Assembly: GCA_963704755.1 (NCBI GenBank)
Contig: OY969938.1
Span: forward strand, 2,640,001-2,672,000
Source: an uncultured Chloroflexia bacterium
GTDB lineage: Bacteria; Chloroflexota; Anaerolineae; Anaerolineales; Anaerolineaceae
DNA: 32,000 nucleotides
Reading direction: 5' to 3'
Shown: in pieces, positions 1 to 32,000 of the stretch
Numbering within the stretch: the stretch's first letter is position 1
How the letters are laid out: the number at the start of each line of letters is the position of its first letter
Notes under the pieces: generated by a model
The model's input: the letters and a program-made list of their open reading frames with translations, nothing else
Database searches by the model: none
What the model was told of the DNA's origin: nothing
Program-made: the position numbers and the translations under genes

Positions 1-836
1 CGTCAGGGTCTGTTGGATTTCTTCCAGGGTGTTCATGACGAACGGGCCGTAGGGGTAGATCGGTTCCTTGAAGGGCGCCCCGGTCATGAGCATGAAACGC
101 ACCGGTGAAGCGGCGCCGGCCTGCACGCGCACCAGGTCGCCATCCTCGAAGACGAGCATGCTCAGCGAGCGGACAAACTTACCCTGGCCGTCCTCATCCC
201 CGCCAAAGAGACCTTCGCCCTCGAAAACGTAGGCGATGGCGGTATGGCCGGCCGGGACCGCGACTTCGAATTTCTCGCCGGCATCCACGGTCACGTCCAT
301 GTACAGCGGCTGGGCAGCGATCTGTTTGACCGGCCCGCTGATACCGCCGTACTCCCCGGCTACTACGCGCACCTTGACGCCGTCCTTTTCCACGGTTGGG
401 ATGTTGCCTGAGCCGACCTCCTGGTAGCGCGGCTGGCCCATCTTTTGGGCGGCCGGCAGGTTGACCCACAACTGGAACCCGTAGATCGTTCCTTCGGGCC
501 CGCGGCGGGGCAGCTCTTCGTGCAAAATGCCGCGCCCGCTGGTCATCCACTGCACGTCGCCCGGCCCAATCACACCCATATTGCCGATGCTGTCGCGATG
601 ACGCACGTTACCTTCCAGCATGTAGGTTACGGTTTCGATGCCGCGATGCGGGTGGGTGGGAAATCCCTGGATCGGACCCTGGCGCGGATCGTTGAAGGCG
701 AAATGGTCGAACAGCAGGAAGGGATCGTACAGGTTGGCCCGGCTGGGACCAAACGAGCGGCGCAAACGCACGTCTGCGCCTTCGATGACGGTCTGCGGCT
801 CGATGATTTGTTTGATTTTTCGGACTTGAGTTGCCA
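1..836 (-). CDS. Pirin-family cupin protein (C-terminus runs off the window start)
   Basis: Absent from the ORF track because it is open at the window edge. My reverse-complement translation from the ATG at 836..834 reads MATQVRKIKQIIEPQTVIEGADVRLRRSFG...GFPTHPHRGIETVTYMLEGNVRHRDSIGN...GDVQWMTSGRGILHEE, the His-rich cupin motif typical of pirins. The + strand ORFs 445..858 and 638..829 are antisense shadows. Confidence 0.85.
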
Positions 837-1020
837 TGGCTTACATTCCTTAGGGTAATATTCGGATAAATTATATCTATATTATACCAGATGGTTCAAT
901 ATCAAATGATTGCGGACTGGGGCCAGCCACCTGGGCCAAAACCTCTACCGGCAACAAATCCAATCCTTTGCCCAAACGTTGGATTCTGGCATCGGCCAGC
1001 GCCGCGAATACGCAGGACTC

Positions 1021-1078
1021 GCCCTCCCCCCAACCCCTCTCCCAGAAGCGGGAGAGGGGCTAAGAGCCTCAACTTCAA
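1021..1078. repeat. Degenerate copy of an interspersed hairpin repeat (family A)
   Basis: Perfect stem CCCCTCTCCC (1034-1043) / GGGAGAGGGG (1050-1059) followed by CTAAGAGCCTCAAC. It resembles the hairpin + CGTTAAGTTGCGCTCACC layout at 5322-5366. Confidence 0.5.
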
Positions 1079-1115
1079 CCGGCAATAGGAACAAATTTTG
1101 CTTGAAAGATTTTAT

Positions 1116-1149
1116 TTGACAAAGTCAATTAAATAGTTGATAATATCAA
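1116..1149 (+). promoter_or_regulatory. Sigma70-like promoter (TTGACA-17 nt-GATAAT) overlapped by two palindromic operator candidates
   Basis: TTGACA at 1116-1121, a 17-nt spacer, then GATAAT at 1139-1144, ~30 nt upstream of the MarR-GNAT start. Palindromes TTGAC-AAA-GTCAA (1116-1128) and TTGATA-A-TATCAA (1137-1149) sit on the -35 and -10. Confidence 0.6.
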
Positions 1150-1176
1150 TTAATATCGAGATACAGGAAGGCAGCG

Positions 1177-2106
1177 ATGCAAAACGAAACAATCCACCAG
1201 CGGGCCGAAAAGGTTCGCGAATTTAATCGCTTCTATACCCGCCAGATCGGGCTGCTGGAAGAGGGCCTGCTGTCCAGCCCCTACTCTTTGACCGAGGCGC
1301 GCGTTATTTTTGAAATCGCCCAGCATGAAAGGGTCACGGCCACCACACTGGCCGGCGATCTAAAACTGGATCCCGGCTATTTGAGCCGCATCCTCCAAAA
1401 ATTCACCCGCCTGGGGCTGATCGAGAAGACGCCCTCCCAGTCGGATGGGCGGCAAAGCGATTTGTCTTTAAACGCAGAAGGACAGGCCGCTTTTGGCCAG
1501 CTCAATTCTCGTTCCCAGGCCCAAATCGAGGCCATGCTGGCCGGGCTGGACGCGCCATCCCAGGAGCGCCTGGTCGCGGCGATGACGACGATTATGCGGC
1601 TTGCGGGCGCTGGTCCAGAACAGAAGGTGCCTTATATCCTGCGCCCGCCCCAACCGGGTGACCTGGGCTGGGTCGTTCAACGCCATGGGGCGCTATATTC
1701 ACAGGAATATAAGTGGAATGAGGAATTTGAAGGGCTGGTGGCCGAAATTGTGGCCCACTACATACAAAACTATGATCCCCAGCGAGAGCGCTGTTGGATC
1801 GCTGAACGCGAAGGTGAAAACGCCGGCTCAGTATTCCTGGTCAAGCAAAGCGAGACGGTCGCCAAGCTGCGCCTGTTACTGGTCGAGCCTTCGGCCCGCG
1901 GCTTGGGGATAGGCTCCAGGCTGGTGGCAGAATGTATTCAATTTGCCCGCCAGGCGGGCTACCAGAAGATAACCCTGTGGACCAACAGTGTGCTGGTGGC
2001 GGCCCGTCACATTTACGCGGTGGCAGGTTTCCGCATGGTCGCGGACGAAGCCTATCACGGCTATGGCCACGACCTGGTCAGCGAAACCTGGGAGATGGAC
2101 TTGTAA
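1177..2106 (+). CDS. Bifunctional MarR-family HTH regulator / GNAT N-acetyltransferase fusion
   Basis: 309-aa ORF. The N-terminal winged-HTH resembles MarR (LTEARVIFEIAQHERVTATTLAGDLKLDPGYLSRILQKFTRLGLI). The C-terminal GNAT core is LLLVEPSARGLGIGSRLVAECIQFARQAGYQKITLWT. Confidence 0.85.
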   Translation: MQNETIHQRAEKVREFNRFYTRQIGLLEEGLLSSPYSLTEARVIFEIAQHERVTATTLAGDLKLDPGYLSRILQKFTRLGLIEKTPSQSDGRQSDLSLNAEGQAAFGQLNSRSQAQIEAMLAGLDAPSQERLVAAMTTIMRLAGAGPEQKVPYILRPPQPGDLGWVVQRHGALYSQEYKWNEEFEGLVAEIVAHYIQNYDPQRERCWIAEREGENAGSVFLVKQSETVAKLRLLLVEPSARGLGIGSRLVAECIQFARQAGYQKITLWTNSVLVAARHIYAVAGFRMVADEAYHGYGHDLVSETWEMDL

Positions 2107-2121
2107 TATCGTTTAAGGGAT

Positions 2122-2174
2122 CCGAAATTGAAGGGATTGTGCAGGTTTCACCTGTGCAATCCCTTCAATTTCGG
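2122..2174. terminator. Long hairpin between convergent genes (bidirectional terminator candidate)
   Basis: ccgaaattgaagggattgtgcaggt / acctgtgcaatcccttcaatttcgg gives a ~25-bp stem with two mismatches near the loop. It lies between the 2106 stop (+) and the 2192 stop (-). Confidence 0.6.
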
Positions 2175-2191
2175 GGCTAGCTACCCAATAT

Positions 2192-2599
2192 CTAGAGCTG
2201 GCCTTCGACCACGCTGGTGTGGACTTTGAACACCGGCGGGTTCTCCAGGGTTTTCTTGACCTTGCATTGCTCGGCCGAGTGCACCAGGGCATCGTAGTAC
2301 TTTTCCGGGAAGCTGGGCGGTACCTGGATTTCCATCTCGACTTCCGAAAGCATTCCGGTCATGGGGTTGGCTGCTGCCCGTTGGACGATGCGGATGCCGT
2401 CGGTGGGCAGGCCGCGCTGGCGGCAGAAACCCAACACGTAAATGCCCGCGCAAGTGCCAATGGAAGCCAGGAAGACCGCGAAGGGGGTTGGGGCAGAGCC
2501 TTCGCCGCCGCCCATGGGGGGTTGGTCGGTTGGAACGGTGTAAGGGCCAAAATGGGCGTCCACGCGAGCGCCGCCGGGAAAATCGATGACGTAATCCAT
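2192..2599 (-). CDS. OsmC/Ohr-family protein
   Basis: 135-aa ORF with OsmC-like features (GGGEGSAPTPFAVFLASIGTCAGIYV ... HSAEQCKVKKTL, two conserved Cys). Confidence 0.8.
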   Translation of the reverse strand: MDYVIDFPGGARVDAHFGPYTVPTDQPPMGGGEGSAPTPFAVFLASIGTCAGIYVLGFCRQRGLPTDGIRIVQRAAANPMTGMLSEVEMEIQVPPSFPEKYYDALVHSAEQCKVKKTLENPPVFKVHTSVVEGQL

Positions 2600-2802
2600 G
2601 ATTTGCTATCTCCAAAAGTAATTTATTGTGACCAAAGCAGCTATTGGCAAAAAACTCCCCGATGGAGGTCTTCTTGCTCCCGCTCAGTTGATTATACCGG
2701 CGTCTTTTCTGAAAAAAGTTCTCCTCTCGAGAGGGGAAAGCCGGAGTTGCGTTCTTTCGAGGGGCTCACGGTGGAGCAAAACTGCTTTTTGTTCACACCC
2801 AC

Positions 2803-4101
2803 TTAGATGCGCTTGGCTTTTGGAAGGTTGCACAATTGTGCTTTGCGCCGGTCGGGGCGCCAGAAATATTGCCAGTACAAAAAGATCGAGGCTGCGTAGA
2901 AAAAGATGGTCGCTGCGAAGGCCGGGTGGAAACCATAATTGACCTGGATCCAGCCGCTGATCTGCGGGCTGAAGGCCCAGCCGACGTTGTTGGCCATGCT
3001 CACCAGGCTGGCTACCGTACCGCGGGCCGAGGCTTCCACCCGCTCCATCACGAAGGTCTGGTAAACCGGGCTGCTCATGTTCATCAGGGTCAGGCGGAAG
3101 TAGTAGGCCATAGCGCTGATCGGGAACAAAGGCGAAAAGCCCAGCAGGTATAGGAAGGGAATCGACAGGGCCTGGGTCATTACCACCACCTGGATCTTAC
3201 CGAAGCGGTCGGCCAGAGGTGGGGCAATCAACAGGCCGACCCCCATGGCCAGCGAACCCCAGGCGAACATCGAGCCGATGACCGGGTCGGGCTGGTGATG
3301 TACGTCGCGGAAGAACACATTCATAAAGGGCATGATCAGCCCGGCGCCCAGGCTGGTCACCAGGATCGGCAGCACCAGCCGGCTGAGCAGGCCAAAATGT
3401 TGCCCAAAGTAAGACAGCGGGGCGAACAGCGAGCGTTCCTCCTGAGACAGGCGCGGCGTTTTCAGGAAGAGCAGCGGCAAAATAGCGAGCAGGTTGCCGA
3501 CCGCGATCACGCCCAGCGACCAGGCGTAAGCCGTGGGGCTGGTGGGGGTGCTGCCAATCTGAAAGCCGGACATCCAGGTAGGCAGGTTACCGCCGATCCA
3601 GTTGCCGAAAAAGCCCGAGGCGGTTTGCAGCCCGGAGGTAAAGCTGAACAGGTAGGTGCGTTCCTTTTCACCGCTGTTTTCCATCAGGAACGGGCCCATG
3701 GCGACGCCGGTCAGGCTTTGGCCCAGCCCGATGCCCACGTTCATGGCGATGAACATGGGTATGGAGGGGAAGAACACCATCAGGGCGATCGATACGCCCT
3801 CTACAAAGGTGCCGCCAATCAGGGATGCCTTGCGGCCGAGCAAATCGACCAGGTAGCCCATCGGTAAAGCCGCCAGCAGCGCCGTCAGGCTGCTGGTGGT
3901 GATCAAGGTGCCCAGCAGCGCCTCGGAATAGCCCAGGCTGAGCACGTAAAAGTTGAACAATAAACGGAACACACCCACGGCCGCCCCCGACAGCACCACG
4001 CTGACCAGGTAGTAACGAGCGTTGGGTCGAAAGGCGCTGACGCGGTCGAAGTAGGTGGCTAACACCGTCCGCGTTTGGCCGGTAAAGCGGTAAAAGGACA
4101 A
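2803..4101 (-). CDS. MFS transporter
   Basis: 432-aa polytopic membrane ORF with about 12 hydrophobic segments and an MFS-like loop motif (GYLVDLLGRK). It starts 30 nt downstream of the ArsR-like gene on the same strand. Confidence 0.85.
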   Translation of the reverse strand: MSFYRFTGQTRTVLATYFDRVSAFRPNARYYLVSVVLSGAAVGVFRLLFNFYVLSLGYSEALLGTLITTSSLTALLAALPMGYLVDLLGRKASLIGGTFVEGVSIALMVFFPSIPMFIAMNVGIGLGQSLTGVAMGPFLMENSGEKERTYLFSFTSGLQTASGFFGNWIGGNLPTWMSGFQIGSTPTSPTAYAWSLGVIAVGNLLAILPLLFLKTPRLSQEERSLFAPLSYFGQHFGLLSRLVLPILVTSLGAGLIMPFMNVFFRDVHHQPDPVIGSMFAWGSLAMGVGLLIAPPLADRFGKIQVVVMTQALSIPFLYLLGFSPLFPISAMAYYFRLTLMNMSSPVYQTFVMERVEASARGTVASLVSMANNVGWAFSPQISGWIQVNYGFHPAFAATIFFYAASIFLYWQYFWRPDRRKAQLCNLPKAKRI

Positions 4102-4131
4102 GTATCCCTCCCAGGATATATCGAAATGAAT

Positions 4132-5196
4132 TTAGTCGTGATTCTGGTCGGCAGCCTGGCCGAGGAAGTCTTGTAAACTGGCTAATAAATTGGTGAGAGC
4201 GTCGCGGCGGAGAGAATAGCGCCGGTCGCCGCCGGCAGTCAGGCTGATCTGTACCAGCCCGGCCAGCCGTAAAGCTTGCAGATGATGGATGATGGTCGGT
4301 GGGCGCAGCCGCAGCCGGCGGGAAAGTTGTGCCGGGGTGAGCGGGGCTTCGGCCAGGTCGTGCAATATTTTCAGGCGGGTAGAGTCACTCAACGATTTGA
4401 GCCCATTGAGCAGGCCGGCCGGCACCATCTCGCCGGGCACCAGCCCCTGGGTATCGCTGCGGCAGCCAAACACCAGCACCGCCCGGTGGGGTGCATCCAC
4501 CCCGTAAAAGATCAGCGGGCTGGACCAGAATGAAGGCGCCAGGATCAACTGATCGGTGCCTTGCAGCGATTCGATCCGCACGCCCTGGGTCAGCTCTTCG
4601 ATCAACTGGTCCAGGGACAATTTGGCAGCCAGCGTGCGGGCGCGCTCTATGCCGGCAAGCAGCCCGGGCAGGATGCGTTCTTCTTCTTCGGCAAAGAAAG
4701 CATTCCGGTAGGCCGTCAGGGCATCCAGGAAGGCTTCGCCGAACGCGTCGGCGTGTTCCCAGGCAGTTATCAAGGCGGATGTCAGTTCGCTGGGCCGGGA
4801 GTGGCCCAGTTTTCGATAGGCCTTTTTCAGAATTTCCAGTTCAGCCGGGCCGGGTTTGAGCCCGTCGGCCAACTTGCGCAGGATCTGGCTGTGTTCCGGG
4901 CCGGCGTCCGGTTGTTCGGCCAGGGTGAGCAGGCGTTCGGCCGGCGGCATGGCCTGCAAGGCAGCCAGGACGGCGGCCGAATCCTTGGGAGATTGGTCGA
5001 TCCCGGCCAGCCAGAACATAGGCAGCGGCAAAATAAACGCGGCTTGCTCCAGGATGGTCCGCTGGGCCGGCTGCAGGCGCGAGCGCACCCCGGCCGCCCA
5101 TTGTGAGCGCAGCCCAAAATTCTCCGGTTCGTGCAAGACGAACAGGCTGACGAAGAAGTCGTAGGCAGTACCGGTGTCGAACAGTATTTCTGGCAT
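4132..5196 (-). CDS. ArsR/SmtB-family wHTH regulator with a large uncharacterised N-terminal domain
   Basis: 354-aa ORF. The C-terminal motif LSDSTRLKILHDLAEAPLTPAQLSRRLRLRPPTIIHHLQALRLAGLV is a classic ArsR-type HTH. The ~250-aa N-terminal region has no motif I recognise. Confidence 0.8.
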   Translation of the reverse strand: MPEILFDTGTAYDFFVSLFVLHEPENFGLRSQWAAGVRSRLQPAQRTILEQAAFILPLPMFWLAGIDQSPKDSAAVLAALQAMPPAERLLTLAEQPDAGPEHSQILRKLADGLKPGPAELEILKKAYRKLGHSRPSELTSALITAWEHADAFGEAFLDALTAYRNAFFAEEEERILPGLLAGIERARTLAAKLSLDQLIEELTQGVRIESLQGTDQLILAPSFWSSPLIFYGVDAPHRAVLVFGCRSDTQGLVPGEMVPAGLLNGLKSLSDSTRLKILHDLAEAPLTPAQLSRRLRLRPPTIIHHLQALRLAGLVQISLTAGGDRRYSLRRDALTNLLASLQDFLGQAADQNHD

Positions 5197-5203
5197 AAGT
5201 GTG

Positions 5204-5239
5204 TTAGATATTTGTCTAATGAATTAGATAATAATCTAG
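5204..5239. promoter_or_regulatory. Two TTAGA-N6-TCTAA-type palindromes upstream of the ArsR-like/MFS operon
   Basis: TTAGATATTTGTCTAA (5204-5219) and TTAGATAATAATCTAG (5224-5239) lie immediately upstream of the 5196 start. Confidence 0.5.
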
Positions 5240-5311
5240 CACGAAATGATTGTCAAGAGCATACCGGCTAAGCTGAATAATTCTGCCAGAGTTCAGGATG
5301 ACGGGTGTTTA

Positions 5312-5400
5312 CCCTTATCCCCGCCTTCTCCCTTCCCAGGGAGAAGGCGTTAAGTTGCGCTCACCGGCGATATGGGATGCCATGAGCAACTTTTTATCTA
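5312..5400 (-). repeat. Family A interspersed hairpin repeat (inverted relative to the copy at 6872)
   Basis: 12-bp stem CGCCTTCTCCCT/AGGGAGAAGGCG (5322-5349) followed by GTTAAGTTGCGCTCACCGGCGATATGGGATGCCA...ACTTTTTATCTA. Its reverse complement aligns by eye along most of its length with 6872-6966. Confidence 0.75.
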
Positions 5401-5505
5401 ATTTTGTAGGTTGGGTTGCGGGCTTCTTTATAACATTTGCTGCCGCTCAGGCATTGGCCTTTTCGGCCTTGCCCGTAACCCAACTGCATTGGCCGGCCGG
5501 TATGC

Positions 5506-5943
5506 TTACCCTTTTCGAGGGCCCTCAGCAGGGCGCTGCTCCTTGCCGCTCTTCTGACCGGGCTCAATTGGTTTTGAGACGGCGCCAACCACAAGCAACA
5601 CGATACCCACGAGGAAGATCAACCCCGTCAGATATTCCATAAAGCTAAAGGCTACGTGCGACTTGCCTCCCCAGAGGAAGACGCCACCGGCGAGGGTTGC
5701 TCCCACACACCCGGCCAGGCCGATACCGGCGGTGATTCGAAGAGAGAGACGCCCGGAACGCAGGCTAATTGCCAGCGTGACCGTAGATAATGCGACCAGT
5801 AACAGGGCAACGAAGATATGTGTGTAGAGGGTCACGGGTGGATATGAAGGGACAACCATGAGTGACGACCCAAGCATTCCCTCACCGATGACGCCGGCCA
5901 GCAAGAGGAGTCCGAGCAGTCGAACAAGAATTTGCCGTTTCAT
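5506..5943 (-). CDS. Small integral membrane protein (about 4 TM), function unknown
   Basis: Hydrophobic ORF. I prefer the second ATG (5943) because GGAGG lies 8 nt upstream; the track start is 5955. It is divergent from the TetR gene. Confidence 0.65.
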   Translation of the reverse strand: MKRQILVRLLGLLLLAGVIGEGMLGSSLMVVPSYPPVTLYTHIFVALLLVALSTVTLAISLRSGRLSLRITAGIGLAGCVGATLAGGVFLWGGKSHVAFSFMEYLTGLIFLVGIVLLVVGAVSKPIEPGQKSGKEQRPAEGPRKG

Positions 5944-5958
5944 TTTTGCCTCCATTTA

Positions 5959-5973
5959 ACGTACAAGGTACGT
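5959..5973. promoter_or_regulatory. Palindrome ACGTAC-AAG-GTACGT (TetR operator candidate)
   Basis: Perfect 6-bp arms just upstream of the membrane-protein RBS, in the divergent TetR/membrane-protein intergenic region. Confidence 0.45.
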
Positions 5974-6078
5974 AAAATAATAATATAATTGATAAGAATC
6001 GTCAAGTTTCGGGAATAATTGCGGACGGTTCCAAAATAACCTGGCAAAATCCTGTATGTGTTACACTCTGATGAAATA

Positions 6079-6714
6079 ATGACGCGAACTGGACGACCAT
6101 CAAAATCCTCACTCGATGAGGTTCAAAAAGCCGCGCTTGAAATTGTGGACTGCGAAGGCCTGGAGGCTCTGTCGATGCGTGCGCTGGCGGCCAGGCTTGG
6201 TACGGGGACGATGACGCTCTATAACTACGTATCGAATCGCGAGAGCCTCGAAATCCTCGTGGTCGATGCGGTTCTGGCGGGGACCGTCCTGCCCTCGTCG
6301 CCCAGCGACGATTGGAAGGACGAGGCGCGCGGCATTATCGTGGCTATTTGGCAGGCTGTTCGATTGCACCCGCACGTGATCCCGCTGATTTTGATTCGAC
6401 GCAACCGGTCCGCTGCCCTTCTGCAGATCGCAGAAGCGTTGCTCGCAGCGCTGGCGCGAAGCGGGCGTTCAGGGTATCAGCTTCTCCTCGCCTTCAGAAC
6501 CATCACAGCCTTTGTATCCGGATTTGTCGAGGCCGATCTATCCGGGCAGATTCTGGCAGCAGCCGGTGAAAACACGGCCACCATAACCGGGCGCACAAAA
6601 ATGCTTCCAAAAAACAGGTATCCACGCCTCATCGAGCTCGCGACTACGGCGGCATCGAGTGATCCAAATAAAGAGTTCCTCGATGCCCTTGATCAGCTTC
6701 TTGACTGCCTGTAG
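6079..6714 (+). CDS. TetR/AcrR-family transcriptional regulator
   Basis: N-terminal TetR HTH (LDEVQKAALEIVDCEGLEALSMRALAARLGTGTMTLYNYVSNRESL). An in-frame ATG at 6079 is preferred to the GTG at 6058 used by the track. Confidence 0.85.
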   Translation: MTRTGRPSKSSLDEVQKAALEIVDCEGLEALSMRALAARLGTGTMTLYNYVSNRESLEILVVDAVLAGTVLPSSPSDDWKDEARGIIVAIWQAVRLHPHVIPLILIRRNRSAALLQIAEALLAALARSGRSGYQLLLAFRTITAFVSGFVEADLSGQILAAAGENTATITGRTKMLPKNRYPRLIELATTAASSDPNKEFLDALDQLLDCL

Positions 6715-6793
6715 AGAGCGCAATTCTATGAGCCTTTCATGGATGCAGGTAAGATACGTGAGTTCGGGATCAAAGAAAAGAGAGGTGATTTAA

Positions 6794-6840
6794 GTGTGTT
6801 TTTATTCGTGGCGGCGTAGCCGCCACGAATAAAAACACAC
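6794..6840. terminator. Perfect 22-bp-stem hairpin downstream of the TetR gene
   Basis: gtgtgtttttattcgtggcggc-gta-gccgccacgaataaaaacacac has a GC-rich inner stem and an A/T-rich outer stem. It lacks a canonical trailing U-tract. Confidence 0.5.
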
Positions 6841-6871
6841 TCAAAACTCTTATTCCGAACTGACGTTAAGA

Positions 6872-6990
6872 TAGATAAAAAGTAACTTCTGCCATCCCCT
6901 ATCCCCGGCGAGCGGAACTTAACGCCTTCCCCCTCCGCGAAGCGTGGGGAAGGCTGGAATGAGGGTAGATGCTGATCGGCGGCTCGGCTG
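6872..6990 (+). repeat. Family A interspersed hairpin repeat
   Basis: TAGATAAAAAGT...GCCATCCCCTATCCCCGGCGAGCGGAACTTAACG, then stem GCCTTCCCC/GGGGAAGGC (6924-6954), then CTGGAATGAGGGT...GCTGATCGGC. It is related to 5312-5400 (inverted) and to the tandem units at 27066-27295. Confidence 0.75.
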
Positions 6991-7167
6991 CACCCCTCAC
7001 CTGACCTCTTCACGAGATGAGGATGTTTGGCCGGTATTGTCATATACTCCGGGGGAATTGTCATTCGCTGCGGCGCTATTCTTGTGACATTCAGTGTAAC
7101 GATTTAGCCCACTTTGGTGATTTTTGCCACTACATGCGTTTAGCGGGTTTTTATTAACATTGGTTCA

Positions 7168-7638
7168 ATGTCCAGTCAAGGATTGCCGGATTTCCCGGTA
7201 TTTAATGGGTTTACCGAACCACAGATCGAATGGATTGCGGGCCTATTCGAGCAGGTGATCTATGTCTGCAACGCCATGATCTTCGATCAGGATGGTCCGG
7301 CGGATTATTTGTATCTTTTGGCGTCGGGAAAGGTTATAATCCGGTATAAGCCTTACGATGGCCCGGCATTAACCGTGGCCACAATCGAGCCGGGGAGCAT
7401 CTTTGGATGGTCAGTTGTCTTGCGCCGGTCGGCGTACACTTCCTCCAGCCTGGCCGTTGAGGATTCGATCGTGTTCAGGCTCAGCGCAAGCCGGCTCCAG
7501 GAGTTGTGCGATCACTATCCCGAAACCGCGAGTATTTTGATCCGCCAGATGGCCGGCCGGTTAAATGAGCGCCAGGCCGGTGCGCAGGATAAGATTCTCA
7601 ACATCCTGCAATCCAGAATCGGCCACCCCAGTGATTGA
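7168..7638 (+). CDS. Cyclic nucleotide-binding domain protein (no DNA-binding domain)
   Basis: 156-aa ORF with a cNMP-binding beta-barrel pattern (FDQDGPADYLYLLASGKVIIRYK...IEPGSIFGWSVVL). It is too short to contain a Crp-type HTH. Confidence 0.75.
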   Translation: MSSQGLPDFPVFNGFTEPQIEWIAGLFEQVIYVCNAMIFDQDGPADYLYLLASGKVIIRYKPYDGPALTVATIEPGSIFGWSVVLRRSAYTSSSLAVEDSIVFRLSASRLQELCDHYPETASILIRQMAGRLNERQAGAQDKILNILQSRIGHPSD

Positions 7639-7655
7639 CTGAGAGGATACAAATC

Positions 7656-7907
7656 ATGTCCAGCCAGATCCCTTCTTACAGTATTGAAGAACAGCTACGT
7701 GGCCTGGTAGAGCAATTGAGCGCCTATATCGAAACCTATCACGGGGGAGCCGTTGAATTCGTCAGTTACGATGACACTGTGGTCAAGGTCCGCCTGGGTG
7801 GGGCTTGCCTGAATTGCCCGCTCTCGCCGGTGACCGTCAAAGGTTGGGTGGAAGGGACTGTGCGCCAGTTCTTCCCCGAAATCAGCCGGGTCGAAGCCGT
7901 AGAATAA
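7656..7907 (+). CDS. NifU C-terminal-domain-like (Nfu-type) Fe-S scaffold protein
   Basis: GGAVEFVSYDDTVVKVRLGGACLNCPLSPVTVKGWVEGTV contains the CxxC motif. The ATG at 7656 is preceded by GAGAGGA; the track begins at an upstream TTG (7635). Confidence 0.8.
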   Translation: MSSQIPSYSIEEQLRGLVEQLSAYIETYHGGAVEFVSYDDTVVKVRLGGACLNCPLSPVTVKGWVEGTVRQFFPEISRVEAVE

Positions 7908-7914
7908 CCCCCGT

Positions 7915-8313
7915 TTACTCCAACAGGACCTCGATATGCTCGCGGTCCTCGTTGCTGGTTAAATCCACAATTTTGCCGGTCCGCCCGGCTTGAATCGCTT
8001 CCATAATCTGGTCCATCTCCGACTGGCCGATGTCGGGCGAGAGCCGCGCGCCTAACTTCATACCTGTGTTGACCACGGTGACGGGCAGGCGGACGTTGAC
8101 ACGCACCTTGTCGGTGGCCATGTCGGTCACCCGCACCAGCAGCCAGCGCGGTCCGCCGGCTGAATAAACCGGCCGTGAAGGCGAAGATTGGCCAGCCGTC
8201 CGGCTGGCCTGGGCGCGGTCCAGGGCATTGAGCAGGCGAACCCCTTCTTCCGGGGTGATCTTACCCTGTTCGATCAATGTCAGGATTTTCATTTTCTCTT
8301 CAGAGGAAGCCAT
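7915..8313 (-). CDS. Hypothetical protein with an N-terminal SHOCT/YvlB-like helical motif
   Basis: MASSEEKMKILTLIEQGKITPEEGVRLLNAL is typical of SHOCT-like N-termini. The ATG at 8313 has a GAAAGG RBS; the track start at 8379 lies inside the upstream hairpin. Confidence 0.6.
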   Translation of the reverse strand: MASSEEKMKILTLIEQGKITPEEGVRLLNALDRAQASRTAGQSSPSRPVYSAGGPRWLLVRVTDMATDKVRVNVRLPVTVVNTGMKLGARLSPDIGQSEMDQIMEAIQAGRTGKIVDLTSNEDREHIEVLLE

Positions 8314-8339
8314 TCCGCGCCTTTCTACAACCGGTAGAA

Positions 8340-8390
8340 TTTTTGAGGGTATGTTCCCGGAACGGAGTTCCGCGAACATACCCTCAAAAA
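8340..8390. terminator. Long hairpin between the PlsC-family gene and the SHOCT-like gene
   Basis: Perfect 17-bp arms tttttgagggtatgttc / gaacataccctcaaaaa plus an inner stem cggaac-gga-gttccg. Confidence 0.5.
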
Positions 8391-8399
8391 GGCATGTTT

Positions 8400-9116
8400 T
8401 TATTGACTACCAGCCAGCAGCTCCTGCAGGCGCGGGTGCCCGGCGTAAACGCCGTGGTAGCTTTCTGGCAGCAAGGCAGCGATGCGGCACATGATTTCGT
8501 CGGTCTGGCGCTTGAGGTCTTCTTCGCGGTTATCCCGTGAAAACGGCGGCAGGCGAAAGGCCTTGCCGAAGCGGACGACGATCCTGGCGGTGCGCAGCCG
8601 CAGCAGGTTGGGGATGGCCTTTTCGGTGCCCCAAATGCCGACCGGCACGATCGGCACCCGGCCGCGGTGCGCCAGCAGCACGGTGCCCGACTTGCCTTCC
8701 AACAGCGAGGAAGTCTCACTGCGAGTGCCTTCCGGGGCAATTCCCAGGGCTCGGCCGTGGTTGAGCGCATCCAGCGCCTCGCCAAAAGCCGAAAAATCGG
8801 CTTTGGTGCGGTCCAGCCAGATGCCGCCGCCGGTGGTCACAAACCAGCGCAGGAAAGGATAACCGAGATATTTGTCGGCGACCAGGGCCGTAATATCCGG
8901 CCGCAGGGGGTTGATGAACAATACCGGAATGTCCAGGCGGCTGACATGGTTGGTGGCGATGATCAGCCCGCCATCCGGGGGGATATTCTCGACGCCGACG
9001 AATTCGGTGCGGGTTAAAACCTTGAACAGAAAAACCACCAGTTTTTGCAGCTTGTTACGGTTTATCAAGCCCTTTTGGCTCGCGATAGGCCGTCCGTTCA
9101 ATGTCTTTTCCACCAT
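8400..9116 (-). CDS. plsC: 1-acyl-sn-glycerol-3-phosphate acyltransferase (PlsC/LPLAT family)
   Basis: HX4D motif NHVSRLD and an APEGTRS motif in a 238-aa ORF. Confidence 0.85.
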   Translation of the reverse strand: MVEKTLNGRPIASQKGLINRNKLQKLVVFLFKVLTRTEFVGVENIPPDGGLIIATNHVSRLDIPVLFINPLRPDITALVADKYLGYPFLRWFVTTGGGIWLDRTKADFSAFGEALDALNHGRALGIAPEGTRSETSSLLEGKSGTVLLAHRGRVPIVPVGIWGTEKAIPNLLRLRTARIVVRFGKAFRLPPFSRDNREEDLKRQTDEIMCRIAALLPESYHGVYAGHPRLQELLAGSQ

Positions 9117-9161
9117 ATTCTTCCTTTGCCTTTCCTGAAGGGGGTTCCGGGTTCCCTCTAA

Positions 9162-9830
9162 TTATAATTCGCCTTCAACACTCGGTTTAGCTTTACCTTT
9201 TTGGCTGCGGCCCTTGATCGCTTCCACGACGGCAGGGATCACCGAAATCACCACGATGGCGATAATGACCAGCGAGAAATTGTGTTCCACGATCGGCAGG
9301 CCGCCGAAGAAGTAGCCCGCCCACAGGAACAGGCTGGTCCACAAGAAACCGCCGATGAAGTTGTAGGTGATGAAATACCCATAGCGCATCTTGCCGATGC
9401 CGGCCACGAAGGGCGCAAACGTGCGGATGATGGGGATGAAGCGGGCCAGCAGGATCGTTTTGCCGCCGTATTTCTCGTAAAAGCCCTGGGCGCGTTCCAG
9501 GTATTCGCGCTTCAGCCAGCGTACGTCCTCGCGGAACACCCGCGGGCCGACGTAATGGCCGATCCAGTAATTGGCCGTGTCGCCCAGGATGGCGGCCAGG
9601 GACATCATGATCCACAGGGCAAAGACGTTCAGCGAACCTTTGGCGGCAAATGCGCCGGCGGCAAAGAGCAGTAAATCACCCGGCAGGAAGGGGGTCACCA
9701 CCAATCCGGTCTCGATGAAGATGACCACAAAAAGCACACCGTACGTCCAGAAACCGACGCTACGGATGATCAGGTCGAGGTAGCGATCGATGTGGAGGAC
9801 AAAGTCAACAACAAATTTAAGCCATTGCAT
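9162..9830 (-). CDS. DedA-family membrane protein
   Basis: 222-aa polytopic ORF with the DedA signature (VVTPFLPGDLLLFAAGAFA ... GKTILLARFIPIIRTFAPFVAG). Confidence 0.85.
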   Translation of the reverse strand: MQWLKFVVDFVLHIDRYLDLIIRSVGFWTYGVLFVVIFIETGLVVTPFLPGDLLLFAAGAFAAKGSLNVFALWIMMSLAAILGDTANYWIGHYVGPRVFREDVRWLKREYLERAQGFYEKYGGKTILLARFIPIIRTFAPFVAGIGKMRYGYFITYNFIGGFLWTSLFLWAGYFFGGLPIVEHNFSLVIIAIVVISVIPAVVEAIKGRSQKGKAKPSVEGEL

Positions 9831-9851
9831 AGGTCTTGGTTCCTTAACCCG

Positions 9852-11168
9852 TTATTCGTCGTCCGGTTGCGAACCGGTTTGGGGCGCATCAGAATTAACG
9901 GTGTCTGTCCCTTCGAGAAGGGCGGGTTCGGTTGAGGTTTCCACAGCGGCGGCTAAGGTCTGCCGGCGGAAGATATGGCGGTTGAAACCGCTCAAAATGC
10001 TAAGGTTGAGGGGCACCAGTACGACCAGGATGACCACGGCCACTTCGGCCAGGGCGGTTTCGATCCCGCTGCTCAGGCCAAACGGTACCATGCTGGCTCC
10101 CACGCCGGCCATGATGCTGGCGGCGTTCCAGCTACCGTGCAGGGTGACCCCTGCCAGATAGACCAGAACCAGTTTATACAAATTACGCCGGCTCTGAACG
10201 GCCGAGGCGATGCCCCAGCCGACCATACCGGCGGTGGTCACGTGCAGTAAACCGGTGCCGACCCGCACCAGCAGGGCCAAGGTAGCCGAGCCATCCCCAT
10301 TGGCGCTGGTCGAATTGAGCGCTGAAAAGCTTTCCAGAAAAGCAAAACTGGCCCCACACAGGATGCCGGCTACAAAACCTTCCCCAGGTGTCATCCGGTC
10401 ACCGGCGAACAGCCACACGGCCAGGGTCTTCATACCTTCTTCGACCAGCGGGATGACTCCCGAAATGACGACGAAGACCCACAGAAGGATGGCCGGTTGC
10501 TGGATAAAGCTGCTCAGCGAGTTGATAATCGTTTGCGGATCGGGCGTGGTATTGGAATACAACTGCGCGTACATGCGCAACTGGCCCATTAATTCAGGCT
10601 GGGTGGACAGGTAGGCGGCCATAATGACGAATACCACGATCAGGGCGATCACCGAGACGACCAGGACGGCCGGCATGGTAAACGTCAGGCTAAAGCCAAT
10701 GATTCCCCAGGACCGTTCCGCCGGGGCCTGTTTCAGGCGCCGCCGGGCAAATTCCACCAGCCACCAGATCGGCAAAGCCGTGGCGATGGCCGCCAGTGGG
10801 GGCAGCAGCAGCCAGGACAGGCTGCTGCGTTCCAGCAGGTAAAACAAGCCGACCAGCAGCACCCAGACTGCCATCCCGATGCTGGCGTTACGCAGGCCGT
10901 GCAGGCTCGCGCGCGGGGTCACGCTTATATTGGCCAGTTTGCGGATAGAAATCACGATGATGGGGATGCAGAACCCGGCCACAGCCAGCGATTCCCAGGC
11001 CAGGAAGATCAGCATACTGGCGTTCGATTCCTGCACGCCGGTGTTAGCCCGGGAAATCACCCCCAAAACCATCAGGATCACAAAACCTAAAAATGCGATC
11101 AATCCGCTCAACGCGCAGACGATCAGTAAAACCCAACTACGCCAGCGTGGGCTGTTTACGGCTTCCAT
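9852..11168 (-). CDS. PrsW-family intramembrane protease-like protein
   Basis: 438-aa polytopic ORF carrying the PrsW-type motifs EEGMK (EExxK), FAFLES (FxxxE), LLHVTTAG and LHGSWN (HxxxN). Confidence 0.65.
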   Translation of the reverse strand: MEAVNSPRWRSWVLLIVCALSGLIAFLGFVILMVLGVISRANTGVQESNASMLIFLAWESLAVAGFCIPIIVISIRKLANISVTPRASLHGLRNASIGMAVWVLLVGLFYLLERSSLSWLLLPPLAAIATALPIWWLVEFARRRLKQAPAERSWGIIGFSLTFTMPAVLVVSVIALIVVFVIMAAYLSTQPELMGQLRMYAQLYSNTTPDPQTIINSLSSFIQQPAILLWVFVVISGVIPLVEEGMKTLAVWLFAGDRMTPGEGFVAGILCGASFAFLESFSALNSTSANGDGSATLALLVRVGTGLLHVTTAGMVGWGIASAVQSRRNLYKLVLVYLAGVTLHGSWNAASIMAGVGASMVPFGLSSGIETALAEVAVVILVVLVPLNLSILSGFNRHIFRRQTLAAAVETSTEPALLEGTDTVNSDAPQTGSQPDDE

Positions 11169-11174
11169 TTTTAC

Positions 11175-12449
11175 TTAATTCTCCTCGATGAGGATTGTTT
11201 TGATCAGCGTCCCTTGCGGCAGGCTGGTCGTCGATGAGGATGTCGGATCACGTGCGGTCAGTTTTTCCGCCACGTCCATGCCGCTGGTTACTTCACCAAA
11301 AATGGTGTAATTCCCATTCAATTGCGAAATGGGCTCGAAAGTAATGAAGAACTGGCTCCCATTAGTATCCGCACCAGAATTGGCCATGCCGAGCAGGCCG
11401 GCTCGATCGAAGGTGAGGTCGTCCGTGGTCTCGTTGGCGAAGGAATAGCCCGGTCCGCCTAGCCCGGTTCCGCTGGGGTCGCCGGCCTGGGCAATGTAGC
11501 CGGGCAGCACGCGGTGGAAAGTCACCCCATCGTAAAAACCTTGCCGGGCGAGGAAGATGAAATTATTCACGGCCAGGGGGGCCTTATCCGGGTAAAGTTT
11601 GAGGGTAATATCGCCGATCTCGGTCTGGATGGTGGCCGTGTAGGTCTTGGCCGGGTCTACGGTCATCGGCGGGCAGGCATCGAACTGCTTCGGGCGGATT
11701 TTGGCCACGTCCAGGATGGCCTGCAGGGTTTCGGGTGAATAGGGGATCTGGTCGTTGTGGGTAAAGATCAGGTCGTTCCCCAGGAAAATGATCAAGGAAG
11801 GCGTTTGGAACAAGGCGATGTCGATGCCTTGCTGCTGGTCTTCCTTTACGCGGGCCACAACTTCGTCCGAATGGATATCTTGCTTGAAGCGGTCGACGTC
11901 CAGGCTGAGCGAAGCAGCATTATCGTACAACCAGTTTTCGAAATCACCTGAGCTCATCATGCTCCAGGCTGCCCAATTGGTGGGGTCGAAAAGAAAATCG
12001 TGCATCTCCCAGAATTTATCCTGCAAACCGGCGGCTTCGGCCGCCTGGGCAGCCAGGATACTTTTATCGTGCTGGCTGAGCGGGAAATGGCGATAGACTT
12101 CTCGGACTTCGCCCGGGTTATCGTCCTCGAACTGCTTGATGAGCGGCCCCGCCTGAGCGCAGGCCGGGCATTGAAAATCGCTGTATTCCAGGATGGTCAT
12201 CGTCGCCGTTTCCGGTCCGCGCGACCAGTCCTGGTCGCTGATGGGTGTAAGATGGATGCTCTGCGGATCGACCGGGGTGGTGAACATGCTGCCTACCTGG
12301 CAGGCCATCGCCGGCACGTTCGCAGCGGTGGGTTTGGCCGGAACAGGCGTGGCAGTGACCGAGGTAGTTGGCGCCGGTGCAGCCGTTTGGGCGCAGCCGG
12401 TCAGCGCCAGGGCAGCGACGAGCAGGATGAGGATCCAGGATTTATGCAT
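11175..12449 (-). CDS. Lipoprotein fusing a DsbA/thioredoxin-like domain (CPAC) to a cyclophilin-type peptidyl-prolyl isomerase
   Basis: Lipobox LALTGC. Thioredoxin-fold motif YSDFQCPACAQ. C-terminal cyclophilin motifs FHRVLPGYIAQAGDP, GGPGYSFANE and LGMANSGADTNGSQFFIT. Confidence 0.85.
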   Translation of the reverse strand: MHKSWILILLVAALALTGCAQTAAPAPTTSVTATPVPAKPTAANVPAMACQVGSMFTTPVDPQSIHLTPISDQDWSRGPETATMTILEYSDFQCPACAQAGPLIKQFEDDNPGEVREVYRHFPLSQHDKSILAAQAAEAAGLQDKFWEMHDFLFDPTNWAAWSMMSSGDFENWLYDNAASLSLDVDRFKQDIHSDEVVARVKEDQQQGIDIALFQTPSLIIFLGNDLIFTHNDQIPYSPETLQAILDVAKIRPKQFDACPPMTVDPAKTYTATIQTEIGDITLKLYPDKAPLAVNNFIFLARQGFYDGVTFHRVLPGYIAQAGDPSGTGLGGPGYSFANETTDDLTFDRAGLLGMANSGADTNGSQFFITFEPISQLNGNYTIFGEVTSGMDVAEKLTARDPTSSSTTSLPQGTLIKTILIEEN

Positions 12450-12516
12450 GAGGGGGGTACCTTTCGGACAGGTGGGAAAATAGCTCTTCCAGCGAGAATC
12501 GAGCTGCTTTGGAATA

Positions 12517-13131
12517 TCAAAAATTCAGGCGGGATTGGATAACCTGCCGCAGGTCCGATTGTACCATTCCAGGCGCCTGGCCGGCATCGACGGATGCCCA
12601 GCGCTCGGGTTCCTGGCACATCAGCTCTTTGTAGCCGGCGCGGACACGCCGGTGAAATTCCTCGGTATAAGCATCCATGCGGGTCCACTCGCCGGCGTTC
12701 TGCTTGCGGTGTAAACCGCATTGGGTATCCACATCCAGCAGGATAGTCAGGTCAGGCTGCAAACCGCCGGTGGCGAACTTCAACATACTGCGCAGCATAG
12801 CCAGGTCCAACCCCTGGCCGTAGCCCTGGTAAGCCAGGGTCGAATCGGTGTAGCGGTCGCACAGGATCACTTTACCGGCCTCCAGGGCCGGCCGCATGAC
12901 CTCCTCGACCAGTTGAGCCCGGGAGGCTAAAAATAACAGAATTTCTGTTCGGGGGTGCATGGACGTGTTTTTCAGGTTCATAAGCACCTCCCGAATTTGC
13001 TCGCTGATGGCCGTACCGCCGGGCTCGCGTAAAGTGAGCACGTCATATCCCTTCTGCCGCAAAAAGTCTGCCAGCGGGCCAATTTGAGACGTTTTGCCGC
13101 TGCCTTCAGGGCCTTCCAATGTGATGAACAA
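12517..13131 (-). CDS. tmk: dTMP (thymidylate) kinase
   Basis: MFITLEGPEGSGKTSQ P-loop, LREPGGT and DRY motifs, 204 aa. Confidence 0.92.
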   Translation of the reverse strand: MFITLEGPEGSGKTSQIGPLADFLRQKGYDVLTLREPGGTAISEQIREVLMNLKNTSMHPRTEILLFLASRAQLVEEVMRPALEAGKVILCDRYTDSTLAYQGYGQGLDLAMLRSMLKFATGGLQPDLTILLDVDTQCGLHRKQNAGEWTRMDAYTEEFHRRVRAGYKELMCQEPERWASVDAGQAPGMVQSDLRQVIQSRLNF

Positions 13132-13164
13132 TGCCTTGCTGCTCCTTGTAAGGTGGGGATTGGG

Positions 13165-14799
13165 TTACTCGCGGAAAATGCGCACGCGCCGGTTGGGCTC
13201 TTTACCGTAGGAATGGGAGACGAGCTGCGCCTGGCGGACCAATTCATGCTGCATGCGCCGGATCGAAGAAGTAGCTGGCGGCAGGTCGATGAAACGCTGG
13301 CCGTTCAAGACGGTTTGGATGGCCACCTGGGTTTGGGCAGCGATAATTTCCCACTCGGTCGCGCTGCTTTCCGAGCTCAGGTTGAATAATTCGGCCAGAG
13401 ATTGCTCTAGCTGGTTGGTGGTATTGGCCCGCAGGACGTAGATGGGCATGCTGCGCTCTTCAGCCTCGACCACCGGCTGCTGGCGGGAGCGGTAGTAGGT
13501 GCGCAGCGTCATCAACACGTCCGCTTCTTCTAACTCGTGGACGACGACGGCCGGCACTCCCAGGTGGCGGGCGGCCTGGATCAGGCGGTTGCGGGCCACC
13601 CCAAAGGCATAAATGCGAATCGGTTTAAGGCCTGCGGTTTGGGTGACGGTTTCGGGCTGGATCTCATCGGATTCGAATAAAGCCGCGGTGACCTGCGCCG
13701 GAGCCGTGGCGCGCACCTTGCGCCCAATCGGCTGGGTATCGCTGCCGTTGTTGGCAAAAGCGCGGTGCGAGGTTTGCGGCAGCGCGTGCTGCGGGTTGGC
13801 TGGCGGCTTTTCTATGTGGATCTCGCCATCGTCGTTGCGATAGCGCACCTCGGGCTGCAGCGGGTAGCCGCGCACCAGTGCGTCCACCGCGGCGGCCACG
13901 TCCGCGTGGACGTGCATGCGGTCGCGCTCCTGGATCTCGATCAATACATCGAATGTAGGCGGCGAGCGCCGTTCCAGCACGGTCTTTTGCGTCCCGCGCC
14001 GGCGGGCTTCTTCGTCGGAAAGGGTCACCGATTCGATCCCACCGACCAGGTCGGAGAGGGTCGGGTTGAGCAGCAGGTTTTCCAGCGAGCGCCCGTGGGC
14101 GGTGGCGACCAGTTGCACGCCTCGTTCTGCGATGGTACGGGCAGCCATGGCTTCCAGCTCGCGGCCGATCTCGTCGATGATGATCACTTCCGGGTTGTGG
14201 TTTTCGACCGCTTCGATCATCACTTCGTGCTGCAGTGAGGGTTTGGCCACCTGCATCCGGCGAGCCCGTCCCACGGCCGGGTGGGGCACGTCCCCGTCCC
14301 CGCCGATCTCGTTGGAGGTGTCCACGATAATCACGCGCAGCTTTTCGGCCAGGATGCGGGCGCTTTCGCGCAGCATAGTGGTCTTGCCGATGCCCGGCCG
14401 GCCCAGCAGCAAGATGCTCTTACCGGATTCGACCAGGTCTTGAATGATATCGATGGTGCCGTAAACTGCCCGCCCGACCCGGCAGGTCAGGCCAACGATG
14501 CGGCCATGCCGGTTGCGGATGGCAGAGATGCGGTGCAGGGTGCGCTCCATCCCGGCGCGGTTGTCCGCGTCGAACTCACCGATCATCGCGGTGATCGCAT
14601 CGATTTCTTCGTGGGTAATCTCCAGGTCGCTCAGCACCACTTCCCGGTTGACGAAGCGGGCCACCGGCACCCGCCCCAAATCCAGGATGATTTCTTGCAG
14701 ATTATCTGAATCGTCTGCTTTGAGCACAGCGGCGCTGATCTTGGGAGGAAATACATCCATCAACACTTCCAGGTCGTCTGTGATTCTTCTTTGTGTCAT
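13165..14799 (-). CDS. AAA/P-loop ATPase with a C-terminal R3H-like domain (Ycf45/SpoIIIAA-like)
   Basis: Walker A LLLGRPGIGKTTMLRE and Walker B VIIIDEIG. The C-terminal LVRQAQLVSHSYGKEPNRRVRIF resembles an R3H nucleic-acid-binding domain. Confidence 0.8.
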   Translation of the reverse strand: MTQRRITDDLEVLMDVFPPKISAAVLKADDSDNLQEIILDLGRVPVARFVNREVVLSDLEITHEEIDAITAMIGEFDADNRAGMERTLHRISAIRNRHGRIVGLTCRVGRAVYGTIDIIQDLVESGKSILLLGRPGIGKTTMLRESARILAEKLRVIIVDTSNEIGGDGDVPHPAVGRARRMQVAKPSLQHEVMIEAVENHNPEVIIIDEIGRELEAMAARTIAERGVQLVATAHGRSLENLLLNPTLSDLVGGIESVTLSDEEARRRGTQKTVLERRSPPTFDVLIEIQERDRMHVHADVAAAVDALVRGYPLQPEVRYRNDDGEIHIEKPPANPQHALPQTSHRAFANNGSDTQPIGRKVRATAPAQVTAALFESDEIQPETVTQTAGLKPIRIYAFGVARNRLIQAARHLGVPAVVVHELEEADVLMTLRTYYRSRQQPVVEAEERSMPIYVLRANTTNQLEQSLAELFNLSSESSATEWEIIAAQTQVAIQTVLNGQRFIDLPPATSSIRRMQHELVRQAQLVSHSYGKEPNRRVRIFRE

Positions 14800-14829
14800 G
14801 GGGTAATAAAAAACTTCCTTTGCAAGTTT

Positions 14830-15900
14830 TTAATGGTCTTTAACAGGTTCACCGGTTGCTTCCAGATGCTGCTGGACCAACGATGAAGGTTGGTCCCCAC
14901 CGGATGGGCAAAGCATGGCCGGTTGGTGTTTGTTCAATACGGCCTGCCGGGTGGCAAAGACCGGCTCGCGCTGAATAATGGCCAGGTGTTTGACCATTAA
15001 TGCCTGGCGTTGGGCCACTTCGGCGCCCATTTCGGCCAGGGCATTTTCGATCCAGGCCTGGTAGGAGCGCACCGAGATGTAAATGGGCCGGCCCAACTGG
15101 AAGGGGATCGCGTTGACCAGTGAGGTGAGCAGCAAGGCCACGTCGGTAACGCCCGGGTGGACCAGCGGCAGCAGGTAGATGCCGTGCGGCCCATATATCG
15201 GGGCGATGTAAGCCAGCAGTTCGCCGTGGTCGGCGTATACCAGGCCCTCGTCCAGGTGGTTCGTTTGCGGTTCGGCGCTCTGCACCAGCGGCGGCACCAG
15301 CGATTGGTACAGCGTGTGAATGGGAATGCTGTCCAGGTCGCCGGTGTTTTCCCACAGGTTGGGGCTTGGGGTGGGGGGATTGGTGGGCGAGAGCTTCCAC
15401 ACCCGCTGCCAGGAGTACAGGCTAAAGCCGGCCTTACGCAGGCCCTCGATCGCGGGGCTGTTTTCGTCCACTTCGGCCAGCAGGCTGCACGCGCCGCGCG
15501 CGCCGGCTTCCCAGGCCAGGTTTTCCATCAAGGCAACCAGCCCGGGCGTGTCCAGCCCGCGCTGCGGCATCACAAAAGCCAGGTGGGCGGTCCGTTCGCT
15601 GTTGGAATAGCGCAATTGACCCACCAGAGGGGGTGTCCCGCCACCCTGGCGCAAAATACAGGTGTAACTGCCCTGTTCGAAGCGCAATGAATCCAACATG
15701 GCCCAGGGCCCAACCGGGTTGCCGCGGGTGAGGGCCAGGGCCGTATCCAGGCACTGGACTTCATTGCGGAACCTGTAGATGGTCAGAAGGTCATGCCAGG
15801 CAAGAGGGCGTGCGTCGATTTTACTTGCTCCATTTCTCAGCCTTGCCCGGGGTTGGTTTAGACGGAAGCCGCCTTTGAAAATGAATTCGTAGGGCGGCAA
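14830..15900 (-). CDS. Hypothetical protein with a GNAT-like acetyltransferase fold
   Basis: 356-aa ORF with a TTG start as in the track. GLVALMENLAWEAGARGACSLLAEVDENSPAIEGLRKAGFSLYSWQRVW resembles a GNAT core. The start codon is uncertain. Confidence 0.5.
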   Translation of the reverse strand: MPPYEFIFKGGFRLNQPRARLRNGASKIDARPLAWHDLLTIYRFRNEVQCLDTALALTRGNPVGPWAMLDSLRFEQGSYTCILRQGGGTPPLVGQLRYSNSERTAHLAFVMPQRGLDTPGLVALMENLAWEAGARGACSLLAEVDENSPAIEGLRKAGFSLYSWQRVWKLSPTNPPTPSPNLWENTGDLDSIPIHTLYQSLVPPLVQSAEPQTNHLDEGLVYADHGELLAYIAPIYGPHGIYLLPLVHPGVTDVALLLTSLVNAIPFQLGRPIYISVRSYQAWIENALAEMGAEVAQRQALMVKHLAIIQREPVFATRQAVLNKHQPAMLCPSGGDQPSSLVQQHLEATGEPVKDH

Positions 15901-16331
15901 GGACAGGAAAGACCGGCAAACGCCGGGTTAGCTGAGGTAAATTATCGGTCATCAAGTCGATGGATCAACCGCCGTGACGGCGCATCCAGCGTGTGAATTG
16001 ATTCTACCACGGGTGAAAACCCGCTTCAACTTGAGCAGCAGGGGAAGAGATTAGAGATTTGTTAATAAAGCGGTTAGCGGGTAATAGTTGTAGGATGGGT
16101 GCAGGGCTTGTTTGTGACAAAAGCAATGCACAGAACGCCAGCCAGTTAATACATTGCCCGAAACCCATCGCTATCGAAAATAGCTTTTTAATCGTCATAT
16201 TGAGCATCGATTTTTGCCCTAAAGTATCTGGCAATAAAATTGCAAAATCCCTTTGTTGTGCCCCAAACTCACTTTGCGATAACCAAACCCCGCCCAGCTT
16301 ACCAATAGGTTAAAAATGCCAAAAAAACGTA

Positions 16332-17708
16332 TCACCTATCATTTTTCTTATAACAGGTCTTTTCTTTATGGCTTAGCCGACCATATTGTCGTATCTTCGC
16401 CGCTTGATCCAATGTATAGTAATAGGATCCACAACAATAGGGAGGAACAATATTTAATACCTTTGACCAGTCATTTACTGTCGAAGTTTTGACACCTAGT
16501 TCACTTGCCAAATTTGAACTACTAATGATCTCACCATGTTGTTTTATCTGACGGAACTCTTTTAATTCGCCTTGCCTTTTAACCCATTGCGGATTACTTC
16601 TTTTTAATTCAAGTTGTTGTTGATGATATTCCCTTTGTTGTTTCCGAATTGCTAATAATTCCTCTGCTTTTAGTTTGATCAAAGACTTTTCCAATAATGA
16701 AATATTCTTCTTTTGAAGGGCTAAACCCGATTGAAACTCATAACACATTCTTTCAGTGACCAAATTCTTGGGAAAAATTGATAATCTAGCAAGCCCCTCT
16801 GTTATTTCACCCCACCTAACGGCAGCTTCAATGTCTTTAATTTGTATTTTATTAAACGCATTTCCGTGAAGAAATAAATCACGAGTTAATTCAACATCAT
16901 TACGACAATAATCGGTAACTTCTTTGACTTTCCCTTCTTTAAAAAATTGCGGTGCTTGAAGTGCACTCCCTGATTTGCACTTTCCTAAAGTAGCTCTGGC
17001 CAAGTTATCCAAAGTAACTCGAAAGCCAGGTATATTCATCATTCCTTTTTCCCAAATTGAGACGTCCCACAGCTCAAATTTTCTGTTCCCTCTTATACTT
17101 TGCCACAAAGCTCGAAGGTCGGCGGGTGTATGTGAAAAACCACGACATCTCAATTCATTCTCAATCCACTGAAGAAACAAACCCCACCTTGCATGCGCCA
17201 ACAAATCGACTGTTTTATAGCCAAGCAATTCGCGAACTCCTGGAACATATCGTTCCAGAACGCAATAGTCAAAATTGATTAAGTTAGCACCTACAATAAA
17301 AGGATATCGAGAAAGTTCTTGAACCAATGCTTCCACTCTCGACTCTGACCAAAACCGAAAAGAGTGCTGTTCATCCCAGGTAACTGCAACAGCTAAACAT
17401 AATCTGCGAGTCATCATCGAACGCCAATTGTCAAATAATGGGGAAATGCCATCTAACTCGTTTAGGCAAAAATCATAATACAGTTCTGAATCACTTATAT
17501 CATGGCCATGAGAACAATATTTCTTTATGGTATCGACGGATTTAAATTGTGCATTACCATAAAACGTCCACCAAACTGGGACCTTCGGTATCCCATTCTT
17601 TTCGATCGTGGCCCATTCAGTAGCCGACAATTTTTCAAGGCTTTTAACAGATTCTTTGGCGTCTTTAAACAATCGCTGTGTTTCAAGATCAAATACTATT
17701 CCGTTCAT
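16332..17708 (-). CDS. DEDDy-type (RNase H-fold, YprB/PolB-exo-like) 3'-5' exonuclease domain + coiled coil + C-terminal excisionase/MerR-like HTH
   Basis: Exo I VFDLET (D7, E9), Exo II NLINFDYCVL, Exo III YCRNDVELTRDLF (Yx3D). A K/E/Q-rich coiled-coil-like stretch follows (KLKAEELLAIRKQQREYHQQQLELKR). The HTH candidate is ISSSNLASELGVKTSTVNDWSKVL...YYYTLDQAAKIRQY. The gene is strikingly AT-rich relative to its flanks. Confidence 0.7.
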   Translation of the reverse strand: MNGIVFDLETQRLFKDAKESVKSLEKLSATEWATIEKNGIPKVPVWWTFYGNAQFKSVDTIKKYCSHGHDISDSELYYDFCLNELDGISPLFDNWRSMMTRRLCLAVAVTWDEQHSFRFWSESRVEALVQELSRYPFIVGANLINFDYCVLERYVPGVRELLGYKTVDLLAHARWGLFLQWIENELRCRGFSHTPADLRALWQSIRGNRKFELWDVSIWEKGMMNIPGFRVTLDNLARATLGKCKSGSALQAPQFFKEGKVKEVTDYCRNDVELTRDLFLHGNAFNKIQIKDIEAAVRWGEITEGLARLSIFPKNLVTERMCYEFQSGLALQKKNISLLEKSLIKLKAEELLAIRKQQREYHQQQLELKRSNPQWVKRQGELKEFRQIKQHGEIISSSNLASELGVKTSTVNDWSKVLNIVPPYCCGSYYYTLDQAAKIRQYGRLSHKEKTCYKKNDR

Positions 17709-17936
17709 AAACCTGGGCCATTTTCCGTGAAGAATTCTAGTGTATGCATAGAGTAGTTGAGGGTGTAAATGGCATTTCAGTGATATATAAAACTACTTGT
17801 CTTCTACTTTCTACTCGTACCCCCTTTTTGGGTCATTGGCGGGTTACGGGCAACGAATCAAACGGTAAACAACCTTATTCTTAGCCAATATTCCTAAAGA
17901 GCCCTGCACCCACTCTACGCAGAGGTCATGCCCGGA

Positions 17937-17998
17937 CACTGAATCACGGAATCACCGAATCACTAAATCACCGACCCTGACATCCGACACTTAATCAC
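17937..17998. repeat. Family B repeat: four tandem octamers NRAATCAC followed by a CCCTGACATCCGACAC motif
   Basis: tgaatcac ggaatcac cgaatcac taaatcac (17940-17971). The same motifs (CTGAATCACCGAATCAC, CCTGACACC) occur at 25085-25118. Confidence 0.75.
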
Positions 17999-18004
17999 AT
18001 TCTT

Positions 18005-19075
18005 TTACACATTAAACCGGATATTCAAAATCTCCCCGTCCTTGACCACGTACTCTTTGCCCTCCAGGCGCAGCTTGCCTTTGGCGCGCGCTTCGGTATA
18101 CCCGCCCAGCTCGACCAGGTCTTCGTAGGTGATCACCTCGGCGCGGATGAAGCCCTTCTGCAAGTCGGTGTGGATTTCTCCGGCGGCCTCGGGTGCGGTC
18201 GCGCCGCGCAGCGTGGTCCAGGCGCGGACCTCGTCCGGCCCGACGGTGAAGAAGGATTGCAGCCCGAGCAGATCATAGGACAGGCGGATCATGCGGTTGA
18301 GGCTGGGCTCGCTGATGCCGTATTCTTGCAGAAACATAGCCGCGTCTTCGGGCGGCAACTGGGCAATGTCCATCTCCAGCTTGCCTTGCAGAGCCACCAC
18401 CTGGCTGCGGCGGTGGTCGTAATTAACCTGCGGTTCGGCCTGCCCCTCGGACAGGTTGAGCACGATCAAAATGGGTTTGCGGCTGAGAAAGCCGAACCCC
18501 GCGAGTAATTTATCTTCTTCAGCGTCGATATCCACGTCGCGCAAAGGGATTTCCTGGTTCAACGTCTCGTGCAGGCGTTCGAACAACACGACTTCACGTT
18601 CGATGAGACTGCGGTCGCGCCCGCCGCCTTTTTTGCGCTCTTCGCTCAAGCGCTCCAACTTGCGCTCGACCGAGACCAGGTCGTTGAGCACAAATTCGCT
18701 GTCCATGATCGAGATGTCGCGCAGCGGATCGAGGCTGCCCTGGGGGTTGGGGACATTTTCATCCTCGAAACAACGCACCACCAGGATAAACCCGTCCACC
18801 TGGGTGAGCTGGTTGAGCAGCGTGCCAGAGATGCCGCTCTTGCCGGCCGAGCCGTCCAGCCCGGCGATATCGGAGTAGTTGACCTTGGCGTAGATGGTTT
18901 TTTTAGGGGTAAACATGCGCGAAAGAATGTCCACGCGTTCATCTGGCACGTCCACCATGGCGGTATGTACTTCGATTTTCCCGGTTGCGATCCCGGTCGG
19001 CTGGCTGCCGCGGGTGAGAGCGTTAAAGAGGGTGGTCTTTCCAGATTGGGGCAGTCCGATGATTCCCAGGCGCAT
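18005..19075 (-). CDS. ychF: Redox-regulated ribosome-binding ATPase YchF
   Basis: MRLGIIGLPQSGKTTLFNALT G1 motif and the characteristic C-terminus GKLRLEGKEYVVKDGEILNIRFNV, 356 aa. Confidence 0.92.
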   Translation of the reverse strand: MRLGIIGLPQSGKTTLFNALTRGSQPTGIATGKIEVHTAMVDVPDERVDILSRMFTPKKTIYAKVNYSDIAGLDGSAGKSGISGTLLNQLTQVDGFILVVRCFEDENVPNPQGSLDPLRDISIMDSEFVLNDLVSVERKLERLSEERKKGGGRDRSLIEREVVLFERLHETLNQEIPLRDVDIDAEEDKLLAGFGFLSRKPILIVLNLSEGQAEPQVNYDHRRSQVVALQGKLEMDIAQLPPEDAAMFLQEYGISEPSLNRMIRLSYDLLGLQSFFTVGPDEVRAWTTLRGATAPEAAGEIHTDLQKGFIRAEVITYEDLVELGGYTEARAKGKLRLEGKEYVVKDGEILNIRFNV

Positions 19076-19138
19076 ATGTTTTGTTTCTAACCTTGACCCT
19101 TCTAATGATTTTCGATATACTCTGTGCTACACGAGAAC

Positions 19139-19223
19139 GCCGGAGTGGCGGAATTGGCAGACGCGCACGACTCAAAATCGTGTACCTTCGGGTATGAGGG
19201 TTCGATTCCCTCCTTCGGCACCA
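19139..19223 (+). tRNA. tRNA-Leu (anticodon CAA), type II with long variable arm, CCA encoded
   Basis: Hand-folded. Acceptor GCCGGAG/CTTCGGC, D stem GCG/CGC, anticodon stem CACGA/TCGTG with loop CTCAAAA, variable arm TACC-TTCG-GGTA, T arm GAGGG-TTCGATT-CCCTC, 3' ACCA. Confidence 0.93.
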
Positions 19224-19235
19224 GCGATTATAACA

Positions 19236-19259
19236 CGCCCCAGCCAGACGGCCGGGGCG
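19236..19259. terminator. GC-rich hairpin between the convergent tRNA-Leu and DUF1232 genes
   Basis: cgccccagcc-agac-ggccggggcg (one mismatch), followed by ctgcgattt. Confidence 0.55.
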
Positions 19260-19291
19260 CTGCGATTTAAAGAGAAGTTCAATCCACCCCC

Positions 19292-19699
19292 TCATCTATG
19301 GGCCAGTAGTCCCCAAACAGCCCGAAAAATTACATAGGCGAGGCCCAGCCAAATAACGATCACGAACCCGGCATAGACCCAATTAACCGGTTTTTCTCGC
19401 CCCATTTGTTCCTCTGCTTTACGCCGAGCTTCGACCATGACTTCCGCGGGGATCATTTTTAGGGCCAGGCTGACATATAGAGGCGTCAAGATGAGGTCGT
19501 CCAGATAACCTAACACTGGAATAAAATCCGGGATTAAGTCGATAGGGCTTAAAGTGCTGGCAACAATAAATGCTGCAAAGGCCCTGGCATACCAGGGTGT
19601 GCGTGAATCCTTATAGGCATAAAACAATGCAAACACTTCACGTTTGAGTAATTGGGCCCGTTTCTTCAGCCAGGCGCCCCACGTACTTATTTTGGACAT
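19292..19699 (-). CDS. DUF1232 (YkvA-like) membrane protein
   Basis: PIDLIPDFIPVLGYLDDL signature of DUF1232, 135 aa. Confidence 0.8.
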   Translation of the reverse strand: MSKISTWGAWLKKRAQLLKREVFALFYAYKDSRTPWYARAFAAFIVASTLSPIDLIPDFIPVLGYLDDLILTPLYVSLALKMIPAEVMVEARRKAEEQMGREKPVNWVYAGFVIVIWLGLAYVIFRAVWGLLAHR

Positions 19700-19728
19700 C
19701 GGTTTGTTCTCACAAAGGGAGGGTGACG

Positions 19729-19752
19729 CCAGGTTCCCAAAAGGGAACCTGG
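19729..19752. terminator. Perfect 10-bp hairpin downstream of the phage-like operon
   Basis: ccaggttccc-aaaa-gggaacctgg, ~125 nt past the stop of the 512-aa gene. Confidence 0.5.
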
Positions 19753-19875
19753 GCAGGTGCCAGAAAAAACTGCCGGTGGAGGGGGATACCCTATCACCCA
19801 GTTTAACCTATTTCGCAGGCATGCAGGGATAGATGCATAAGGGGCATCAGCGCATGCGGGAGCAGGCGGCTAATA

Positions 19876-21414
19876 CTACGCCGCCGATCCCTCCAACCCC
19901 GCCTGCAAACCACCCTCGGGCGTCCACTCCAGCCGCTCGAGCACAACGGCCTCATCCAGCCAGCCGGGGGTGACCTGGGCCCGCCGGCCGGCCGGCGCCT
20001 CCGCCAACCCCAACGGGCGTCCACACAGGCTGCGGAGCTTGCCGTCCGCCGCGATCAGGCACTCGACCGGGGTGCCCTTTGCCAGGACGTAGATTTCCAG
20101 TTCGCGCTGCGGGCTGACCCGCGCCAGCAGGCGCCGGCCATCCGTGCTGCCGGCTTGCAGCAGGTCCAGCAGCTCGTCCCGGCAGGTACGCAGGCTGTCC
20201 TTCCATAACAGGGTATAGCCGCTGACCGGCGTCTTCCAATGCACGCCGTTGAGGAACTGTCCGCCCAGGCCCGGGCCGGCCAGCTCTTCGATCCGCCCGG
20301 CCAGGGGTTCGACCCCCACCAGGTAGAAGTTTATATCAGCCAGCCCGCCGGCCAAGCTGACCCACTGCGAGCCGTTCCAGCTTTTCAGTTGCCCGCCCGG
20401 GTAAGCGTCGCTGTCTTCACGGAAGACCTGGTAGTAATTATCGTTATCTGCCCCGCCGCTGCGGCTCAGTTTGAGCCAGTATTGCTGCCCGGGCTGGATG
20501 CTCACCGGCTGGTCGAAGGCAAAGTGGACGTACCAGCGCCCGCCCTTGATCGCCTCGGCCGGCAGGCTGGCCTGCGCCAGCACGCCGCCCGGCGAGCCGC
20601 CGGCATCGCTGCACAACGCCAGGGCCAGTTCGTCCGCGCAGGCGTTGACCACTTTCAAGTCCAGGGCCACCTCGCTCAGCAGCCAGGGTCCATATCCGGT
20701 CTGGAAGCTCTGCGCCAGCACGGCGTCCAGGTTGGCCGTGCGGCCCAGGCTTTGCGCGTTTTGGGCCGGTTCGACGAAGCCCTCGTAATCCAGGTGAATC
20801 TCGGGATAAACCCAGGCCAGGGTGGAGAACCAGCCGCTGCACAGCAGCCGTACCTGGGCGGTCTGGGCGGGCAGCAGGCCGGTCCAGGGCCGGGTAGCCA
20901 TGGCCGGCAGCGGCGCTGCGGCCGCCTGCAAGCGGGCATCTCGCGCCGACAGGGCCTCGGCTTCCAGCAGCGAGCCCATTTGCAGGATGCTTTCTTTACG
21001 GCCGAAGCTGCGCCGGCTGTGGCCGTCCTCGGCCCAGGGGGTCAGGCAGGTCTCGCCGGCCCAATCGACGGCCGGCCGGCGGCGGTGATAGAGCACCGCC
21101 GTGCGGTTGGCCAGCTCATCCAGGTCGTAGGCGCAGGTCAGCCCGCCGTAGGCAATTTCGATCCGGCGCACGAAACCCCACCAGCAGGCCTGCCCGTCCC
21201 CGGTTGAAATCAGCACCGGTTTTCTGAGCATGTCCGGCGCCCACTGCGGAAAATTCAGCCCTTTCATTAAAAGGGAGATCTCGCCTTGCAGTTCGGCCTG
21301 TTCCGGCCCGCCCATGGCGGCCCAGCTCATATGCTTTACCTGCAAGTCGAACTCCGGCAGGATGGCCGGGCTGTCTTCACGGTGGAAGAATTGGATAGTC
21401 AAGGGCTCGTTCAT
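19876..21414 (-). CDS. Phage-like structural protein of unknown function (tail/receptor-binding candidate)
   Basis: 512-aa ORF with high coding-like GC3. Its start overlaps the upstream gene's stop by 4 nt (21411-21414). No motif recognised; it is the last gene of the module. Confidence 0.6.
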   Translation of the reverse strand: MNEPLTIQFFHREDSPAILPEFDLQVKHMSWAAMGGPEQAELQGEISLLMKGLNFPQWAPDMLRKPVLISTGDGQACWWGFVRRIEIAYGGLTCAYDLDELANRTAVLYHRRRPAVDWAGETCLTPWAEDGHSRRSFGRKESILQMGSLLEAEALSARDARLQAAAAPLPAMATRPWTGLLPAQTAQVRLLCSGWFSTLAWVYPEIHLDYEGFVEPAQNAQSLGRTANLDAVLAQSFQTGYGPWLLSEVALDLKVVNACADELALALCSDAGGSPGGVLAQASLPAEAIKGGRWYVHFAFDQPVSIQPGQQYWLKLSRSGGADNDNYYQVFREDSDAYPGGQLKSWNGSQWVSLAGGLADINFYLVGVEPLAGRIEELAGPGLGGQFLNGVHWKTPVSGYTLLWKDSLRTCRDELLDLLQAGSTDGRRLLARVSPQRELEIYVLAKGTPVECLIAADGKLRSLCGRPLGLAEAPAGRRAQVTPGWLDEAVVLERLEWTPEGGLQAGLEGSAA

Positions 21415-22751
21415 GGAGTTGCATACCTGGCGCCGTAAGCGATGCGCACCCTCAGGCTGTCGTTGACCGGCATACCCGCGTCCGTTTCGAAAAGGAAATA
21501 GACCCGGTTAGGCCGCCCGGGGTGCAGATACAGCGGCTGGCCCACCAGGGTATGGCTGGTGGACCGGCTTTCGCCGTCTGCGTCGCAGCTATAGACCTGC
21601 CCGTGCGGGCCATCCAGGACCAGTTGCTGAGCCTGGGAACAGCCGCTGATCGCCCGCAGCATGGCCCACTGTTCGGTGGGCAGGAGCTGCATGAAGTCCA
21701 GGCTCAGCCGGCGGCCGGCCGGGTCGGGACTTTCGCCCCACAGTTCTAGCGTCAGCGGCCCGTAACTGCCGGCGCTCGACGGCACCGGCGGCAGGTTGAG
21801 CGCCGGCCCGACTGCCATTGAGCTGCCCGCCTCGACCCGCGTCTGGGCGGTCTGTTCCAGCACCGCGCTGTTTTCGCACAGCTTCCAGCGCAGAAAGGTC
21901 GTAGTCGCCGGCGCGTTGTTCAGGCGCAGCACCGGCCGGAAAGCCCGGCCGGCGGCATAGCCCAGGCGGGCCGCATCCAGCTCCCAGGTCAGCAGTCGGG
22001 CTTCTTCGTCGCCCTGCCAATCCACCTGGCAGCAGGCGCCGTTGCTGCAATCGTCTGAGGGCAGGACCTGAACCTGCCCGGCAGCGCTGCCGGGGCTGGC
22101 CAGTTCGCCTTCCAGCACGTGCGCAAAGGCGCCCTGGCTGTCCCGCAGGTCCGTCCCGCCGGCCACGATCACATCCAACAACCGCCGCTGCGGGGCCGGA
22201 CCCAGGTCGAGCGTCAGGGTAGCCGGAGCCGGCAGTGAGCCGGGCAGGTCTTCGGGCAGGATATCGACATAATTCTGGTGACCGGCGGTCCCGTCGCAGT
22301 GGTTGAGCACGGCCAGGCCGTTCCAGACCCCCGCGCCGTTGGCATTGTGCAGCGGCAGCATATTGCCCGGCTCGTTCCAGTTATTCTCGCGCAGCAGGAA
22401 AAGGCGCAGCCCCTGGAACCCGTGCATGCGGTCGCTGGTGCCGTGCCCCAGCAGTTCGATCCGTCCGTCCAGCACCCGGCTGGTCAGCGGATCCTCCCGG
22501 CTGGCCGCCTGGATTTGCAGAAAAATCTCCTCGTCCCGGCCCCGGGCCAGGGCCAGCCACTTTTCCAGTTGGTACAGCCAGGCGCGGATGGTGCTGCCTT
22601 TGAGATCGATAAAGATCTCTTCCTCGACCAGGTTTGTCCCGGCCGGGCGTGGCCCGGCCTCGATGCGCGCCCCGCGCACCGGCTCCACCGGTTCCGGCCC
22701 GTGCAGCACAATCCCGGTTCCATCGATTTTTCGTAAAGATAGTTTGTACAT
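21411..22751 (-). CDS. Phage-like structural protein of unknown function (tail/baseplate candidate)
   Basis: 446-aa ORF translationally coupled to the 512-aa gene. No motif recognised. Confidence 0.6.
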   Translation of the reverse strand: MYKLSLRKIDGTGIVLHGPEPVEPVRGARIEAGPRPAGTNLVEEEIFIDLKGSTIRAWLYQLEKWLALARGRDEEIFLQIQAASREDPLTSRVLDGRIELLGHGTSDRMHGFQGLRLFLLRENNWNEPGNMLPLHNANGAGVWNGLAVLNHCDGTAGHQNYVDILPEDLPGSLPAPATLTLDLGPAPQRRLLDVIVAGGTDLRDSQGAFAHVLEGELASPGSAAGQVQVLPSDDCSNGACCQVDWQGDEEARLLTWELDAARLGYAAGRAFRPVLRLNNAPATTTFLRWKLCENSAVLEQTAQTRVEAGSSMAVGPALNLPPVPSSAGSYGPLTLELWGESPDPAGRRLSLDFMQLLPTEQWAMLRAISGCSQAQQLVLDGPHGQVYSCDADGESRSTSHTLVGQPLYLHPGRPNRVYFLFETDAGMPVNDSLRVRIAYGARYATP

Positions 22752-22771
22752 GGTTCCTCGGAAGAAGAGCG

Positions 22772-23100
22772 GTTAGCTCTTAGCTTTTAGCGGTTAGCTC
22801 TTAGCTCTTAGCTTTTAGCTGTTAGCGGTTAGCTCTTAGCTCTTAGCTTTTAGCTGTTAGCTATTGGCTTTTAGCTGTTGGCTCTTAGCTATTGGCTGTT
22901 GGCTGTTAGCTTTTAGCAGTTGGCTGATGGCTTTTAGCGATTAGCTATTGGCTGCAGGCGATTTACTCTCGGCTTTTTGTCCTTAGCTTTTACTGGCACC
23001 TTGGCCGATAGACTAAACGCTAATGGCTAACAGCTAACAGCTAACCGCTAGCCGCTAACAGCTAAGCGCTAAGCGCTAACCGCTACTCGCTAAAAGCTAT
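22772..23100. repeat. 47 in-phase heptamer units: about 26 clean NTTAGCT/NTTGGCT units, a degenerate centre, then about 13 units of the reverse complement (NNGCTAA)
   Basis: Parsed by hand. The left side reads gttagct cttagct tttagcg gttagct ... to 22953. Degenerate units run to ~23009. The right side reads agactaa acgctaa tggctaa cagctaa cagctaa ccgctag ccgctaa cagctaa gcgctaa gcgctaa ... to 23100. The 7-nt phase is never broken. Confidence 0.9.
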
Positions 23101-23533
23101 TCCACCCCGTCGGTTGCGGATCTTTTCCATCCGGGTAGGGTGGGTCGGCGGACTTTTGCAGCCCGGCCAGCCGGTAGCTTTGCAGGCTCGCCAGAGCCTT
23201 TTCGAAGCTGGCCAGTTGGGCCTGCCCGGCCTGCAGGGCTGCCTGCGCAGCGGCCTGGTCGAAGTGAAAGGCTGCGAGCTGTTCGGCCGAGCGGGTGATC
23301 AAGGCATAGCCCAACGCGCCGCGGATGATCAGGGCAAAGTGATGCCTGGAGAAATTGGTCGGGTTGCTTTCACCGTCCAGGCCTTCCAGCACCCACACCT
23401 GCCCGGAAGCATTCAGCAGGTCCTCGTAGGCCTGGCGGATGCCGGCGATCAGTTCCGCGTCGCTCCATACCAGTTCATTGGGATCGGCCAGCGCATCGCG
23501 CATACGTGCCACAATTTCGTCGGTGTCGCTCAT
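23090..23533 (-). CDS. Small phage-like protein (head-tail adaptor/connector candidate)
   Basis: The ATG at 23533 overlaps the lysozyme stop (ATGA overlap). The N-terminus MSDTDEIVARMRDALADPNELVWSDAELIAGIRQAYEDL resembles gp6-like connector N-termini. The assignment is tentative. Confidence 0.55.
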   Translation of the reverse strand: MSDTDEIVARMRDALADPNELVWSDAELIAGIRQAYEDLLNASGQVWVLEGLDGESNPTNFSRHHFALIIRGALGYALITRSAEQLAAFHFDQAAAQAALQAGQAQLASFEKALASLQSYRLAGLQKSADPPYPDGKDPQPTGWNSF

Positions 23534-24327
23534 GAGGTATGCAGCTCCGGGTGGGCCTGCCATAGCAGGCGTAGTATTTCTTCGTCGCTGATCTCAAGCG
23601 CCGGCTCGCCGGCCGGGACCCGCCCGCACCATTCTTCCAGGTCGGCGGGTGTGCCGTTGAACAGGTTCAGGTCAAGGGCCGTGCTGCAGCCCGGCAGGAC
23701 GAAACGGTCGCCGCTGAACTGCCAGAAAGCCCACTCCCGGCAGCCTTTAGGCAGCGGCGGTCCTTTTGGGGTGGGCAGCAGGTCGTTTTGCAGCTCCTCC
23801 CAGGTGGCCTGGATGCGCCCGGCCGGGTAGGGATATTGGGCCAGCCACAACGGCCAGCCGGCCAGCCAGTCCAGCATCGGGCGGGCGTAATCATTGACGA
23901 AGGACGTGCGGGTGTAGATCAGCACCGGTTTAGCGCAGGCCTGGCGCAGTCCCTGGGCTACTGCCAGGGCCGATGCGCTGATCTGCTCCGGCGAGGCCAG
24001 CCCGGCCACTTTGCCGCTCAGCCATTCGTTCCACGAGCTCCAGTACTGCTCCACGTCCACGGCGGCGAAGTCGAAGGCCTGGTTGGCGACTGCCTGGCAA
24101 AAGTTATCCACCTGGCGCTGGGCGTTCAGGGTCGGGTCGCACCAGTGATACACCCCGGTGATCATCCCGACTGACTGGGCCCCGCTCAAGTGCATCCCCA
24201 GGGCCGAATCGCGGCTGGCGCTGCCCTGGCTGGCTTTGGCGATTGCAAAACGGACACCGGCGGCGGCCAGCAAATCCCAATCGACCTGCGGCTGCCAGCG
24301 GCTGACGTCTATACCTAATGTGTGCAT
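23530..24327 (-). CDS. GH25-family muramidase (endolysin)
   Basis: GIDVSRWQPQVDWDLLAAAGVRFAIAKASQG and FAAVDVEQY motifs typical of GH25 lysozymes. A strong RBS AAAGGAGA lies upstream of the ATG at 24327. Confidence 0.85.
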   Translation of the reverse strand: MHTLGIDVSRWQPQVDWDLLAAAGVRFAIAKASQGSASRDSALGMHLSGAQSVGMITGVYHWCDPTLNAQRQVDNFCQAVANQAFDFAAVDVEQYWSSWNEWLSGKVAGLASPEQISASALAVAQGLRQACAKPVLIYTRTSFVNDYARPMLDWLAGWPLWLAQYPYPAGRIQATWEELQNDLLPTPKGPPLPKGCREWAFWQFSGDRFVLPGCSTALDLNLFNGTPADLEEWCGRVPAGEPALEISDEEILRLLWQAHPELHTS

Positions 24328-24401
24328 CCTGTCTCCTTTCGGTACTCCTCAGTGCATGGGTTAAGAATTTCCCGAACCTGATAATTTGCCTTGCCAGTGC
24401 T

Positions 24402-24574
24402 GAAAAATCCCCCCTGGCCCCCCTTTCCAAAGGGGGGAAAGAAAGAAACACAATGGACCCCCTTTTTAGATGAGGGCAATACAAGCCAGATGATTGGATC
24501 ATACACAGCCTCACGGGGGGCAAATGATCTATCTTTCCCCCCTTTTTCAAGGGGGGTAGGGGGGATTCTTTTTC
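24402..24574. repeat. Family C: inverted pair of ~45-nt elements, each with a poly-C/poly-G hairpin
   Basis: Unit A is gaaaaatcccccctggCCCCCCTTTccAAAGGGGGGaaagaaaga (24402-24446). The reverse complement of unit B (24529-24574) reads gaaaaagaatcccccctaCCCCCCTTgaaaAAGGGGGGaaagataga. Confidence 0.8.
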
Positions 24575-24640
24575 GCACGCGCCCCGGCAAGTTGTAAAGG
24601 TTCGTTCCATCAGATCGAGCCAATGGATATCAGCGCTTGT

Positions 24641-24844
24641 TCAAGCGCCCCGGCCGGCGTCTTCGATCGCCACGCCGGTCGAATAGACTGCCAGCGCGGC
24701 GATCGCGGCCTGGACGGCCTGCCAGACGGTCAATTCGCAACTGCTCAGCCCGGCCGCGATCGCGGCCAGCGCCACCAACAGCGCCCAGAACTTGCGGGAG
24801 CGCAAAATCATGCCAATTTGTTTCCAAAAATCGATGTTATCCAT
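24641..24844 (-). CDS. Holin-like small membrane protein (2 predicted TM)
   Basis: 67 aa from the ATG at 24844 (RBS AAAGAGGA); an alternative TTG lies 6 codons upstream at 24862. It has two hydrophobic helices and sits upstream of the endolysin. Confidence 0.55.
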   Translation of the reverse strand: MDNIDFWKQIGMILRSRKFWALLVALAAIAAGLSSCELTVWQAVQAAIAALAVYSTGVAIEDAGRGA

Positions 24845-24865
24845 GATGAAGTCCTCTTTCAATGA

Positions 24866-25131
24866 TGCAGTGGTTCGGTGTTCCTGTGTTGCGGTGGGGA
24901 GGTGTCAAATGTCGGGGGGGTGTTGCAGTGATTCGGTTTTACGGTGATTTAGTGGGGTGTCAGGTGTCGGGGAAGTGTTACATTGATTCGGTGTTACATT
25001 TTTGGGGTGGGTTAAGGGTCTCGACAGGTCACTCCAACATCCTGGCGCTTCAAAACTGAAGAACTGTCGCACCAAAACACCTCCCTGACACCTGAAACAC
25101 TGAATCACCGAATCACTGCAACACCTCCCCC
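24866..25131. repeat. Family B: nested direct and inverted repeats forming a long imperfect hairpin
   Basis: The left arm 24914-24977 (gggggggtgttgcagtgattcggttttacggtgatttagtggggtgtcaggtgtcggggaagtg) pairs with the right arm 25078-25131 (cacctccctgacacctgaaacactgaatcaccgaatcactgcaacacctccccc). Extra direct copies of gcagtgRttcggt and ggtgtcaNNtgtcgggg lie at 24866-24917. Confidence 0.8.
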
Positions 25132-25138
25132 GGATTAT

Positions 25139-27049
25139 CTACTCCGCCACGTTCGATTTATACAGCGGCCGGTAATCCGCCACGAAGATCGAGCACCAAT
25201 GGCGCACTTTCATGCGGATCTCGTCGTTGGTGAACAGCGCCCCCGAAGTTTCCTGGTCGGCGATGTAGATTTCGGGGGTCAGGCCAAAGCGTTCGGCCAG
25301 GATGATCCCCGGGGCCAGGCGCGGGTCCGCCACGGCGGCCCAATCGGTTGTGGCGTTGAACTCCGGGACGGTGATCACATCCCCCATCTCGCCGCGCTGC
25401 AGGTTCTCGGAAAAGATATTCGCCTCGCGCTCGAAGGAGGGATAAAGAATGCGCATCCCGGCCAGGCGCAGGCTGCGCGGCACCAGCATGTAGCGGGCGT
25501 CCAGGGCCAGCTTGGGTCCGCTGCCCGGGGCCAGCATGGGCTGATCGAAGATAGCCTGGCTGGCGGTTTCCCAGGTCTCGGCGCTCAGCGCGGCACTGCC
25601 CAGGTTATGGTGACTCGCGTCGTTGAACACGTTTTTGTTATCGGCCATTTGCGGGCCGGTGCCCGAATTGGCCGTGAAGATCCCGGCAACCTGGGCCGAG
25701 ATGCGTCGCAAGGCGGCCGAGGCCAGTTTGCGCGGGTACTGACGCAGCTTGTGGGTCTCGTCGCGCTCGAACATTTCCAGGGTCAGGCCGATGTAGCCGC
25801 CGTACTTGCCCCAGGTGCCCACTTCCTCCGAGTCGTTGATGGCCAGCTCCTCGTACGTGTCGCCTTCGTCGATGCCGGGCAAGGCGGTCACTTCGCCCAC
25901 GAGCACCCCGGTGATATCGTGCAGGTTGCTGAAATGCTCCACCGATACGATCAACTCCCACCAGCGGTAGCCGCTGCGGCCCAATTCTTGCCAGCCCATG
26001 ACCACCAGCTTGTTGAGCGTATCTTTGAGCAAGCCGGGCAGGCTGGCCCGCGAGGCGAACTGCACTCGTTCCGGGTAATAGCCGCCGTAGAATTCGTTAT
26101 CGCCGGTCAGCAGGGTATACATCTCGCGGATGCCGCTCAGGCGAGCCGCGTGCAGCCCCGCCAGTTTCTCCGGGCGGGCTGCGCCTAACAGATCGTAGGC
26201 CGCTGCTTCGAGCTGGTCCTCGCTGGAATACATCCCGTGAATGCGTGCCGGTCCTTGCACCACATTGCTCCCGGTCAAGTCGCTGACCAGGCTGCGCCCA
26301 TCCTCGATGGCCTGTTGCAGGCTCTCGGTTGTGAAGCTGGAATCTTTGAAGCGGCTGCGGATGCGCTCCCCGACGGCGGCCGGCAGGTGAGCGGCGGCCA
26401 GGCTGGTTTCCAGCAGCAGGTTGGAAAGCTGAGCTTGCACTTCGGCGGCGGGCGCCGCATCGACGATAGGAGTGGGGTTGCTTGAATTGGTTGGCATGGA
26501 AGAGTCTCCTTTGAAGGGTGGAATGGATTGGTTGTAAAGAGCACGCAAAAAGCTGCCGCCGCGGGCCGGTTCCAGCACCAGGTCCACGCTCAAAACACGC
26601 AGAATGCGCCGGACGTCCTGCCCGTTGGCTTCAAAGACCAGGTCGGCCGAAAAGCCCACGTCGGGTTTGGGGTTCTCGCCGGCCAGCATTTCGCGCCCCA
26701 AGGCGCTCAACAGCGGACCGGCCGGGCCAATTGGGCGCAGGTGCAGGCGGATCCCGTTGGACTGCGGGTCGAAAGCCGGGGAATGGCACACGCCGGCCAG
26801 GTCGCGCACGGAATGGCCTTCCCAGGCGTGATCGACGTAACACTCGCAGCCGTCCCACAACGCCAGCGACTCGGCCAGCACAGCCGCGGAGAACTGCCAG
26901 CCGTTGCCTTCACCGGCCGAAATGGCCAGGATCTCGAACTCGCCGGCGCCGGTGGGCTGTCCCGCGCAGTGGATGTGGGTGCTGTGCTGGTCGGGCTTAA
27001 CCAGGGTTTGGGTGGAAGAATCAGGTTCGATGAGGGTGTTTTGTTCCAT
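25139..27049 (-). CDS. Putative scaffold/prohead-protease-like domain fused to an HK97-fold-like major capsid protein
   Basis: 636-aa ORF immediately after the portal gene. It has an N-terminal ~190-aa domain (FEILAISAGEGNGWQFSAAVLAESLALWDG..VDH), a low-complexity linker (SSMPTNSSNPTPIVDAAPAAE) and a C-terminal ~400 aa of capsid-like size and position. The assignment rests on position and architecture, not on a verified motif. Confidence 0.6.
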   Translation of the reverse strand: MEQNTLIEPDSSTQTLVKPDQHSTHIHCAGQPTGAGEFEILAISAGEGNGWQFSAAVLAESLALWDGCECYVDHAWEGHSVRDLAGVCHSPAFDPQSNGIRLHLRPIGPAGPLLSALGREMLAGENPKPDVGFSADLVFEANGQDVRRILRVLSVDLVLEPARGGSFLRALYNQSIPPFKGDSSMPTNSSNPTPIVDAAPAAEVQAQLSNLLLETSLAAAHLPAAVGERIRSRFKDSSFTTESLQQAIEDGRSLVSDLTGSNVVQGPARIHGMYSSEDQLEAAAYDLLGAARPEKLAGLHAARLSGIREMYTLLTGDNEFYGGYYPERVQFASRASLPGLLKDTLNKLVVMGWQELGRSGYRWWELIVSVEHFSNLHDITGVLVGEVTALPGIDEGDTYEELAINDSEEVGTWGKYGGYIGLTLEMFERDETHKLRQYPRKLASAALRRISAQVAGIFTANSGTGPQMADNKNVFNDASHHNLGSAALSAETWETASQAIFDQPMLAPGSGPKLALDARYMLVPRSLRLAGMRILYPSFEREANIFSENLQRGEMGDVITVPEFNATTDWAAVADPRLAPGIILAERFGLTPEIYIADQETSGALFTNDEIRMKVRHWCSIFVADYRPLYKSNVAE

Positions 27050-27065
27050 AGAATGCCTTTCTGTA

Positions 27066-27295
27066 TTTTTTCTCCTTCCCCCTTAATGAGGAAAGGCCGG
27101 GATGGGGTTTGCGCTGATCGGCTCGAGCATTTGCCTGTCCGTAACGCCTCTTACGTTTCTTGCTCCTTCCCCCTCGCAGGGGGCAGGCCGGGATGAGGGT
27201 TTGCGCTAGTTGGCTCAAGCATTTGCCTGCTTGTAACGCTCCTCAAGTTTCTTTCTCCTTTTCCCTCGCAGGGGGCAGGCCGGGATGGGGTCTTC
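27066..27295. repeat. Family A: about 2.5 tandem copies of a ~90-nt unit between the portal and capsid genes
   Basis: Unit 2 (27155-27246) is tttcttgctccttCCCCCTcgcAGGGGGcaggccgggatgagggtttgcgctagttggctcaagcatttgcctgcttgtaacgctcctcaag. Unit 1 (27066-27154) is a diverged copy. Unit 3 (27247-27295) is partial and overlaps the portal stop codon. Confidence 0.85.
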
Positions 27296-28715
27296 ATTTC
27301 GGCTCCCCGGTCAGCAGATCCACCTTGCCGGGGGTTGGCTGGCTGTGACCCGCCCCGGTTGATCCGGTAGTGGCCGGCCCGGCTTGCCGGCCGCGCGCCA
27401 GCAGCTCGTCCACTTCGGCGACTTCGCCGAAGAAGCGGTAAGCCAGGCGCAGCATCTCCGCGTCATCGATCAGTCCGCGGTCGCGCAGTTGCGCCAGTAC
27501 CGCCATGATCTGGTTGCCGGCCATACCCAGGGCCACGTTGTCGCGCGCCGAAAGGTCGGCGCCATTGACCTCCACCTGCGCCTGCGGGTTAACCCGCCCG
27601 CGGCCGCTGCCGCGCTGCTCCACCAGGGCTTTCCGGTTGAGCGCCACCTGCAGCACGTCATGGATCAGCCACAGGAAATAGGCCTGGCGCTGCTCGAAGC
27701 GCCGGTAGGTCGGCCCGCCGGCTGCCTCGGCCGTGGTGCGGGTGGACGATTCGGGCTCGGCCAGAAAGTGCAGCGGCACACCGGCGCCGGCCGCGATCAT
27801 TTTCTTCAGCGCCAGGCCGTCGGTGTTGGCCTCGTCTGCTTCCAGGCGCGGGTTGATCACCTCCCAGGTCTCGTTTTCATCGGCTACCAGGATCGAGCCC
27901 GGCGTGGGCGGGTTGGCGTTCAGGCGCTGCTGGCGGGCCAGGCGGTCGGCCTCGCTGGTAAAGCGCGAGCGCACCAGGTACAGGAAGGCCGTGCGGAAGC
28001 GGTTCAGCCGGGCGCGGTCTTCCAGCCAGTTGGCATAGCGGCTTAGCCAGCGTAACAGCGGGCCCAGGTCCGATTCGCCCCACAAGCCTCCGGCCGGCCG
28101 GTTGATGGCGTAGTGCAGCATGACCGAGTTGAAGCTGCCGTCTTCCCGTGGGCAGTCCGTTTGGGGATCGTAGGCCGGCCACAGCCGCACCTCCCCCAGG
28201 TTATCCCCACCCGAGTACACGCTAAAACCGGTCTCCTGTTCCACGTCATTGGCCCGGCAGTGGATCTCCTGGACCTGACCGGCCGGCACCGCCCGCACAT
28301 AGCTCATCCCACCGGCGTCGCTGGAGACCAGCACGAACAGGTTGCCGGTGCGGGTCAGCTCGTCGCACCACTCGCCGGCACGCACGTCCATACGGTTGAG
28401 ACGGTGGTTCCAGAACTCGTCCAGGAAGTGCGCCGTGGCCGGGTGTTTGCAGCGCACGGCGATGCCTTCGCCGACCACGTACTGGCTGGTCAGTTCGACC
28501 AGCCGGCGGGCCAACGGGTTGACCCGCCAGGCCTCCAGGGCTTGCTCTTGCAGATTCTGGCGGTCGCCGCTCGGCCGGTCGAGGAGATTATCGCCGGAGG
28601 CCCGTGCGCCGATCAAAAAGGTGGCCTCGCTCTCGGCGCTGAAACAAGCGTGAACCTGCCGCCGGATCTCGTCGCGGAATAGGTAGGCCACCAGGCTGGA
28701 ATAAATTGGTTTCAT
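27294..28715 (-). CDS. Phage portal protein
   Basis: 473 aa from the ATG at 28715 (RBS GGGAGGG, 12 nt after the TerL stop). The 5' extension in the track (to 28901) overlaps terL and is not credible. Size and position (directly after TerL) support a portal. Confidence 0.7.
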   Translation of the reverse strand: MKPIYSSLVAYLFRDEIRRQVHACFSAESEATFLIGARASGDNLLDRPSGDRQNLQEQALEAWRVNPLARRLVELTSQYVVGEGIAVRCKHPATAHFLDEFWNHRLNRMDVRAGEWCDELTRTGNLFVLVSSDAGGMSYVRAVPAGQVQEIHCRANDVEQETGFSVYSGGDNLGEVRLWPAYDPQTDCPREDGSFNSVMLHYAINRPAGGLWGESDLGPLLRWLSRYANWLEDRARLNRFRTAFLYLVRSRFTSEADRLARQQRLNANPPTPGSILVADENETWEVINPRLEADEANTDGLALKKMIAAGAGVPLHFLAEPESSTRTTAEAAGGPTYRRFEQRQAYFLWLIHDVLQVALNRKALVEQRGSGRGRVNPQAQVEVNGADLSARDNVALGMAGNQIMAVLAQLRDRGLIDDAEMLRLAYRFFGEVAEVDELLARGRQAGPATTGSTGAGHSQPTPGKVDLLTGEPK

Positions 28716-28726
28716 AAACCCTCCCA

Positions 28727-30340
28727 TCAGAATCCCCGGTCCAGGTCTTTCAGTGGGTCGCGGGCGGGCACCACCAGCGTCTCGCCGCTGCTCGACCAGG
28801 GCTGCTGGTCCAGCAGCGAACACAGCGCCGCTGAAATGACCAGGTCGTCGTGCACCAGTTCCCCGTTTTGCGGGTCGCGGGTCCCATCCGGCACCCCCCA
28901 ACGCATGCGCTTATCCGTCCCCGGCAGGATCTGGTATTGGCAGAAGGAGAGTTGTTGCTTGAAGAGAGAATGGAGATTGGAGAATAGAGAATAGTTGGCT
29001 CTTTCGCGGCCTTCTGGCCTTTCTTTACTAATCTCTACTCTCTTTTCACTATTCTCTTCTTTTGGCTCTTTCCATCTCCCGCTATCGATCACCGCCAGGA
29101 AGTCCCAGCCCAGTTTGCTTTTGCTGGACGAGTTGAACAGGAACGGCAGCACCTTGCCGGGAAAGGCCCGCCCGAGGAAGCTGGCCAGCCCGGCTCCAAC
29201 ACCGGTGGCATCCACCACCAGGTAGCGCGCTCGCCAGGTCTCGGCCAGGCCGCGCAGGTCGTTGTACAGTTGGGTGTGGCGCACCCCCACCCACTGGCGG
29301 CGCAGCACGCAGCGGTAGGTAGGCGCCTGCACCAGCGGATCGGCCAGCGTGGCCAGGTCCACCTCGACGATCGTCAGCGCGGTCGCATCCCGGCCCGGGT
29401 TGTGCAGGTTCCAACTGCCCGGGTCCAGGTTGGATTCGGCGCTCTCGTCGATCCCGGCCACGTCCAGCAGCAGAGCGTAGATACGCCCGCTCGATGGCTG
29501 TTGCTGTACGGCATGGTTTCCCTGCATCCGTTCCAGGCGGTCCGGCGGGAACATGCCACCTTCGCTGTCGATCTCCTCGCTGAAGAACTGGGTACGCACC
29601 ATCGGGTTGAAGCGTCCCAGGCGGGCCACCTGCTCGGCCACGAATAGGCCATATTTGGGCACTTCCGCGGCCACCCGGTCGGCGTCGGCCTGGAAGACCC
29701 GCCGGCGTCCATCCCGTGCCTGAGCTTCGCGTGAGCCGCGCAGCTCGCGCGCCAGCAGCGTCCGGCTGGTCCAGGCCGTGCCCCAGAAAACGCGCGTGGC
29801 GTTGGTCGAGGCCGCCATAGGCGCGATTTCCTTGTCGTATTTGGCGATCTCCACGTCCTGGGCTTCGTCCACTTCCAACAGTGCGCTGGCGGTGGCCCCC
29901 ACGATGTTGGCCTCCTTCGAGCCGCTCAAGAAGAAAATCCGCGCCTGGCCGACCCGGTAGATGTAGCCGGATTCCTTCTCCCAATCGCCCTGCACCAGCG
30001 GGTTTTTGCGCAGCACTCGTTCCAGGCGGCGCATGGCGTTGATCGATTGCGGTTTCAGGGTGGGTGAAATTTTGATGATTTCGGCGTCCGTCTCGTGCAG
30101 GTAAGTCAGCAGGTAGGATTCGAGTTGGGCCTGCACTTCGTTCTTTCCGGATTGGCGCGGGAAGAGCACCACGAAGCTCAGCCCCTGCTTGAGGATGACC
30201 GATTCGGCGATCGCCCGGATCACTTCGGTCTGGTAACTGCGCAGTTTCAGGTGAGCACAGGCTGCCGTGAAGGCAACCGGGTCTCTCAATATGCTTGTCA
30301 CCGGGGGAACCAACGTTTCGTCAACCATAATCATCCTCAT
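28727..30340 (-). CDS. terL: Terminase large subunit
   Basis: Walker A FPRQSGKN and Walker B LLEVDEAQD. Nuclease-domain acidic motifs ALLLDVAG, YLVVDATGVG and HDDLVISAALC. 537 aa. Confidence 0.85.
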   Translation of the reverse strand: MRMIMVDETLVPPVTSILRDPVAFTAACAHLKLRSYQTEVIRAIAESVILKQGLSFVVLFPRQSGKNEVQAQLESYLLTYLHETDAEIIKISPTLKPQSINAMRRLERVLRKNPLVQGDWEKESGYIYRVGQARIFFLSGSKEANIVGATASALLEVDEAQDVEIAKYDKEIAPMAASTNATRVFWGTAWTSRTLLARELRGSREAQARDGRRRVFQADADRVAAEVPKYGLFVAEQVARLGRFNPMVRTQFFSEEIDSEGGMFPPDRLERMQGNHAVQQQPSSGRIYALLLDVAGIDESAESNLDPGSWNLHNPGRDATALTIVEVDLATLADPLVQAPTYRCVLRRQWVGVRHTQLYNDLRGLAETWRARYLVVDATGVGAGLASFLGRAFPGKVLPFLFNSSSKSKLGWDFLAVIDSGRWKEPKEENSEKRVEISKERPEGRERANYSLFSNLHSLFKQQLSFCQYQILPGTDKRMRWGVPDGTRDPQNGELVHDDLVISAALCSLLDQQPWSSSGETLVVPARDPLKDLDRGF

Positions 30341-30523
30341 TGGGTACGCTCTAATTGGCTCATGAGAGTTAGGGTCTGGCAGAGCCAGACACCAACACTC
30401 ATCTTGCTATTTCGGAATTCGGTCGGGCGGGTTGGCCAGGGGGCTGGCGCGGATCATGCTTTTCGCGACGCAGGCAAGTCAGGTTACCGTGACTCAACCC
30501 GCCCGTTGATATGGGCTGCCGGT

Positions 30524-30862
30524 TTATTCCAGCCCGGAGGTCAGGACCGTGTCGATCCCGTTCTCCTCCATTTCGGTACGGATTTCTTCCAGGGCCGCGC
30601 GGACATAGTCGCCTGCCGATTCGTCGTCCTCCAGGGAGTGTTCGGCTTTGAGCAAGGCGGCCAGGTTGGCGCAGGCCCGTGAAACCGTTTCGAGCACCGG
30701 CAGCAGCTCGTTGAGCGGTTTGCCGGCGTCGGCTTTAGCCTGGGTCATGTGAATGAGCTCTCGCACGATGCGGATCTCGTCCGAAAGTTTTTCGGCTTTG
30801 GGTTTGCGACCCCGTGGTTTGGCCAGGGCAGTGGGCGCCCCGGCTTCTTTTGGATCAGTCAT
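30524..30862 (-). CDS. Small basic/acidic protein upstream of terL (small terminase or regulator candidate)
   Basis: 112 aa from the ATG at 30862 (RBS AAGGAAGGGG). It has an N-terminal basic AT-hook-like KPRGRKPK and an acidic helical C-terminus. Position is the only support for a TerS call. Confidence 0.45.
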   Translation of the reverse strand: MTDPKEAGAPTALAKPRGRKPKAEKLSDEIRIVRELIHMTQAKADAGKPLNELLPVLETVSRACANLAALLKAEHSLEDDESAGDYVRAALEEIRTEMEENGIDTVLTSGLE

Positions 30863-30919
30863 AGCCCCTTCCTTTGCCTGGTGCCGGCCCGAAGGAAAAC
30901 GCAATTTCAAGCCGGTTCC

Positions 30920-30939
30920 TATAGAACGTATATTCTATA
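30920..30939. promoter_or_regulatory. Palindrome TATAGAA-N6-TTCTATA upstream of the phage-like operon (operator candidate)
   Basis: Perfect 7-bp arms in an AT-rich stretch ~60 nt upstream of the first module gene. Adjacent palindromes GCAT-T-ATGC and ATGCAT lie at ~30941-30953. Confidence 0.4.
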
Positions 30940-31027
30940 AGCATTATGCATTTATTCCGGGTGCAATTCAATATGTCAATCTGTGCAAAAAAAGCGCAGG
31001 GGGTGCAAAAGGATAGCTCTCAGAAAA

Positions 31028-31080
31028 CGAGTATTTAGTGCTTATGGCGAGCAACGCTCGCCATAAGCACTAAATACTCG
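31028..31080. terminator. Perfect 25-bp-stem hairpin separating the phage-like module from the DtxR-family gene
   Basis: cgagtatttagtgcttatggcgagc-aac-gctcgccataagcactaaatactcg; every position was paired by hand. Confidence 0.55.
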
Positions 31081-31101
31081 ATCCTTCTATATCAAACGAC
31101 C

Positions 31102-31153
31102 TTGCGACAAATGCGATTATTGGTATAATATTTATCTGTTTATTGATAAATAT
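31102..31153 (+). promoter_or_regulatory. Promoter (TTGCGA-16 nt-TGgTATAAT extended -10) with an overlapping 9-bp-arm palindrome (DtxR/MntR-box candidate)
   Basis: TATAAT at 31124-31129 is preceded by TGG. The palindrome ATATTTATC-N8-GATAAATAT spans 31128-31153, ~60 nt upstream of the regulator start. Confidence 0.55.
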
Positions 31154-31212
31154 CCGCGTGCCCCTCTCTGTAGAGAAGAGCTCATCCTAAGGCATTGTGA
31201 GGATTTCGTTTC

Positions 31213-31902
31213 ATGGCCGTCAGCCACAACATGGAACATTACGCTGCTGAAATTTACCGTTTGCAGCAAGATTACGAACAGGTGGCACTTTCTTTACTCA
31301 GCGAGAACGTGAACGTCTCGGTCCAGGCTGCCTCGATCATGATCCAGCGGATGCGCAAGCTGGGCTACCTGGCTTATGAACCTTACCGCGGGGTTATATT
31401 GACCGAAGCCGGACTTCGCATTGCCATGCCGGCCCTGCGCCGCCATCGCTTGGTGGAGGTATTTCTGGTCAAGGTCATGGCCTACGATTGGGCTACCGCC
31501 CACGAGCTTTCGGACGTCTTCGAGCACGGGGTCAATGAGGAAATCGAAGACCGCATGGACGAGATCACTGGCCACCCTACCCGCTGCCCGCATGGTGAGC
31601 CCATCCCCGGCAAAGATGGGTTTATGCCGGTCCTGAACGACCGCCCCCTGGTCGAGGTGCCTTCCCAATCAGACTGCACCGTCAGCCGGGTGCGCACCCA
31701 CGATCCGCAGAAACTGCGCTACATCGCCGACCTGCGGCTGGTGCCGGGTGTGCAGTTCCATTTGCTGAGCTGCGCCCCCTTCAAAGGGCCGCTGCGCCTG
31801 CAATTGAAACCGCTCGACCACGTCATCAGTTATGAACTGGCCAGCCTGCTGTGGGTGGATGTGGATAAAGAAGGCAAGGGCAATAAGCCGGTCAATACCT
31901 GA
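31213..31902 (+). CDS. DtxR/MntR-family metal-dependent transcriptional regulator with a C-terminal FeoA/SH3-like domain
   Basis: N-terminal wHTH (VSVQAASIMIQRMRKLGYL), dimerisation/metal-site region RRHRLVEVFL...HELSDVFEH...CPHGEPIP, and a C-terminal ~70-aa FeoA-like extension. Confidence 0.9.
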   Translation: MAVSHNMEHYAAEIYRLQQDYEQVALSLLSENVNVSVQAASIMIQRMRKLGYLAYEPYRGVILTEAGLRIAMPALRRHRLVEVFLVKVMAYDWATAHELSDVFEHGVNEEIEDRMDEITGHPTRCPHGEPIPGKDGFMPVLNDRPLVEVPSQSDCTVSRVRTHDPQKLRYIADLRLVPGVQFHLLSCAPFKGPLRLQLKPLDHVISYELASLLWVDVDKEGKGNKPVNT

Positions 31903-31959
31903 TCCCTGGAGACGAATTTTTCTTGTGCCATTCTCAGTCCTCGCAGGAGAACAGGGAGT

Positions 31960-32000
31960 TTTTATTATTTTTACATGCGAAGCATGCAAAAATAATAAAA
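31960..32000. terminator. AT-rich 19-bp hairpin (one mismatch) after the DtxR-family gene, touching the window end
   Basis: ttttattatttttacatgc-gaa-gcatgcaaaaataataaaa. Confidence 0.45.

Follow-up and report, generated by a model that had tools for sequence, protein, structure and literature searches.

What is a lone AT-rich gene doing between two blocks of conserved core genes in a bacterial chromosome? The question concerns an islet of approximately 2 kb in a genome of the Anaerolineaceae (assembly GCA_963704755.1). It lies within positions 2,640,001 to 2,672,000 of the forward strand of contig OY969938.1, the 32-kb stretch that was analyzed and that is referred to here as the window; all coordinates below are window positions. 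The first-pass annotation, made from the letters of the DNA, had described a sharply bounded, AT-rich island carrying a single nuclease gene, and the composition bore this out. Positions 16001 to 18000 had a GC content of 39.9%, against 59.6% in the remainder of the window, and formed the sole stretch in it below 49% GC. Measured in 300-nt steps, the GC content was 33 to 44% from about 16050 to 17900 and 60 to 66% in the flanks, and the shift at either side was completed in about 100 to 150 nt.

The islet is bordered on the right by ychF (18005 to 19075, minus strand; Pfam YchF-GTPase_C at 8e-37), whose protein relatives were 77 to 93% identical and pointed to the lineage of the host, and on the left by a conserved hypothetical gene of 356 amino acids, p356 (14830 to 15900, minus strand), with a 57% identical homolog in the related locus L098. 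The true start of p356 is probably downstream of its TTG. The first reading of the flanks, a GNAT-like gene and ychF, was supported for ychF only; p356 showed no match to GNAT or to anything else in Pfam, PHROG, or the PDB. L098 was collinear with the window on both sides, with p446-p512-tRNA-Leu-ychF on one and p356-R3H/AAA-tmk-PPIase-PrsW on the other, and its slot between ychF and the 356-amino-acid gene held pdxS-pdxT at native GC. The islet thus marks a point where the conserved gene order is interrupted. DNA homology to L098 broke at about 18015 and restarted at about 15810; together with the GC profiles, this delimits a nonsyntenic segment (15811 to 18014) around a compositionally foreign core (approximately 16000 to 18004). 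No remnants of pdxS or pdxT were found in the islet. The exonuclease gene described below was absent from the ychF locus of L098 and from those of three Bellilinea relatives; at the distance of these three Bellilinea loci, synteny was not conserved, and L098 served as the empty-site comparison instead. A further contig, with an 87% identical YchF, was short, and its DNA downstream was unrelated. By its composition and by the synteny break, the islet is foreign DNA, as had been proposed. It combines the atypical composition and the interrupted conserved synteny of a genomic island. The mobility gene and the flanking direct repeats or target-site duplication of such islands were missing: the islet and its borders contained neither an integrase or transposase gene nor a target-site duplication or att-like direct repeat, and a direct repeat linking its flanks was not significant, its score being reached by 290 of 300 shuffles.

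The one real gene of the islet, as first called, is an open reading frame of 458 codons on the minus strand (16332 to 17708). Its GC3 was 0.32, compared to 0.68 to 0.84 in the larger neighboring genes that were measured. The frame is unbroken in a sequence of 38% GC, where stop codons are frequent, and the N terminus of the protein aligned with the starts of its homologs. Approximately residues 1 to 310 (16779 to 17708, minus strand) make up a predicted exonuclease domain with a DEDDy fold like that of the PolA and PolB proofreading domains. The three motifs that the first-pass annotation had picked out are present in order, as DLE (D7 and E9), NxxxFD (N142 and D147), and Yx3D (Y267 and D271). 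An alignment of 15 subfamily members showed D7, E9, D147, Y267, and D271, as well as N142 and F146, to be invariant. The same motif order was found by a regular-expression search in 90 of the 172 proteins retrieved. PHROG 403, annotated as "DNA polymerase exonuclease subunit," matched the protein at 4e-10. The AlphaFold2 (AF2) model of the exonuclease domain had a core pLDDT above 90; it placed D7 and E9 in a strand (residues 4 to 10), D147 in a helix (143 to 151), and Y267 and D271 in a second helix (261 to 285). A Foldseek search of the PDB returned the exonuclease domains of T7 and archaeal PolB enzymes at a probability of approximately 1.0, and phage stand-alone exonucleases were matched at 9e-7. 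Both the motif order and the RNase H-like alpha/beta fold (AF2; Foldseek probability of 0.99 to 1.0), in which the motifs fall on beta1, on the helix that follows beta3, and on the long C-terminal helix, place the protein as a predicted DEDDy 3'-5' exonuclease of the DnaQ-like, RNase H-like superfamily.

The domain is enlarged by two insertions, which were delimited by motif spacing and alignment. The first (17415 to 17645, minus strand; approximately residues 22 to 98; pLDDT of 71 to 83) lies between Exo I and Exo II, where the spacing is 135 residues, compared to a median of 59 in compact relatives. It was variable across the subfamily and was missing from three members (P0026, P0029, and P0032). 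The second (17031 to 17201, minus strand; approximately residues 170 to 226) lies between Exo II and Exo III, at a spacing of 125 residues compared to a median of 74. It is helical (modeled helices at 169 to 189 and 195 to 206), carries the motif ARWGLFL.W, and was present in 15 of 15 long-type members; judged from these alignments, it is the feature that consistently defines the subfamily. A single Exo I-II insertion of about 100 residues had been described at first; that insertion is present, its size is nearer 76 extra residues, and the second one, of about 51 residues, had been overlooked.

The exonuclease domain is joined to the C-terminal domain by a long helical region rich in K, E, Q, and R (16539 to 16697, minus strand; residues 338 to 390), which is conserved in P0026. 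AF2 modeled it as two helices, 338 to 371 and 373 to 390, at a pLDDT of approximately 80, giving a charged arm of about 55 residues. Heptad periodicity was weak, with a hydrophobic fraction at a/d positions of 0.47 compared to 0.26 elsewhere, so that dimerization through the helix is uncertain. The region may form a coiled coil or serve as a single alpha-helix spacer; of the K/E/Q-rich coiled coil first proposed, the long charged helix held up and the coiled-coil periodicity was weak. The tail itself (16368 to 16529, minus strand; approximately residues 394 to 447) is predicted to be a MerR-type winged helix-turn-helix (HTH). In isolation it reached 21.2 bits against MerR_1, borderline to the cutoff of 21.6, and a two-sequence profile of the tail matched the DNA-binding domain of RacA (PDB 5i41) at an E value of 6e-4 and about 30% identity. 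The tail model (pLDDT of 79.7) showed winged-HTH topology, with strand 23-25, helices 26-33 and 37-46, strand 57-61, and helix 62-72 in tail numbering. Foldseek matched it to RacA (root mean square deviation [RMSD] of 2.0 Å) and to Par of plasmid pSK1 (TMt of 0.84), both at a probability of 1.0; the RMSD to the RacA and Par folds was 1.2 to 2.0 Å, and the next matches were BmrR, NmlR, BldC, CarH, and MtaN. P0026 retains the tail domain at 40% identity as well as the long helix. A tail-only homolog search of a word-indexed database gave nothing at E values of ≤1, P0026 surfacing only in an exhaustive HMMER search. Sequence match and modeled topology agree in assigning the tail to the MerR-type winged HTHs, closest to RacA and pSK1 Par, with predicted DNA binding. 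The excisionase/MerR-like HTH of the first-pass annotation, and with it the overall exonuclease-helix-HTH order, was thereby upheld by profiles, AF2, and Foldseek.

How does this protein compare with known families? By both sequence and structure, it resembles the stand-alone exonucleases of PF13482 (RNase_H_2, YprB-type) and PF10108 (DNA_pol_B_exo2), with which it has in common the DEDD RNase H-like fold and the Exo I, II, and III motifs (D.E, N...FD, and YC..DV.LT). That group includes Chloroflexota proteins of about 180 amino acids and the small phage exonucleases of PHROG 403. The compact relatives pass the PF13482 threshold and are without the insertions of the window protein (76 and 51 additional residues), its long helix, and its winged HTH. 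The window protein itself fell below the Pfam thresholds, with 15.2 bits for PF10108 against a cutoff of 24 and PF13482 unreported at E values of ≤0.1. In fold, its best PDB matches were the proofreading domains of T7 family A and of family B (archaeal, Pol II, and herpesvirus) polymerases, at probabilities of 0.99 to 1.0, and these likewise carry DEDDy residues with the tyrosine in a long helix. However, the window protein has no polymerase domain, and the E values against the proofreading domains were modest (4e-3 and weaker), with low TM-scores because of the insertions and extra domains. When the profile of the exonuclease family was run against PDB sequences, there was no match at E values of ≤1. 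The tail has its kin in RacA of Bacillus subtilis, pSK1 Par, and BldC, all minimal MerR-type winged-HTH DNA-binding domains. RacA consists of a winged HTH and a coiled coil and binds DNA both specifically and nonspecifically (PMC4914108). In RacA, as in the window protein, the winged HTH is linked to a long region predicted to be helical or coiled-coil; the order is reversed in the window protein, where the winged HTH is C-terminal, and the partner there is a nuclease rather than an anchoring or partition module.

The family proved to be rare. An exhaustive HMMER search of 1.84 billion representatives gave 13 subfamily clusters at E values of ≤1e-30, and just one other protein among them, P0026, showed the HTH tail. 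Hosts were Anaerolineae and environmental Pseudomonadota. Seven distinct genomic contexts, a small sample, were compared. The GC content of the gene was below that of its flanks at four loci (L001, L002, L003, and L083), and some relatives were AT-shifted singletons. At one locus, a defense island (L091, protein P0031), the exonuclease gene directly follows an integrase gene and is flanked by the genes for an Old nuclease (4e-49 in PADLOC) and for a type II restriction endonuclease with its methyltransferase; an HTH_17 excisionase, a large serine recombinase, and ParA are encoded in the vicinity. At L092 and L093 (protein P0027), the start of the exonuclease gene overlaps the end of a gene for a 1,352-amino-acid DUF4365-TPR protein; at L088 to L090, the gene is flanked by IS110-type transposase genes; and at L002, it adjoins HicA. 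Only ordinary chromosomal neighbors were seen at L001/L003, at L083, and in the window itself. The test put forward in the first-pass annotation, whether homologs occur in defense islands or beside integrases, thus gave a partly positive answer, and the homologs were not uniformly housekeeping genes in conserved neighborhoods, the pattern that the first-pass annotation had named as contrary to its reading. Old or Nhi-type proteins are examples of stand-alone defense nucleases, and the window gene is comparable in that it encodes a lone nuclease within a slot of foreign composition. It is, however, without sequence relation to any PADLOC v2 model: the window protein gave no match in PADLOC-DB v2.0.0 at E values of ≤1, P0026 and P0027 gave none at E values of ≤0.01, and P0031 matched a homing-endonuclease model weakly (E value of 0.005). 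A fusion of a DEDDy exonuclease with a winged HTH was not found as a defense architecture in the literature searched, in agreement with the initial remark that the build was not recognized as that of a named system.

Our preferred reading, to which we give a probability of about one-half, is that the islet is recently acquired foreign DNA with one intact accessory gene, and that this gene encodes a DNA-tethered 3'-5' exonuclease in conflict with invading or mobile DNA. For the fusion protein, we infer an oligomeric state, a DNA substrate, a sequence specificity, and a defense role along the following lines. Located in the Anaerolineaceae chromosome with a block of conserved core genes on either side, the islet would supply a DEDDy nuclease head of the proofreading type, with a predicted complete two-metal active site and both insertions, followed by the rigid, charged helix. 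The C-terminal winged HTH, of the RacA/Par kind, would dock the protein on DNA, at specific repeats or nonspecifically, and by analogy with RacA, Par, and MerR proteins would probably do so as a dimer or higher oligomer. The helix would keep the nuclease head at a distance from the docked HTH, and the head would degrade DNA from accessible 3' ends. That the protein would act against invading or mobile DNA, whether as a stand-alone nuclease effector or within a module, is suggested by the rarity and patchy distribution of the family, its foreign composition in most hosts, and the variable or defense-type neighborhoods in which it is located. The protein is a plausible new defense or mobile-DNA nuclease; its HTH could also serve mere autoregulation.

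Could the gene instead be cargo or a relic of an integrative element, transposon, or phage-like element, once used in replication, recombination, or antidefense and now without a role in the host? The first-pass annotation had offered an anti-phage or anti-plasmid effector and a mobile-element relic side by side. The extreme compositional foreignness fits such an origin, as do the relatives found by an integrase and between IS110 genes, the distances of 1.1 kb to a tRNA-Leu and 1.9 kb to a phage-like structural cluster, and the fact that PHROG 403 and the small phage exonucleases are the nearest annotated relatives. The gene is also bracketed by a 19-nt inverted repeat (17/19 matching; left arm, 16090 to 16108, plus strand; right arm, 17900 to 17918, minus strand) that is unique in the window and whose score was reached by 1 to 3 of 200 to 300 shuffles. 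However, the repeat does not extend past 19 nt, lacks a target-site duplication, and does not recur around homologs, so that we rejected it as the termini of a transposable unit; in a scan of the homolog loci, L083 alone also scored, with arms inside the flanking genes, and the repeat is not a family feature. The missing mobility genes and att-like repeats likewise count against a relic, as does an intact reading frame with every catalytic residue conserved. Searches of phage (50,697 records) and plasmid (72,556 records) sequences and of IMG/VR contigs gave no relative of the family, and mobility is therefore read from composition and patchiness only. Moreover, ychF, of native composition, stands between the islet and the tRNA and phage-like cluster, and part of that cluster (p446 and p512) is conserved in L098. 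We regard a relic as possible, at clearly lower odds than the DNA-tethered nuclease. Of the first-pass reading, the foreign DNA and the architecture held, the defense-type contexts did so in part, and a mobile-element relic found no direct support in the window.

A horizontally acquired repair exonuclease of the MrfB/YprB or proofreading type, brought to DNA by its HTH and removing 3' ends that carry damage or mismatches, seems unlikely to us. Its appeal comes from kinship: of the large groups related to the protein, PF13482 stands nearest, and among 51 compact relatives inspected, 23 occurred as C-terminal domains of MrfA-type helicases (DEAD, Helicase_C, WHD_HRQ1, and MZB) and 26 were stand-alone proteins of about 180 amino acids common in Chloroflexota. 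MrfB (YprB) of B. subtilis has a distantly related exonuclease domain whose 3'-5' fold also resembles polymerase proofreading domains, and MrfA-helicase/exonuclease fusions carry distant homologs of the window protein. MrfB is a 3'-5' DNA exonuclease of mitomycin C repair, is structurally near the DEDDy exonuclease domains of PolB, uses a DEDDh active site with catalytic His258, has a TPR domain at its C terminus, and has MrfA as its working partner (PMC11194089). The window protein, in contrast, is DEDDy (Y267-x3-D271), has an HTH in place of the TPR domain, and has no adjacent or fused MrfA-like helicase (DEAD plus DUF1998/MZB) in the 32-kb window, so that we do not class it with MrfB. The MrfB structure was absent both from the PDB profile search and from the top 50 PDB fold matches. 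The lack of the gene at the ychF locus of relatives argues further against repair, and its foreign composition and patchy distribution would be unusual for a core repair gene. Helicases of the YprA/MrfA family are, besides, widely used in defense systems (preprint 10.1101/2025.09.15.676423), so that kinship with them does not point specifically to repair. Least probable of all, and in our view very improbable, is silent or decaying foreign DNA, in which a functionless and unexpressed frame merely survives. The low GC3 implies poor codon adaptation, and an upstream search gave no strong promoter or Shine-Dalgarno-like motif; yet the long frame is intact despite its AT-rich sequence, comparison with homologs at 35 to 42% identity shows every catalytic and structural motif to be conserved, and the tail domain is shared with P0026.

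If the reading of a DNA-anchored exonuclease directed against foreign DNA is true, the protein would represent a new enzyme class among single-gene defense effectors, a DEDDy proofreading-type exonuclease combined with a partition-protein-like winged HTH, and it would illustrate how fusion to a small DNA-binding module can make a nuclease selective for targets that it could not choose by itself. The family comes from little-studied lineages, Anaerolineae and environmental Pseudomonadota, whose defense repertoires are largely uncharted. More speculatively, and with considerably less confidence, the whole long-insertion DEDDy subfamily might be an unrecognized effector of prokaryotic immunity, acting alone or as a module, for example with the DUF4365-TPR giant. 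The RacA/Par-type HTH of the window version, on its rigid arm, would then aim the nuclease at sites such as the repeat-rich origins or centromere-like sites of plasmids and phages, giving sequence-directed destruction by a single polypeptide. Without a defense role too, the locus offers a clean, datable case in which a slot among conserved core genes has undergone single-gene replacement, and the insertion between Exo II and Exo III is an uncharacterized elaboration of a very well-known fold.

Several smaller features of the islet and its edges were also followed up. A 76-amino-acid frame (16004 to 16234), which had been suggested as a possible partner of 66 to 76 residues, was rejected: its GC3 was 0.44, without third-position skew, and it had no family match. 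A plus-strand frame (16059 to 16313) was likewise rejected as a partner gene for want of a family match. No counterpart of the small frames occurred at any homolog locus, and no partner gene was found in the islet. The tRNA was the only match in an Rfam scan. The DNA upstream of the exonuclease gene (17737 to 17816) contains repeats rich in GTAG and a palindrome of 20 bp. An octamer tandem repeat of the CACCGAAT type (17937 to 17974; 4.4 copies) had been taken to mark the right edge of the island. It lies just downstream of ychF, is not part of the insert, and belongs to a dispersed family with 7 matches in the window, where 0.22 were expected; further members are found at 24865 to 24946 and 25098 to 25121.

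The AT-rich islet is set off sharply from its surroundings. In 300-nt windows, GC content fell from 0.58-0.66 to 0.33-0.44 between ~16050 and 17900 and then returned to 0.61-0.64, with both borders complete within ~100-150 nt. A 500-nt scan of the whole 32 kb dropped below 0.49 only in the four windows spanning 16001-18000, and the islet segment as a whole has a GC content of 39.9%, against 59.6% in the remaining window. Both scans reproduced the abrupt island described in the first-pass annotation. Its single convincing gene was confirmed too: the exonuclease-HTH gene (16332-17708, minus strand, 458 aa) is the sole long open reading frame, and its GC3 is 0.32, compared with 0.68-0.84 in the measured larger neighbor genes. 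The right neighbor is indeed ychF (18005-19075, minus; PF06071, 8e-37). On the left, domain-library searches detected neither a GNAT nor any other domain in a 356-aa gene, p356 (14830-15900), and its earlier label of "GNAT-like" was dropped. A small hydrophobic frame of 76 aa (16004-16234), previously offered as a possible partner, was rejected as a gene; its GC3 is 0.44 with no third-position skew, the family libraries gave no match, and no counterpart was found near the homologues.

Judged by its proteins, the host is an Anaerolineaceae bacterium, with a YchF 83-84% identical to that of Bellilinea and 80% identical to that of Leptolinea. The host's proteins form singleton clusters, and none of three Bellilinea ychF loci examined was collinear with the window. 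A metagenomic relative, L098, in which YchF is 77% and an R3H/AAA protein 79% identical, was collinear on both sides, in the order p446-p512-tRNA-Leu(caa)-ychF-[slot]-p356-R3H/AAA-tmk-PPIase-PrsW, p446 and p512 being conserved genes. DNA homology between the two ends at ~18015 and restarts at ~15810. In L098 (4536-6037), the intervening slot is occupied by pdxS and pdxT, whose GC is native; in the window (15811-18014) it contains the AT-rich exonuclease gene, so the islet marks a point where the core-gene order, conserved on either side, is broken. Comparison with L098 found no pdxS/T remnant in the window slot; pdxS-pdxT, encoding PLP synthase, is missing from the window. Foreign in composition, the islet was either inserted into this conserved slot or took the place of its former content, and either state may be ancestral. 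The octamer array at 17937-17974, once taken as the island's right edge, is present, but CACCGAAT-like repeats occur also at 24865-24946 and 25098-25121. With seven family matches observed against 0.22 expected by chance, the array is a dispersed repeat inside the window and not an insert edge.

Library matches to the 458-aa protein were weak or generic. The protein matched PHROG 403, "DNA polymerase exonuclease subunit," at 4e-10, fell below threshold for PF13482, PF10108 (PolB-type exonuclease), and MerR_1, and had no match in NCBIfam or among PADLOC models, in keeping with the earlier remark that the architecture was not recognized as a named defense system. An exhaustive HMMER search over 1.84 billion cluster representatives returned 828 relatives at E<=1e-3 and just 13 at E<=1e-30, the latter forming a distinct "long" subfamily. 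Among 51 compact relatives inspected, 26 are stand-alone proteins of ~180 aa, common in Chloroflexota, and 23 are the C-terminal domain of MrfA-type helicases (DEAD, Helicase_C, WHD_HRQ1, MZB). The three DEDDy motifs reported previously were borne out: the protein carries the full residue set, and D7, E9, N142, F146, D147, Y267, C268, and D271 are invariant across 15 aligned members. The long insertion noted between Exo I and Exo II is present (motif spacing 135 aa, against a compact-relative median of 59), but a second one, between Exo II and Exo III (motif spacing 125 aa, against a median of 74), had been missed. The first varies in length and is missing in three homologues (P0026, P0029, and P0032). 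The second (~residues 170-226) is helical, carries the motif ARWGLFL.W in all long-type members, and is, on the alignment, the hallmark of the long subfamily. The motifs fall on the expected elements when the protein is modeled with AlphaFold2 (mean pLDDT 78.7, above 90 in the core). Among PDB folds, the model came closest to the proofreading domains of T7 DNA polymerase and of family B polymerases from archaea (probability 0.99-1.0); among viral proteins, it came closest to small stand-alone phage exonucleases (9e-7). Motifs and fold alike place the protein in the DEDDy exonuclease superfamily.

Residues 338-390 are modeled as a single long helix (pLDDT ~80). The K/E/Q-rich coiled coil proposed for this region is borne out as to the helix, but heptad periodicity is weak; with 51% K/R/E/D/Q, we therefore term it a charged helical arm, for which a coiled coil is possible. 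The helix and the tail that follows it are shared with one further database protein alone, P0026 (422 aa, from a JGI metagenome), whose identity to the window protein is 37% as a whole and 40% in the tail. Searched independently, the two tails each matched several HTH families at one shared position, all below threshold; the isolated window tail came close for MerR_1, with 21.2 bits where 21.6 are required. A profile built from both tails matched the DNA-binding domain of RacA (PDB 5i41) at E=6e-4. Modeled alone, the tail adopts a winged-HTH topology (pLDDT 79.7). Superposition with probability 1.0 was obtained for both RacA (rmsd 2.0 A) and the DNA-binding domain of pSK1 Par (TMt 0.84, rmsd 1.2 A), and MerR-family proteins and an excisionase came next in the fold list. 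The MerR/excisionase-like assignment is thus confirmed, and narrowed to a winged HTH of the MerR type that most resembles those of RacA and Par. RacA, whose winged HTH adjoins a predicted coiled coil and which can bind DNA with or without sequence specificity (PMC4914108), resembles the window protein in pairing a winged HTH with a long helical region. The exonuclease-helix-winged-HTH combination was found just twice in the databases searched, and the protein represents a rare, uncharacterized subfamily of a familiar nuclease fold.

Seven distinct genomic contexts of relatives were recovered, and they partly bear out the suggestion that homologues lie in defense islands or beside integrases. 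P0031 does both. Its gene, which comes right after that of a tyrosine integrase, has as its further neighbors an Old-family nuclease (PADLOC, 3.7e-49) on one side and, on the other, a type II restriction enzyme with its methyltransferase; farther along are an excisionase-type HTH (HTH_17), a large serine recombinase, and ParA, making this region (L091, 6512-16418) a defense island on an integrative element. P0010, a more distant, compact relative (L086), has an integrase three genes away. The P0026 gene (L088-L090) is bracketed by two IS110-type transposase genes, and that of P0002 (L002) follows a HicA toxin gene. In L092 (1911-7386; also L093), the first 32 nt of the P0027 gene overlap the 3' end of a gene whose 1352-aa product has DUF4365 (PD-(D/E)xK-type) at its N-terminus and TPR repeats. 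This overlap suggests a two-gene operon and a candidate two-gene system, to which PADLOC gave a weak match (PDC-M02A, 8e-4). P0006 (L001/L003) and P0005 (L083/L084), by contrast, are singletons amid ordinary genes, with GC 11-15 points under their flanks. Searches of 50,697 phage records, of 72,556 plasmid records, and of IMG/VR contigs yielded no relatives.

The family is rare, patchy, and found in variable neighborhoods, and this distribution, with the company kept by the relatives, leads us to favor a role in conflict with invading DNA. The winged HTH would dock the protein on DNA, probably as a dimer or oligomer, the long helix would set the nuclease head apart from this anchor, and the head would digest DNA from 3' ends; we give this whole package a probability of roughly 0.5. 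That the gene is instead cargo or a relic of a mobile element is rather unlikely; the integrase or transposase genes beside P0031 and P0026 speak for it, and the absence of any integrase from the 32-kb window speaks against it. The active-site residues are intact and conserved on a proofreading-type fold, the winged HTH on its long helix is conserved, and silent foreign DNA strikes us as very improbable.

A horizontally acquired repair exonuclease of the MrfB kind is improbable, and the protein does not qualify as an MrfB itself. MrfB is a DEDDh enzyme (His258) with TPR repeats and an MrfA partner (PMC11194089), whereas the window protein is DEDDy with a winged-HTH tail, and neither TPR repeats nor an MrfA partner was found in the protein or at its locus. 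Distant kinship to MrfA-fused exonucleases cannot separate repair from defense, because YprA/MrfA-family helicases are also central to several defense systems (2025 preprint, 10.1101/2025.09.15.676423). A literature search for a defense role of this exonuclease type found nothing specific. On the strength of its context, the protein may reasonably be considered a candidate new nuclease effector.

Upstream of the exonuclease gene are a 20-bp imperfect palindrome, CTAGTGTATGCATAGAGTAG (17737-17756, 29-48 nt 5' of the ATG; 16/20 by hand count), and a series of GTAG-containing direct repeats, GAGTAGAAAGTAGAAGACAAGTAG (17793-17816), both possible operators for the winged HTH. A similar element, TAGAAGGTAG, lies ~30 nt before the P0026 ATG (L089); by rough estimate, chance alone should produce a match of this size when two ~300-nt regions are compared. 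The region's only terminator-like hairpin, CCGGCGTTTGCCGG with a T-rich tail (15913-15926, minus), lies ~400 nt 3' of the exonuclease stop and immediately 5' of the annotated p356 TTG start; its position implies that the exonuclease transcript either has a long untranslated 3' end or runs on out of the islet towards p356.

Between p512 and the tRNA, a DUF1232 gene (19292-19699, minus) of intermediate composition (GC 0.49, GC3 0.51) looks like a second, smaller insertion; L098 lacks it at this position, with a p512-tRNA gap of ~50 nt. Past tRNA-Leu is a phage-like structural cluster (19876-30340, minus; GC 62-70%, at or above host level) encoding a terminase large subunit (28727-30340), a portal (27294-28901; PHROG 10963, 7e-28), a protease-capsid fusion (25139-27049), and a GH25 lysozyme (23530-24327), all on the minus strand. 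Two large unannotated genes next to these (19876-21414 and 21411-22751) have ~43% identical counterparts adjoining tRNA-Leu-ychF in L098, and the window has no integrase. Given these two retained genes, the cluster may be an old conserved element, domesticated or GTA-like, and not a recent prophage. Within it, two heptamer arrays, AGCTGTT x ~27 (22768-22954) and CTAACCG x ~12 (23013-23093), occupy the gap between the reading frames at 21411-22751 and 23090-23563, and the stretch from the capsid gene to the portal gene contains a 92-nt tandem repeat (27094-27291; 2.2 copies, 85% matches).

Follow-up and report, generated by a model that had tools for sequence, protein, structure and literature searches.

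The described system that is, in our best reading, closest in design to the locus reported here is the podovirus-like FpGTA of Faecalibacterium prausnitzii (Nat Commun 2026), a gene transfer agent (GTA) whose 10.5-kb operon gives 40-nm particles, podovirus-like or apparently tailless, with ~8.5 kb of DNA (PMC12946183). The two are likened by description and not by sequence: FpGTA and our module are both compact (~10.5 kb) and without integrase and replication genes, and each combines a small-terminase (TerS) candidate that has no obvious DNA-binding domain with a large terminase (TerL), a portal, a capsid, several unknown phage-like proteins, proteins of short-tail or baseplate type, a putative holin and an endolysin. 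FpGTA is near-ubiquitous in one bacterial lineage, and the module was found in 64 loci of 63 Anaerolineae genomes. However, FpGTA belongs to the Bacillota and the module to the Chloroflexota, and FpGTA is divided between two operons ~125 kb apart and encodes scaffold and capsid in different genes, whereas the module occupies one locus and encodes a single fusion protein. FpGTA is also backed by particle, proteomic and packaged-DNA evidence, while the module is known from its genes alone.

The RcGTA-type agents of the Alphaproteobacteria are likewise phage-derived head-tail clusters that lack lysogeny and replication genes, are inherited vertically under purifying selection and include Dit/hub-type tail-tip proteins; RcGTA is under host regulation, which for the module is proposed. 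In RcGTA, protease and capsid are encoded by different genes, the tail is long and comes with a tube, chaperones and a tape measure, the lysis and accessory genes are found at other loci, and control runs through CtrA/GafA. In contrast, the lysis genes of the module lie inside the operon and its operator is of LexA-box type; as its capsid comes from one fusion ORF and both tube and tape measure are lacking, it does not belong to the RcGTA-like head-tail clusters. PBSX of Bacillus is chromosomally fixed and SOS-inducible, packages host DNA of sub-genome size and is released by lysis, as we propose for the module, but it is ~28 kb long, acts as a killer particle, and has a contractile tail and an Xre repressor of its own; the module, at 10-11 kb, has neither sheath nor tube, and its locus contains no repressor gene.

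The cf-PICI satellites carry integrase, regulatory and replication genes and move between hosts by means of helper-phage tails. They resemble the module in being small, with terminase, portal, capsid and connector genes of their own and no long tail; the module however has none of the integrase, regulatory and replication genes and diverges in a vertical pattern, which sets it apart from phage satellites. A capsid domain behind an N-terminal maturation domain is also found in Pseudomonas F10, the Stx2/933W group and Microcystis phage Mae-JY22, whose portal is distantly related to that of the module, but identity with these phages is only 25-28% and no further module gene matches them; they are complete phages of 30-60 kb that carry genes for replication or transposition, and Mae-JY22 also has a tape measure. 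The earlier note on this DNA had named close synteny to a complete temperate phage as a result that would refute its proposal of a domesticated module; no close relative was found among cultured phages, the best matches being of single genes at 25-31% identity.

Gene content and organization of the module

In the window (the whole stretch of 32,000 nt that was analysed), ORF calling gave nine intact, co-oriented genes on the minus strand from 19876 to 30910 (~11 kb), between host genes. The ORF calls and family matches confirmed that TerL, portal, capsid, holin-like and GH25 genes are among them, and the flanks are indeed those of a host chromosome, with YchF (TIGR00092, 5e-91), tRNA-Leu(CAA) (19139-19223) and DUF1232 on one side and an MntR/DtxR regulator on the other. 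The reported absence of integrase, repressor, replication, tail-tube and tape-measure genes holds within the window by Pfam and PHROG searches, and searches of the module proteins with Pfam, PHROGs, NCBIfam and fold comparison turned up no tail-tube or tape-measure gene. What is left is a chromosomal, phage-derived structural and packaging cluster without integration, lysogeny-control or replication genes, the gene content of a GTA or viriform. None of the nine proteins (0/9) matched a PADLOC defence-system model, which places the module outside known anti-phage defence.

The first gene, m1 (30524-30862), encodes a helical protein of ~112 aa with a basic N-terminus that is conserved, 5' of TerL, in at least 20 loci; it showed no HTH and no Pfam family match, and its position makes it a small-terminase candidate. 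TerL (28727-30340) matches Terminase_6C (6.9e-6) and TerL PHROGs and has conserved Walker A/B and nuclease motifs, and the portal protein (27294-28715) matches phrog_10963 (4.6e-28). The capsid protein (25139-27049; PF25209, 6.4e-26) is a fusion of 636 aa in which a conserved N-terminal domain precedes an HK97-type major capsid domain (residues ~331-636). It has more than 1200 homologues, the top 120 at 56-72% identity; NCBIfam prohead protease/MCP fusion families and PHROG protease-MCP families match its C-terminal part only, and a protease or scaffold role is suggested for the N-terminal domain. An ORF of 73 aa (24641-24862) with two hydrophobic segments, kept in 46 loci at 49-81% identity and matching no family, is probably holin-like judging from position and hydrophobicity, and is followed by a GH25 muramidase (23530-24327; PF01183, 2.6e-29), which also matches endolysin PHROGs. 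Family-invariant residues are 100% kept in TerL (97/97), portal (82/82), capsid (93/93), GH25 and m8.

The last three proteins had been listed as unknown in a module thought to encode only head and lysis functions. Four weak but concordant signals make m7 (23090-23533; conserved in 38 loci) a candidate head-to-tail adaptor, among them the weak matches of m7 to the structural protein phrog_399 (0.0044), of its profile to PDB 7wmp 'adaptor protein gp12' (E=0.016) and of a clade-B homologue to SU10_adaptor (E=0.038). The Foldseek comparison that had been proposed returned tail-tip and baseplate folds for both other proteins. For m8 (21411-22751; AF2 model, pLDDT 88) these are partial matches to the Bxb1 tail tip (1.5e-7), the Douge baseplate (7.7e-6, TMt 0.41), SPP1 Dit (1.3e-3, TMt 0.42) and CBMs, which suggests a Dit-like (distal tail) tail-tip protein with carbohydrate-binding-type domains. 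The model of m9 (19876-21414; pLDDT 86.5) matched phi812 baseplate chains (2e-7) as well as the Bxb1 tail tip, Mu gp44 and the T5 tail tip; in BFVD it matched virion-associated, minor tail, tail fibre and J-like proteins, and residues 224-340 form a choice-of-anchor R domain (1.4e-12), all of which points to a tail-tip or receptor-binding-type protein. With m7 resembling a head-tail adaptor, m8 a Dit-like tail-tip protein and m9 a receptor-binding tail protein, the module would not be tailless and appears to encode a stubby-tailed particle.

The tight or translational coupling attributed to the whole set is present in part. Both ATGA overlaps, at 21411-21414 (m8/m9) and 23530-23533 (GH25/m7), were confirmed, and the gap between TerL and portal is 11 nt long and holds a GGGAGGG ribosome-binding site, but only three of the eight junctions are tight; at the other five the genes are 183-338 nt apart, with repeats filling the spacers. 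The m7-m8 spacer (22752-23089), at a junction that is short in related loci, is occupied by tandemly repeated heptamers in inverted orientation, and the portal-capsid spacer (27050-27293) by a 92-nt tandem repeat in 2.2 copies, with G/C hairpins, each in this genome only. In the holin-GH25 spacer (24328-24640), REP-like CCCCCC...GGGGGG hairpins take the place of a small ORF 3' of the holin gene that is conserved in 36 related loci and missing from the window copy. Repeat families common to module and chromosome had been put forward as a sign of long residence. Only one 8-mer family is clearly common to the module (25084-25130) and a chromosomal spacer (17931-17990), and the other claimed cases are weak or absent at E<1e-3; with repeats specific to this genome and sharing only partly verifiable, that argument is weak.

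The module was also said to have the same GC as the chromosome, but in the window it has 63.3% against 55.8% in the flanks, 7.5 points more, and its GC exceeds that of the flanks in 40 of 40 loci, by 5-15 points and at all three codon positions, while following host GC across loci (r=0.85). Elevation of GC1 and GC2 is likewise what raises RcGTA above its neighbourhood (PMC7360931). Unlike in RcGTA, GC3 is up as well, by 8 points, and the module may therefore still bear a compositional signature of foreign origin.

Conservation and inheritance in the Anaerolineae

For comparison we used 64 further loci, drawn from 63 other Anaerolineae genomes of which four belong to cultured isolates. Gene order is the same across the 64 loci, including those of Bellilinea caldifistulae, Longilinea arvoryzae, Ornatilinea apprima and Thermanaerothrix solaris, and a module of 9.5-11.0 kb lies directly between ordinary host genes. 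These neighbourhoods track the capsid tree and chain into TadE/Tad-vWA on one side of the module and PD40-Ham1-YceD-RpoD/M20 on the other, and likely trace to one ancestral locus. Protein identities of module and flanks are correlated (Spearman 0.78, 76 pairs), and module dS is about that of the adjacent host genes. The dN/dS analysis that had been called for gave omega values of ~0.03-0.25 across the module genes, ~0.1 for terminase, portal and capsid and up to 0.4 for m8 and m9, indicating purifying selection. Vertical inheritance under purifying selection is the pattern of GTAs and viriforms.

Candidate promoter and operator

Upstream of m1, a consensus match identifies a candidate sigma-70-like promoter, TTGAAT-17 nt-CATAAT (30943-30971, minus strand), and related loci have a comparable -35/-10 arrangement upstream of the operator. 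The latter is a palindrome, TAGAATATACGTTCTA (30922-30937), that lies 5 nt downstream of the -10 element and is of the GAAC-N4-GTTC (LexA/Cheo-box) type, so that the motif of a LexA regulon stands just downstream of the module promoter. Across loci the conserved palindrome is TAGAAC-N4-GTTCTA, with the family consensus TATAGAACAATTGTTCTATA. A site scoring at least 14 bits with the operator PWM, no more than 750 nt upstream of TerL, was found in 46 of the 48 loci that have 5' sequence, against a background of 2.6 matches per 1.15 Mb of shuffled sequence; in rearranged loci it stands directly upstream of the MCP gene. The LexA boxes of B. subtilis and clostridia are GAACN4GTTC or GAACnnnnnTTC (PMC4234289). 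By this resemblance the binder is most likely the host LexA, and an operator at the promoter of a locus that has no repressor gene may reflect host control. In a Dehalococcoides study (J Bacteriol 2002), a Chloroflexota LexA reportedly recognised the Gram-positive box. At the other end, downstream of m9, a terminator-like hairpin (19748-19764, minus strand) was found by consensus match.

A probable GTA-like operon and its alternatives

Taking these results together, we think it probable that the module is a domesticated, vertically inherited, phage-derived and damage-inducible GTA-like particle operon of the Anaerolineaceae (a viriform), and it is a strong candidate for the first GTA-like particle in the phylum Chloroflexota. 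The proposal that it is a domesticated module and not an ordinary prophage is thus well supported by comparison, through family-wide collinearity, abutting host genes, co-divergence with the flanks, purifying selection, the conserved operator and the lack of a close relative among cultured phages, although several of the arguments first given for it were wrong or weak.

The operon holds what would be the parts of a small, DNA-filled, stubby-tailed particle (TerS candidate, TerL, portal, capsid fusion and adaptor), and two tail-tip or receptor-binding proteins, holin and GH25 would complete the set for its construction and release, with no means of its own to replicate or integrate. Transcription would start from the single sigma-70-type promoter upstream of m1, gated by the conserved GAAC-N4-GTTC palindrome, most likely through host LexA. 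Because of this gate, a subpopulation of cells with damaged DNA would be induced to assemble particles, to package cellular DNA into them by the headful mechanism and to lyse, and it is this sequence of events that would make the module a GTA-like viriform; that particles form, take up random host DNA and transfer it is our inference from the genes. More tentatively, and with somewhat less than even confidence, an SOS-gated single-operon GTA of ~10 kb could be ancestral to the Anaerolineaceae, derived from an independently domesticated protease-capsid-fusion phage that lost its tube and tape measure. It would then be the first GTA in the Chloroflexota, and no known self-contained GTA would be more compact, its head, stubby-tail and lysis genes all standing behind one LexA-type operator.

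The particle could instead be domesticated for a role other than transfer, as a PBSX-like killer or bacteriocin or in SOS-triggered altruistic lysis and eDNA release, with packaged DNA that is incidental and undelivered. The hosts are filamentous, biofilm-forming bacteria. Conservation, selection and the operator fit this explanation equally, the lysis genes are among the best conserved parts (as with the holin-like protein), and PBSX offers a precedent in that it packages 13 kb of host DNA and yet acts as a tailocin; the FpGTA authors themselves keep such an option open (PMC12946183). Moreover, the distal tail genes differ between clades, m8/m9 in one and c5/c4 in the other with undetectable homology, and such a clade-wise swap would be expected of the specificity determinants of killer particles. 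We nevertheless regard a non-transfer role as unlikely, because the strong purifying selection on terminase, portal and full capsid is hard to square with irrelevance of DNA packaging, and a killer would lack a contractile or long tail with which to puncture cells.

A little less likely again is an element that still moves, either a minimal temperate phage or a cf-PICI-like satellite, by way of host recombinases or homologous recombination of co-packaged flanks and possibly with the replication functions and tails of a helper phage. The window copy might suggest this, since its insertion site beside a tRNA (ychF-tRNA-Leu | module | dtxR) matches none of the 64 loci nor three dtxR-bearing metagenome contigs; the synteny check thus overturned the expectation that the module is fixed at this site. 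The raised GC at all codon positions, the rearranged variants (L046, L053 and L078) and the module fragments catalogued in IMG/VR fit mobility as well, but these fragments measure a mere 4-9.5 kb. In the 21 loci anchored on both sides, the nearest host genes are only tens to hundreds of nt away from either module end, and a median host-to-host distance of 11.2 kb is too short to accommodate integrase or replication genes as well; the intervals between the anchors yielded no gene for an integrase, an excisionase, a primase or replication. Among 129 flank ORFs scanned against PHROGs, no family of integrase, tail or replication proteins recurred; att-like repeats were not found at the module, and no tRNA abuts it in 60 loci; the lack of integrase and replication genes (with no repressor gene in the window) and of att-like repeats also sets it apart from an integrated temperate prophage. 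Mobility is further opposed by equal dS in module and flanks, by clade-structured contexts and by a single copy per genome, an apparent double in one MAG being two co-binned strains with the same locus. Head size bears on the distinction, since a GTA head is expected to hold less DNA than encodes its particle: with a module of ~10 kb, the head may hold no less than the coding length if it is T=4 or larger, and a T=7 head would take the whole module plus flanks, so that a GTA would be hard to tell from an element that transmits itself.

Finally, an ordinary defective prophage decaying in place, which would account for the absent lysogeny, replication and long-tail genes, the repeat insertions in four junctions and the small conserved ORF lost from the window copy, is already largely refuted and highly improbable beside nine intact ORFs, fully kept invariant residues in capsid, portal, TerL, GH25 and m8, omega well below 1 in every gene, and a 10-kb gene set conserved across genera together with its operator.

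Gene content of the module

The nine intact, co-oriented ORFs described in the earlier note were found on the minus strand, from 19876 to about 30970. Family searches recognized four of them: the large terminase TerL (28727-30340; Terminase_6C at 6.9e-6, together with TerL PHROGs), the portal (27294-28715; phrog_10963 at 4.6e-28), a 636-aa capsid fusion (25139-27049; PF25209 at 6.4e-26) whose C-terminal 300 residues form the HK97-type capsid domain, and a GH25 muramidase (23530-24327; family match at 2.6e-29). No clear family was obtained for the other five, namely m1 (30524-30862), which is a TerS candidate, a holin-like ORF of 73 aa with two hydrophobic segments (24641-24862), and the three distal genes m7, m8 and m9. 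The NCBIfam and PHROG 'prohead protease/major capsid fusion' families cover only the C-terminal part of the capsid fusion. Residues 1-330 matched no Pfam family, even at an E of 1 or less, so that the label 'protease' for this N-terminal domain is not demonstrated. PADLOC gave no match among the module proteins, and the reading of the module as a defence system was rejected.

The host nature of both flanks, also proposed earlier, was borne out by YchF (5e-91), tRNA-Leu(CAA), DUF1232 and an MntR/DtxR regulator, and the window indeed lacks integrase, repressor, replication, tube and tape-measure genes. The tight coupling of the genes holds in part: there are two ATGA overlaps, and TerL and portal are 11 nt apart, with a GGGAGGG ribosome-binding site at that junction, whereas repeats fill the remaining five junctions, which span 183-338 nt.

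The module had been thought to carry head and lysis genes beside three unknowns, but it is more complete than that, since m7, m8 and m9 show adaptor and tail-tip signals. For m7, four weak and concordant signals point to an adaptor: phrog_399 ('structural protein'), the adaptor protein gp12 of PDB 7wmp (profile search, E=0.016), the Pfam family SU10_adaptor, matched by an m7 homologue from clade B of the related loci (E=0.038), and the conservation of the gene, which is kept in 38 loci. The AlphaFold2 model of m8 (pLDDT 88.1) matched the Bxb1 tail tip (1.5e-7), the Douge baseplate (7.7e-6; TM 0.41 on target), the SPP1 Dit protein (1.3e-3; TM 0.42) and carbohydrate-binding modules. That of m9 (pLDDT 86.5) matched phi812 baseplate chains (2e-7) and Bxb1, Mu gp44 and T5 tail-tip proteins in the PDB, and virion-associated, minor-tail, tail-fibre and J-like proteins in BFVD; m9 also has a choice-of-anchor R domain (1.4e-12). 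Because the fold matches of m8 and m9 are partial, with a TM of 0.3 or less on the query, these assignments are of kind and not of orthology. Profile searches of the PDB by sequence returned nothing for the capsid fusion, m8, m9 or the clade-B gene c5. Taken with the models, an adaptor and a tip without tube or tape measure suggest that the particle would have a stubby tail.

Related loci and module borders

Homologues of the capsid number more than 1200, and the top 120 (56-72% identity) are mostly labelled Bellilinea or Anaerolineaceae, many of them on contigs of 0.1-1.7 Mb. When we scanned one genome per species, we found 64 loci in 63 genomes of other Anaerolineae, with Bellilinea caldifistulae, Ornatilinea apprima, Thermanaerothrix solaris and Longilinea arvoryzae among the carriers. 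Two loci from one MAG (L052 and L057) were not retained as paralogues, since they are 93% identical and both have the context of L050, as expected of co-binned strains.

Gene order is conserved, and is m1-TerL-portal-capsid-holin-GH25-m7-m8-m9 in clade A, which includes the window, and m1-TerL-GH25-portal-capsid-holin-c29-m7-c5-c4-c10-c8-c7 in clade B. No profile-profile similarity was detected between c5 and c4 of clade B and m8 and m9, and the C-terminus of c4 resembles an Ig-like domain of a Pseudomonas pseudaminidase (3.5e-7). With no homology detected between m8/m9 and the distal genes of clade B, it is the presumed host-contact genes that are exchanged, whereas those for head and packaging remain stable.

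In the 21 loci with conserved non-module anchors on both sides, the module measures 9.5-11.0 kb and the median host-to-host distance is 11.2 kb, which leaves no room for a prophage. The anchors are cellular genes, encoding TadE/Tad-vWA pilus proteins, PD40, an M20 peptidase, Ham1, RpoD, an HD-domain response regulator, a class-V aminotransferase and a sortase. A PHROG scan of 129 flank ORFs gave no recurrent integrase, tail or replication family among the top 25 families listed, no tRNA adjoins the module in 60 loci, and in the window no att-like repeat beyond chance joins the tRNA-Leu region to the right border. A search of 50,697 phage records gave, at best, single-gene matches of 25-31% identity. 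Both capsid and portal led to Microcystis phage Mae-JY22, a Mu-like siphovirus of 41 kb that has a tape measure and in which the module matched nothing beyond these two genes. Matches in IMG/VR were fragments of 4-9.5 kb, except for one contig of 25 kb, a rearranged variant that has AAA_15 and PIN_8 genes on its flanks and lacks an integrase.

Inheritance, selection and base composition

None of the window's own flank genes was found near any other copy of the module, and the metagenomic relatives of dtxR (66-68% identity) have no module beside them; the position is thus lineage-specific, and the idea of a module fixed at ychF/tRNA-Leu/dtxR had to be abandoned. Elsewhere, the gene neighbourhoods agree with the capsid tree and can be linked to one another in a chain. 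TadE/Tad-vWA genes upstream and PD40 downstream are found in deep as well as shallow branches, one locus with PD40-Ham1-YceD-RpoD downstream ties in with the Ham1-YceD-RpoD context of another subclade, and the M20 peptidase recurs on either side of the module. This pattern fits a single ancient locus reshaped by local rearrangement.

Core-module identity rises with flank identity (Spearman 0.78 over 76 locus pairs sharing flank genes, the pairs not being independent), and in ten closer pairs the dS of the module equals that of adjacent host genes; between L049 and L056, for example, it is 0.25-0.56 in the module and 0.21-0.56 in the host genes. The dN/dS ratio, a check suggested in the earlier note, is 0.03-0.25 for most module genes and reaches 0.4 in m8 and m9. 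A decaying remnant is largely ruled out, in view also of the residues that the window has kept: all those invariant in the family for the capsid (93/93), portal (82/82), TerL (97/97), GH25 (25/25) and m8 (25/25), and the Walker and nuclease motifs of TerL. In m9, 33 of the 36 invariant residues are kept. We consider it very probable that the module is a long-resident, vertically inherited and selectively maintained operon of phage origin. However, the copy in the window genome calls for caution in reading it as a domesticated, host-controlled GTA-like particle operon (GTA, gene transfer agent), given its unique site, its repeat insertions and the absence of a small ORF that 36 relatives have kept.

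The earlier statement that the module has the GC of the chromosome is incorrect, as its GC is 63.3% and that of the flanks 55.8%. In all 40 loci with a flank of at least 5 kb, the module is richer in GC than its flanks (mean +8.4 points), and its GC tracks that of the host (r=0.85) over a host range of 41 to 64%. By codon position, the excess is +6.4 points at GC1, +6.4 at GC2 and +8.3 at GC3. In alphaproteobacterial GTAs, GC is raised via GC1 and GC2 and not GC3, which has been credited to cheaper amino acids (PMC7360931). Since GC3 is raised here, the parallel is partial, and the published GTA model offers no explanation for the GC3 excess.

Control region

Directly upstream of m1, almost every locus has a palindrome, TAGAAC-N4-GTTCTA (family consensus TATAGAACAATTGTTCTATA), which the earlier note did not mention. 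This operator lies just past a sigma-70-like -10 box and before the ribosome-binding site. A PWM built from the sites found it at 14 bits or more and no farther than 750 nt upstream of TerL in 46 of the 48 loci with 5′ sequence, against a background of 2.6 matches per 1.15 Mb of shuffled sequence; in two further loci it is slightly farther from TerL. Where the capsid gene is separated from TerL (L020, L044 and L053), the operator precedes the capsid gene. The window's operator (30922-30937) is located 5 nt past the -10 of a promoter candidate, TTGAAT-17-CATAAT (30971-30943).

The LexA protein of Dehalococcoides, a member of the Chloroflexota, reportedly binds a GAAC-N4-GTTC box. This motif, which forms the core of the operator, corresponds to the LexA box in Bacillus and clostridia (PMC4234289), and the phage GIL01, which has no repressor of its own, is directly controlled by LexA (PMC4551915). 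Judging by the motif, we would name LexA, with moderate confidence, as the likeliest binder of the operator. Other perfect GAAC-N4-GTTC sites in the loci were discarded as LexA evidence, being GC-rich chance matches within genes, and the few other high-scoring operator-like sites are not beside recognisable SOS genes.

Clade-specific palindromes also occur about 60-110 nt upstream of the operator, around or upstream of the -35 box. They are of the type CTTGCCAAATTGGCAAG in clade B (e.g. L041, L034, L018 and L047), while clade A has TGCAC/CTGCAC..GTGCAG repeats (L008, L010; about 30975-31030 in the window). Such motifs hint at a possible second regulator. A perfect 20-bp stem, ATTTAGTGCTTATGGCGAGC...GCTCGCCATAAGCACTAAAT, is found at 31033-31077, where it separates the promoter of the module from the divergent promoter of mntR/dtxR.

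Comparison with known systems

To our knowledge, only a handful of GTA lineages are known, mostly alphaproteobacterial, with one podovirus-like case reported in 2026. Searches of the literature for GTAs from Chloroflexi or Anaerolinea yielded nothing relevant. The Anaerolineae, which grow slowly, occur in large numbers in anaerobic digesters, sediments and activated sludge, and we know of no genetic tools for them.

By described gene content, the closest known design to the Anaerolineae module is FpGTA of Faecalibacterium. A 10.5-kb FpGTA operon encodes a TerS without obvious DNA-binding domain, TerL, portal, scaffold, capsid and unknown proteins, and a second one of 5.5 kb encodes baseplate, fibre, receptor-binding, holin and endolysin proteins; the particles are about 40 nm, apparently tailless and contain about 8.5 kb of host DNA, and the authors regard FpGTA as the first podovirus-like GTA-like element (PMC12946183). 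The logic is the same, but the Anaerolineae module occupies a single locus, has a fused capsid gene and belongs to a different phylum. RcGTA, in contrast, has a long tail, a separate protease and dispersed loci, PBSX has a contractile tail and its own repressor, and cf-PICI satellites have an integrase, replication genes and horizontal spread.

From its genes and operator, the module probably makes DNA-containing, stubby-tailed particles that would be released by lysis under host control, likely that of the SOS response. A true GTA function, in which such particles would transfer host DNA and not act as killer or lysis devices, is possible though somewhat doubtful. If true, a conserved host-controlled particle operon would represent an independent domestication event in a new phylum, a candidate route for gene flow, or programmed lysis, in Anaerolineae-bearing communities, and, with about ten genes, a minimal system in which to study the conversion of a phage into a host organelle. 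The proposal lends itself to direct testing, as the operon is present in four or more isolates in culture, and DNA damage, its predicted inducer, can easily be applied.

Repeats, insertions and variant loci

The m7-m8 spacer of the window contains about 27 heptamers TTAGCNN (22768-22954) followed by about 12 reverse-complement CTAACNG heptamers (23013-23093), the two arrays forming a roughly 330-nt imperfect inverted repeat that fills it. As the m7-m8 junction is short in related loci, the arrays are an insertion specific to the window genome. In TerL (28961-28994), an in-frame GAATAGA heptamer repeated 4.9 times contributes a 22-aa insertion to a loop whose length also differs among other members of the family, and leaves the catalytic motifs untouched. 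REP/MITE-like elements with C5-6...G5-6 hairpins are present in module spacers at 27094-27291 (a 92-nt unit in 2.2 tandem copies), 24418-24437 and 24537-24556, with a weakly similar copy in a chromosomal spacer (6922-6949). The 8-mer family GAATCACN is common to the spacer upstream of ychF (17931-17990) and to the capsid-holin spacer (copies at 25088-25126), which also carries a 55-nt unit repeated 2.3 times (24866-24997). A low-GC island at 16000-18000 (38-42%, compared with 55-62% in its surroundings) probably represents a distinct insertion of foreign DNA; its 458-aa ORF (16332-17708) had no Pfam, NCBIfam or PADLOC match.

A small ORF follows the holin gene in 36 related loci and is missing from the window (24328-24640). 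In clade A it is about 60 aa long, with the motif RPDGSVVLL.NGMKFVV.PE (L001, L002, L003, L007, L026, L049 and L056), and in 28 clade-B loci it is c29, of about 140 aa. The last two genes of the clade-B module, c8 and c7 (e.g. L041 14922-16254), encode membrane proteins without counterpart in the window, one with a zinc-ribbon-like N-terminus and the other with SH3 domains (PF08239, 3.3e-11) and a transmembrane segment. Among the rearranged variants (L046, L053, L020, L044 and L078, the 25-kb IMG/VR contig), some have the portal shifted downstream or m7-m9 inverted, and others have the capsid gene apart from TerL with its own operator.

Directly upstream of m1, many clade-B loci (L012, L020, L024, L030, L034, L039, L041, L043 and L047) have an IS200/Y1-transposase-like gene of about 190 aa (weak PF01797), mostly co-oriented with the module and on the opposite strand in L020, which may encode a REP-associated transposase or be a component that has been recruited. 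In one subclade (L017, L050, L057 and L063), a co-oriented gene for a family-B DNA polymerase (about 790 aa; PF00136, 1.1e-20), probably a host gene, is located a few kb downstream of the module.

Follow-up and report, generated by a model that had tools for sequence, protein, structure and literature searches.

Intergenic heptamer repeats with the units GGGAATC and GGGGA(C/T)T have been described in Xanthomonas and in Nostoc PCC 7120, respectively (Rehm et al. 2015; PMC4692102). In these genomes, the 7-nt units stand in tandem in 2 to 26 copies, and 90 to 190 arrays are present per genome. The arrays are mostly intergenic, start or end no farther than about 50 bp from a gene end and turn their G-rich strand outward, i.e. 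the G-rich heptamers occur on the antisense strand upstream of open reading frames (ORFs) and on the sense strand downstream of stop codons (PMC4692102). Convergent pairs, with the capacity to form stem-loops or cruciforms, number 70 to 75 per genome, and no function of the repeats is known. The Xanthomonas arrays are transcribed, and heptanucleotides of Calothrix PCC 7601 are cited in the same work (PMC4692102).

TAACTGA direct repeats are known from Beggiatoaceae, cyanobacteria and Bacteroidetes (MacGregor 2015; PMC4679880). Their sets comprise 2 to 6 copies, mostly directed toward a downstream start codon, with one inverted set reported; related strains differ by insertions and deletions in 7-nt steps (PMC4679880). 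These repeats are intergenic heptamers with stop codons in three frames, often overlap an upstream stop codon or end immediately before a downstream start, and are distributed in a patchy, lineage-specific manner, all of which also applies to the repeats reported here.

The STRR heptamers of heterocystous cyanobacteria, which were reportedly described by Mazel et al. in 1990, are a further example. The units of STRR1, STRR2 and STRR3 are CCCCAGT, TTGGTCA and CAACAGT, respectively. REP, BIME and REPIN sequences are also dispersed extragenic repeats; they occur as inverted doublets that form intergenic hairpins, in many cases as part of operon transcripts.

We analyzed a heptamer array of the unit TTAGCNN within a 32,000-nt stretch of the genome of an uncultured Chloroflexia bacterium of the family Anaerolineaceae (hereafter, the window). 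By its period, dispersion, intergenic position and orientation, the array belongs to the heptamer class of long prokaryotic simple-sequence repeats (SSRs) represented by the GGGAATC, TAACTGA and STRR repeats. Unlike the Xanthomonas and Nostoc heptamers, TTAGCNN has no G-tract and hence no G-quadruplex potential; the inverted pair in the window is also far larger (26 + 13 units, 329 nt), and its secondary origin can be demonstrated, at a junction where relatives have no gap. In contrast to the TAACTGA sets, the arrays of this genome are directed outward from the gene closest to them and often occur as inverted pairs.

An earlier note on this DNA had likened the array to STRR repeats. The comparison holds as an analogy: in either case, tandem arrays of heptanucleotides are scattered over the non-coding DNA of a filament-forming lineage. 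Identity with the cyanobacterial STRR repeats was rejected, as the unit here is TTAGCNN and HIP1 is not enriched in the genome (146 GCGATCGC sites vs about 105 expected). REP sequences are imperfect palindromes of 20-40 nt with a fixed sequence, whereas the arrays here are phased 7-nt microsatellites. A REP/REPIN-RAYT system, in which RAYT genes are flanked by REPs of their own, was likewise rejected; Y1-transposase genes are present in the genome, but they are not associated with the arrays. On the cassette strand of integron attC sites, an inverse core RYYYAAC precedes the core GTTRRRY. In the array, this order is turned around, with GTTAGCN at the front and NGCTAAC at the end, and a C instead of a purine stands at position 6, so that an attC site was dismissed as well.

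Anatomy of the array and its flanking genes

The array extends from 22772 to 23100 of the window. Its 329 nt correspond to exactly 47 heptamers, which can be tabulated unit by unit in a single phase from the start at 22772. The forward arm (22772-22953, plus strand) consists of 26 units of the form NTTAGCN, mostly TTAGCTN; the core is exact or differs at one position in 25 of these and has two mismatches in unit 23. TTGGCTN variants (core TTGGC) are more frequent nearer the centre of the array. The forward arm also contains a duplicated 35-nt block (22786-22855, plus strand), in which units 3-7 (22786-22820) recur as units 8-12 (22821-22855) with 34 of 35 positions identical; in Tandem Repeats Finder (TRF), periods of 21 and 28 were additionally reported over the array. 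Such a duplication suggests a recent event of multi-unit slippage or unequal exchange.

The centre (22954-23009), to which no strand was assigned, comprises the eight degenerate units 27-34. Units 27-32 are decayed forward units (unit 31 is still exact), and the actual hairpin turn without repeat is only about 14 nt long (22996-23009, units 33-34). The central sequence is present in a single copy in the genome, with a blastn search of this spacer against the genome returning only itself. The reverse arm (23010-23100, plus strand) contains the 13 units 35-47 of the form NNGCTAA, none of which has more than one mismatch. Over both arms, the core TTAGC or GCTAA was found with zero or one mismatch in 38 of the 39 units. 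TRF detected the arms separately, at 22768-22954 (period 7, 26.7 copies) and at 23013-23093 (period 7, 11.6 copies). The earlier count of 47 phased units, with about 26 forward, 8 degenerate and 13 reverse, was thereby confirmed. Both arms share one phase across the turn, an agreement that two arms would reach by chance in one of seven cases.

With a period of 7 nt, TTAGCNN places TAG in all three frames of one strand, and NNGCTAA places TAA in all three frames of the other. Neither strand of the array can therefore code, and the previous statement that stop codons exclude coding is a direct consequence of the repeat period.

The array occupies the entire 338-nt spacer (22752-23089) between two genes on the minus strand, which encode proteins of 157 and 446 aa. 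The upstream gene (23090-23563, minus strand, from the ORF list) encodes the 157-aa protein of a phage-like module. Its last three codons (Asn-Ser-Phe) and its TAG stop codon (23092-23090) are supplied by array units 46 and 47; the stop lies in unit 46, in line with its earlier placement inside the last units. The protein consequently ends in ...PTGWNSF, compared to ...AGG or ...EGG in relatives. The support found for the label 'adaptor-like', formerly attached to this module gene, was a weak match of its product to phrog_399 ('structural protein', E = 0.004).

The downstream gene (21411-22751, minus strand, from the ORF list; ATG at 22751-22749) is the conserved partner of the 157-aa gene and starts 21 nt beyond the last array unit. 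A Shine-Dalgarno-like GAGGAA (22754-22759, minus strand) is located 2 nt upstream of its ATG. Searches of the 446-aa protein against Pfam and PHROG yielded no family. Its homologues from metagenomes and viruses are 38-40% identical to it; as the only query against viral contigs it gave no match, and these relatives were reached with a capsid alignment. The forward arm adjoins the start of the 446-aa gene, with the 5'-TTAGC-3' direction leading outward from that gene. Read on the minus strand, the reverse arm is TTAGCNN as well and leads outward from the end of the 157-aa gene, which it overlaps.

The surrounding module encodes a capsid protein (PF25209), a GH25 lysozyme, a terminase nuclease domain and a portal-like protein, the Pfam match of which is below threshold (21.8 bits vs a cut-off of 32.9). 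Further gaps in this phage-like module are likewise filled by structured repeats.

The TTAGC family in the genome and its orientation

The host genome is a single contig of 4.87 Mb with 54.8% G+C. Counting arrays of at least four units with no more than one core mismatch, and using the reversed word as a control, we detected 76 TTAGC arrays in the chromosome, compared to 23 for the control. A search for three units of TTAGCTN with up to two mismatches gave 220 matches, compared to 2 for the reversed pattern. The array in the window is the longest of the family (25 + 13 scored units), followed by one of 17 units. According to our own ORF calls, 67 of the 76 arrays are intergenic, and many lie between -4 and +22 nt from a stop or start codon. 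The array is thus the largest of about 60-75 intergenic TTAGCNN arrays and represents a repeat class that is known but functionally unexplained. The genome also harbors other families of 7- and 8-nt repeats detected by TRF, among them GAATAGA, CAGGTGT, AGAGAGT, ATTCAGTG, ATTCGGTG, AACAAGGC and AATGAGGC.

The presence of TTAGC arrays at dozens of unrelated intergenic sites speaks against a role specific to the phage operon, as had been suggested at first, and makes the array generic genomic repeat DNA in the sense of the earlier note. TTAGCNN arrays are also widespread beyond this genome. Five consecutive units were found at no fewer than 80 loci, among at least 120 matching stretches, in genomes of many phyla, and viral contigs contained 58 such stretches. 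Control heptamers of the same composition gave 25 (CGATT) and 50 (TAGTC) viral stretches. Because these controls are about as common in viral contigs, we read the wide occurrence of TTAGC as a sign of how abundant heptamer repeats are in general, and the notion of a special cross-phylum or phage-borne family was dropped. Pairs in other phyla showed the same preferred polarity at a ratio of only about 3:1 (23 vs 8, among the matches listed, some of which are overlap artefacts).

For the analysis of orientation, 3712 ORFs were called by a codon-usage score. This caller is rough and mis-called the portal gene in the window; its errors add noise to the distances between arrays and genes, but should not create an orientation bias. 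TTAGC was found to read outward from the nearer gene in 57 arrays and inward in 10 (p = 4 × 10−9), at gene starts (31 vs 6) as well as at gene stops (26 vs 4). Solo arrays follow the same rule. Among adjacent inverted pairs, 12 have TTAGC first and only one shows the opposite order. Paired arrays typically come within about 22 nt of the flanking gene on either side, and the spacer is thereby filled by the pair and its intervening DNA. Given these ratios, the inversion of polarity, which had been regarded as unusual, is the rule in this genome; it has also been published for the Xanthomonas heptamers (PMC4692102).

The same tendency was apparent in an unbiased set of 118 intergenic TRF arrays with a period of 7-9 and a clearly nearer gene. 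The outward strand contained more G than C in 102 arrays, compared to 15 with the reverse (p = 4 × 10−17). Without the TTAGC family, the ratio was 70:13; it was 54:6 for start-proximal and 48:9 for stop-proximal arrays. Intergenic flanks free of repeats displayed skews of only 0.06 and 0.02. A G-richer outward strand is common to at least eight unrelated families of 7-8-nt repeats in the genome.

As the rule applies to every 7-9-nt family here and matches that of the Xanthomonas and Nostoc heptamers, a general constraint independent of sequence can be argued for. Its strictness is hard to square with purely neutral repeat DNA and hints at a directional constraint or function. We consider it improbable that the outward rule stems from a directional function or constraint shared by heptamer microsatellites of bacteria in general, e.g. 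orientation-dependent insulation against incoming untranslated transcription. If such a reading were true, operons would tolerate no arrangement but the G-first inverted pair, and the giant pair of the window, located in a junction where the genes once overlapped, would be a natural test case.

The junction in related modules

A complete genome of the same family contains a syntenic module with a capsid protein of 47% identity. The counterpart of the 157-aa protein in this genome has 141 aa (30% identity) and that of the 446-aa protein has 448 aa (23% identity over the full length); a 499-aa protein of the syntenic module shows 26% identity. The genes corresponding to the 157-aa and 446-aa genes overlap there as TAATG.

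Further relatives were collected with a capsid profile, which retrieved 65 metagenomic and 48 viral-contig relatives, and the junction was inspected in 12 modules. In 11 of these 12 metagenomic or viral modules, the gap between the two genes amounted to -4 to +4 nt. Since the same two genes overlap or lie within 4 nt of each other in these modules, the array represents a secondary expansion. Judged by this comparison, it arose after the module had diverged from its relatives. The gap-free junctions also contradict the proposed part in processing of head and tail transcripts, in packaging or in replication.

In the closest relatives, the junction reads ...GGGTGGGTAA-CCC-ATGTAT..., and in the window it reads ...GGGGTGG, followed by the array, and then GAGGAACC-ATGTAC.... 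From this comparison, the array occupies the exact site of the ancestral stop codon and spacer, and the 446-aa gene has acquired its own Shine-Dalgarno sequence at the expanded junction.

The exception among the 12 modules is a viral contig with 236 nt at the equivalent junction. These nucleotides contain quite different repeats, namely an inverted array with a spacing of 8 nt (of the TTACTTAA type), three copies of TTTATCCACAGG and 23-nt palindromic copies. Because they differ from the array in the window, expansion of the junction has taken place on no fewer than two occasions, in each case by repeats specific to the lineage.

Within the genus, no TTAGC arrays were detected in 22 genomes and no GAATAGA arrays in 15 genomes searched (56-99% complete). 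The proliferation of repeats therefore looks lineage-specific among the genomes searched. A search of metagenome contigs with an exact 31-nt pattern, composed of the flank and the first unit, returned no near-identical contig.

Origin of the array and competing explanations

To what extent the two arms depend on each other can be read from the free NN positions. In the window, 11 mirror-complementary matches were counted between the arms, compared to 11.2 ± 1.0 under the null (P = 0.77), and ten pairs pooled gave 71 matches vs 66.5 ± 2.9 (P = 0.09). Free positions are thus no more complementary than in shuffled arms, from which it follows that the arms are independent arrays and that their complementarity stems from the shared 5-nt core. 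Both an inverted duplication and selection for perfect pairing of the arms were rejected on these grounds.

Folding was predicted for both nucleic acids. The RNA of the minus strand yielded -156.5 kcal/mol, compared to -108.9 ± 4.6 for shuffled sequences (z = -10.3), in the form of one long imperfect hairpin; for single-stranded DNA of the plus strand, -86.6 kcal/mol was obtained (z = -8.9). The capacity for a very long imperfect hairpin, which the earlier note had proposed, is borne out by these predictions, which lie far beyond the shuffles. In the predicted RNA hairpin, the 5' foot coincides with the upstream stop codon, while the Shine-Dalgarno sequence and the AUG are located just beyond the 3' foot and are unpaired; the GAGGAA of the 446-aa gene was unpaired in both the minimum free energy and the centroid structure. 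A scan of the region against Rfam identified no family above threshold, with only noise from miRNA models at about 20 bits (gathering thresholds 80-100). Neither a sigma-70-like promoter nor an intrinsic terminator (a G+C-rich stem followed by a U-tract) was found in the array region. A known structured RNA and an intrinsic terminator were accordingly discarded as candidates.

We consider it likely that the array has no dedicated role in the phage operon and belongs to a genome-wide family of intergenic TTAGCNN heptamer SSRs, of which it is the largest and which expanded in this lineage. Two arrays would have grown from opposite ends of the spacer, each with its G-richer strand outward from the adjoining gene. 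Because each array adopts the outward orientation, the arms end up in opposition, and it is the 5-nt core alone that makes them complementary. Growth would have proceeded by replication slippage or unequal exchange, in single units as well as in multi-unit blocks, as suggested by the duplicated 35-nt block and by the 7-nt-step insertions and deletions published for other heptamer families (PMC4679880). Arrays remain confined to non-coding DNA, since they carry TAG in all frames of one strand and TAA in all frames of the other. Slippage needs a seed, and the ancestral junction of 3-4 nt offers none; the first units may have arrived via some insertion or recombination event. In the polycistronic mRNA of the minus strand, a single long, imperfect hairpin is predicted to form from the 338-nt insert. 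Being looped out in this way, and with a ribosome-binding site of its own available to the downstream gene, the insert is probably tolerable, and we infer that the copy in the window is close to neutral. Effects on mRNA stability, processing or read-through, if any, would be a by-product.

It is unlikely that the hairpin was instead selected as an RNA or DNA element that regulates the phage-like operon in cis, such as an attenuator, a processing site for RNase III or RNase E, a barrier to 3'-exonucleases or a cruciform. An element of this kind would set the two large distal genes apart from those for head and lysis. The very high predicted stability of a hairpin that fills the whole spacer would fit such a function, as would the position of the stop codon and the Shine-Dalgarno sequence exactly at its two feet and the structured repeats in other gaps of the module. 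However, a spacer is absent from the junction in 11 of the 12 related modules, and the same TTAGC repeat is found in dozens of unrelated spacers. Compensatory matching at the free positions of the arms was also not detected, and neither were a terminator-like U-tract or an Rfam match.

Somewhat less probable still is the transposition of the inverted pair into the junction as a unit, i.e. as a mobile foldback element resembling a MITE or a REPIN. Transposition would account for the first units at an ancestral junction of no more than 4 nt, in which slippage finds no seed, and for the strong preference for one of the two possible inverted polarities (12 vs 1). Several other pairs bracket further dispersed repeats, and six genes of the Y1-transposase family (PF01797) are present in the genome. 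On inspection of these six genes, however, no TTAGC doublet or array was located within 1.5 kb of any of them. The centre of the pair in the window has no second copy in the genome, and short spacers of other pairs bear no relation to it, whereas the longer spacers of other pairs share dispersed repeats that are absent from the window centre. Arm lengths vary freely (from 4 to 26 units), the arms are not mirror copies, and neither a target-site duplication nor a conserved terminus is visible in the sequence. Solo arrays, moreover, obey the same orientation rule as pairs. With no near-identical copies, a unique centre, non-mirror arms and no border duplication, a MITE or foldback transposon was rejected as the identity of the array.

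The outward rule itself could be explained if the arrays acted as directional insulators, a reading to which we give little credence. The C-richer strand would be turned toward the gene, and incoming untranslated RNA would expose a G-poor, C-richer repeat as a candidate site for Rho loading; in operons only a G-rich-first pair would be safe, as its C-rich arm would be base-paired as soon as it is made. The ratio of 102:15 across repeat families, which applies to gene starts and stops alike, agrees with this proposal, as do the inverted pairs, almost all of which have the G-rich arm first, and a Rho gene is encoded in the genome (102.8 bits). The proposal is nevertheless purely inferential. The inward unit (e.g. 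CAGCUAA) has a modest excess of C and few YC dinucleotides, and for start-proximal arrays, which are part of the 5' leader of their gene, loading of Rho would be harmful.

Simple repeats are error-prone in assemblies, but a collapsed, expanded or chimeric array is hardly credible in a genome assembled as a single 4.87-Mb contig, for an array of only 329 nt with intact, syntenic and co-oriented flanking genes and with over 70 members of its family at comparable positions.

By itself, the array in the window is an extreme but otherwise ordinary representative of its repeat class, which has been known for decades without finding an explanation. Where prophage-like regions of this genome contain such intergenic 'palindromes', these should not be taken as phage signals for packaging, replication or regulation. 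Together with its relatives, the junction provides a before-and-after case: a conserved operon can be invaded by arrays at a stop/start junction of 0-4 nt, which then grows to 338 nt while both genes stay unbroken. The expanded junction is therefore useful for studying how such repeats originate and how operons tolerate them.

Repeat families within the phage-like module

Besides the heptamer array between the 157-aa and 446-aa genes, the module carries further repeats in its intergenic gaps. The portal-to-capsid gap is filled by 2.2 copies of a 92-nt tandem unit (window 27094-27291). Two octamer families, ATTCGGTG/CACCGAAT and CACTGAAT, have arrays at window 24866-25126 and 17937-17974, and an inverted pair of such arrays fills the gap between the capsid and holin-like genes. 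Genome-wide, the two octamer families obeyed the outward-pointing rule (i.e. the G-richer strand of the repeat reads away from the nearer gene), with ratios of 6:2 and 8:3 under strict settings and approximately 4:1 under looser settings. Taken together, the 92-nt, heptamer, and octamer repeats mean that almost all intergenic gaps of the module hold host-type repeats. In contrast, the junctions of the syntenic module in G247, a complete genome of the same family, are tight or overlapping.

A coding region also appears to tolerate a heptamer repeat. The terminase-like ORF (28727..30340, minus strand) contains a GAATAGA array (x4.9; window 28961-28994) downstream of its RNaseH-like nuclease domain. 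Its coding strand, TCTATTC, is free of stops and is translated as ...NYSLFSNLHSLF..., part of a low-complexity stretch.

Repeat-filled sites elsewhere

In one viral contig, L237, the same junction, where homologues of the 157-aa gene and the 446-aa gene meet, has been expanded independently. The 236 nt found there (L237:4287-4524) consist of repeats unrelated to the TTAGC array of the window: a TTACTTAA-type inverted array spaced at 8 nt, TTTATCCACAGG (x3), and a 23-nt palindromic element present in three copies.

In the source genome (single contig G000:C1), TTAGC inverted pairs enclose other dispersed repeats at 1997476-1998271, 2867219-2867847, 3021284-3021792, and 4152728-4153087. The repeats enclosed by several pairs have 35-42-nt segments in common (93-100% identity); GTTGGGTTACGGGC-type and poly-C/poly-G hairpin elements are enclosed as well. 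Possibly, other repeat families preferentially land in the centres of heptamer pairs. We also noted tandem copies at G000:C1:1219987-1220233 that, judged by sequence, look like tRNA genes (T-arm-like GGTTCGAATCC, opposite strand), with short GCTAA-type heptamer runs between them.

Capsid relatives and the nature of the module

Relatives of the module capsid (40-72% identity) were detected at 65 loci in metagenomes and on 48 viral contigs. Several of these relatives are located deep within very long, apparently chromosomal contigs (L138, L151, L155, and L175; 370-790 kb), which suggests that the module may be a widespread, possibly domesticated element rather than a recent prophage.
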